Shown here: positions 1-37,093 of the stretch, piece by piece | Layout: each line of letters starts with the position of its first letter | How positions within the stretch are numbered: the stretch's first letter is position 1 | DNA from: an uncultured Gammaproteobacteria bacterium | GTDB taxonomy: Bacteria > Patescibacteriota > Microgenomatia > UBA12405 | Length of the DNA: 37,093 nt | NCBI GenBank assembly: GCA_964512875.1 | Contig: CAZEKY010000003.1 | Span: 1-37,093 of the forward strand | Reading direction: 5' to 3' | Program-made: the position numbers and the translations under genes | Notes under the pieces: generated by a model | Database searches by the model: none | Told to the model about the DNA's origin: nothing | The model's input: the letters and a program-made list of their open reading frames with translations, nothing else

Positions 1-60
1 GCATGCCCTTGCGGGCGCTTGTTTTCAAAACAAGTTCCTTACCATTCGGAGCACCCCTCC
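1..60 (-). tRNA. tRNA-Ser(UGA), 3' part cut by window edge
   Basis: The reverse complement of 1-60 reads GGAGGGGTGCTCCGAATGGTAAGGAACTTGTTTTGAAAACAAGCGCCCGCAAGGGCATGC. It has a 7-nt acceptor, an anticodon stem CTTGT/ACAAG with loop TT-TGA-AA, and a long type II variable arm that runs off the edge. Confidence 0.75.
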
Positions 61-91
61 TTAGAAATCTTTGAAAAATGATTGAAGCTTG

Positions 92-164
92 AGCCCGGAA
101 AGAAACTCGAATTCTTGACCTTCCCCTTACCAAGGGGATGCTCTACCAACTGAGCTATCCGGGC
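92..164 (-). tRNA. tRNA-Thr(GGU)
   Basis: The reverse complement folds as a full cloverleaf. Acceptor is GCCCGGA/TCCGGGC, D arm GCTC-AGTTGGTA-GAGC, anticodon arm TCCCC-TTGGTAA-GGGGA, and T arm AAGAA-TTCGAGT-TTCTT. No CCA is encoded. Confidence 0.9.
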
Positions 165-203
165 ATTTATCTGAGTATTTTATCAGAAAAATGTAATCTA
201 ATG

Positions 204-278
204 AGCCCGAAGTGAGATTCGAACTCACGACCTAGCGTTTACAAAACGCTTGCTCTAGACCAACTGAGCTACTCGGGC
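204..278 (-). tRNA. tRNA-Thr(UGU)
   Basis: The reverse complement is GCCCGAG-TA-GCTC...GAGC-A-AGCGT-TTTGTAA-ACGCT-AGGTC-GTGAG-TTCGAAT-CTCAC-TTCGGGC-T. No CCA is encoded. Confidence 0.9.
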
Positions 279-288
279 GAGATAAAAG

Positions 289-297
289 ATTATATCA
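289..297 (-). promoter_or_regulatory. extended -10 promoter (TGaTATAAT) for the Thr-Thr-Ser tRNA operon
   Basis: The reverse complement of 289-297 is TGATATAAT. It lies 10 nt upstream of the tRNA-Thr(UGU) 5' end. Confidence 0.5.
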
Positions 298-344
298 AAA
301 TATTAAAAAAAAATGGCTTATTTGTGCTTGATTTTTAGGTTAAT

Positions 345-1211
345 TTATTTTGAGGAAAAAATTTTATCAACGAAGAGCTGAGTATTTTTTCTTCGTTTTT
401 TAATTGCCTTATTGAGCTTGACAAAAAAGGGTTGAAATATCTGGGAATACTTAACATCATTAATCTGTTCAATGTCGTAGCGCTTACCACCCATTTGATA
501 CCTTACCTTTGGGGGAACATGGTAACCTCTTAATAAGATATTAAAATTAAGTTGTAAGTATTGAGTTAAAGATTTTAAAACTCCTTCAGCTCGAAAACGT
601 CGAAGAGAAAAATAAAATCGAGGATGAGTTAAAATTAACAATTTGTAATGATAATCGTAAAGGTTTTGAAAAAGTTGACTATCTTCAGCAAATTTTGTTT
701 TTACATCATAGCCACCAATATCAAAAAAAGCGCCTCTTTTAACAGCTTGCATGGCACCAAAAGAGAAGGGGATTTTAAATACTTTACCCGTCTCAAAAAC
801 TAAATTACAAAAAAAGGCAAACATAAGCTCTATCGGACTTTTGGAGTCTACTTTGACATAGGTTGTTAAGAAATGAGGCTTTTTTTTATCAAAAGCTTGT
901 TGAATTTTTTTAAGATAATTATTCGGAATTTGTGTATCAGCATCAAAGAAGATAAAAATATCACCTTTGGCCTTTTTTGCTCCTAAATTTCTCTGAAAAG
1001 CAACATTTCTGGTTGAAGTGGAATGAATTGAAAGAGGATATTTGGCTGGAAAATCTTTGATTACCTTAACGGTATTATCTTGTGACTTGCCATCGACAAT
1101 AACAACTTCAAAATCTTTGAAGCTTTGTGAATTTAAATTTTTTAAAAGATCAGAAATAAAATTTTCCTCATTAAGACAAGGAATAATAATGGAGAAATAA
1201 GGTTTTTTCAT
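345..1211 (-). CDS. family 2 glycosyltransferase (GT-A fold)
   Basis: Motifs are FSIIIPCLNEE, VVIVDGKSQDNT and FFDADT (DxD-type). The start at M36 (1211) gives the usual GT2 N-terminus MKKPYFSIIIP. The ORF extends to 1316, but those extra 35 aa look non-homologous. Confidence 0.8.
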   Translation of the reverse strand: MKKPYFSIIIPCLNEENFISDLLKNLNSQSFKDFEVVIVDGKSQDNTVKVIKDFPAKYPLSIHSTSTRNVAFQRNLGAKKAKGDIFIFFDADTQIPNNYLKKIQQAFDKKKPHFLTTYVKVDSKSPIELMFAFFCNLVFETGKVFKIPFSFGAMQAVKRGAFFDIGGYDVKTKFAEDSQLFQNLYDYHYKLLILTHPRFYFSLRRFRAEGVLKSLTQYLQLNFNILLRGYHVPPKVRYQMGGKRYDIEQINDVKYSQIFQPFFVKLNKAIKKRRKNTQLFVDKIFSSK

Positions 1212-1418
1212 AAAGAATATCCCGCCAAAAGTTTTCTTTGATAATGGCTTTTCCACGCTAAAAATACGTGGTGGAAAACTATTCTTAAGCGCAAACTTAA
1301 AAAAAGCGTTTTCCATTTAAGATGGTTAGTTAGAAAAAACACCTTCTCAAAGTGCTGCTTTCAGCAGGACAATTAATTTTACCAAAAATGAGAAGCCTTG
1401 TCATGATAAGAGAAGGGT

Positions 1419-1446
1419 TTTGTCTATAAAGTAAAAAAGGTATAAT
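1419..1446 (+). promoter_or_regulatory. candidate sigma70-type promoter (TTGTCT-16 bp-TATAAT), 7 nt before ATG 1454
   Basis: TTGTCT is at 1419-1424 and TATAAT at 1441-1446. There is no Shine-Dalgarno sequence in the 7-nt gap. Confidence 0.4.
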
Positions 1447-1453
1447 AACTATT

Positions 1454-1681
1454 ATGAATAATAAAACTCCAATTTCTAAAGAAATATTAATTTTGGATTT
1501 GGTTGAACAATATCCAGAGCTGATTGAGACATTGACTGAAAAATATGGATTCCACTGTGTTGGCTGTTTGGCAGCATCGATGGAAAGTCTAGAAGAAGGA
1601 GCAAAAGTTCATGGAATGTCAAAAAGTGAAATAGATAGTCTGGTTGAAGAACTGAAAAAGAAAGTGAACCCAAAGAACTAA
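1454..1681 (+). CDS. DUF1858 / hybrid-cluster-protein-associated redox disulfide domain protein
   Basis: The 75-aa protein contains ILDLVEQYPELIETLTEKYGFHCVGCLAASMESLEEGAKVHG, the typical CxxC-containing DUF1858 pattern. Confidence 0.7.
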   Translation: MNNKTPISKEILILDLVEQYPELIETLTEKYGFHCVGCLAASMESLEEGAKVHGMSKSEIDSLVEELKKKVNPKN

Positions 1682-2283
1682 AAAGCAAGGAAGGTACTTA
1701 TTGATTGAATTATTGGACCGATAATCAGGCTGATAAGATTAGTACCTCTAATTGGTAAAAAAAGCAGAAGTAGCGTCAAGATGACGCCATAACTGTTAAA
1801 AGCTTCTTCAAGCTGTTGTGAAAGGTCTTGGGGGAGAAGACTAACAAGGATTTTTGATCCATCCAGGGGAGGTAATGGTAAAAGATTGAAAACAGCTAAA
1901 ACAATATTCATTCTAATCATAACTGCCAAAAACAGTACTAAAAACACATTTGTTGACATAACCTTTATTAAAAGAGATAAAATTAAAGCCAACAAGAGAT
2001 TACTAAGGGGTCCGGCGAGAGAGATTAGGGCTTCATCTCTTTTGGGATTTTGTAGATTGTAAGGGTCAATCGGAACCGGTTTACCCCAGCCAAAGTTAAA
2101 CAGAATTAAAGAAATGGTTCCAAGAGGATCAAGATGTTTTAAGGGGTTTAAAGTTAATCTACCTCTTGACCTGGGAGTTGGATCTCCAAGGTAATCGGCA
2201 ATAAAAGCGTGAGAAAATTCATGAATCGTAATGGCGACAATTAGAGAAAGATAAAAAAAGATAGAAGAAAGAATATTTGCCAT
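1678..2283 (-). CDS. M50-family site-2 metalloprotease (small, no PDZ)
   Basis: It has HEFSHAF (HExxH) in the first TM helix and a distal NLLPLPPLDGSKIL motif. The protein is multi-pass hydrophobic. Confidence 0.8.
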   Translation of the reverse strand: MANILSSIFFYLSLIVAITIHEFSHAFIADYLGDPTPRSRGRLTLNPLKHLDPLGTISLILFNFGWGKPVPIDPYNLQNPKRDEALISLAGPLSNLLLALILSLLIKVMSTNVFLVLFLAVMIRMNIVLAVFNLLPLPPLDGSKILVSLLPQDLSQQLEEAFNSYGVILTLLLLFLPIRGTNLISLIIGPIIQSISTFLAF

Positions 2284-2321
2284 ATTTCAAAAAATAATTT
2301 GATTTGATATTATACCTTACT

Positions 2322-2528
2322 ATGAGAACATGTAGTTTATGTAAAAAGGGAACCAAGATTGGTCAAAATCGATCTCATGCCCAAAATAGAACCCCAAGAA
2401 CTTTTATGGCTAATATCCAAAAGGTCACTTTGATGGTTGGAGAAACTAAAATTAGCGGTATTTTTTGTGCCAAGTGCTTAAAAAGACTTAAAAAAGAAGC
2501 TGAAGAACAAAAAGCTAAGGCTAAATAA
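2322..2528 (+). CDS. rpmB: 50S ribosomal protein L28
   Basis: MRTCSLCKKGTKIGQNRSHAQNRTPRTFMANIQKV matches the L28 core. ATG 2322 is preferred over the TTG at 2304. Confidence 0.85.
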   Translation: MRTCSLCKKGTKIGQNRSHAQNRTPRTFMANIQKVTLMVGETKISGIFCAKCLKRLKKEAEEQKAKAK

Positions 2529-2532
2529 TTTT

Positions 2533-3402
2533 TTATTGTTGGTAAATTATCGAATAATAGTTTTTAATTTCTGTCCAGTTTGTTATCTTTTTTCCTTCTA
2601 TTTGAACGGATATCGGTATTAATTTTTGATTGGCTACAATAGAAGAAAGAATTTTCATTTTTAAGATATCACCTTGCTGGTTTTTAATATAAGTCCAGGC
2701 GATTGGCCAGGGATTAAGAGCTCTAATAAAACGTTCAATTTTAGTAAGATCCCAACTCCAATTAATTTGAGCACTATTTTTATCAAGTTTTGGAAAATAG
2801 GACTTTTTCTGATGATCTTGATTTTTTAGCTTAATTGAATTGGAAAGATACCCTTTTAGGGTATCTTTAAGTTTTATGGCTGCAAGCTCAAAAGCTTTTT
2901 GATAAAAACTAGAAGCTGTTTCCGTACTGGAAATGTCAAAAGGGAACTGAGAAATAATGGGGCCATGATCAGGAAGAGGATCGATTTGAAAAAAACAAAC
3001 GGAAGATTTAGTTTCTCCATTAATAATTTGCCAAGGTCCGGGAGTTGCTCCTCGATATTTAGGCAGAGGAGAAGGATGAATATTAACAATTTTGTATTTA
3101 GGGAAGTGAATCATCTCTTGATCAAAAAAAGGAGGTCCAAAAGCAACAACGAGATAAAGATCGGCCTTCATATCCTTTAGTTTTTTTTTGAAATTTGAGT
3201 CAAACTCGTTTGTTGGCAATAACTTTAGATTGTTTTGATAAGCGAAATTGGCTACTGGGTTTGGGGTGACTTGTTGTTTTCGTCCAGTCGCTTTGTCAGG
3301 TTTAGTAACAATTGCTAGTAGATTAAAATCTTTAATCTTAATAATTTCTTGTAAAATAATTAAAGAATATTGGGAAGAGCCAAAAAAAATCAGATTAAGC
3401 AT
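2533..3402 (-). CDS. fmt: methionyl-tRNA formyltransferase
   Basis: Motifs are N-terminal IFFGSSQYS, VTKPDKATGRKQQV, NIHPSPLPKYRGATP, and a C-terminal formyltransferase domain. Confidence 0.9.
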   Translation of the reverse strand: MLNLIFFGSSQYSLIILQEIIKIKDFNLLAIVTKPDKATGRKQQVTPNPVANFAYQNNLKLLPTNEFDSNFKKKLKDMKADLYLVVAFGPPFFDQEMIHFPKYKIVNIHPSPLPKYRGATPGPWQIINGETKSSVCFFQIDPLPDHGPIISQFPFDISSTETASSFYQKAFELAAIKLKDTLKGYLSNSIKLKNQDHQKKSYFPKLDKNSAQINWSWDLTKIERFIRALNPWPIAWTYIKNQQGDILKMKILSSIVANQKLIPISVQIEGKKITNWTEIKNYYSIIYQQ

Positions 3403-3445
3403 AGAGGTAGTTTATCAAGAAAAAGGCATAATGTTAAAATAACGC

Positions 3446-4003
3446 ATGACAAAAATAGTGATTTATCCTTCAGAAGTATTAAGAAAAAAAACTGAAAAAA
3501 TTATAGACGTTAATAAAGAGTTATTGTCTGATATTAAAAAACTAAATAAAATTTTAAAAAATGGTGAAAATGCAGCAGGATTAGCAGCGCCACAAATTGG
3601 AATTAGTAAAAGATTTTTTGGCAGTAAAGAAATTTCTAACGGAGAAATAAAAATTTATCTTAATCCTACAATCGAAAAAAGTTACGGTGTAAAAATTTTT
3701 CCAAAAATCGTAAATGAAGAAAAAAAGGAAAGTGATTTTTTAGAAGGGTGTTTATCTTTTCCTAATCTATTTGGGACAGTCAAGAGATGGTTGAAAATAG
3801 ATGTTAGCTGGGATGAGGTTGATGGTAATAAGTTAATTAATAAAAAAGCCTCTTTGACTTCTTTTGATGCTATTGTTTGGCAGCATGAACAAGATCACCT
3901 TGATGGAATTGTTTTTATCGACCACATTAAGGAAGATAAGGGGAAATTATATAAAGATATAAATGGAAAAATGATTCAACAAAGCCTAGAGACTATTGAA
4001 TAA
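3446..4003 (+). CDS. def: peptide deformylase
   Basis: The three PDF motifs are present: GLAAPQIG, EGCLSFP and QHEQDHLDG. Confidence 0.9.
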   Translation: MTKIVIYPSEVLRKKTEKIIDVNKELLSDIKKLNKILKNGENAAGLAAPQIGISKRFFGSKEISNGEIKIYLNPTIEKSYGVKIFPKIVNEEKKESDFLEGCLSFPNLFGTVKRWLKIDVSWDEVDGNKLINKKASLTSFDAIVWQHEQDHLDGIVFIDHIKEDKGKLYKDINGKMIQQSLETIE

Positions 4004-5950
4004 TCTTTCTGCTTCAGTATTAGTGGGATAAGAAAAATCAATAGCTTGTTGTAAATTTTTCTTCGCCAAATCGATTTGCTTATTTTTTAAATAAATTTTT
4101 CCGAGCGCAAAATAAGCATGATCATAATTTGCTTTTAACTCGATAGCTTTTTGATAATGACTAATTGCCTGATCGTTTAGATTGGCAGCTTCGAGAAATT
4201 GGGCTGCAGAATAGGGGATTTTGGGATCGCTTGGTGCCAGTTTGGCTGCGGTTGCAAGTGCAGCCAAACTTTGGGAAAAATATTTACCATCAATTGCAGA
4301 TAAATATAAATAGGTTTGAGCTCTTTGTTTCCAAAAATTAATATTAGCGGGTGATTTTTGAATCGTTAGATCGGAATAATAGATTGATTTCTCAAGAGAA
4401 TCTGGATCATTAGTGTTGAGTGCAAGCTTAGAATAGAGGCTGGCAAGCTTATCAGTGTAAAGAGGTTCGAAAGGATTAAATTCGTTACTTTTTTGAATAA
4501 AAGAAAGAGCCATTTGATAATTATTGATTGTTTCATAGTTTAGAGATTGGTTATAAGTAATGTCAGCCAAATAAAAGAAAATATTTTTCTTAAGCATCAA
4601 AAAGGTTAAGAATAATATGAAAATAATTAATAAATTATTAAAAGCCGGGTAAGAAATTTTTTTATCCTGGTCTTTTATTTTTTTATCGGTGTTAATCAAA
4701 AAAACAGGTAATAAATAAAAATAAAGAGAAGTGATTACTACGGAAAAGCCAGCTAGATTGGTAATTAAAATGCTGACAAAGGAGGCCAAAATGGCACTGT
4801 TAATATTTTTTTTAAATAAACCCCTAAGGCAAATAACAAGAACGGTGGTAATAAAAAAGACATAAGTGGCAAACCCAACAATGCCGGTAGTAGCAAGATA
4901 ATTTAGATATTCATTGTGAGCTTTGTTGTAGAGATAATCCCACTCGGAGGTTAAGTTATGAGAGATGGGTCGTGTCCAGTAATAGGAATAGGCAAAAGTT
5001 TCAACTCCGGTACCAAAATATGGAAATTTCTTCCAAAGGTCAATGGCTCCTTGCCAAACAATTTGACGAATTTGTCCCGATGGGGTAACAATTATGTTGT
5101 TGTTTTTGGCAACCGGCACTAAAGATTGGTTTTTGTTGATAAAAAAGTGATCTTTAATAGGGTTTTTAATGATAAAAGATAAAAGAATGATGATGATTAT
5201 TGGTAATAGTGAAAATTTGACTTCTTTATTTTTTAAATTTATTAAAAAACGAAGAAAATAATATAAAAAGGTGATTAACAAACAGGCAATAATTCCGGAT
5301 TTAGATTTTGTAAAAAGAAGAGAGGTGTAAAAAACAGAAAGTAAGAAATAATAAAACATCTTATTAGATAAAGTTTTAACACTTAGTAGCTGGTGATAAA
5401 TAAAAGGAATTAAGAGAAGGAGATAAGCTGCCAGCCAATTCGGTTGTCCCAGAGTAGAAAAAATTCTTGATTGCACATCTTGAACCCAATTGTCCTTGTC
5501 AATACCAAAATGCTGAGTAATTCCGTAAAGAGCAACAAGAAAAGCTGAAAAAAGAGAAACCTTGATAATTTTTTGTTTAAAATTATTGTCGATATAAACC
5601 ACTAAAATCCAATAAAGTAAACAGTAAGAAATAATTGAGAGCAAGCCTCCGTTCATCCGAGAGTAATATCCAAAAAAAGAAGTGTGTGGATCAATGGAAT
5701 AATAGGTTGAGATCACTTGAGAAACTAAAAATAAAAGGAGGGGAAGGTCAAAAATGCTTTTTCGATATAAGGGTTGTTTTTTTTGAAAGACATTAAGGAA
5801 ATGAAGAGAAGTAATGATGATCGTTAACAGATAAACGAAATACATTTTTGGCAACTCAAAGAGTTCTGAGTTGGACTGAGTAAAAATTAAAGGTGTTAAG
5901 AAAAATAAAAGCAAATAAAGCTTTTTAATTAAGGCTGTTAATAGTCTCAT
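3986..5950 (-). CDS. O-antigen ligase/polymerase-like polytopic membrane protein fused to C-terminal TPR repeats
   Basis: About 12 hydrophobic segments are followed by a Wzy_C-like loop (GQPNWLAAYL, HNEYLNYLATTG). After two more TM helices there are TPR-like repeats (AISHYQKAIELKANYDHAYFALGKIY). Confidence 0.7.
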   Translation of the reverse strand: MRLLTALIKKLYLLLFFLTPLIFTQSNSELFELPKMYFVYLLTIIITSLHFLNVFQKKQPLYRKSIFDLPLLLFLVSQVISTYYSIDPHTSFFGYYSRMNGGLLSIISYCLLYWILVVYIDNNFKQKIIKVSLFSAFLVALYGITQHFGIDKDNWVQDVQSRIFSTLGQPNWLAAYLLLLIPFIYHQLLSVKTLSNKMFYYFLLSVFYTSLLFTKSKSGIIACLLITFLYYFLRFLINLKNKEVKFSLLPIIIIILLSFIIKNPIKDHFFINKNQSLVPVAKNNNIIVTPSGQIRQIVWQGAIDLWKKFPYFGTGVETFAYSYYWTRPISHNLTSEWDYLYNKAHNEYLNYLATTGIVGFATYVFFITTVLVICLRGLFKKNINSAILASFVSILITNLAGFSVVITSLYFYLLPVFLINTDKKIKDQDKKISYPAFNNLLIIFILFLTFLMLKKNIFFYLADITYNQSLNYETINNYQMALSFIQKSNEFNPFEPLYTDKLASLYSKLALNTNDPDSLEKSIYYSDLTIQKSPANINFWKQRAQTYLYLSAIDGKYFSQSLAALATAAKLAPSDPKIPYSAAQFLEAANLNDQAISHYQKAIELKANYDHAYFALGKIYLKNKQIDLAKKNLQQAIDFSYPTNTEAERLFNSL

Positions 5951-5995
5951 TGAATCTATTGTAACTTAAAGGGCCTAACTTGTTATAATTTTAGA

Positions 5996-7111
5996 GTGGA
6001 CAAGATTTTATTGATAAAAAACAGGGTTAGAGATTTTTTTTCACTTTTAAGTTGGGATATTGGGGTGGATTTGGGAAGTAGCAATACTTTGATTTTTTTA
6101 AAAGATAGAGGAGTAGTGATTGATGAGCCAACCATGGTGGCCAGAATAAAGAAAAAAAGATGGACGGGACTTTTGGCACCAAAAACTAAAAAAGGAGGAA
6201 TTATTGCTTTTGGTTTTAAGGCCAAAGAAATGTTAAACAGAGAGCCAAAACAAATTGAGGTGATATCTCCAATCAAAAATGGGTTAGTGTCAGACGTGGA
6301 GGCATTAGAAAGTTTAATTTCTTACTATTTAAAATTAGTTTATGAAATACCATCAAAATATCCAAAAATTTTTAAACCAAGAGTAATAGTCGGAGTTCCT
6401 GGATCGATAAATCAAGTTCAAAAAAGAGCAGTAAAATCAATATTTTTAAATGCTGGAGCAAAAGAGGTAATTTTGCTTGAAGAGGCGGTGCTTGCTGCTG
6501 TTGGTAGTGGTTTGCCGGTTGATAGCTGTTCAGGTCTAGTGGTAGTTGATGTTGGAGGAGGAAAAACGGAGGTTAGTGTGGTCTCCATGGGAGGAGTAGT
6601 GGTGGGAAGAGGCATAAAAACATCAGGAGATGATTTGGATGTCAGTATTTCAAATTATATAAAAATGAAATATGGAGTATTGGTGGGGCAAAATAGTGCT
6701 GAAAAAATTAAAATGGAAATAGCTAATTTTTCGAATAAAGATATGGATAAAAAGACAGCTCTGGTTCGGGGGCGCGATCTTGAAAGTGGTTTACCAAAAA
6801 CAATAAAATTAACAGAAGGAGAAATAAGAGAAGCAATTTCAATGGATTTATCTAAAATTGTAAAATTGGTGTCAACAGTTTTGGATGAAACACCTCCAGA
6901 GTTAATGCAAGATATTTTAAAAAGAGGAATAGTTTTAATGGGTAATGGAGCACGAATTAAAGGACTGGCTCAAATGATTGAAAGTGAAACTAAAATTTTT
7001 ACAAAAGTACTCGAAGATCCGGGGATGGTAATAATTCGGGGGTGTGGAGAGTTAATTCAAAACAGAGAGATATTGAAAAAAGTTAAACTAGTGTCGGGAT
7101 TAAAAGAATGA
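5996..7111 (+). CDS. mreB: rod-shape-determining actin homologue MreB
   Basis: Motifs are DIGVDLGSSNTLIF, VVDVGGGKTEVSV and VLMGNGARIKGL. The start is GTG 5996, or TTG 6011; there is no in-frame ATG before the conserved core. Confidence 0.88.
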   Translation: MDKILLIKNRVRDFFSLLSWDIGVDLGSSNTLIFLKDRGVVIDEPTMVARIKKKRWTGLLAPKTKKGGIIAFGFKAKEMLNREPKQIEVISPIKNGLVSDVEALESLISYYLKLVYEIPSKYPKIFKPRVIVGVPGSINQVQKRAVKSIFLNAGAKEVILLEEAVLAAVGSGLPVDSCSGLVVVDVGGGKTEVSVVSMGGVVVGRGIKTSGDDLDVSISNYIKMKYGVLVGQNSAEKIKMEIANFSNKDMDKKTALVRGRDLESGLPKTIKLTEGEIREAISMDLSKIVKLVSTVLDETPPELMQDILKRGIVLMGNGARIKGLAQMIESETKIFTKVLEDPGMVIIRGCGELIQNREILKKVKLVSGLKE

Positions 7112-8745
7112 ATGAAATAGCTGATTATTCCTGGAAATATTGGATCTTAAAATTTGGCTTAATTTTTAGCATTGGGATTTTAATGACAATGGTTTTAAGA
7201 TTGGGAATAATTAAGGGTCAGTATTACAAGAATTTGGCTATTGATAACAAGCTATTAGAAAAAAAAATTCCAGCGGCCAGGGCGACCATTTTAGACAGGA
7301 AAGGAAGAGTGGTGGCTCAAAGTATCTATCAGTATTTTAAAATGGATGGTGATAATAAAATATATGAAGGGAGAGGAGATTTTCAGGGATATAAATTTGA
7401 AGGTGAGAATTTAGCCTATGAGCTAAAAAGATATTATCCCTATGGAGAGTCGATGTCACTAATTACTGGTTATGTTGGAAAAATTAACAAAGAAGACCAG
7501 TTTAGTAATAAATGCGACACGAGACTGGGTAATGATGAAATGGTTGGTAGAAGTGGTATAGAATCATATTTTGATTGTGAAATTAGAGGGGTGGCAGGAA
7601 AAAGACTCGTAGAGGTTGATGCTTTAGGGGCTTATGTTAGAGAATTGGGAAGACAAGAACCTGAAGTGGCTAAGGAAATTGTCTTATCTATAGATGCTTA
7701 TTGGCAAGATAAAATTTATAAAATGCTTAAGGGTAAAAAGGCCGCGGTGATTATGAGTGATCCAAAAAGTGGAAAGATAATAACTATGGTTTCAAGTCCT
7801 TCTTTTGACGCCAATGATTTTTCATATGATGTTAATCAAAATAAAATTAAAGATTATTTGACAGATAATAGTAATTTACCCTTAATTAATAGAGTTATTT
7901 CTGGAAGATATAGTCCAGGATCAGTGTTCAAAATGGTGATCGCCACGGCAGGATTAGAAAGTGGAGTGATTAATAAGAATACTGAAATTGAGGATACGGG
8001 AGTTTTTAAAATAGGAGATTATTCTTATAAAACATGGAGTGGAGTAAATGATGGAATGGTAAATGTAACAAAGGCATTAAAGCGATCAAACGATATCTTT
8101 TTTTATAGTTTAGGCGAAAAATTGGGTTTACAAAGAATTGTTGATTGGACAAAAAAATTTGGTTATGGTCAAAAAACCGGGGTAGAGTTATCAGGAGAAA
8201 TAGAGGGAATTGTCCCTGATGAGAAATGGAAAAAAGAAGTTAAGGGTGAAAGTTGGTTTGTAGGTAATACTTTGCACTTGTCAATTGGACAAGGGGATTT
8301 AAGTGTAACGCCATTGCAGGTGAGCCAAATGACAAATATCATTGCTAATGGAGGAAAAAAATGTAAAATGTCAATTTTAAAAGACTCTGAGATAGAATGT
8401 GAGGACTTAGGGATAAAAAAAGAAAACATCAAAACAGTTATTGATGGAATGAAGGCGGCTTGTAAAAGCGGAGGAACAGCTTGGCCTTTATTTAATTTTA
8501 AAACCGAAATCGCCTGTAAAACAGGAACAGCAGAGATTGGAGATGGAAGTAAAGACACTCAGGCTTGGTTAACTGCTTTTGCTCCAGCTGATGATCCTCA
8601 AATTTCAATCACCGTGTTGGTTGAAAGAGGAGGAGAGGGATCGTCTGCGGCTGCTCCAATAGTGGGAGATATTTTAAAAGAATGGTTTAGTGAAAGTGAA
8701 ACACTTGTCCCTAGATATACCGAAAATGAGGCAGAAGCTGAATAG
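7108..8745 (+). CDS. mrdA: penicillin-binding protein 2 (class B transpeptidase)
   Basis: It has an N-terminal TM anchor and a PBP dimerisation region, plus SPGSVFK (SxxK), SND and KTGTAE. ATG 7108 overlaps the mreB TGA stop (ATGA). Confidence 0.85.
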   Translation: MNEIADYSWKYWILKFGLIFSIGILMTMVLRLGIIKGQYYKNLAIDNKLLEKKIPAARATILDRKGRVVAQSIYQYFKMDGDNKIYEGRGDFQGYKFEGENLAYELKRYYPYGESMSLITGYVGKINKEDQFSNKCDTRLGNDEMVGRSGIESYFDCEIRGVAGKRLVEVDALGAYVRELGRQEPEVAKEIVLSIDAYWQDKIYKMLKGKKAAVIMSDPKSGKIITMVSSPSFDANDFSYDVNQNKIKDYLTDNSNLPLINRVISGRYSPGSVFKMVIATAGLESGVINKNTEIEDTGVFKIGDYSYKTWSGVNDGMVNVTKALKRSNDIFFYSLGEKLGLQRIVDWTKKFGYGQKTGVELSGEIEGIVPDEKWKKEVKGESWFVGNTLHLSIGQGDLSVTPLQVSQMTNIIANGGKKCKMSILKDSEIECEDLGIKKENIKTVIDGMKAACKSGGTAWPLFNFKTEIACKTGTAEIGDGSKDTQAWLTAFAPADDPQISITVLVERGGEGSSAAAPIVGDILKEWFSESETLVPRYTENEAEAE

Positions 8746-8767
8746 TGTACTTTGATAATTTTTATCG

Positions 8768-8776
8768 TGTTAGAAT
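8768..8776 (+). promoter_or_regulatory. candidate extended -10 promoter (TGtTAGAAT) upstream of topA
   Basis: The motif was read directly and lies 84 nt before ATG 8860. A second candidate, TTGACA 8822-8827 plus AACAAT 8845-8850, lies closer. Confidence 0.3.
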
Positions 8777-8859
8777 AGCCATTAAAGTTAATATTTTTTT
8801 GAATAAAAGTGATTTTCGTAATTGACAGAGATGCCTTTATGAATAACAATGGGAAATAA

Positions 8860-10836
8860 ATGAAAAAATTATTGATAGTAGAATCTCCGACAAAAGCAAG
8901 AACAATTAGTAAGTATTTGGGTGAAAATTATAAAGTGGTGGCAACTATTGGTCACATCCGTGATTTACCAACAAATAAGATGGCGGTAGATTTAAAAAGT
9001 TTTGAAGTAGAGTATGTAATTGATTCTAAGAAAAAAAAGGTGGTTGATGAGTTAATTAGTCTTTCTAAAAAAGCAGACCAAATTTTATTGGCCTCTGATC
9101 CTGATAGGGAAGGTGAAGCAATTTCTTGGCATGTAAAATGGATTTTGCTTAATAGTAAAAAAGCGGTTTCGGAAAAAATAATATCAAGAATTACTTTTCA
9201 TGAAATAACAAAGGAAGCGGTTGAAGAAGCAATAAATAATTCTCGAGAAATTGATATGAATCTAGTTAATGCCCAACAAGGAAGAAGAGTTTTAGACAGA
9301 GTGGTGGGATATAGCTTGTCACCACTATTGTGGAAAAAGGTGAGAAGAGGGTTATCTGCTGGACGAGTACAATCTGTGGCTGTTAGGTTAATTTGTGAAA
9401 GAGAAAAGGAAATAGAAGCTTTTAAAAAAGAAAAATATTTTTCTATTTATAGTGAGGTTAAAAAAAATAATCAAAAATTTCAAGCTGAACTAATTAAAAT
9501 TGATGATAAGAAAATTTATAAAATAGAAAGATTAAAACTATTTGATGGTGATTATTCTTATACTAGTTCTTGTTTTAATAAAAAAGAAGATGTTGATAGT
9601 TATATCAAAAGCCTGGATAAAACTTTTTTGGTAACAAAGGTGGGAGAAAAAGAGGCCCTGAGATCACCACTTCCTGCTTTTACTACTTCTAAGTTACAAC
9701 AGGCTGCTTCAAGAAAAATGGGCTGGTCAGGAAAACAAACGATGAGTGTGGCTCAAAAATTATATGAAAAAGGGTTAATCACTTATCACAGAACCGACTC
9801 GGTTTATTTATCCGATAAAGCAATTGTTGAATTTAGAAAATTTATCGAAGAGAAATATGGTGTTAAGTATTTATCTCCCAAAATTAGAATTTTTAAAAAT
9901 ACTGCCAAAAATGCTCAAGAAGCTCATGAAGCAATTAGACCGACTAAGGCGTCCTTGGCAAGCATTAATGATAGTGATATTAGAGAAAACAAGTTATATG
10001 AAATGATTTGGAAAAGAGCGGTTTCGACTCAGGCGGCATCAGCATTAACTAAAAACACAACTATTTTATTAACTAATAAAAATGGGCTTTTTGAATCTAA
10101 AGGGGTTAGAATGTTATTTGATGGATTTTTAGCAATAACTGGAGATAAACACGAAGATCAGTTGTTACCTGAAATAAAAGAGGGAGATGTTCTTTCTAGT
10201 AAAAAGTTTATAAGTAAAGAAACAGAAACAAATTCAATGCCAAGATATAGCGATGCTAGTTTGGTTTCGAGCCTAGAAAAACAGGGAATTGGTCGTCCAA
10301 GTACCTACGCTCCGATTATTTCAACAATTTTATTAAGGCAATATGTGGAAAGAGATGAGGGAAAATTTAAGCCAACAGTTTTGGGTAAGGCAACAAATGA
10401 GTTTTTAGTTAAAAATTTTAAAGACATCCTGTCTTTACCATTTACAGCTGAAATGGAGGAAGAGTTGGACAAGGTGTCGTTGGGTAAAACTGATTGGAAA
10501 AAAACGTTAAAAATATTTTGGAGCAAATTTAGCAAAGAATTAAAAAGGGGAGAAAGCAATAGTGAAAGGGTCAAGGTTGAAGTGGAAAAAACCGGAGAAA
10601 AATGTCCAGAATGTAAAAGTGGTAACCTGGTTATTAGACTTGGAAGGTTTGGTAAATTTCTTTCTTGTGATCGTTTTCCTGAGTGTAAATATACCAAACC
10701 ATATCAAGAGAACGCTGGTTTTAAGTGTCCGGAGTGTGGAGCAGAAGGAGTAGTCAGAAAAACAAAAACAGGTAGAAAATTTTATGGTTGTTCAAAATAT
10801 CCAGAGTGTAAGTGGGCAGCTTGGAAAAAACCTTAA
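8860..10836 (+). CDS. topA: DNA topoisomerase I
   Basis: It has a TOPRIM N-terminus (LLIVESPTKARTI, SDPDREGEA) and the active-site region ITYHRTDS. Two C-terminal C4 zinc ribbons are present (CPECKSG..CDRFPEC and CPECGAE..CSKYPEC). Confidence 0.92.
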   Translation: MKKLLIVESPTKARTISKYLGENYKVVATIGHIRDLPTNKMAVDLKSFEVEYVIDSKKKKVVDELISLSKKADQILLASDPDREGEAISWHVKWILLNSKKAVSEKIISRITFHEITKEAVEEAINNSREIDMNLVNAQQGRRVLDRVVGYSLSPLLWKKVRRGLSAGRVQSVAVRLICEREKEIEAFKKEKYFSIYSEVKKNNQKFQAELIKIDDKKIYKIERLKLFDGDYSYTSSCFNKKEDVDSYIKSLDKTFLVTKVGEKEALRSPLPAFTTSKLQQAASRKMGWSGKQTMSVAQKLYEKGLITYHRTDSVYLSDKAIVEFRKFIEEKYGVKYLSPKIRIFKNTAKNAQEAHEAIRPTKASLASINDSDIRENKLYEMIWKRAVSTQAASALTKNTTILLTNKNGLFESKGVRMLFDGFLAITGDKHEDQLLPEIKEGDVLSSKKFISKETETNSMPRYSDASLVSSLEKQGIGRPSTYAPIISTILLRQYVERDEGKFKPTVLGKATNEFLVKNFKDILSLPFTAEMEEELDKVSLGKTDWKKTLKIFWSKFSKELKRGESNSERVKVEVEKTGEKCPECKSGNLVIRLGRFGKFLSCDRFPECKYTKPYQENAGFKCPECGAEGVVRKTKTGRKFYGCSKYPECKWAAWKKP

Positions 10837-10845
10837 GCTTTTATT

Positions 10846-13014
10846 TTAGATTTTCTTTCCCCATCTTTGCTGTGAGTTAGAAATGACTTTGTTTCTCTGT
10901 TGATTCTTACAGGATAAGGGAGCTAAAGTGTTGGCATAAAATGGTCTGGTAGTTTCTGAATCAATGGAAAGTTTTGATACTATTTGATATTTTCCAATCT
11001 TAATTAAGTCTTCAGGGGGAAATTCTGGCCCAAATTCTTTAGCTAGAATATAAGCATCCTGATTGCCAACAACAAAAGACATGATTGATCCAACATTTCC
11101 TAGGATGGCATCCTGAATCGGCTTGTCTAATTGAGACATGTATTGATTGGCAACAATTAGATTTAATTTAAACTTTCTTGCTTCTGAAAGAATTTTTATG
11201 AAAGCTTCAGTGGCAAAGTTTTGAAATTCATCGACATAGAGATAAAAATCAGCTCTTTCTTCAACAGACTGGAAAACGCGATTCATGGCTGAAAGTTGAA
11301 TTTGAGTAATTAACATGGCTCCAAGTAAGGCTGAGTTATCTTCTCCAAGTTTTCCTGAGGATAAATCGGCAATTAATATTTTTTTCTGATCCATAATATC
11401 TTGAATTCGAACTTTTGATTGTGGGTGAGCAATAGTATTTCGGATTTTGGTAGATGATAAAAATTGTCCAACTTTATTTAAAATAGGGGAGACGGCCTCA
11501 TTTTGAAATTTAGGGTCCATTCTGTCAAATTCATTTCTCCAGAAATTGATTAATGTTTGATTCGTTAACTTGGATACGGCTTGATTTCGGAAATTTTTGT
11601 TAGTTAAAATCTCAACAATGTGGGTCATGTCTGAGTTGGGAGTGTTAACTAAGGTTAAAACGGCATTTCTTAAAATATGTTCAAGGCGAGGACCCCAAGA
11701 AACATTTCCATATAATTTTTTAAAGATAGAAAGCACACCAGAAGCAATTAATTCTTTTTGAGATTCATTGCTGGCTTCTAAAACATTGAGAGGATAGGCG
11801 TATTCTGGATCAGCTGGATTAAAATAACAACAATCGTTGATTCTATTTGATGGAATGTAATCCAAAATGGTGTTACACAAGTCTCCGTGAGGATCGATAA
11901 CAGCAACACCTCTTCCTTTGCGAATATCATCAATGGCCATATTGGCAATAAGGGTGGTTTTACCAGTACCTGATTTACCGATGATATAGGTGTGACGACG
12001 TCGATCTTCACCTTCTTTTATGCCAAAAATGCAATCTTTGTTTCTAAATTCTGTTTTGGCAAAAAAAGTAATTTTATTTTTTTCTTCAAGTGTAAGACCA
12101 TCAGCAACTGGTAAATTTTCAGGAGGATCAGAATAAAGCTTTTTACCCCAAGCTATATTTGGCAACTTAGTATTTAAATTTGGAAAATGCCAAACAGCAG
12201 CCAATTCTTCGGTATTAAAAATTTGATTTTTAAGTTTAGAATTAAAATTACGATTATAAATTGAAGTTAAGAGATTTTTTTTATTAAAAAATCCATAAGG
12301 AAAGTTTTTAATAAAATTTCCTCTGGGATTGGTATAAGCACCAAAAGAAGAAGAGACAGAAGTAATTAAGCCAGGGTTATTACTTAATAAATTAATTTGA
12401 GTTGACAAGCCAGGGAATTGAATTTTTTGTTCAAAAATACTTTTATCTGGATGTGCAATTCGAATATTTTTTTCTCGATCAACTACAATTCCTTCTTGGA
12501 TAGTGTTTAAAATATTATTTTGCCAATTTTTAGGAGCAGAACTTAATAAAATTTGAAAAAGGAAAAAGTCTTTTGACTCATTAGATCTTGAGAGGGGAGC
12601 TAAAACAGAAGTTAAAGGATCGGTATCTTTAAAATCCTTGGCCGTTTTAACTGGATAACTCGAAGACCTGCCAAAACCAAGCTGAGTGTAACTTATGCCT
12701 AGTTGAGGATCTAGTTCACCAAGATAATCTGGAGATTCTTTCAGAATGGCAGTTGAATATTGGGCTAAAAATTGAGAACGAAGAAATTCTTTGTTTGATG
12801 ATTGGGTTGCAAGATAAAAATGAATTTGGCCTTCTTTTAAGACTATTTCTAATGAAACAATAGTATTTTTCTTACCAATTAATTTTTCAAAAAAAGAAAG
12901 ACTTGCTCCTCCTTGAGTAAAATTAGACAACAAAGCTGACATTGACTCAAAAGTATATTCATTATTTTGAGGCAATCTTACTTCAAAAATCGAAAGAAGA
13001 GGAATGTCGGGCAT
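10846..13014 (-). CDS. VirD4/TraD/TrwB-like (type IV coupling protein-like) P-loop ATPase with unassigned N-terminal half
   Basis: Walker A is IIGKSGTGKTTL, followed by VIDPHGDL, with Walker B in LYVDEFQNFAT and ARKFKLNLIVANQYMSQL. The first ~330 aa match no family I recognise. There are no TM segments. Confidence 0.65.
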   Translation of the reverse strand: MPDIPLLSIFEVRLPQNNEYTFESMSALLSNFTQGGASLSFFEKLIGKKNTIVSLEIVLKEGQIHFYLATQSSNKEFLRSQFLAQYSTAILKESPDYLGELDPQLGISYTQLGFGRSSSYPVKTAKDFKDTDPLTSVLAPLSRSNESKDFFLFQILLSSAPKNWQNNILNTIQEGIVVDREKNIRIAHPDKSIFEQKIQFPGLSTQINLLSNNPGLITSVSSSFGAYTNPRGNFIKNFPYGFFNKKNLLTSIYNRNFNSKLKNQIFNTEELAAVWHFPNLNTKLPNIAWGKKLYSDPPENLPVADGLTLEEKNKITFFAKTEFRNKDCIFGIKEGEDRRRHTYIIGKSGTGKTTLIANMAIDDIRKGRGVAVIDPHGDLCNTILDYIPSNRINDCCYFNPADPEYAYPLNVLEASNESQKELIASGVLSIFKKLYGNVSWGPRLEHILRNAVLTLVNTPNSDMTHIVEILTNKNFRNQAVSKLTNQTLINFWRNEFDRMDPKFQNEAVSPILNKVGQFLSSTKIRNTIAHPQSKVRIQDIMDQKKILIADLSSGKLGEDNSALLGAMLITQIQLSAMNRVFQSVEERADFYLYVDEFQNFATEAFIKILSEARKFKLNLIVANQYMSQLDKPIQDAILGNVGSIMSFVVGNQDAYILAKEFGPEFPPEDLIKIGKYQIVSKLSIDSETTRPFYANTLAPLSCKNQQRNKVISNSQQRWGKKI

Positions 13015-13166
13015 TAATTTAATTCTAACAATATTTTAACTAAAATGAGAAAGAAGTAAAAATAAGACTTGTGACATATTTTGAGCAATAATTATAGTAT
13101 AGTCCTACAATTGGTGTCTTTTGGGTTTCTTTTTCTGATTTTTACTTTTTATTTTACTGCGTAGTG

Positions 13167-13175
13167 TGATATACT
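13167..13175 (+). promoter_or_regulatory. candidate extended -10 promoter (TGaTATACT) for rpsB-tsf
   Basis: The motif lies 87 nt upstream of ATG 13263. A purine-rich AAGGAA precedes that start. Confidence 0.3.
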
Positions 13176-13262
13176 TTCCAAGTTAATATTTTTGAAATTT
13201 TTAGCATTAAAGATCCTGGGTAAAAATCCCTTTGCTAAAAAAAACAAATAAGGAAAAACAAA

Positions 13263-14180
13263 ATGATCAAGAAAAAAAAAGTTTTGACAAAAACTGTTAA
13301 CCGAAGCGGAAAATCTTTGGTTAAAAAAGCTTTAGTAGTAAAGAGTAAAACTCAAAGTAATATTACTACTGAAAATATTAAAAAAATGAACGAAAAGGTG
13401 GCCGCTGAAAAATCTGCAGCTGCAAAAGTGTTGGCAGATAAGGCAAATGGAATTGAGACTGATAAAAAAGAAACGGTAAAAGAAGATAAAAAATATAATT
13501 TAACTATTGGATTAAAAGATTTGTTATCTGCGGGTAGTCACTTAGGCCATAAAATTTCTAAAACTCATCCAAAGGCTTTGGACAATGTCTTTACTCAAAA
13601 AGATGGAGTTCAAGTTTTTGATTTAGTAAAAAGCATTTCATCTTTAGAAAAAGCATGTAATTTCATCTACAACGCAAAAAGAAATGGAAAACAAATTGTC
13701 TTGCTTGGAACCAAAAGACAGGCTCGTGAAGTGGTTAGAAGAGTTGCTCTAGATGCTGGTGTTCCATATGTTACAGACAGATGGTTAGGCGGCACAATCA
13801 CAAACTGGGAACAAATCAAGAAAAACATTAAAAAACTTACCGATCTTAAAGACGGAATTGCAAAAGGAAAATTTATTGATGCTACTAAAAAAGAGTTATC
13901 AGAAATGAATAAAGAGATTTCGAGATTAGAAAAAATTGTTGGAGGCTTGGTTACTATTGATAAATTCTTTGATATTTTATTTGTGGTGGATGCAGGATTT
14001 GAAAAAACAGCAGTTAAAGAGGCTGTTTTGAAAAATGTAAAAACCGTTGGAATCGTTGATAGTGATTCTAATCCAAATAAAATTGATTATGCTATTCCAG
14101 CTAATGACGATAGTGTTAAAAGCGTGACTTTAATTGTTGAAGAAATAGGAAAAGCAATTAAGGCAGCTGGTGTTAAATAA
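13263..14180 (+). CDS. rpsB: 30S ribosomal protein S2 with Lys/Ala-rich N-terminal extension
   Basis: The S2 core begins near residue 80 (LKDLLSAGSHLGHKISKTHPK) and continues through LLGTKRQA, TDRWLGGTITNW and VVDAGFEKTAVKEA. Residues 1-78 are an extra basic tail. Confidence 0.9.
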   Translation: MIKKKKVLTKTVNRSGKSLVKKALVVKSKTQSNITTENIKKMNEKVAAEKSAAAKVLADKANGIETDKKETVKEDKKYNLTIGLKDLLSAGSHLGHKISKTHPKALDNVFTQKDGVQVFDLVKSISSLEKACNFIYNAKRNGKQIVLLGTKRQAREVVRRVALDAGVPYVTDRWLGGTITNWEQIKKNIKKLTDLKDGIAKGKFIDATKKELSEMNKEISRLEKIVGGLVTIDKFFDILFVVDAGFEKTAVKEAVLKNVKTVGIVDSDSNPNKIDYAIPANDDSVKSVTLIVEEIGKAIKAAGVK

Positions 14181-14199
14181 TTTATAAAAACATAAAATT

Positions 14200-14658
14200 A
14201 TGGATCAAAAAAAAATAATAGAATTAGTTAAAAAAATTAGAGCTGAAAGCGGTTTGGGGATAATGGAAATTAAATCTGCTTTAGAAGAGGTTGGGGGAGA
14301 TGAGGCTAAGGCTAAAGAGCTTTTGAAAGAAAAAGGTTTTAAAAAAGCAGAAAGTAAAGCTGAAAGAGAAACACATCAGGGAAGAGTGGCTACTTATACC
14401 CACTCTACCGGTAAAATTGGCGTAATAGCCCAAGTTTTGTGTGAAACTGATTTTGTAGCCAAACATGAAGATTTTGTTGAGTTTACAAAAGACTTGTGTC
14501 TTCAGGTTGCAGCCATGAATCCTGAAAATGTGGAAATTTTAATGAAACAAGAATTTATTAAAGATACTAGTAAAACTTTGGAAGACATGTTCAAAGCTTT
14601 AATTGCAAAATTTGGTGAAAACATGAAAGTAACTAAATTTGAAAGATTTGAGATTTAA
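14200..14658 (+). CDS. tsf: elongation factor Ts (short form)
   Basis: It has a UBA-like N-terminus (VKKIRAESGLGIMEIKSALEEVGGDEAKAKELLKEKG) and the core motif CETDFVAKHEDF. At 152 aa it is short. Confidence 0.85.
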   Translation: MDQKKIIELVKKIRAESGLGIMEIKSALEEVGGDEAKAKELLKEKGFKKAESKAERETHQGRVATYTHSTGKIGVIAQVLCETDFVAKHEDFVEFTKDLCLQVAAMNPENVEILMKQEFIKDTSKTLEDMFKALIAKFGENMKVTKFERFEI

Positions 14659-14674
14659 TTTTATTTGCTAAAGT

Positions 14675-14704
14675 AAAACCCTCCGCTTTTGGAGGGTTTT
14701 TTGT
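14675..14704 (+). terminator. Rho-independent terminator after tsf
   Basis: The stem is CCCTCC (14679-14684) and GGAGGG (14691-14696) with loop GCTTTT. It is followed by TTTTTTGTT. Confidence 0.7.
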
Positions 14705-14743
14705 TGAAAAAATTTAAAACAAGCACTAATCTCAATTTAGTTT

Positions 14744-14752
14744 TGGTATAAT
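14744..14752 (+). promoter_or_regulatory. perfect extended -10 promoter (TGgTATAAT), 7 nt before the frr ATG
   Basis: The motif was read directly. The gap CTTTCAT has no Shine-Dalgarno sequence, which implies a leaderless frr transcript. Confidence 0.5.
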
Positions 14753-14759
14753 CTTTCAT

Positions 14760-15311
14760 ATGATGAATTTTGATGACTTAAAAAATAGAATGGAAAAAAT
14801 AGTTGCTTTGTTTTCTAATGATATTGCCTCGATAAGAACAGGAAGAGCAACTCCGGGTTTAATTGAAAATGTGGTTGTTAGTGTTTATGGTGGACAAAAA
14901 ATGAGACTGATTGAATTAGGGTCAATTGGTGTTCCAGATGTAAGAAGCTTAACTTTTGAACCTTGGGATCAAACTTTAATTAGAGAAATTAGTAATGGAA
15001 TTGAGGCGGCAAATATTGGAATGATGCCAGCAGTAGATGGAACAATAATTAGAATGAGTTTACCAATGTTAACAATGGAACAAAGAGAAGATTATATAAA
15101 ACTTTTAGGTAGAAAACTTGAAGGAGCCAGAGTTATGATTAGAGACGCCAGAGGGGATTTTCGTTCTGACTTACAAAGATCTAAGCAAGAGAAAACAATT
15201 TCTGAGGATCAATTTAAAAAAGATGAAGTTGAATTGCAAAAAATAACTGATCTTTATATTTCTAAACTTGAAGGATTGTCTGAGAAAAAAGAAGTCGAGA
15301 TAAGAGGCTAG
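14760..15311 (+). CDS. frr: ribosome recycling factor
   Basis: The protein matches RRF over its full length: IRTGRATPGLIENVVV, IEAANIGMMP and IRDARGDF. Confidence 0.92.
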   Translation: MMNFDDLKNRMEKIVALFSNDIASIRTGRATPGLIENVVVSVYGGQKMRLIELGSIGVPDVRSLTFEPWDQTLIREISNGIEAANIGMMPAVDGTIIRMSLPMLTMEQREDYIKLLGRKLEGARVMIRDARGDFRSDLQRSKQEKTISEDQFKKDEVELQKITDLYISKLEGLSEKKEVEIRG

Positions 15312-15331
15312 GCTTTTGTTAAAATTGGATC

Positions 15332-16369
15332 ATGAATCTTTTAATTTTTTTTCTTTCTTTGTCTGTTTTGGTTTTAGTTCATGAATTTGGGCATATGTTT
15401 GCAGCAAAAATTTCTGGAGTTAAAGTTGAAGAGTTTGGACTAGGCTTACCTCCAAGAATTATTGGAAAAAAATTTGGAGATACTATATATAGTATAAATT
15501 GGTTGATGATAGGTGGATTTTGTAAGCTTTATGGTGAAGATGGGGACGGGAAGGGAAATGTAGCTTTTAATAATAAAAATCCTTGGCAAAAACTTCTAAT
15601 CGTCTGTGGGGGTGTATTAATGAACGTTGTTTTGGCGGTGCTAATTTTTAGTATAGTTTATTCGATCTTGGGAGTGCCTAAAGAAACAGAAAAAGTAAAA
15701 ATAATTGGAGTTTCAAAAAATTCACCGGCCGATATGGCAGGTTTGAAGGAAGAAGACATTATTATAAAAGTGGCCGAGATGTCTGTTAAAAATCCTGCTG
15801 ATTTGACAAAAGAAATTTCTTCTTACAAAGGTAAAAAAGTAGCACTAACTGTCAATAATCTTGAAAATGTGGTGGAAATAGAAGTAAGAGAAAATCCACC
15901 GGAAGGAGAAGGTTCTATTGGAGTGGTTATCTCTAACACTGAAATGATAAAAGCTCCTTGGTACCGCTTTTATGAAGGGGTTGGTGCTGGTTTTAAAGAA
16001 GCCTATTTTTGGGGAAAGATAATCTTTAAAGGTGTTTTTGACATGATTGCTGGGCTTTTTAAGGGGCAAATTCCAAAAGATGTTAGTGGTCCGATAGGTA
16101 TGTTTGAGGCTACTAGCTCAATTAAAGAAAAGCAGGGGTTGTTGGCGGTCATTCATTTCTTTGGAATAGTTTCAGTTAATTTAGCAATAGTAAACATGTT
16201 GCCATTTCCAGCCTTGGATGGAGGAAGAATTGTTTTTGTGCTGTATGAAATAATTTTTAGAAGAAAAGTAAATCAAAAAATTGAAATGATAGTGAACAAT
16301 ATTGGAATGCTGTTGCTTTTAACTTTGATTTTAATGATAACGATTGGAGATATTAAGAGGTTTTTCTAA
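15332..16369 (+). CDS. rseP: RseP-type M50 site-2 metalloprotease with PDZ domain
   Basis: It has HEFGHMF, an internal PDZ domain (SPADMAGLKEEDIIIKV) and NMLPFPALDGGRI. Confidence 0.85.
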   Translation: MNLLIFFLSLSVLVLVHEFGHMFAAKISGVKVEEFGLGLPPRIIGKKFGDTIYSINWLMIGGFCKLYGEDGDGKGNVAFNNKNPWQKLLIVCGGVLMNVVLAVLIFSIVYSILGVPKETEKVKIIGVSKNSPADMAGLKEEDIIIKVAEMSVKNPADLTKEISSYKGKKVALTVNNLENVVEIEVRENPPEGEGSIGVVISNTEMIKAPWYRFYEGVGAGFKEAYFWGKIIFKGVFDMIAGLFKGQIPKDVSGPIGMFEATSSIKEKQGLLAVIHFFGIVSVNLAIVNMLPFPALDGGRIVFVLYEIIFRRKVNQKIEMIVNNIGMLLLLTLILMITIGDIKRFF

Positions 16370-16390
16370 ATAAAAATACAGATCTGCAGA

Positions 16391-16419
16391 TTGACAGTGA
16401 CCATTAAAAGTGTTTAACT
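16391..16419 (+). promoter_or_regulatory. candidate promoter (TTGACA-17 bp-TGtTTAACT) for the surface-protein operon
   Basis: A consensus -35 TTGACA is at 16391-16396. A TG-extended weak -10 is at 16411-16419. The site lies about 27 nt upstream of ATG 16446. Confidence 0.35.
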
Positions 16420-16445
16420 TTTTTATAAGATATTTTAAATAAAAA

Positions 16446-17984
16446 ATGAATAAACAAAAAGGGATTGCTCAAATTTTCGTGATGGTAATTATGTTAGTAA
16501 TGGCAATAGCACTACCAATAACTACAAAACTGGTACAACAAAGTCAAGAAAATAGAAGCAAGGCAACATCTAGTGAAATTTGTATTAATTATGATATTCC
16601 ACAATACTATGTTGCAGATACTGGATATGGATGTGAGATGACGAATTGTGCTGAAACTTGCAAGGATAAAGTTTGTTTTTCGACTGAGTCTCAATGTTTG
16701 GCAACTTTGACTTGTAAAAATTCTGCTGTTCTTCGGGATGATGTGAGATATTGGCACAGTACAACAACAAATAAGTGCGTAGAAGTAAAGGCTTCTGAGT
16801 GTGAGGGCTGTGGTTTGGGTGGAACTAAAGTTTGTTATGAAGAAGAAATTGGTTGTTCTCAAGCTAATCAATCATCAACATCATTAACGTCATCGTCAAC
16901 ATCGTCAACATCATCAACATCATCAACATCATCAACATCGTCAACATCAAATACTAATTTATCGACAAATTCTTGTGTTACAGAATGCCCCTCTGGACAA
17001 ACAAATGTTAATTCTACTTGTCCAATTGGTTATGTTAGTGATAATAGTACTTGTTCAATATTGCAAAAAGAAATTAATGGATGTAATTATCTTGAGTGTT
17101 GCAGTTGTAAGAAAGCTAGCAGCTGTATCCCAAGTTGTGCTTGTAGCAAAGACACTTTAGTCGGAAAAACTTGTTCAAATGGTTGCGGGGGTTTTTGTGA
17201 TGGAATAAAAACTGAAACACCTGTTGAAAGTAATAATACAAATACTGAAAGTTCATCATCGACTGAAACACCTGTTGAAAGTAATAATACAAATACTGAA
17301 AGTTCATCATCGACTGAAACACCTGTTGAAAGTAATAATACAAATACTGAAAGTTCATCATCTGATAGTGTTACAAAACTGGCTATAAGATTTGCTTATG
17401 CCGGTATTAAACCAAATAATGATTCTTGTGCTACAAATATTTGGCCGATAACATCGAAGATATCAATGTCTTCTAATATAATAGGAGACTTTGGCGCTGG
17501 ATCAGATTCTCTTTATTTGACAGAGGGAATACCAAAAAAAACGAGCTCTTTAAATTCAAAAGGAGAAATTGTCTATGAATACGGACTAGATTTTTCTGGA
17601 GAAGGAGACATTTCTGACATATATTTCTCTTTTTTCCTAAAGGGGCCAAAACATATTTTTATTAAATATGGTCAAAATAAACAAAACAAATGGTATGACT
17701 CTTTGGTGGGTAAAATAAAACTTGTTCCAGGAGAAAATGCTTTTGATTTTTCTGAATATCCAATTTTTGCCGGGGATGTGACAGGTGAAATTAATGAAGT
17801 TCCTGATGGAAAATTAGATGGAAGAGACTGGTCTTACATAAAGGAAAAAGCAAATAAATTACTGGTCGCAGCTGAAGCTGGAACTGATGTGAGCGGTGAT
17901 ATTAACGGAGACTGCCAGGTTAATAGTGGCGATGTTCGCTTAATAAAACAAATGTTGTCAGAAGTTAATGGGCAAACATATTAA
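16446..17984 (+). CDS. membrane-anchored or secreted Cys-rich modular surface protein with C-terminal dockerin-like module
   Basis: It has an N-terminal hydrophobic anchor, two Cys-rich blocks, an (SST)n linker and three 17-aa repeats. A beta-rich region follows. The C-terminus (nt 17772-17981) carries two Ca-loop-plus-helix repeats, GDVTGE..PDGKLDGRDWSYIK and GDINGDCQVNSGDVRLIKQML. Confidence 0.8.
   Translation: MNKQKGIAQIFVMVIMLVMAIALPITTKLVQQSQENRSKATSSEICINYDIPQYYVADTGYGCEMTNCAETCKDKVCFSTESQCLATLTCKNSAVLRDDVRYWHSTTTNKCVEVKASECEGCGLGGTKVCYEEEIGCSQANQSSTSLTSSSTSSTSSTSSTSSTSSTSNTNLSTNSCVTECPSGQTNVNSTCPIGYVSDNSTCSILQKEINGCNYLECCSCKKASSCIPSCACSKDTLVGKTCSNGCGGFCDGIKTETPVESNNTNTESSSSTETPVESNNTNTESSSSTETPVESNNTNTESSSSDSVTKLAIRFAYAGIKPNNDSCATNIWPITSKISMSSNIIGDFGAGSDSLYLTEGIPKKTSSLNSKGEIVYEYGLDFSGEGDISDIYFSFFLKGPKHIFIKYGQNKQNKWYDSLVGKIKLVPGENAFDFSEYPIFAGDVTGEINEVPDGKLDGRDWSYIKEKANKLLVAAEAGTDVSGDINGDCQVNSGDVRLIKQMLSEVNGQTY
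16872..16949 (+). repeat. in-frame 9-bp microsatellite (TCR-TCA-ACA)n encoding (SST)n
   Basis: About 8.5 units were read directly. They encode SSTSLTSSSTSSTSSTSSTSSTSSTS. Confidence 0.85.
17211..17363 (+). repeat. 3 x 51-bp near-perfect tandem repeat encoding TETPVESNNTNTESSSS
   Basis: Units start at 17211, 17262 and 17313. Units 1 and 2 are identical, and unit 3 differs only at its last base. Confidence 0.95.
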
Positions 17985-18005
17985 AAATTAATTTGAAATA
18001 AGAAA

Positions 18006-18599
18006 ATGGAGAATAAAATAATAAAAATATTAATACCAATTATTGCTATCGTTATCATTTTTGAAAGTGTAGTTCTTGTTTCAAGTTTAGAGAAAAAAGA
18101 AACAGAAGTGATCTCTGTGGACCAAAAGGAAGAAGTTGTGGTGGAGAAAAAGATTATTTATGATGTATCTTTAAGTTCTGAGAACCAGGAAGTATCAGTT
18201 GGGAAAAAAACTAAAATTAGCGCAAAAATAAAAGCGATGGAAGATAGTAATCTAAATGCTTTAGATCTTTATATCAAGTATGATCCTGAAATGATTACTA
18301 TTTCCAACTTGTCAGCAACTAAAGAACTAGAAACCCCTACATTTTTAAAAGCAAGTGAGAAAAAGAAGGTAATTGCGGTTAATTATCTATTTGAAGATAA
18401 AGAAGGTGCTTCATTTGTTAAAAATCAAGAAGTACTTTTACTTACTTTTGATGTAACTCCGATAAAGACAGGAGAAGGGTATTTTGAAATAAGTACTGGA
18501 GATAGCGAGGGAGATTCTGTTACTATGTTTGTAGATAAAATTTCTAGTAAAGGATTAGATTTTGCTAGTAATAAGTTAGAGATGTTATTTATAAAATAA
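18006..18599 (+). CDS. membrane-anchored cohesin-like domain protein
   Basis: An N-terminal TM helix (IIKILIPIIAIVIIFESVVLV) is followed by a cohesin-like pattern. That pattern is VSVGKKTKISAKIKAMEDSNLNALDLYIKYDPEMITISNL ... EVLLLTFDVTPIKTGEGYFEI. Confidence 0.7.
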   Translation: MENKIIKILIPIIAIVIIFESVVLVSSLEKKETEVISVDQKEEVVVEKKIIYDVSLSSENQEVSVGKKTKISAKIKAMEDSNLNALDLYIKYDPEMITISNLSATKELETPTFLKASEKKKVIAVNYLFEDKEGASFVKNQEVLLLTFDVTPIKTGEGYFEISTGDSEGDSVTMFVDKISSKGLDFASNKLEMLFIK

Positions 18600-18600
18600 A

Positions 18601-19293
18601 ATGAAAAAAACTGCCATAAATATTTTCTTTTTTGCTTTTTTATTTTTTGCTTTTAAAGCAATACCTGCAGTTGCAGTAGCAGCTCCAAGATTGACTTTAA
18701 CTCCAATAAATGGAAGTTTTACAAATGGTTCAGAATTTAAAGTTTCAATTGGTGTGAATTCTGATGGAGAAAAATCAAGCGCAGTAGATGTTTGGTCGAC
18801 CTTTGATAATTCAAAATTAGAAATTGTAAGTATCGTAAAATCAGCGAATCCACCTTTTGCTTTTGAAATTAGCCCTGATTTTGATAATAAAACTGGAAAT
18901 TTCAAATTTTCTTGTGTGTCAACAAATCCAAGTGGTTTAGATGATGTTGCCATTAATGGAGAATTAGCGGTTGTAACATTTCGAGCAAAAGAAACAGGAA
19001 CTGCTTTTTTAAAGTTTACATGCAGCAATGGATCAACAACCGATTCAAATATTTTCAACTCAGACGTTAATGATGTAATTAGTTGTGCCTCTAATAGTGT
19101 TGGATCATACACGATAACGGCAGGCTCTTCTTCAACAACAACAAATCCAACATCAACTCCAACTCCAACAGTTGTGACTACTGTGGCAAAAACAACAACT
19201 TTACCTCAAACAGGGGCTGTCGGTTCAACCATTGGATTAATTATTTTTGGAGCTATTAGTTTAGCTTCAGCCGTTTTTTTGAAATTCCTATGA
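18601..19293 (+). CDS. secreted cohesin-like domain protein with LPXTG-type C-terminal sorting signal
   Basis: It has a signal peptide ending AVAVAAP and a cohesin-like core, GSEFKVSIGVNSDGEKSSAVDVWSTFDNSKLEIVSI ... GELAVVTFRAKETGTAFLKF. A Thr/Pro linker follows, then LPQTG (19201-19215), a 25-aa hydrophobic tail and the stop. Confidence 0.75.
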   Translation: MKKTAINIFFFAFLFFAFKAIPAVAVAAPRLTLTPINGSFTNGSEFKVSIGVNSDGEKSSAVDVWSTFDNSKLEIVSIVKSANPPFAFEISPDFDNKTGNFKFSCVSTNPSGLDDVAINGELAVVTFRAKETGTAFLKFTCSNGSTTDSNIFNSDVNDVISCASNSVGSYTITAGSSSTTTNPTSTPTPTVVTTVAKTTTLPQTGAVGSTIGLIIFGAISLASAVFLKFL

Positions 19294-19901
19294 AAGGAAA
19301 AGTTAATCTAAAAACAATAATCACTTTTGCTATTTTGATTTTAGTTATTGTCTTGTTAGTATTAGGCTTAAATGTGGCAAGAACTTTTATGAGTGGTGCA
19401 ACTGCTGATTATGAGCCCCAAAACTTAACCGAAACACCAAGTGCTGATGGAAGTAGCGCAACTATTTCTTGGACCACAGACAAAGCGGTAGAGGGAGCTA
19501 TTTACTATGGAACCAATATGGCAAGTTTACTGTTAGTGGCAAAAGATGTTGAAGCGGTGACAGAGCATAATGTTTTGCTGACAAATTTACGTCCAAATAA
19601 AACCTATTATTACAAAATTGTTGCAGGTGAAAATATTTATGACAATGCTAACATGATGTTTAGTTTTAAAACTGGAGGGAAAGAAGAAGTGGCCGTCCCT
19701 TCAATCGTACCAACAGTCATACCAACAATTACTTCGGCAGTAACTCTACCAGAAGCAAGCAGTTCAAGTGAATCTGGATCAGGAACATCAGATCTTTGCA
19801 ATAAAACTACAGATTACAATCAGGATGGAGTAATAAACAGTTTGGATTATCTTAATTGCTTAAAAGGTAAAATAAGTCCAACAAAGGCCGTAACTAATTA
19901 A
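19290..19901 (+). CDS. membrane-anchored FN3-like domain protein with C-terminal single dockerin/EF-hand-like loop
   Basis: It has a TM anchor and an FN3/purple-acid-phosphatase-N-like module (SATISWTTDKAVEGAIYYGT ... LTNLRPNKTYYYKIVAG). A Pro/Ser linker leads to DYNQDGVINSLDYLNCLKGK (19812-19871). The ATGA start overlaps the upstream stop. Confidence 0.7.
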   Translation: MKGKVNLKTIITFAILILVIVLLVLGLNVARTFMSGATADYEPQNLTETPSADGSSATISWTTDKAVEGAIYYGTNMASLLLVAKDVEAVTEHNVLLTNLRPNKTYYYKIVAGENIYDNANMMFSFKTGGKEEVAVPSIVPTVIPTITSAVTLPEASSSSESGSGTSDLCNKTTDYNQDGVINSLDYLNCLKGKISPTKAVTN

Positions 19902-19908
19902 TAAGGTA

Positions 19909-19940
19909 TGATAAAATAGGAAACTTTAATAAAGGAGGTG
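19909..19940 (+). promoter_or_regulatory. extended -10 (TGaTAAAAT 19909-19917) plus strong Shine-Dalgarno (AAAGGAGGTG 19931-19940) for rpsU
   Basis: Both motifs were read directly. The ATG is at 19951. Confidence 0.45.
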
Positions 19941-19950
19941 CTAGTTATTA

Positions 19951-20169
19951 ATGCCAATTATAGTTAAGAAAAACAAAGGTGAATCCAAGGACGATATCAT
20001 TGGAAAATTTAGAAGACTTTGCATGGAAGAAGACATAACTGAAGAGGTTAGAAAAAGAGCTTCTTATGTAAAACCTTCTGAAAAAAGATATGCCTTAAAA
20101 AAGGTTTTGGTATGGCGAGATAAATGTCGCCGTAAAGCTAAAAGTTCAAGAAGACATGATACGAGATAA
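19951..20169 (+). CDS. rpsU: 30S ribosomal protein S21
   Basis: The sequence MPIIVKKNKGESKDDIIGKFRRLC...YVKPSEKRYALKK and a basic C-terminus match S21. Confidence 0.85.
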   Translation: MPIIVKKNKGESKDDIIGKFRRLCMEEDITEEVRKRASYVKPSEKRYALKKVLVWRDKCRRKAKSSRRHDTR

Positions 20170-20587
20170 ATTAAAAATAGACAGTATTAATGCATTAAAA
20201 AGCCACGATAATAAGCGGGTGGATGTTTTGCGTTTCCTAATATCGTTAATTGATAAAAGAGAGATGCAATTACCACCCGCTGCTTTTAATGAGGCCGAAG
20301 AAATGGGAGTGATTCGAAAAGAATTAAAAAATAAGGAAGAATCCAGAGAAATATTTTTAAAAGGTGAAAGAAAAGATCTGGTAGAACAAATGGATTATGA
20401 AATTCAAATAGTAAAAGAATATTTACCGGAAGAAATAAGTGAAAGCAAAATTACTGAAATTGTTGATAGGGTCATTTTGGAAAAAGGAAATAATTTTGGA
20501 ATGGTAATGAAAGAGGTAATGATTGAACTTAAAGGTGCAGTTGATGGGGGTGTAATCTCAAAAATAGTAAAAGATAAGTTGGCATAA
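20156..20587 (+). CDS. yqeY: GatB/YqeY domain protein
   Basis: INALKSHDNKRVDVLRFLISLIDKRE and the overall length fit the family, as does the conserved position after rpsU. It overlaps rpsU by 14 nt. Confidence 0.75.
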   Translation: MIRDKLKIDSINALKSHDNKRVDVLRFLISLIDKREMQLPPAAFNEAEEMGVIRKELKNKEESREIFLKGERKDLVEQMDYEIQIVKEYLPEEISESKITEIVDRVILEKGNNFGMVMKEVMIELKGAVDGGVISKIVKDKLA

Positions 20588-20593
20588 TTTGCT

Positions 20594-20962
20594 ATGTTAA
20601 AGAATATTGTTTTAATAAATCATAATAAAAATTGGGGACTGGAAGAAGAGACGATTGAAAAACTGGCTCAAAAAGCACTGATAGAAAAAAAATTAACTAA
20701 CGGAATTGAATTAAGTCTTTTTTTTGTTGGTAAAAAAAAAGCTAAAAGTCTAAATCTTGATTATAGAAAAATGTCTTATATACCTCAGGTTTTGGGCTTT
20801 CCTATGTCAAAAGATAAAGATGCTGATGGTCGAATAAGGCTTGGAGATGTCGTTATTTGTACCCAAAAACTGAAATATGAAGTTAAGTTTCAAGAATCTG
20901 ATTTAAACACAATTCTTTATAACTGGTTGCTTCATGGAATTGATAATCTCCTTAAAGATTAA
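20594..20962 (+). CDS. ybeY: YbeY-like protein (rRNA maturation RNase family) with degenerate metal site
   Basis: LNLDYRKMSYIPQVLGFPM and RLGDVVIC match YbeY. The C-terminus LLHGIDNLLKD replaces the HGxLHLxGxDH motif and then stops. Confidence 0.55.
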   Translation: MLKNIVLINHNKNWGLEEETIEKLAQKALIEKKLTNGIELSLFFVGKKKAKSLNLDYRKMSYIPQVLGFPMSKDKDADGRIRLGDVVICTQKLKYEVKFQESDLNTILYNWLLHGIDNLLKD

Positions 20963-21018
20963 GGACTGATACAGTTTGGATTATTGTAAAGTGAAGCCTA
21001 TTCTGCTTTAATTTTTTG

Positions 21019-22605
21019 ATGTCTGTTTTTCACTTAAAATATAGACCACTGAGGTTTTCTGATCTTGATTTGGTGGATGTTGCCGAAAATTTAAAAAAAT
21101 ATCTGTCTGAAAGCGAGACGCCACAATCTTTTTTATTGTCTGGGCCAAAAGGATCTGGTAAAACATCTGCGGCAAGAATTATTGCTAGAGCTGTAAACTG
21201 TACTGATCTTAAGGATGGAGAACCATGCGGAAAATGTGACAGCTGCAAGGAGATTATAAAAGATGGATCAATGGACGTAATTGAAATGGATGGAGCTTCA
21301 AACAGAAGAATTGAGGATGTTAGAAATCTAAAAGATAAGGCTTATTTATTGCCAAGTAAATTAAAAAAGAAGGTTTTTATCATTGATGAAGTTCACATGT
21401 TAACCAAAGAAGCCTTTAATGCCTTGTTGAAGCTAATTGAAGAACCACCCAAACACACCATCTTTGTTTTATGTACAACTGATGCGGAAAAAATTCCAGA
21501 TACCGTTCTGTCAAGATTAATTAAGGTAGATTTTAGAAAGGGAGGGGAGCTGGAGTTATTAAAGTCATTGGAAAAAATAATAAAAGGAGAAAAAATTGAG
21601 ATTGATAAAGAGGCGGTTTCTTTTATCGTTAGTAAAAGTGATGGAAGTTTTAGAAACCTACAAAGAAATTTTAACGAACTATATTTGCAGTTGGGTAAAA
21701 AAATTAAGAGTGAGGATGTTTACGCCTTTTATTTAAATAAAAGCGGTAATTACAAGGAAGAAGATTTTGATAATGATTTAGATTCTGGTGATGCAAAGAT
21801 AATGTTGGAAAAGATTGAAAAAATGGCAACAGATGGTGTTGATTTTTCCGTTTTTAGACTCAAATTAATGAATTATTTTCAAAAAAAGATTTTGTCTTTT
21901 TGGGGAATAGGTGAGGAAAATAAAAAGGGAATCAACTCAGATGAGTGTAATTTTTTAATGAACTTATTAATTAAAGCTGCAAAACAAGAAAAAGAAGTTG
22001 ATATTGATCAGCTGCCAATGGAGTTAGTGGTGGTTGAGTTTGTAGAAACAAAAAGAAAATCTACCCAAATAATAAAGGTGGAAAAAAAAGATATTGATAA
22101 GGAAGAAAAAAAAAGCCCAGTGGTAGAAGTTAAAGAAAAAAAAGAAGCTAAAATTGAGGTGGAAAAAAAAGAGAAAAATGAAATAATAGTAAGCGAAACG
22201 GTTGACAATAAACAATGTATCAGTCCGATACACATTGATGAGATTACGGAAAAATGGGGGAATTTATTAACAGCAATAAAACCTTGCAACTGTTCTGTTG
22301 AAGCATTTTTAAGAGCGACTCGGCCACGATCGTTAGAAGAAGATGTCTTAACGCTCGAAGTTTTTTATCCTTTTCACAAAGACAGACTGGAAGAACCAAG
22401 AAATAGAAAAATAGTCGAAGATGGAATGATTAAGGTTTTTGGCTTGAATCTTCATTTTGAGTGTATTTTGGCAAAAAATAAAAAGGAACCATTGGTTATA
22501 AAAAACGATACTCCAATGGAGCATGTCAGTGAGCAGTTATCAGAAGAAGAGCAGAAATCAAAGACTGGAGATATTTACGATGTCGCCAAGGAAATATTTG
22601 GTTGA
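21019..22605 (+). CDS. dnaX: DNA polymerase III subunit gamma/tau
   Basis: Motifs are LLSGPKGSGKTSAARIIARAVNC, the zinc module CGKCDSC, Walker B FIIDEVHML and SRL. A Lys/Glu-rich linker and a C-terminal tau-like domain follow. Confidence 0.9.
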   Translation: MSVFHLKYRPLRFSDLDLVDVAENLKKYLSESETPQSFLLSGPKGSGKTSAARIIARAVNCTDLKDGEPCGKCDSCKEIIKDGSMDVIEMDGASNRRIEDVRNLKDKAYLLPSKLKKKVFIIDEVHMLTKEAFNALLKLIEEPPKHTIFVLCTTDAEKIPDTVLSRLIKVDFRKGGELELLKSLEKIIKGEKIEIDKEAVSFIVSKSDGSFRNLQRNFNELYLQLGKKIKSEDVYAFYLNKSGNYKEEDFDNDLDSGDAKIMLEKIEKMATDGVDFSVFRLKLMNYFQKKILSFWGIGEENKKGINSDECNFLMNLLIKAAKQEKEVDIDQLPMELVVVEFVETKRKSTQIIKVEKKDIDKEEKKSPVVEVKEKKEAKIEVEKKEKNEIIVSETVDNKQCISPIHIDEITEKWGNLLTAIKPCNCSVEAFLRATRPRSLEEDVLTLEVFYPFHKDRLEEPRNRKIVEDGMIKVFGLNLHFECILAKNKKEPLVIKNDTPMEHVSEQLSEEEQKSKTGDIYDVAKEIFG

Positions 22606-22684
22606 TAGTTTTAAGCTATTTATTAGATTTTGTTATGACTTTATGGGTTATAATTACCATATATTATTTTTTTAGATAATTCTT

Positions 22685-22933
22685 ATGTTTGATAAAGCAA
22701 AAATGATTTCTCAGGCTTATAAGCTTAAAAAAGCAATTGAGTCAGAAACAATAGAAATTGAAGAATCGGGAATAAAAGTTATTGTTAGTGGTGACCAAAA
22801 ATTAAAATATTTGTCAATAAATGGAATCGAAAATAAAATATTGATAGACACAATTAATAAAGGAATGAAAAAATCTCAAGAAATGGCAGCTAAAAGAATG
22901 AAAGATATGGGTGGACTAGATGGTTTGTTTTAA
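22685..22933 (+). CDS. ybaB: YbaB/EbfC family nucleoid-associated protein
   Basis: Size, position in the dnaX-ybaB-recR synteny, and the pattern AYKLKKAIESETIEIEESGIKVIVSGDQKLKYLSI all fit the family. Confidence 0.8.
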   Translation: MFDKAKMISQAYKLKKAIESETIEIEESGIKVIVSGDQKLKYLSINGIENKILIDTINKGMKKSQEMAAKRMKDMGGLDGLF

Positions 22934-22948
22934 ATTTAAATAATTTTA

Positions 22949-23566
22949 ATGGCTGAATTACCAAAAAGTATCAAGAATTTAATTGCAGCATTTGAGAGAT
23001 TGCCAGGGATTGGTCCTAAAAGTGCAAGCAGATTGGTTTTTTATTTATTAAACACTCCAGAATCTTACATAAACGAAATATCAAGATCTCTTTTGGCGAT
23101 TAAAAAAGAAGTAAAAATTTGTAAAGAATGTTTTTCGGTAACTGAAGACGAAGTTTGTGCTATTTGTCGTGACGAAAAAAGAAATAAAAATATAATATGT
23201 GTAGTAGAAAGAGTTATTGACGTAATTGCAATTGAGGGGATTGGTGGACTTAACGGTGTCTATCACGTCTTGGGTGGAGTCATTAACCCCTTGGATCATG
23301 TCGGACCTGAAGATATAAAAATTAATGAGCTTTTACAACGAATTTCTAAACTAAGTGATCAGAGTGATGTTGAAATTATTTTAGCAACTAATCCAACCAT
23401 GGAAGGGGAAGCAACGGCCTTATATATTAAAAAGAAAATTGAAAATCTTAATAATAAAAATATAAAAATATCCAGAATAGGTAGCGGATTGCCAATGGGT
23501 GCTGATTTAGAATATGCCGATCAAGCAACTTTAAGTAGAGCAATGGACGGAAGAAGGGAGATATAA
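22949..23566 (+). CDS. recR: recombination protein RecR
   Basis: It has helix-hairpin-helix LPGIGPKSASRL, the zinc finger CKECFSV..CAIC, and a Toprim domain (ICVVERVIDVIAIE). Confidence 0.9.
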   Translation: MAELPKSIKNLIAAFERLPGIGPKSASRLVFYLLNTPESYINEISRSLLAIKKEVKICKECFSVTEDEVCAICRDEKRNKNIICVVERVIDVIAIEGIGGLNGVYHVLGGVINPLDHVGPEDIKINELLQRISKLSDQSDVEIILATNPTMEGEATALYIKKKIENLNNKNIKISRIGSGLPMGADLEYADQATLSRAMDGRREI

Positions 23567-23571
23567 AAAAT

Positions 23572-24045
23572 ATGGTTAATAACATAATTAAAGACTTTAA
23601 AAAAGGAATAGTTGAACTTGGAGCGGAAAGCGTCGAAAAATTAGTAGAGGAAAGCGTTAAGATTGTTGAGCCAATAATTACAGCTAAAGAATTGCTTGGT
23701 AACATAAGTCCAATGAGTGAAGAGGAAATGTCCAGAAAAAAGAATAAAGATGAGCATGAGAAAGAAGAAGAATTAAAAAAAATAAGATCACAATTCGCTG
23801 GTAGATCGATAGAAAATGAAATGCAAGAGCTGCGAAATAAAAAGGAAAGAGAGGAGAGAGAAAGGGAGAGCTTAATTGAAAAAAATAAAAAGATAGAAGC
23901 TGATCAAAAGGCTTATGTCTTAGATGCAGATTATAATTTAAGTTCAGCTAGCCACAGTAAAAGAAAAAATCCATTTAGGAAAAAAAGTGAACCGGATGCT
24001 TCTCAAATGTCGCAAACGACCGAGTTTAAGGGTAAAATAAACTAA
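23572..24045 (+). CDS. hypothetical highly charged (Lys/Glu-rich, probable coiled-coil) protein
   Basis: The ORF sits tightly between recR and cysS, with 5-nt and 3-nt gaps. It has no recognisable motif and no TM segment. Confidence 0.55.
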   Translation: MVNNIIKDFKKGIVELGAESVEKLVEESVKIVEPIITAKELLGNISPMSEEEMSRKKNKDEHEKEEELKKIRSQFAGRSIENEMQELRNKKEREERERESLIEKNKKIEADQKAYVLDADYNLSSASHSKRKNPFRKKSEPDASQMSQTTEFKGKIN

Positions 24046-24048
24046 ATT

Positions 24049-25413
24049 ATGAGACTTTATAATACTTTATCAAGAAAAAAAGAAAAATTTGTCGCGATTA
24101 GGGAGAAAAAAGTGGGAATCTATTCTTGCGGACCTACAGTATACTCAAGTCCACATATTGGAAACATGTATGGTTATATTTGTTGGGATGTTTTAGCTAG
24201 AACTTTTAAATATTTTGGATATAAAGTGAATAACGTGGTTAATATTACAGATGTTGGACATCTTACTTCAGACGCTGATAGTGGAGAAGACAAAATGGAA
24301 AAAGGTTCAAAAAAAGAAGGTTTAAGCGTATGGGAAATAGCCCGTAAGTATGAAAAAGAATTTATCCAAAATTTAAGAGACTTAAACATTGAGTTGCCAT
24401 GGAAAATGCCTAGAGCAACTGACACTATTAATGATCAAATTAAATTAATAGAAAAAATTGACAAGGCAGGGTTTACATATCAGATAAGTGATGGTATTTA
24501 TTTTGACACTTCTAAGTTTGTAGACTATAAAAAATTTGCTAATTTAAATTTAGAAAAACTTAGGCAAGGGGCTAGAGTGGAAATTAATAAAGAAAAAAGA
24601 AACCCTTCAGATTTTGCTTTATGGAAATTTTCACCAAAAAACGAAAAAAGACAAATGGAGTGGGATAGTCCTTGGGGAGTGGGTTTTCCTGGTTGGCACA
24701 TTGAATGTACTGCAATGTCGACTAAATATTTAGGTGAAAAGTTTGATATTCACACGGGAGGAGAAGACCATATCGCAGTTCATCATAGCAATGAGATCGC
24801 TCAAGGATGGGGGGCTTTTGGACATAATACCGCTAATTATTGGCTTCATAATGGATTTATTACCTTCGAGGGTTTAAAAATTAGCAAATCAAGTGGTGGT
24901 TTGTATACTATTGGAGAATTGATAAGCATGGGTTTTGATCCATTAGATTTTCGATATTTAGTTTTAACTTCACACTATAAAAAAGGTATGGATTTTTCTC
25001 TCGATAGTCTTAAGACAGCTAAAATAACATTGGAAAAATTAAGGAAGTATCAATGCGATAAAAAAGGTAATATTTCTACCGATTATTTAAAAAAATTTGA
25101 AGAAAATATATCAAATGACTTGGCAACTCCAGAAGTATTGGCTTTAATTTGGAAAATGCTTAAATCAGAACTAAATGCAGAAGATAAGTGGGCAACACTG
25201 TTGCATTTTGATAAAATCTTAGGCTTAAAGTTGGATAGAAAAAAGAAAGTACAAAAAATTCCACGGGAGATATTGGAATTAGTGGAAGAAAGACAGCGGG
25301 CTCGAGAAAATAAAAAATGGGAAGAATCGGACAGGTTAAGAGAAGTTATTAAAAAGAAAGGTTATCTAGTTGAAGATTTGGAAAATAATTGTAAAATAAG
25401 ACCAATAACGTGA
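24049..25413 (+). CDS. cysS: cysteinyl-tRNA synthetase
   Basis: It has the class I signatures HIGN (SPHIGNMYGY) and KISKS, the WHIECTAM zinc site, and a C-terminal DALR-like region. Confidence 0.92.
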   Translation: MRLYNTLSRKKEKFVAIREKKVGIYSCGPTVYSSPHIGNMYGYICWDVLARTFKYFGYKVNNVVNITDVGHLTSDADSGEDKMEKGSKKEGLSVWEIARKYEKEFIQNLRDLNIELPWKMPRATDTINDQIKLIEKIDKAGFTYQISDGIYFDTSKFVDYKKFANLNLEKLRQGARVEINKEKRNPSDFALWKFSPKNEKRQMEWDSPWGVGFPGWHIECTAMSTKYLGEKFDIHTGGEDHIAVHHSNEIAQGWGAFGHNTANYWLHNGFITFEGLKISKSSGGLYTIGELISMGFDPLDFRYLVLTSHYKKGMDFSLDSLKTAKITLEKLRKYQCDKKGNISTDYLKKFEENISNDLATPEVLALIWKMLKSELNAEDKWATLLHFDKILGLKLDRKKKVQKIPREILELVEERQRARENKKWEESDRLREVIKKKGYLVEDLENNCKIRPIT

Positions 25414-25451
25414 TTGTTAAATTACGTTCAATATGTTAATCTAACTAGTCC

Positions 25452-25742
25452 ATGAAAGGAAACAAATATCAATATCAAATTATTTTGGTTTTAAACCCTA
25501 AAACCGAAGAAAAAGAAAAAGTTTTAGATAAAGCTTATTCTTGGTTAGAGTCTAATAAGGCTGAAATTTTAAACAAAGACCATTTTGGTCTGAAAGATTT
25601 AGCCTATGAGATTAACAATAACAAAAAAGGTGATTTTTGGATTATAGATGTAAGCTCTGAAAATCCACTAAAAGTTAAAAGCTTTAATTTGTTATTAGAC
25701 AGAGAAACAAACGTTATTCGTTATTTAATATTAAAAAAGTAA
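25452..25742 (+). CDS. rpsF: 30S ribosomal protein S6
   Basis: YQYQIILVLNP ... GLKDLAYEINNNKKGDF fits S6, as does the rpsF-ssb-rpsR synteny. Confidence 0.85.
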   Translation: MKGNKYQYQIILVLNPKTEEKEKVLDKAYSWLESNKAEILNKDHFGLKDLAYEINNNKKGDFWIIDVSSENPLKVKSFNLLLDRETNVIRYLILKK

Positions 25743-25759
25743 AAAAAAGGGGAACACAT

Positions 25760-26293
25760 ATGCCAAGTAGATGTCTCAATAGGGTCATGTTAATAGGTAA
25801 TTTAACTCGAGATCCTGAGTTAAGATATACTCCAGCCGGTATGGCAGTAGCTTCTTTTGGATTAGCGACCAATAGAGTTTGGGTAACCAAACAAGGCGAA
25901 AGAAAAGAAGATGCTCAATTCCACAGAATTGTGGCCTGGAACAAGTTAGCCGAACTTTGCTCACAACTTTTATCAAAAGGTAGAAGAGTGTACGTTGACG
26001 GTCGAATTCAATATCGTGATTTTGTTGATCAAGAAAATAATAAAAAGCAGATTGCTGAAATTATTATCGACGATATGATTATTTTAGATAACAAAGGCAT
26101 AAATAATAACTCAGATAACAATGTCGAAGGAGATCTTGGTGTCGGGGCTGCCGTAGCCGCAACAGATGCACCAGCAACTGAAAGCCAAGAATTACCAATT
26201 GAAGATATTGTTATTCCTGATGATTTAGGTGAAATTCCTGTCGTTGAAGACAAGGTCACTGAAGAAAAAAAGGAAGAGGAAATGCCTTTTTAA
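25760..26293 (+). CDS. ssb: single-stranded DNA-binding protein
   Basis: It has an OB-fold N-terminus (NRVMLIGNLTRDPELRYTPAGMAVASFGLATN) and an acidic tail ending EEEMPF. A Shine-Dalgarno AAGGGGA is at 25747-25753. Confidence 0.9.
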   Translation: MPSRCLNRVMLIGNLTRDPELRYTPAGMAVASFGLATNRVWVTKQGERKEDAQFHRIVAWNKLAELCSQLLSKGRRVYVDGRIQYRDFVDQENNKKQIAEIIIDDMIILDNKGINNNSDNNVEGDLGVGAAVAATDAPATESQELPIEDIVIPDDLGEIPVVEDKVTEEKKEEEMPF

Positions 26294-26302
26294 GGAGATA
26301 AT

Positions 26303-26557
26303 ATGATTAAAAAAAGCAAAAAAGATAATATATTAGCAGCTAAAAGAAGAGGAAGAGAAAAGGGTTGTTCTTTTTGTAAAAACAAAACTGTACCCAACTG
26401 GCAAGAATATGAAAAAATGAGAGAATACCTTTCTGCTCGATCTAGAATCATTGGTTCTCAGTTTAGTGGTACCTGTGCTAGACATCAGAAAAAATTAGTG
26501 AAAGCTATTAAGCAGGCAAGACACTTAGCCTTGTTGCCTTTTACTACTCAGGAATAA
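26303..26557 (+). CDS. rpsR: 30S ribosomal protein S18
   Basis: CSFCKNK ... YLSARSRIIGSQFSGTCARHQKKLVKAIKQARHLALLPF matches S18. A Shine-Dalgarno AAGGAG is at 26292-26297. Confidence 0.9.
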   Translation: MIKKSKKDNILAAKRRGREKGCSFCKNKTVPNWQEYEKMREYLSARSRIIGSQFSGTCARHQKKLVKAIKQARHLALLPFTTQE

Positions 26558-26576
26558 AAAAAAAGACTGTTTATAA

Positions 26577-26607
26577 ATCCTCCGATATTCTTCGGAGGAT
26601 TTTTTGT
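26577..26607 (+). terminator. Rho-independent terminator after rpsR
   Basis: A 9-bp stem ATCCTCCGA (26577-26585) pairs with TCGGAGGAT (26592-26600) around loop TATTCT. A TTTTT tract follows. Confidence 0.75.
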
Positions 26608-26620
26608 TTATAATGAATTA

Positions 26621-27358
26621 ATGAAAGATAAAGGTAGTTGGATAATAAAGTTACCAAGTAAATCAAAAATACTCGTAAAGATTGGAGATAAGATCGAGGA
26701 AAATCAAAAATTAGCTATTTTTTCTAGTCACGCTGTTGAGAGTTTTGATTATAGTGCAGTAATGCTTAAGTTAAGTGACGCGGCCAGAGAGGAATTAAAT
26801 CTGACTTTTAAGGATAAAGGTGTAGAAGAGGGCGAGGTTTTTTACAAAGAAGGTTTTTTAAAAAATAAGCTATGTTTTCCCACAAGTGGCACTTGCTTGG
26901 GATTTGACGAATTTAAAAATCTCAAAATCGAAAAAAGTGAAACCGAAAAAAAAGAAATATTTTCACCAGTTGGTGGTAAGATTTCAAAAATTGAAGATGG
27001 GAAAATGGTAATAGAGTTTGAGGCAAAAGAATATGAAGGGGTTGGGTTAAATGAATTAAAGGCCTGGGGGAAAGGAGAGATAAAAATTATTGATGACGTT
27101 AAGCTACTTGATTATGAGATGGATAAAAATGTTCTTTTTACGCAGAATTTTGATTTATCTTTTCTATTAAAGGCACAAGTTGTTGGTATTAAGGCAGTTG
27201 TTGTGCTCAGTGAAAACATTAATGAGATAGAGATGGAAATTCCGTTGTTAAGATTGGATAAAAAAGTTTGGGATGATTTTATGAAAGAAAACCGGGGAAA
27301 AGAAAAAAAAATGCTTGTAAATGCTAAAACAAGCAAGTTGTTAATAGTGTTAGAATAG
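26621..27358 (+). CDS. hypothetical protein (possible barrel-sandwich/lipoyl-like hybrid motifs)
   Basis: The ORF abuts the ctpA-like gene directly (stop 27358, next ATG 27359). Short motifs KILVKIGDKIEENQKLAIF and SPVGGKISKIEDGKMVIEF resemble hybrid-barrel strands. I recognise no family. Confidence 0.5.
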   Translation: MKDKGSWIIKLPSKSKILVKIGDKIEENQKLAIFSSHAVESFDYSAVMLKLSDAAREELNLTFKDKGVEEGEVFYKEGFLKNKLCFPTSGTCLGFDEFKNLKIEKSETEKKEIFSPVGGKISKIEDGKMVIEFEAKEYEGVGLNELKAWGKGEIKIIDDVKLLDYEMDKNVLFTQNFDLSFLLKAQVVGIKAVVVLSENINEIEMEIPLLRLDKKVWDDFMKENRGKEKKMLVNAKTSKLLIVLE

Positions 27359-28570
27359 ATGATGAAATTTAAAAGAATTAGAAATGTTTTATCATTATTG
27401 GCCCTACTATCCGTTGTTTCTTTGATAAGTTTTAGTGTTGGAAAAAACAATTCAGGTGTTGTTGTGAGCGAATCTGGAGACAGACTTAATTTAACCTTAA
27501 TGTGGAGAGTAAGAAATGATTTGAAAAATTTATTTTTAGAAAAAGATAAGTTGATCGATAAGAAAATGGAATATGGTGCTATTAAGGGGATGGTTGCTTC
27601 TCTAGATGACCCGTATACGGTTTTTTTAGATCCAGAAGAGAATAAGAGCTTAAATGAAAATCTGGCGGGTGAATTTGGAGGTGTGGGAATTTCTTTGGGG
27701 TATAAAGATAAAATATTAGCTGTTGTTGCTCCTTTAAAAGACACTCCTGCTGATAAGGCCGGAGTAAAAGCTGGAGATTTAATCGTACACATCAAAGATG
27801 AAGTTAACAATGTGGATAGGGACACTAAGGACATTTCCTTAAACGAGGCTGTTAGCCTTATTAGAGGCAAAATTGGGAGTGAGGTGCTTTTAAAAATATA
27901 CAGAGAAGGGGAGACTGATTACTTAAGTTTTTCTTTAAAAAGAGAAAAAATTGCCGTACCAAGTATTTCTTTAGAGTGGAGAGACGAAAAAGGTAAAAAG
28001 ATAGCAGTTTTATATGTTGCCGAGTTTACTGAAACACTTTTTGCTGATTGGACAGAAAAGGTAAATGAAATAGTTTCTGAAAAAAAGAAGGGTAACTTTG
28101 GAGGGATCGTTTTGGATTTAAGAAATAACCCGGGTGGTTATTTGGAAGCTAGCACCTTCATCGCTTCGGATTTTATTAAAGAAGGAATTATTGTAACTGA
28201 AAAATTTTATGACGGGAAAGAGGAACATTTTAGAGTTAAAAAAGGAAGAGGAAATTTACTAGAAGATAAGGTAGTGGTGATAATTAATGAAGGATCTGCT
28301 TCTGCCTCAGAAATATTGGCTGGTGCTTTAAGTGAATATGAAAGAGTAAAGCTGGTAGGTAAAAAAAGTTTTGGAAAAGGGACCATTCAGCAACCTAAGG
28401 ACTTTTCTGACGGAAGCGGATTGCATGTAACAATTGCCAAATGGTTGCTTCCAAGTGGTAAAAATATTCATGGTGAGGGTATTACTCCTGATGTTGAAGT
28501 AGAGAATAAATCTGACTCAAATAAAGATACACAACTGGAAAAAGCCATTGAGGTTTTGCTTGAAAAATAA
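27359..28570 (+). CDS. ctpA: S41 carboxy-terminal processing protease with PDZ domain
   Basis: Motifs are GEFGGVGISLG, a PDZ domain (TPADKAGVKAGDLIVHI), DLRNNPGGYL, INEGSASASEILAGAL and GKKSFGKGT. Confidence 0.88.
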   Translation: MMKFKRIRNVLSLLALLSVVSLISFSVGKNNSGVVVSESGDRLNLTLMWRVRNDLKNLFLEKDKLIDKKMEYGAIKGMVASLDDPYTVFLDPEENKSLNENLAGEFGGVGISLGYKDKILAVVAPLKDTPADKAGVKAGDLIVHIKDEVNNVDRDTKDISLNEAVSLIRGKIGSEVLLKIYREGETDYLSFSLKREKIAVPSISLEWRDEKGKKIAVLYVAEFTETLFADWTEKVNEIVSEKKKGNFGGIVLDLRNNPGGYLEASTFIASDFIKEGIIVTEKFYDGKEEHFRVKKGRGNLLEDKVVVIINEGSASASEILAGALSEYERVKLVGKKSFGKGTIQQPKDFSDGSGLHVTIAKWLLPSGKNIHGEGITPDVEVENKSDSNKDTQLEKAIEVLLEK

Positions 28571-28577
28571 GGAGAAT

Positions 28578-29615
28578 ATGAATAAAAAAATTAAATGGTT
28601 ATTGATTGGTTTGACGGCTGGAGTTTTGATATCTGCTTCTCTTTTATTAATAATTTTTAGTAAATTTAGCAACAAAACAGAAATAAAAATTGTTGATGAA
28701 GAATCAGTAGTGACTCAAGTTGTAGAGAGAGCCACGCCAAGTGTGGTAACTATTTCGGTAAAAGAGATCGATGGGGTAATAAAAGATGTTGGTAGTGGTT
28801 TTATTGTAACGAAAGATGGTTTTATTGTGACCAACAAACACGTGGTGGCCGAAATTGGGCTTGAATATGAGGTGATAATTGGAAAAGACGAAGTGGTCGT
28901 TGTTAAAAACATATACCGAGACCCTTTGAATGATTTAGCAATTCTTTATGTGGAAAAAAATAATTTAAACACCGTTGAGTTAGGTGATTCTGATTATCTA
29001 AAAGTTGGACAATCAGTTATTGCGATTGGAACGGCCTTGGGTGAGTTTAGATCAACAGTGACAACAGGTGTGATTTCTGGATTGGGAAGGGGAATAACGG
29101 CAGGATCAACAATTGGGGTAGAAAAATTAGAAGATGTTATTCAAACCGATGCGGCAATAAATCCTGGTAATTCCGGTGGGCCATTATTTAATTCTGCCGG
29201 CCAGGTAATAGGGGTAAATGTGGCAGTATCTGCAAGTGGACAAAATATTGGCTTTGCTCTGCCTATTAATTTAATAAAAGAATCGATTAATTATTTTAGA
29301 GAGACTGGAGAATTTGAAAGACCTTATTTGGGTGTTTCTTACAAAATGGTAAAGCAGCAAGAAGCTTTAAAAAATAAAATAGTTTCTGGTGCTTGGGTCC
29401 AACAAGTCGCAGATAATAGCCCAGCTTACAAGGCGGGAATCGTTAATGGTGACTTTATTACTAAAATAGATGGAAAAAATTTAATTGATTCAGACAATGG
29501 AGATTTAGTTAAGGAAATAAATAAAAAGAAAATTGGAGAAACAATAAAAGTAACAATTTGGAGAGAAAAAAAAGAATTGACCCTTGATGTCCTTTTAGAA
29601 CAAAAAAAGAATTAA
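28578..29615 (+). CDS. htrA: HtrA/DegP-family trypsin-like serine protease with PDZ domain
   Basis: The catalytic triad context is [14 protein letters not shown] and GNSGGPL, with a C-terminal PDZ domain. ATG 28578 is preceded by AAGGAG (28569-28574). The longer ORF from 28548 was rejected. Confidence 0.88.
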
Positions 29616-30337
29616 CTTTTTTTCTCTTCTGGCTGATCTAAAACTGTCAATTCTAAAAATAAATCATCCAACTCTCCTTGCATAATACTGTCAAGGTTGT
29701 TAAATGATTTTTCTATTCTATGGTCTTTAACCTGATTTCTGGGGTAATTATATGTTCTAATTTTATCGGCCCTGGTTGACTGACTGATACCAGCTCGACC
29801 AGCAGAAATTTCTGCCTTTTTTTTATCTTCTTCTATTTGCCAAAGTTTATTTTGAAGCAGTCGAAGAGCAATTTCTCTATTTTGTTGTTGAAAACGTTCA
29901 GTTCTGACATCAAACATTAAACCTGTTGGTTTATGAACGAGATGAACAGCGGTTGAAACTTTGTTAACGTTTTGACCACCATTACCACCAGCACGAGAGG
30001 CGGTTATTACGACATCGTCCATACTAAAATTAATTTCTTTAGATTCAATTTGAGGCATAATAGCAATAGACGCGGTTGAGGTTTGAATTCTACCCCTTTT
30101 TTCGGTAATAGGAATTCGTTGAACACGATGAGTTCCAGCTTCATATTTCAACTGATTGTAAGCATCAAATCCGGAAATCTGAATAATGTTTTCATCTATT
30201 TGACTTACTTTCCATCCAACTTTATTAGCATATCTGGTGTACATGTTCATCAAGTCGTTTGACCAGATAGTTGCTTCTTGTCCCCCTGGACCAGGATGAA
30301 ACTCCATTATGGCAATATTTGAATTTATTAAAGGCAT
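29612..30337 (-). CDS. prfA: peptide chain release factor 1-type protein lacking the N-terminal domain 1
   Basis: It has GGQ in [26 protein letters not shown] and an RF1-type PxT tripeptide in [18 protein letters not shown]. At 241 aa, the alignment starts at about residue 112 of a canonical RF1. An in-frame TAA lies 3 codons upstream of the ATG. Confidence 0.8.
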
Positions 30338-30352
30338 GTTGTATTAAATAAA

Positions 30353-30391
30353 TAAAAAACCGCCAAATCTTAATTTAGTTGGCGGTTTTTG
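30353..30391 (-). terminator. Rho-independent terminator after rpmE (hairpin is symmetric, possibly bidirectional)
   Basis: AAAAAACCGCCAA (30354-30366) pairs with TTGGCGGTTTTT (30379-30390). On the minus strand the hairpin is followed by TTTTTTATTTATTT. Confidence 0.7.
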
Positions 30392-30396
30392 AATAG

Positions 30397-30651
30397 CTAA
30401 TTATTTTTTTTACTTTCTTTTTTGATGGCCTTGGCGGCAGCGTATTTCTTTCCTTGTCCTACTTTTTCGTTAAATTTATCTATTCTTCCTTTAATGTCAA
30501 CAAATTTTTGTTGTCCAGTAAAAAAAGGATGACATTTAGAGCAAACTTCAACGTCTATTTTTTCTAAAGTCGAACCGGTAGTAAATTTATTGCCACAAGC
30601 ACATGATACTTGGCAATCTTTATAAAATTGTGGATGAATTCCTTGTTTCAT
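30397..30651 (-). CDS. rpmE: 50S ribosomal protein L31 (Zn-ribbon type)
   Basis: [28 protein letters not shown]...[16 protein letters not shown] matches L31. Confidence 0.9.
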
Positions 30652-30678
30652 AGGAGTAATTATAGCAGAGAGATTGCT

Positions 30679-31920
30679 TTATTTCAGTATTTTAATTAAT
30701 TGATTAAAGGTGACAGTTTGTTGTTTTTCTTTTTCTAAATCTTTGATGGTAATTTTTTTATCTTTAACTTCATCACTACCAACAATTGCAACATATCTAA
30801 TCCCCATATTAAGAGCATATTTTATCTGTTTTGCCATTTTATCAGAATCAGGATAAAGAGTTGAGCAGATGTCTTCCTTGTCAAGCTGGTTTTTCAACAA
30901 GAGAGTCTCTTTTTGACTTTCTTGTCCAAAATTTGTAATTAAAATTTTAATTTTCGTTTTATTGACTTGTGGTAATAAATTGAGTTCCTTAATAACATCA
31001 ACTATCCTTTCAAAGCCAAAAGCAAAACCAACAGCTGGAACCTGAGGGCCTCCTAGAGTGGAAATTAAGTTGTCATAACGGCCACCACCACCAATAGCTC
31101 CAATTTTGGGTTCTGTAACTGAAACTTCAAAAATTACACCGGTGTAATAATCACAGCCGCGAACCAACGTTGGATCAAAAATATAAGCTGATTTAGGAAT
31201 TTGTAAGGCCTCTAAATTATCAAAAATTTGCTTAAGATTATTGTCTGGTTGTGCTAATTTGATATATTTAAAAATATCGACAATCTGAGTAGTACTTAGG
31301 CCTTTAGAGGCGAGCTCATCTTTTACTCTATTTTCACCTATTTTCTCTAACTTGTCGATAGATTGAAGTACCGAACTTTGATCGTTTTTAACATTACTTT
31401 TTGCTAAAATATCTAAAAGTAAAGGTCGACTGTTAATTTTAATAACGGCATTTTTAAAAGTAAGTTTTTTAATACTTTGATAAACAAGATAAATAATTTC
31501 TGAATCGGCGATAGGGGATGAAGATCCAAAAATATCCATATCGCATTGGACAAATTCTCGATATCGACCCTTTTGAGTATTTTCTGCTCTCCAAACAGGT
31601 TGTACTTGATAACGCTTAAAAGGTAATTTGATCTGATTATTGCCATAAATCGCTAACACTTTTGCAGTGGGAACAGTCAGATCATATCTAAGCCCAATAT
31701 CTCTGTCCCCGTTGTCTTTAAAGAAATATCCAAGTTTATTATCGGTTTCATTGCTATATTTGCCTTTTAAAACAGAGGAATATTCCAAGGCGGGAGTTTC
31801 GATTGGTAAAAATCCAGATTTTTCAATTGTTTCAATGAGGGTATTTTTTACATAATTTCTGATAGCCATGTCCTCAGGTAAAAAATCTCGGAAACCTTTT
31901 AATGTTTGTGCTTTAGTCAT
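30679..31920 (-). CDS. hisS: histidyl-tRNA synthetase
   Basis: Motifs are LKGFRDFLPEDM, class II motif 2 (YQVQPVWRAENTQKGRYREFVQCD), GGGRYDNL, and a C-terminal anticodon-binding domain. Confidence 0.92.
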   Translation of the reverse strand: MTKAQTLKGFRDFLPEDMAIRNYVKNTLIETIEKSGFLPIETPALEYSSVLKGKYSNETDNKLGYFFKDNGDRDIGLRYDLTVPTAKVLAIYGNNQIKLPFKRYQVQPVWRAENTQKGRYREFVQCDMDIFGSSSPIADSEIIYLVYQSIKKLTFKNAVIKINSRPLLLDILAKSNVKNDQSSVLQSIDKLEKIGENRVKDELASKGLSTTQIVDIFKYIKLAQPDNNLKQIFDNLEALQIPKSAYIFDPTLVRGCDYYTGVIFEVSVTEPKIGAIGGGGRYDNLISTLGGPQVPAVGFAFGFERIVDVIKELNLLPQVNKTKIKILITNFGQESQKETLLLKNQLDKEDICSTLYPDSDKMAKQIKYALNMGIRYVAIVGSDEVKDKKITIKDLEKEKQQTVTFNQLIKILK

Positions 31921-31965
31921 GTTTGTATTTTAAATCAAAGTGTCTTTGAAGTACAATATGATTAT

Positions 31966-32685
31966 ATGCAAGTAAATCAATTTTCTTTTTTAGAATGGGA
32001 ATTAAATATTGATTTGAATGGGGGAAGAATAATTAACCTAAAAAGGGGAGATGCTTTAATTTTAGGAACTTATGAAAGAATAGATGGTAAAAGCGGAAAC
32101 ACCCATGTGTGTATTCCAAATTTTGCTGATCATGGAGTTGAAGAATTTGGATTGCCTTTTCATGGTCCATTTAGAAATGGAAGTTGGAGCTTGATTGATA
32201 AAAAAGAGGATTCGGTGTCAGTTAAATGTGAAATAGAGCAGTTAAGTGTTGTTCAATTATTTATCTTTGATAAAAACTCTTTAACTCATAAAATAATTAT
32301 TGAGAATAAGGGTAACAATCCTAAACCTGTAAACGCTGCTATTCATAATTATTGGTCTTCTGCTATTGGATGGGAGGGGGTGCTTTTAAATGGTAATAAT
32401 TTAAGTAAAGATATAAAGGAAAGTAATTTTGTTTCTCTTGAGAAAATAAATGAATTATTCATTCCAGGAAAACCATTAATTCGCTGGAGCTTGGAGAGAT
32501 TAAATCATGCTAAATTGTGGACTGGATTTTTAGAAGAGGGGGATAATAAAATTTTTGATAATAGCTATTTTTGTCTTGAGCCGATTATGGAAAAAGATAA
32601 TTTATTTTTTGGAAGCCCAACTTCAATGATAAATTCAGGTTCAAAAATTGAGATAGAACAGAAAATAGAAATTATCGGGGAATAA
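31966..32685 (+). CDS. aldose 1-epimerase family protein (hexose-6-phosphate mutarotase-like)
   Basis: HVCIPNFADHG...GLPFHGPFRNGSW resembles the mutarotase-family G-IP-FP-FG...HGFAR..W pattern. ATG 31966 was chosen because the ORF start at 31906 would overlap hisS. Confidence 0.55.
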   Translation: MQVNQFSFLEWELNIDLNGGRIINLKRGDALILGTYERIDGKSGNTHVCIPNFADHGVEEFGLPFHGPFRNGSWSLIDKKEDSVSVKCEIEQLSVVQLFIFDKNSLTHKIIIENKGNNPKPVNAAIHNYWSSAIGWEGVLLNGNNLSKDIKESNFVSLEKINELFIPGKPLIRWSLERLNHAKLWTGFLEEGDNKIFDNSYFCLEPIMEKDNLFFGSPTSMINSGSKIEIEQKIEIIGE

Positions 32686-32701
32686 AGTTTTGTTTTATAT
32701 G

Positions 32702-32776
32702 GGTGGCATATCGGACTTGAACCGACAACCTCAGCTTTCACAGAGCTGCGCTCTAACCAATTGAGCTAATGCCACC
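32702..32776 (-). tRNA. tRNA-His(GUG) with genome-encoded G-1
   Basis: The reverse complement is G-GTGGCAT-TA-GCTC..GAGC-G-CAGCT-CTGTGAA-AGCTG-AGGTT-GTCGG-TTCAAGT-CCGAT-ATGCCAC-C. The extra 5' G pairs with C73. No CCA is encoded. Confidence 0.9.
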
Positions 32777-32793
32777 ATGTTGATTACCTGGTT

Positions 32794-32802
32794 ATTATAT
32801 CA
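32794..32802 (-). promoter_or_regulatory. extended -10 promoter (TGaTATAAT) for tRNA-His
   Basis: The reverse complement of 32794-32802 is TGATATAAT. It lies 17 nt upstream of the tRNA 5' end. Confidence 0.5.
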
Positions 32803-32849
32803 AGCTTTGAAAGTTTTATAAAAGAATATTAAAGAAGTTGAGCTTTTCT

Positions 32850-33524
32850 TTAATTGGAAGCAGCCGGATTATTGACGGTCACAATCTGAAAAACATCAAA
32901 AGTATTTGAGATTTTTATATTTGGTTGAATTACTGCGGTAACTTTTTGTCCTTTTTTAAGTTTACTGAGGGTTAAAGAATCTCCATCTTTGTTGGTAATT
33001 TTTGTCTTAGAACTAATTTTTATTTGATATTGTGTATTTTTATTCTTAATTGGAACCAGAACTAAAACATCAGAACTTTGTGAAATATCAGTGATAGTGC
33101 CAAAAACAATTTCATTTTTATTTTTTATATCTTCAGAGTTGGTGATAATAATTCTTTTGGCTGCAAAATTGCTAAATTGATCATAATAACCCATGGCCAA
33201 AATTGTTTGACCTTCTTTTAAATCAGTGAATTTAGCTTTAAGTTTTTTTTCATTAATAATTACTGTCTCTGAATTTGTTTCTAACTCTTTATTTTCATTT
33301 TTAAAGCTGGAAATAATATTATTGTTGTCAATTTTCGTAATTGTCCCCACGACAGATTTGGGTATCGTTGGTGAAAGAGAAGAACTGGTGATACCTAGCA
33401 TGTCTTGAACTTTTTTTTCAGCCAACTCTCTGATTGCTTCAGTTTTAGCGTCTGGAGTTGGAGTGACGCTTTGAGCTATTAGTTGTGGAGGGAAGAGTAA
33501 AAATAAAAAAACAATTAAAAACAT
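32850..33524 (-). CDS. secreted hypothetical protein with two internal beta-rich repeats
   Basis: It has a signal peptide (MFLIVFLFLLFPPQLIAQS). A repeated pattern occurs: VVGTITKIDNNNII ... DLKEGQTILAMG, then VFGTITDISQSSDVLVLV ... LKKGQKVTAVI. Confidence 0.6.
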   Translation of the reverse strand: MFLIVFLFLLFPPQLIAQSVTPTPDAKTEAIRELAEKKVQDMLGITSSSLSPTIPKSVVGTITKIDNNNIISSFKNENKELETNSETVIINEKKLKAKFTDLKEGQTILAMGYYDQFSNFAAKRIIITNSEDIKNKNEIVFGTITDISQSSDVLVLVPIKNKNTQYQIKISSKTKITNKDGDSLTLSKLKKGQKVTAVIQPNIKISNTFDVFQIVTVNNPAASN

Positions 33525-33526
33525 AA

Positions 33527-33985
33527 TTAAATTTTTGCAGTTGAATAGGTAAGTGTCAACTCTGTTTCTTCTTGAACATCATTTATATCTGTACTGCTAA
33601 TTTTTAAAAGGTTAATACCGCTATCAAGTTCAATACTAATGTTAAAAACACCATTAGAATTGGCTTTGTCTTGAAAGACCTTAGAAGAAGGGGTAACGAT
33701 AATAACAAGACTTTCTGGTTTTGCATCACCTTTGATATTAATTTTTGAGGTTGATAATACTGAGTTATTTTCAGGAGAGGTAATCTTTATTGAAGTTTTT
33801 GTTTCAATTGTGGTTGGAGTGATGGAAGCACTGACTGATTCGTTATCTTTATTTTCAATAGTCTTTGTGATTGTTTCTTCTAGAGCAGGAGTTTTTTTGT
33901 TTTTACATAAGGCAACATAAGCGCCGGTTGAGCCTAGACCTAAGATTGCTCCGAGAATAATTGCCAGAATGTATTCCTTTATCAT
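33527..33985 (-). CDS. membrane-anchored hypothetical protein with Ig-like beta-sandwich pattern
   Basis: It has an N-terminal TM helix and a Thr/Ser linker. The pattern IKITSPENNSVLSTSKINIKGDAKPESLVIIV...NGVFNISIELDSGINLLKIS follows. It lies 2 nt upstream of the next gene. Confidence 0.6.
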   Translation of the reverse strand: MIKEYILAIILGAILGLGSTGAYVALCKNKKTPALEETITKTIENKDNESVSASITPTTIETKTSIKITSPENNSVLSTSKINIKGDAKPESLVIIVTPSSKVFQDKANSNGVFNISIELDSGINLLKISSTDINDVQEETELTLTYSTAKI

Positions 33986-34049
33986 TTTTTAAGTAACATA
34001 AATGATATCACAAATAGTCAGAATCGAAAGTTGATGATAGAATTTAAAC

Positions 34050-34631
34050 ATGGAAATAAAAGCACTAGAAAAACAATCAGTTTATTTAAAAGGAAAAAAA
34101 GAAGGCGTTTTGATAAATCCAAGCGAAGAGTATCGGAATAACTCAAAATATCCATCAAGAGTTTTTTTATTTACTGATGAAAAATATGATGGAATGGGGT
34201 TTGAAAATGAAAAAATTTTAATTAGAGCAGCAGGCGAGTATGAAGTTGGAGGAGTGGAGGTTAATGGTTTATCTTCAAGTGGAAATGGGACTTTATACAT
34301 TATTAATATAGATGGCGTAAAAATTATTTTTTTGGGAGATCTGGATGAGGCCTTATCTGACAAAAGAATTGAAAAAATTGAAGCAGCTGATGTTTTATTT
34401 GCTCCAGTTTTGATTAAAAATAGTCCTAGTGGAAAAATGATTTTAGAATGGGCTAAAAAATGGGGAGTAAATTATCTTATTCCAACTGGATATGATGATT
34501 GCGACAAATCAAATTTAGATGTCTTTTTAGATCAAGCTGACAGGGAAGGACTTGAAGCTGTTGAATCTTTAAAAATAGATAAAGATGATTTGCCTGATGG
34601 CATGGAACTTAAAGTTCTAAAAAAGGTATAA
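34050..34631 (+). CDS. MBL-fold (Lactamase_B_3-like) protein lacking the HxHxDH motif
   Basis: GEYEVGGVEV.., DGVKIIFLGDL, ADVLFAPV and NYLIPTGYD match the UPF0173/Lactamase_B_3 layout. The N-terminal metal-binding His cluster is absent. Confidence 0.45.
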   Translation: MEIKALEKQSVYLKGKKEGVLINPSEEYRNNSKYPSRVFLFTDEKYDGMGFENEKILIRAAGEYEVGGVEVNGLSSSGNGTLYIINIDGVKIIFLGDLDEALSDKRIEKIEAADVLFAPVLIKNSPSGKMILEWAKKWGVNYLIPTGYDDCDKSNLDVFLDQADREGLEAVESLKIDKDDLPDGMELKVLKKV

Positions 34632-34637
34632 TAGACC

Positions 34638-35948
34638 ATGTCTACAGACTTAATTAGATTACCACCGAATTCTGAAGAATCTGAAGTTTGTGTTTTAGGA
34701 TCGATTTTAATTGATAATGATGCGGTTTTGGCGGTTTCAGAATTTTTAAGACCAGAGCATTTTTACAACTCAAATTATGGAAAAATTTATGAAGCAATGA
34801 TTAAGCTTTATGAAGAAAGAATGCCAATTGATATTGTAACTGTTTCAGAAAAACTCAAAGAATTAAAAGTATTAAAAAATATTGGAGGAAAAGGATTTTT
34901 AACAAGATTAGCTAGTGAAGTTCCCACTTCGGCTAATGTTGAAAGTTATGGAAAAATAATTAAATCTTTATCAGCAAAAAGAGAACTGATTTCAGCTTCT
35001 GGCAGAATTACCGAGAAGGCTTTTGATCCAAGCTTACCGGCGGATCAGTTGTTGGATATGGCCGAACAAGAGATTTTTTCTTTATCTCAAAAACATTTAA
35101 AATCAATCCCAACTTCTTTAAAAGAGGTGTTAACGGCAAGTTTTGATAGGCTTGATGAGCTACAAAAAATGGGTACTGGTTTAAGGGGTGTGGCTAGTGG
35201 TTTTAAAGGTTTGGATAATATTTTAGCTGGAATGCAAGATAGTAATTTGCTAATTTTAGCGGCTAGACCTGGAGTTGGTAAAACTGCTTTTGGTTTAAAC
35301 ATTGCTCGTTATGTTGCTGTGGAAAAAAAATTACCAGCCTGTTATTTTTCTTTGGAAATGAGTAAAGAAGAGTTGGTTGATAGACTTTTGGTAAGGCAAG
35401 GACTTATTGATGCGTGGAAATTAAAAACAGGACAATTATCGGTAAATGATTTTGATGCTTTGTCTGAAGCAATGGGGGTGTTAGCAGAAGCTCCTCTTTA
35501 CATTGATGATACTCCTGGTTTGACTGTCACAGAACTAAGAACTAAGGCTAGAAGGCTACAAGTGGATAAAGGAATAAAATTTATAGTAGTTGATTATTTG
35601 CAGTTGATGCATGGAAGCACAAGAGATAATCGTGTTCAGGAAGTGTCTGAAATTTCTCAGGGTTTAAAAAATCTTGCCAGAGAATTAAAAGTCCCAGTTT
35701 TGGCTTTAGCTCAGTTATCAAGAGCGATGGAAGCAAGAGGGGGTAGACCGAAGTTGTCCGACTTAAGGGAATCAGGAAGTATCGAACAAGATGCCGACGT
35801 CGTCTTCTTTTTATATAGAGAAGATGAAGAGGTAAGAGAGATGGTGACTTGTAGTGTTGAAAAACATCGTAACGGGCCAACAGGTAGCTTTAACCTTTAT
35901 TTCAATGGTAAACAGGTTAGCTTTTTTGATGTGGAGAAAAAGCAGTAA
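34638..35948 (+). CDS. dnaB: replicative DNA helicase DnaB
   Basis: LPPNSEESEVCVLGSILIDNDA marks the N-terminal domain. Walker A is ARPGVGKTAFGLNIA, Walker B is IVVDYLQLM, and LAQLSR and ESGSIEQDADVV are also present. Confidence 0.92.
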   Translation: MSTDLIRLPPNSEESEVCVLGSILIDNDAVLAVSEFLRPEHFYNSNYGKIYEAMIKLYEERMPIDIVTVSEKLKELKVLKNIGGKGFLTRLASEVPTSANVESYGKIIKSLSAKRELISASGRITEKAFDPSLPADQLLDMAEQEIFSLSQKHLKSIPTSLKEVLTASFDRLDELQKMGTGLRGVASGFKGLDNILAGMQDSNLLILAARPGVGKTAFGLNIARYVAVEKKLPACYFSLEMSKEELVDRLLVRQGLIDAWKLKTGQLSVNDFDALSEAMGVLAEAPLYIDDTPGLTVTELRTKARRLQVDKGIKFIVVDYLQLMHGSTRDNRVQEVSEISQGLKNLARELKVPVLALAQLSRAMEARGGRPKLSDLRESGSIEQDADVVFFLYREDEEVREMVTCSVEKHRNGPTGSFNLYFNGKQVSFFDVEKKQ

Positions 35949-35956
35949 TTTCGGGT

Positions 35957-35962
35957 TATAAT
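35957..35962 (+). promoter_or_regulatory. -10 box (TATAAT) 12 nt upstream of tRNA-Leu
   Basis: The motif was read directly and starts 9 nt after the dnaB stop. Confidence 0.4.
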
Positions 35963-35974
35963 ATCTTACTTTTA

Positions 35975-36058
35975 GCCGAAGTGGCGGAACTGGCAGACGC
36001 GCACGACTCAAAATCGTGTGGTGGCAACATCATGGGGGTTCGATTCCCTCCTTCGGCA
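35975..36058 (+). tRNA. tRNA-Leu(CAA)
   Basis: The sequence is GCCGAAG-TG-GCG-GAACTGGCAGA-CGC-G-CACGA-CTCAAAA-TCGTG, then a long variable arm, then GGGGG-TTCGATT-CCCTC-CTTCGGC-A. No CCA is encoded. Confidence 0.9.
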
Positions 36059-36136
36059 CATTATAGTTAGCAAAAGATTAAGTTTTTGAAGTTGGAAGAT
36101 AAGAAAAAGATATTAATGATAAAATAAAATATCACT

Positions 36137-36796
36137 ATGGGGATAATAAGATTTTTTGCAATATTACTTTTTGCTTATTTAACATGGAGAGATCTTCGCG
36201 ATAACTACGAGGAAAATAGTGTGGTTTCTTACTGTTGGGTGGCACTTCTTTTTTTCTTTATTAGCGGAAGAATTACTTATGGTTTGGTAAATTACGGAAT
36301 TTGGAATGATAATTGGAGCAGCTGGTTTTCCATATGGCAAAAACCAGGAATTAGTTATGTAGGTGCTTTTGGAGGGTTACTTCTAGCCAATTTTATTTTC
36401 TCTAAAATAAAAAACTGGAAATTTGTACCCTTTTGCGAAGATAATTTGAAAAATGCTTTGCTTTTATTATTTTTTTTGCTTTTAGATGAGCTTGTTAGAA
36501 GTAATTTTGATTTAAAAGTCGGATCTTATTTGATTTTTTTGGTGCTTATTTTAATTTATATGAATATTGCAAAAGTAAAATATAGATCTTTAGTGTGGTA
36601 CAAAAGTGGCAAAAAGGGTTTTGCTTTTTTATCAACATTATTTTTATCTTTTTTGATACTTGGATTTATAGAAATTGCTTTTCATTCCAATATCTTTTTT
36701 TCAATTATTTATTGGATTATTAGTTTGATTTCTCTGGCAGGATTGTGTATCTTAGGTGAAGTTTTTAATTTTTTATCGATTAACAAAAGGAGATAA
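36137..36796 (+). CDS. polytopic membrane protein, distantly Lgt-like (prolipoprotein diacylglyceryl transferase family), divergent
   Basis: ISGRITYGLVNYGIW...FSIWQKPGISYVGAFGGLL resembles the Lgt pattern GaR..Y......iW.GG.S.hGg..G. The downstream GR.GNF region is only weakly matched (LVRSNF). Confidence 0.4.
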   Translation: MGIIRFFAILLFAYLTWRDLRDNYEENSVVSYCWVALLFFFISGRITYGLVNYGIWNDNWSSWFSIWQKPGISYVGAFGGLLLANFIFSKIKNWKFVPFCEDNLKNALLLLFFLLLDELVRSNFDLKVGSYLIFLVLILIYMNIAKVKYRSLVWYKSGKKGFAFLSTLFLSFLILGFIEIAFHSNIFFSIIYWIISLISLAGLCILGEVFNFLSINKRR

Positions 36797-36797
36797 T

Positions 36798-37093
36798 ATG
36801 ACAACAAATAAGAAGGAAAGCTTAAATTTACCACATAGATTGCTATCTCCTATAAAAATGTTTCTGGAAAAGGAGTTGGTTTCTTTAAAAAAAAGTAAAA
36901 AACAACTTAAAAAAGAAGATCCTTTTATGGATGAAAATCGAATTAATGAAAATTCTTTAGAAGAAGATGTTGATGAGCAAATTGGTCATTTTGAAAATGA
37001 AATAAAGGTAAAATTTCTTCAAAAACAAATTGTTCAATTTAGAACAGCTTTAACAAGAATAAAAATTGGAAAATTTGGTGTTTGTGAAAAATG
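36798..37093 (+). CDS. DksA/TraR-family zinc-finger protein (3' end beyond window)
   Basis: A Shine-Dalgarno AAGGAG is at 36787-36792. A coiled-coil region is followed by LTRIKIGKFGVCEK, the start of the C4 zinc finger, at the window edge. Confidence 0.6.
   Translation, partial: MTTNKKESLNLPHRLLSPIKMFLEKELVSLKKSKKQLKKEDPFMDENRINENSLEEDVDEQIGHFENEIKVKFLQKQIVQFRTALTRIKIGKFGVCEK

Follow-up and report, generated by a model that had tools for sequence, protein, structure and literature searches.

Four co-directional genes (G1 to G4) in the 37,093-nt stretch of DNA analyzed here (the window) on balance probably encode an enzyme-free, envelope-anchored cohesin-dockerin docking system that displays a rapidly varying Cys-rich surface protein. 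The host is an ultra-small Shapirobacteria-like bacterium (Microgenomates/Patescibacteria, candidate phyla radiation). The genes and their predicted parts are as follows.

16446..17984, + strand: G1, 512-aa ORF
16446..16565, + strand: G1 N-terminus (nt), MNKQKGIAQIFVMVIMLVMAIALPITTKLVQQSQENRSKA, one hydrophobic segment (aa 3-32), then a polar KLVQQxQENR tail
16566..17345, + strand: G1 Cys-rich and Ser/Thr-rich hypervariable body, 26 Cys, non-aligning between orthologues
17379..17765, + strand: G1 modX, ~125 aa, conserved and beta-rich, immediately N-terminal to the dockerin (where an X-module would sit), Cys328 invariant
17766..17972, + strand: G1 docA, two-segment dockerin, GDVTGE..PDGKLDGRDWSYIK (insertion in loop 1), then GDINGDCQVNSGDVRLIKQML (invariant Cys490)
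18006..18599, + strand: G2, 197-aa ORF
about 18027-18086, + strand: G2 TM anchor, conserved Glu20-Ser21
18159-18584, + strand: G2 cohesin (Pfam Cohesin and family profile)
18601..19293, + strand: G3, 230-aa ORF
18601-18681, + strand: G3 signal peptide
18682-19128, + strand: G3 cohesin, invariant Cys141/Cys162
19129-19200, + strand: G3 Thr/Pro stalk
19201-19215, + strand: G3 LPQTG sorting signal
19216-19290, + strand: G3 hydrophobic tail, ending KFL
19290..19901, + strand: G4, 203-aa ORF
19314-19382, + strand: G4 TM segment
19407-19679, + strand: G4 FN3-like domain (Pur_ac_phosph_N and fn3 profiles)
19680-19793, + strand: G4 Pro/Thr/Ser linker, 38 residues
19794-19895, + strand: G4 docC, single-loop dockerin, C170-x4-DYNQDGVINSLD-x3-C190

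Lengths and junctions are exactly those claimed in the earlier note: gaps of 21 nt (G1/G2) and 1 nt (G2/G3), then a 4-nt ATGA overlap of G3 and G4. The peptide motifs it quoted were all found, namely the dockerin segments (G1 aa 441-509), LPQTG (G3 aa 201-205) and the G4 calcium loop (aa 175-186). Each protein has a single N-terminal hydrophobic segment, with a second in G3 after LPQTG. Across the 37 kb of the window G1 and G4 alone have loop-motif matches, and no sortase gene is present. The transcriptional claims fared less well. A TTGACA-type promoter had been proposed at 16391-16419, but TTGACA (16391-16396) is paired at 17-nt spacing with a weak -10 element (TTAACT, 3/6 consensus match), the candidate is not among the sites from a consensus promoter scan, and promoter-like sites are not in excess over shuffles (18 found vs 16.9 expected). 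The promoter argument for the four genes as one unit is likewise unsupported; the interval from G4 to the downstream gene rpsU holds no terminator-like site, and rpsU has a strong AAGGAGGTG ribosome-binding site.

The assignment of cohesins and dockerins holds in profile searches at family level and, for the G1 C-terminus, in the window itself, but G2 and G3 individually stay below the Pfam Cohesin cut-off. Homologues of G3 number over 200; many carry a precomputed PF00963 match and are annotated as cohesin or LPXTG proteins in Ca. Shapirobacteria/Woesebacteria. Its AlphaFold2 model (pLDDT 84.3; core >90) is predicted to adopt the cohesin fold: every one of the best 50 Foldseek matches in the PDB is a cohesin (E 1.5e-9, TM up to 0.78). 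Anchor profiles score 16.3 for TIGR01167 (cut-off 15.9) and 19.9 for Gram_pos_anchor (cut-off 20). Across 87 G3 sequences L201, G205 and T210 never vary, and conservation of P202 and T204 is at least 90%; in a 19-sequence alignment L201, P202, T204 and G205 are all invariant. The proposed architecture of signal peptide, cohesin, Thr/Pro stalk and LPQTG is thus borne out. For G2, the description as TM anchor plus cohesin stands at family level: its own Pfam score (23.8 bits) falls just short of the cut-off (24.1), 53 of 85 family members match Cohesin (best 8e-9), and the family profile matches solved cohesins (E 3e-6), with 17 of the 18 matches listed at E<=0.1 being cohesin or cohesin-like modules. 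The family comprises 118 clusters, nearly all of ~200 aa. Glu20 and Ser21 are invariant in the G2 alignment.

G1 was described as a Cys-rich modular protein with a C-terminal two-repeat dockerin, and the searches agree. Over the C-terminal 215 aa, Pfam Dockerin_1 reaches 23.1 bits against a cut-off of 22.9; it also matches 12 of 12 orthologues (best 7e-12), and the docA family profile aligns over both segments with whole solved dockerins (E 1e-5). Orthologues were found in all loci, and custom HMMs recognize nt (aa 1-40, 5e-26), modX (aa 312-440, 8e-36) and docA (aa 441-509, 4e-31). The N-terminus is 81% identical to that of L003 over aa 1-47, and the nt HMM matches G0 (a fifth gene, below) or fused G1 in every complete locus; we propose a signal-anchor or unusual signal. 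Prepilin and N_methyl profiles gave no match at E<=10. The body holds 26 of the 28 Cys (aa 41-300), a 9-nt (SST)n array (16871-16949, 100% matches) and no Pfam domain; a perfect 3 x 51-nt tandem repeat spans 17211-17362 (100% matches). G1 orthologues range from 385 to 1043 aa, and the G0/G1 body shows extreme variability in sequence and length (385-1643 aa). Contig breaks occur at the G0/G1 body gene. The modX HMM matches all G1 orthologues; the AlphaFold model of this module is beta-rich but of low confidence (pLDDT 55.7), and a fold search with it gave no significant match.

In G4, the claimed TM anchor, FN3-like domain and calcium loop stand, but the "one perfect Ca-loop" is half of a two-repeat, Cys-stapled dockerin. 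Pfam scores are 40.7 bits for Pur_ac_phosph_N (cut-off 30), 20.2 for fn3 and 15.4 for Dockerin_1; in the family, 13 of 14 members carry the FN3-like domain and 9 of 14 match Dockerin_1 (best 5e-8). In the family alignment, distant orthologues have two loops flanked by Cys and the clade of the window (window, L001, L007-L010) has one; the single loop is what is left of the form that the distant orthologues keep. G4 has exactly two Cys. By their sequences, docA and docC represent two different dockerin classes.

Relative to their families the window's modules look degenerate: docA loop 1 is interrupted by a 7-residue insertion (GDVTGEINEVPDGKLDGRD; canonical GDMNGDGKIDSRD in some relatives), and docC keeps a single loop. 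They might then be relics that no longer dock, the four proteins acting independently as ordinary membrane or wall proteins, and the lost docC repeat, the interrupted loop and individual Pfam scores at or below the cut-offs would fit this. We consider it very improbable, given the conservation of all calcium-loop Asp/Asn positions, of the Cys that flank the docC loop still present, and of docA loop 2. Moreover, the single-loop form is clade-wide and under purifying selection (G4 dN/dS 0.04), and L009 and L010 also have the loop-1 insertion, most other orthologues a similar one.

The block as a whole is part of the core genome, conserved and under purifying selection. About 100 Patescibacteria (Shapirobacteria/Woesebacteria) loci keep it in order, adjoining rpsU, and every related locus with enough sequence has the orthologues in the order G(0)-G1-G2-G3-G4, then rpsU-yqeY-ybeY-dnaX. 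Because orthologues recur in this order and dN/dS against a near-identical strain is low (0.04-0.26), the block lies far beyond chance. Its position between the core genes rseP and rpsU is clade-wide, which could also speak for a housekeeping envelope device (a membrane-to-wall tether or S-layer-like coat support) with G4 riveted to G3 and G1 to G2, and the variable body a coat protein diversifying under phage or predator pressure. Strong purifying selection is in line with this, as are the highly conserved TM segments with invariant polar residues (G2 Glu20-Ser21; G4 K8, T32, G36, A37), the ATGA overlap (similar in orthologues), which fits 1:1 production, and a G4 linker long enough to suit reaching the wall. 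Cohesin proteins also rank just below GroEL in a Shapirobacterales metaproteome (PMC9123182). Yet body variability on this scale, perfect repeats and contig breaks are seen more often in proteins that interact with ligands or hosts, and docC co-varies little with either cohesin; we judge the device unlikely, with a real chance of being right. The envelope-device and adhesin-display roles are not mutually exclusive.

That the modules really dock is suggested by comparing the loci. Among 36 dereplicated loci, 25 are split: a fifth gene, G0, encodes a Cys-rich body with a third dockerin type (docB), and G1 begins with a third cohesin, homologous to that of G3 (hhalign probability 93%, E 2.5e-7, 142 columns). 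The other 11 (the window and 10 other lineages) are fused, lacking both docB and the G1 cohesin, with the body joined directly to G1. The two modules co-occur with no real discordant case, and cohesins and dockerins balance at 3:3 in split and 2:2 in fused loci. On neighbor-joining trees, which carry no support values, Fitch parsimony counts a minimum of seven transitions from an ancestral split state. On this reading the ancestral unit had five genes, three cohesins and three dockerins among them, and the window's G1 is a dockerin-bearing cargo protein of the fused type, formed from ancestral G0 and G1 with loss of one cohesin-dockerin pair. Since docB and the third cohesin were lost together while the body was fused to modX-docA, cohesin-dockerin link and peptide bond would be interchangeable in connecting these two parts; from this Rosetta-stone evidence of at least seven independent fusion events we infer docking.

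As to pairing, docA may plug into the wall-anchored G3 cohesin, placing the variable body outside the wall, and docC, on its 38-residue linker, into the other cohesin, G2; both assignments are tentative, and the partners may be the other way round. Mirror-tree analysis favours docA and modX with the G3 cohesin (partial r 0.73 and 0.60), although it is confounded by co-variation of the two cohesins (r 0.49), and the same pattern would be expected if a recombination tract spanned G1C-G2-G3. G2 would hold its cohesin in the membrane by the N-terminal TM helix, and G3 would be exported by its signal peptide and attached covalently to peptidoglycan through LPQTG. Alignments show invariant Cys pairs in the G1, G3 and G4 modules, and a disulfide between Cys328 and Cys490 probably locks docA onto modX, as in an X-dockerin. 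Domain searches agree with the claim of two anchoring modules (G2 membrane, G3 wall) and two dockerin partners (G1, G4).

Could the block instead anchor a genuine cellulosome-like complex for polysaccharide degradation, with glycoside hydrolases from other parts of the genome plugging their dockerins into G2 or G3 (or, in relatives, into the G1 cohesin)? Cohesin and dockerin proteins are expressed at protein level in a Shapirobacterales MAG (Bell et al. 2022 ISME J, PMC9123182, Dataset S6), of the same or a closely related lineage as the window, and were interpreted as a cellulosome for carbon degradation; the same paper cites a cellulosome annotation for Cand. Roizmanbacterium. Three adjacent expressed genes there, k141_22004_38 to _40 (cohesin, dockerin type I, dockerin type III), may, going by their annotation, correspond to G2-G1-G0 in reverse. 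In L021 a GH39 gene on the opposite strand sits just ahead of G0, ~7 kb before G3, and some lineages have several cargo proteins per dockerin class (paralogous G1 x2 in L016, L020, L043; extra docC proteins in L012, L019, L084), as in a plug-and-play system. Against this, the dockerin carriers of the window, and those encoded up to ~9 kb from the operon in ~100 loci, showed no catalytic domain or CBM, and G0, G1, G4 and the extra dockerin carriers no catalytic Pfam domain. Cohesins and dockerins balance 1:1 inside the operon, anchors mostly carry one cohesin and at most two (L010, L022), no multi-cohesin scaffoldin occurs among the loci, the neighbourhood is housekeeping rather than a CAZyme island, and the published claim was based solely on CDD domain hits. 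We regard the cellulosome-like complex as decidedly unlikely. Profile searches agree that the four proteins lack a glycoside hydrolase, CBM or catalytic domain, and the non-cellulosomal label holds as far as the operon and ~100 related loci reach. Bell et al. (PMC9123182) do not describe the operon, anchors, enzyme absence or split/fused pattern; new here are G0 and that pattern with paired module loss, expression having already been published.

Among known systems, Ruminococcus flavefaciens ScaE, like G3, is a single-cohesin wall anchor with a C-terminal LPXTG signal, in its partner a conserved module immediately precedes the C-terminal dockerin, and the genes are clustered. This type III cohesin binds the X-dockerins of ScaB and of CttA, the latter a non-catalytic adhesin. 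Its structure (2zf9) is among the G3 fold matches; Ruminococcus scaffoldins use sortase anchoring (PMC11557425). Here, in contrast, the operon belongs to a Patescibacterium and has a core ribosomal-protein neighbourhood, with neither enzymes nor a multi-cohesin scaffoldin linked to it. A second cohesin (G2) and an FN3-dockerin protein (G4) are membrane-anchored, the dockerins have Cys staples, the hypervariable cargo is rich in Cys, and the modX fold has no significant structural match. In Acetivibrio (Clostridium) thermocellum, CipA XDocII with SdbA/OlpB/Orf2p is similarly hierarchical, the cargo protein terminating in a module and a dockerin by which it attaches to a cohesin on the cell, and type II cohesin structures are among the G3 matches; anchoring there is by SLH domains rather than sortase signal or TM helix, and its nine-cohesin scaffoldin, CBM3 and dozens of enzymes have no counterpart here. 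Non-cellulosomal modules, surveyed across three domains of life, likewise serve outside cellulose degradation in Clostridium perfringens (NagJ-type toxin/glycosidase complexes) and Archaeoglobus fulgidus, and C. perfringens cohesin-like 2jh2, 2vo8 and 2ozn and the A. fulgidus cohesin 2xdh are among the G3/G2 fold or profile matches. The C. perfringens modules join enzymes, whereas here there is no enzyme but a conserved operon with dedicated envelope-anchor sockets.

Because the cargo is hypervariable, repeat-containing and disulfide-rich and an episymbiotic lifestyle is reported for the group, attachment to host cells or particles, or other surface recognition, is the likely biological role of the docking system. 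It looks like a conserved kit to display a fast-changing Cys-rich surface protein, rather than a cellulose-degrading machine.

The operon comprises four adjacent genes, G1 to G4, whose open reading frames coincide exactly in position with those of the earlier note:

16446-17984, + strand: G1, 512-aa ORF, dockerin-bearing cargo protein
18006-18599, + strand: G2, 197-aa ORF, membrane cohesin
18601-19293, + strand: G3, 230-aa ORF, LPQTG wall cohesin
19290-19901, + strand: G4, 203-aa ORF, FN3-like protein with a dockerin loop

The junctions are likewise as described there (a 21-nt gap between G1 and G2, a 1-nt gap between G2 and G3, and a 4-nt ATGA overlap between G3 and G4), and all motifs quoted from the four proteins were found. 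At the N-terminus, all four proteins carry one hydrophobic segment; in G3, another lies behind the LPQTG motif. The promoter proposed at 16391-16419 did not hold up: TTGACA is present at 16391-16396, but its -10 partner at 17-nt spacing, TTAACT, matches at 3/6 positions. Promoter-like sites showed no excess over shuffled sequence, and the site scan did not support defining the unit by a promoter or a terminator.

The four genes are embedded in a core-genome stretch (GC ~32%), preceded by fmt, def, mreB, PBP2, topA, rpsB, tsf, frr and rseP and followed by rpsU, yqeY, ybeY, dnaX, recR, cysS, rpsF, ssb, ctpA, htrA, a prfA-like gene, hisS and dnaB. To assess conservation, we surveyed 25 related loci from genomes or assemblies and 80 from metagenomes. 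The order G1-G2-G3-G4 immediately upstream of rpsU-yqeY-ybeY-dnaX was kept in every related locus with enough sequence. The upstream neighbour is rseP in most loci, and Wzy_C and glycosyltransferase genes in a few. Compared with a strain of ~93–97% nucleotide identity, dN/dS was 0.26 for the G1 C-terminus, 0.19 for G2, 0.10 for G3 and 0.04 for G4, with the housekeeping neighbours at 0.05–0.18 in the same comparison. The comparative sequence data indicate that G1–G4 are functional genes.

Between window positions 17613-24042 and L026, from a near-identical strain, synonymous divergence falls stepwise from 0.34 in G4 to 0.15 in G3, 0.08 in G2 and 0.013 in the G1 C-terminus (housekeeping neighbours, 0.07–0.29). 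Such a gradient would be expected if a tract that ends in G1/G2 had recombined recently. G1 is cut by a contig end in 19 loci, and contigs end in or just beside G1, or the G0 gene that precedes it in many relatives, in L002, L006, L007, L008, L011, L012, L017, L026 and 17 metagenome loci; such breaks fit repeats or strain-level hypervariability disrupting assembly.

Regarding the organism, Patescibacteria are indicated by the window's own genes and by the synteny and identity these share with contigs of Shapirobacteria. The nearest named relatives of G3 are 'cohesin domain-containing proteins' of Candidatus Shapirobacteria, Woesebacteria and Patescibacteria MAGs, and a 1.9-kb contig deposited in a MAG with the label Eubacteriales has G3 and G4 genes whose products match those of the window at 100% identity. 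Several operon-bearing contigs (L005, L007, L008, L010, L012, L014) are filed under 'uncultured Eubacteriales' or 'uncultured Gammaproteobacteria' MAGs; these labels on Patescibacteria contigs are probably binning or labelling errors.

Some neighbouring genes deserve separate mention. Upstream of rpsB, a divergent 722-aa HerA/DUF87/TrwB-like ATPase (10846-13014, − strand) is conserved in the core neighbourhood, its counterparts at the same position in L003, L004 and L025 additionally having DUF8128. A 241-aa class-I release factor (29612-30337, − strand) has the C-terminal half of PCRF, an RF-1 domain and the motifs GGQ and PIT (PxT), and apparently misses the N-terminal domain 1; since its start lies only 59 nt past rpmE, the shortness seems real rather than due to a mis-called start. 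Besides the RseP-like M50+PDZ protein at 15332-16369, the window encodes a second, small M50-family peptidase (201 aa; 1678-2283, − strand). Where rseP does not precede the operon, a Wzy_C (O-antigen-ligase-like) gene and glycosyltransferases adjoin the operon (L019:3569-5407, L023:1952-3775, L024:1477-3294), and in the window a Wzy_C+TPR protein is encoded ~10 kb upstream (3986-5950, − strand); these Wzy_C genes may be linked to glycosylation of Ser/Thr-rich surface proteins. In L018, shortly ahead of the operon, an inserted gene for a 660-aa protein (L018:2118-4100) separates frr from rseP; the protein has a PA14 domain, which is of carbohydrate-binding/adhesin type.

The modules had been called cohesin- and dockerin-like from sequence patterns, and at the family level profile comparisons confirmed a dockerin in G1 and a cohesin in G2, and a fold comparison a cohesin in G3. 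Window G2 itself scores 23.8 bits on the Cohesin profile (cut-off 24.1), with 53 of 85 family members matching (best 7.8e-9). Aligned with solved cohesins, the family profile reaches E 3.2e-6; of the 18 entries listed at E ≤ 0.1, 17 are cohesins or cohesin-like, which places G2 among the cohesins by sequence profile. With 118 clusters among 1.84 billion representatives (50% identity), nearly all ~200 aa, G2 belongs to a small and homogeneous family. The family profile aligns in register with that of G3 at E 3e-4 when built from 85 sequences; with 12 sequences the comparison was insignificant.

For window G3, Cohesin (PF00963) gave no match even at E ≤ 10, and the only profile matches were to LPXTG anchors (Gram_pos_anchor 19.9, cut-off 20; TIGR01167 16.3, cut-off 15.9). 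More than 200 full-length homologues exist (44–97% identical), many carrying a precomputed PF00963 match and a cohesin name. An AlphaFold2 model from an 87-sequence alignment (pLDDT 84.3, core >90) predicts the nine-stranded beta jelly-roll of cohesins. When this model was compared with the PDB using Foldseek, the best 50 matches were all cohesin modules (top E 1.5e-9; target-normalised TM 0.72–0.78 against type I cohesins). A search of PDB sequences with the G3 family profile brought up no cohesin at a significant level (best E 0.056); it was the fold comparison that settled the cohesin identity of G3.

The anchors of the two proteins differ. [quoted passage not shown] L201, P202, T204 and G205 are invariant in a 19-sequence alignment; among 87 sequences L201 and G205 remain invariant and P202 and T204 are ≥90% conserved. 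Neither the 37-kb window nor the flanking sequence of related loci yielded a sortase gene. In the G2 transmembrane helix (18027-18086), Glu20-Ser21 lie inside the hydrophobic stretch and are invariant across 12 orthologues, and in the transmembrane and juxtamembrane region of G4 (19314-19400) K8, T32, G36 and A37 are invariant. These segments look functional, perhaps via intramembrane contact, unlike simple cleavable signals.

G1 orthologues are conserved at their two ends only, over ~47 residues at the N-terminus and ~210 at the C-terminus. The C-terminal part consists of a ~125-aa beta-rich module, modX, and a two-segment dockerin, docA, with modX directly preceding docA in all orthologues and one invariant cysteine in each. 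Dockerin_1 (PF00404) scores 23.1 bits on the C-terminal 215 aa (cut-off 22.9) and matches 12 of 12 orthologues (best 7.4e-12). The docA family profile aligns with complete solved dockerins across both segments (E 1.1e-5), and the tandem of ~22-residue Ca-binding loop-helix segments is present, with a 7-residue insertion in loop 1 of the window protein. A multi-dockerin protein matched by the docA profile (P0130) was rejected as unrelated. By its position, modX is a candidate for the Ig-like X module that packs against the dockerin in type II/III X-dockerin dyads. For the G1 C-terminus, word-index homologue searches returned 3 and then 10 relatives; the AlphaFold model built from these was poor (pLDDT 55.7), and a PDB fold search with it returned nothing at E ≤ 0.001.

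The cargo body between these conserved ends is hypervariable in length and sequence, and 26 of the 28 cysteines of G1 fall within aa 41-300. It also holds two repeats that are candidates for copy-number variation, one of three perfect tandem copies of a 51-nt unit (TETPVESNNTNTESSSS x3; 17211-17362) and one of eight copies of a 9-nt Ser/Thr unit (16871-16949). The most conserved part of G0/G1 is the N-terminus, MNKQKGIAQIFVMVIMLVMAIALPITTKLVQQSQENRSKA (16446-16565, G1 aa 1-40): against L003, G1 aa 1-47 are 81% identical, compared with 71% for RseP. The same N-terminus begins G0 or, where the two are fused, G1 in L001, L003, L007, L010, L013–L016, L018–L024 and others, and a related 'TM + LVxQxQxTRRGA / EDSRILG' motif occurs in the G1 proteins of G0-bearing loci and in additional dockerin proteins described below. 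The N-terminus has the look of a signal for export, anchoring or processing that is particular to the lineage. Despite its superficial likeness to a prepilin signal, we rejected a type IV pilin-like (class III) signal, as the sequence MNKQKG/IAQIF has no Glu at +5; Pfam N_methyl and NCBIfam prepilin profiles gave nothing on G1 at E ≤ 10.

G4 consists of a transmembrane segment, an FN3-like domain and, beyond a Pro/Thr/Ser linker of 38 residues, a single loop, C-x4-DYNQDGVINSLD-x3-C. The FN3 class is supported by the FN3-like Pur_ac_phosph_N profile (40.7 bits, cut-off 30) and, more weakly, by fn3 and fn3_SORL1, and the domain is found in 13 of 14 orthologues. The two tandem segments of a type I dockerin are not present at its end: the window protein has a single Ca loop (aa 175-186; Dockerin_1 15.4 bits, under the cut-off). 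Distant orthologues have two Cys-flanked loops, with 9 of 14 reaching Dockerin_1 (best 5e-8), and the window's clade retains one; G4 therefore carries a half-dockerin, docC, derived from a true dockerin. The only additional dockerin-bearing ORFs near the operon in related loci are four, all between G4 and rpsU:

L012:1959-2801, extra docC ORF
L012:2813-3703, extra docC ORF
L019:10477-11346, extra docC ORF
L084:3731-4645, extra docC ORF

Each combines a transmembrane anchor and a Pro/Thr linker with Cys-rich modules and one docC loop. They are further non-catalytic cargo for the same socket class.

Whether such diverged modules dock is addressed best by a fifth gene, G0, which precedes G1 in many relatives. 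Its N-terminus is that of window G1 (KG[I/F]AQI..., a hydrophobic helix, KLVQQxQENR), its body is huge (up to 1643 aa), variable and Cys-rich, and its C-terminus is a two-repeat dockerin of a third class, docB (GDxNCDGxIxxxDFSxW ... DFNCNGxVxxxDFSIW). In exactly the loci with G0, G1 starts with a short transmembrane segment and a cohesin-like module. Compared by hhalign with the cohesin family of G3, this module aligned over its full length (142 columns, probability 93%, E 2.5e-7); Pfam did not detect a cohesin in full-length G1 of this type, and a PDB sequence search with the small module profile returned nothing.

To quantify this association, we scanned all loci with a dedicated HMM per module and dereplicated them at 97%. 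In 25 split loci, G0 carries docB and G1 carries the cohesin. In 11 fused loci, the window among them by type, a G0-type N-terminus and Cys-rich body are joined straight to modX-docA, and both docB and the G1 cohesin are absent. No genuine discordant case (docB without the G1 cohesin, or the reverse) was found in the census, whose two classes leave aside L009, which contains a run of N, and L025, a frameshifted long-read contig. L093, which seemed to have docB and no G1 cohesin, was rejected as an exception: its G1 starts like those of split loci and contains a diverged module resembling a cohesin (E 1.5e-5 with the cohG2 HMM at relaxed threshold). Parsimony on a neighbour-joining tree of G2+G3+G4 gave split as the ancestral state with at least seven transitions, and on a tree of four housekeeping genes the two types are likewise scattered, both being distance trees without support values. 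By this reconstruction, a cohesin-dockerin joint is repeatedly swapped for a peptide bond. The joint loss of docB and the G1 cohesin upon fusion is a classic Rosetta-stone signature of parts that interact, and the strongest evidence available for real docking of the diverged modules. The exchange also explains why split loci have three cohesins for three dockerin classes and the window has two for two.

We propose that G3 would be exported, cleaved at LPQTG and attached to peptidoglycan, that G2 would sit in the membrane with its cohesin facing outside, and that the modX-docA end of G1 and docC of G4 would take one each of the two cohesins. The system would work like ScaE of Ruminococcus flavefaciens, a sortase-anchored socket that has among its X-dockerin partners CttA, an adhesin without enzymatic activity. 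Other non-cellulosomal cohesin-dockerin pairs are similar to it as well. Mirror-tree partial correlations with species divergence removed were higher with the G3 cohesin (r 0.73 for docA, 0.60 for modX) than with that of G2 (0.53 and 0.32), a weak preference, confounded because G2 and G3 themselves co-vary (r 0.49) and the synonymous divergence suggests a recombination tract. Together with the ScaE/X-dockerin precedent, these correlations would slightly favour docA pairing with G3. The opposite assignment, docC to G3 and docA to G2, would agree with the translational coupling of G3 and G4 and with the long linker of G4, which would reach a wall-bound socket. Invariant cysteine pairs suggest that the extracellular modules are stapled by disulfides, between G1 C328 in modX and C490 in docA loop 2, between G4 C170 and C190, and between G3 C141 and C162.

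A role in adhesion or host attachment would fit the character of the cargo and the reported lifestyle of the group. More broadly, and only tentatively, Microgenomates (Shapirobacteria, Woesebacteria and relatives) may possess a core-genome, enzyme-free plug-and-socket apparatus of up to three tiers as a main host- or surface-attachment device. Its membrane and wall sockets would hold a hypervariable, disulfide-rich adhesin, one of its non-covalent joints would have turned into a peptide bond at least seven times, and it would include two dockerin forms for which we found no description, one being a lone Ca loop stapled by a disulfide and the other a dockerin held to an X-like module by a disulfide bond; taken as a whole, we consider this picture possible rather than likely.

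We also compared the operon with cellulosomes. The earlier note had recognised no enzyme or carbohydrate-binding module in the four proteins, and this was corroborated: no catalytic or carbohydrate-binding Pfam domain was found in any G0, G1, G4 or extra dockerin carrier of the window and related loci, which thus lack enzyme cargo. Dockerin-loop motifs in the window match in G1 and G4 only. A multi-cohesin scaffoldin with a CBM is also missing, as the cohesin proteins of the window have one cohesin each and no CBM, and the most per protein among relatives is two, in G1 of L010 and L022. Surface anchoring is present through the G3 LPXTG signal and the G2 transmembrane anchor. Judged from the operon and its neighbourhood, membership among the cellulosomes fails on enzyme cargo and multi-cohesin scaffoldin.

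Cohesin and dockerin proteins expressed by Cand. Shapirobacterales have been interpreted as a cellulosome, an interpretation also cited for Cand. Roizmanbacterium (Bell et al., ISME J 2022, PMC9123182). In Dataset S6 of that study, proteins with cohesin domains follow GroEL in the Shapirobacterales ranking, and sortase-type surface proteins seem dominant in the detected CPR proteomes. Annotated as cohesin, dockerin type I and dockerin type III, the adjacent genes k141_22004_38, _39 and _40 would be consistent with G2-G1-G0 read in the opposite direction. Judged from this published groundwater metaproteome, the operon is probably highly expressed. A full-text literature search returned no description of the operon, and literature on cohesin or dockerin with CPR, Patescibacteria or Microgenomates held annotation-level mentions only. 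Because cohesins and dockerins of this lineage are already annotated and published at the domain level, the finding is not categorically new; what appears undescribed is a conserved enzyme-free operon with membrane and wall sockets, three dockerin classes, a single Cys-stapled loop and repeated split/fused exchange.

The dockerin carriers here are non-catalytic, and these results correct a reading that is gaining ground in published work, in which cohesin and dockerin matches in Shapirobacterales and Roizmanbacterium stand for cellulosomes and a part in carbon degradation. Type IV pili are implicated in attachment of Saccharibacteria; outside that group, to our knowledge, host or surface attachment of candidate-phyla-radiation bacteria is largely unknown. 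Being small and soluble, the modules of the operon lend themselves to direct tests in vitro, and compact disulfide-stapled single-loop dockerins could serve as small affinity tags. The repeated swap between joint and fusion is a natural experiment that shows what the joint is for and predicts that docB pairs with the G1 cohesin.
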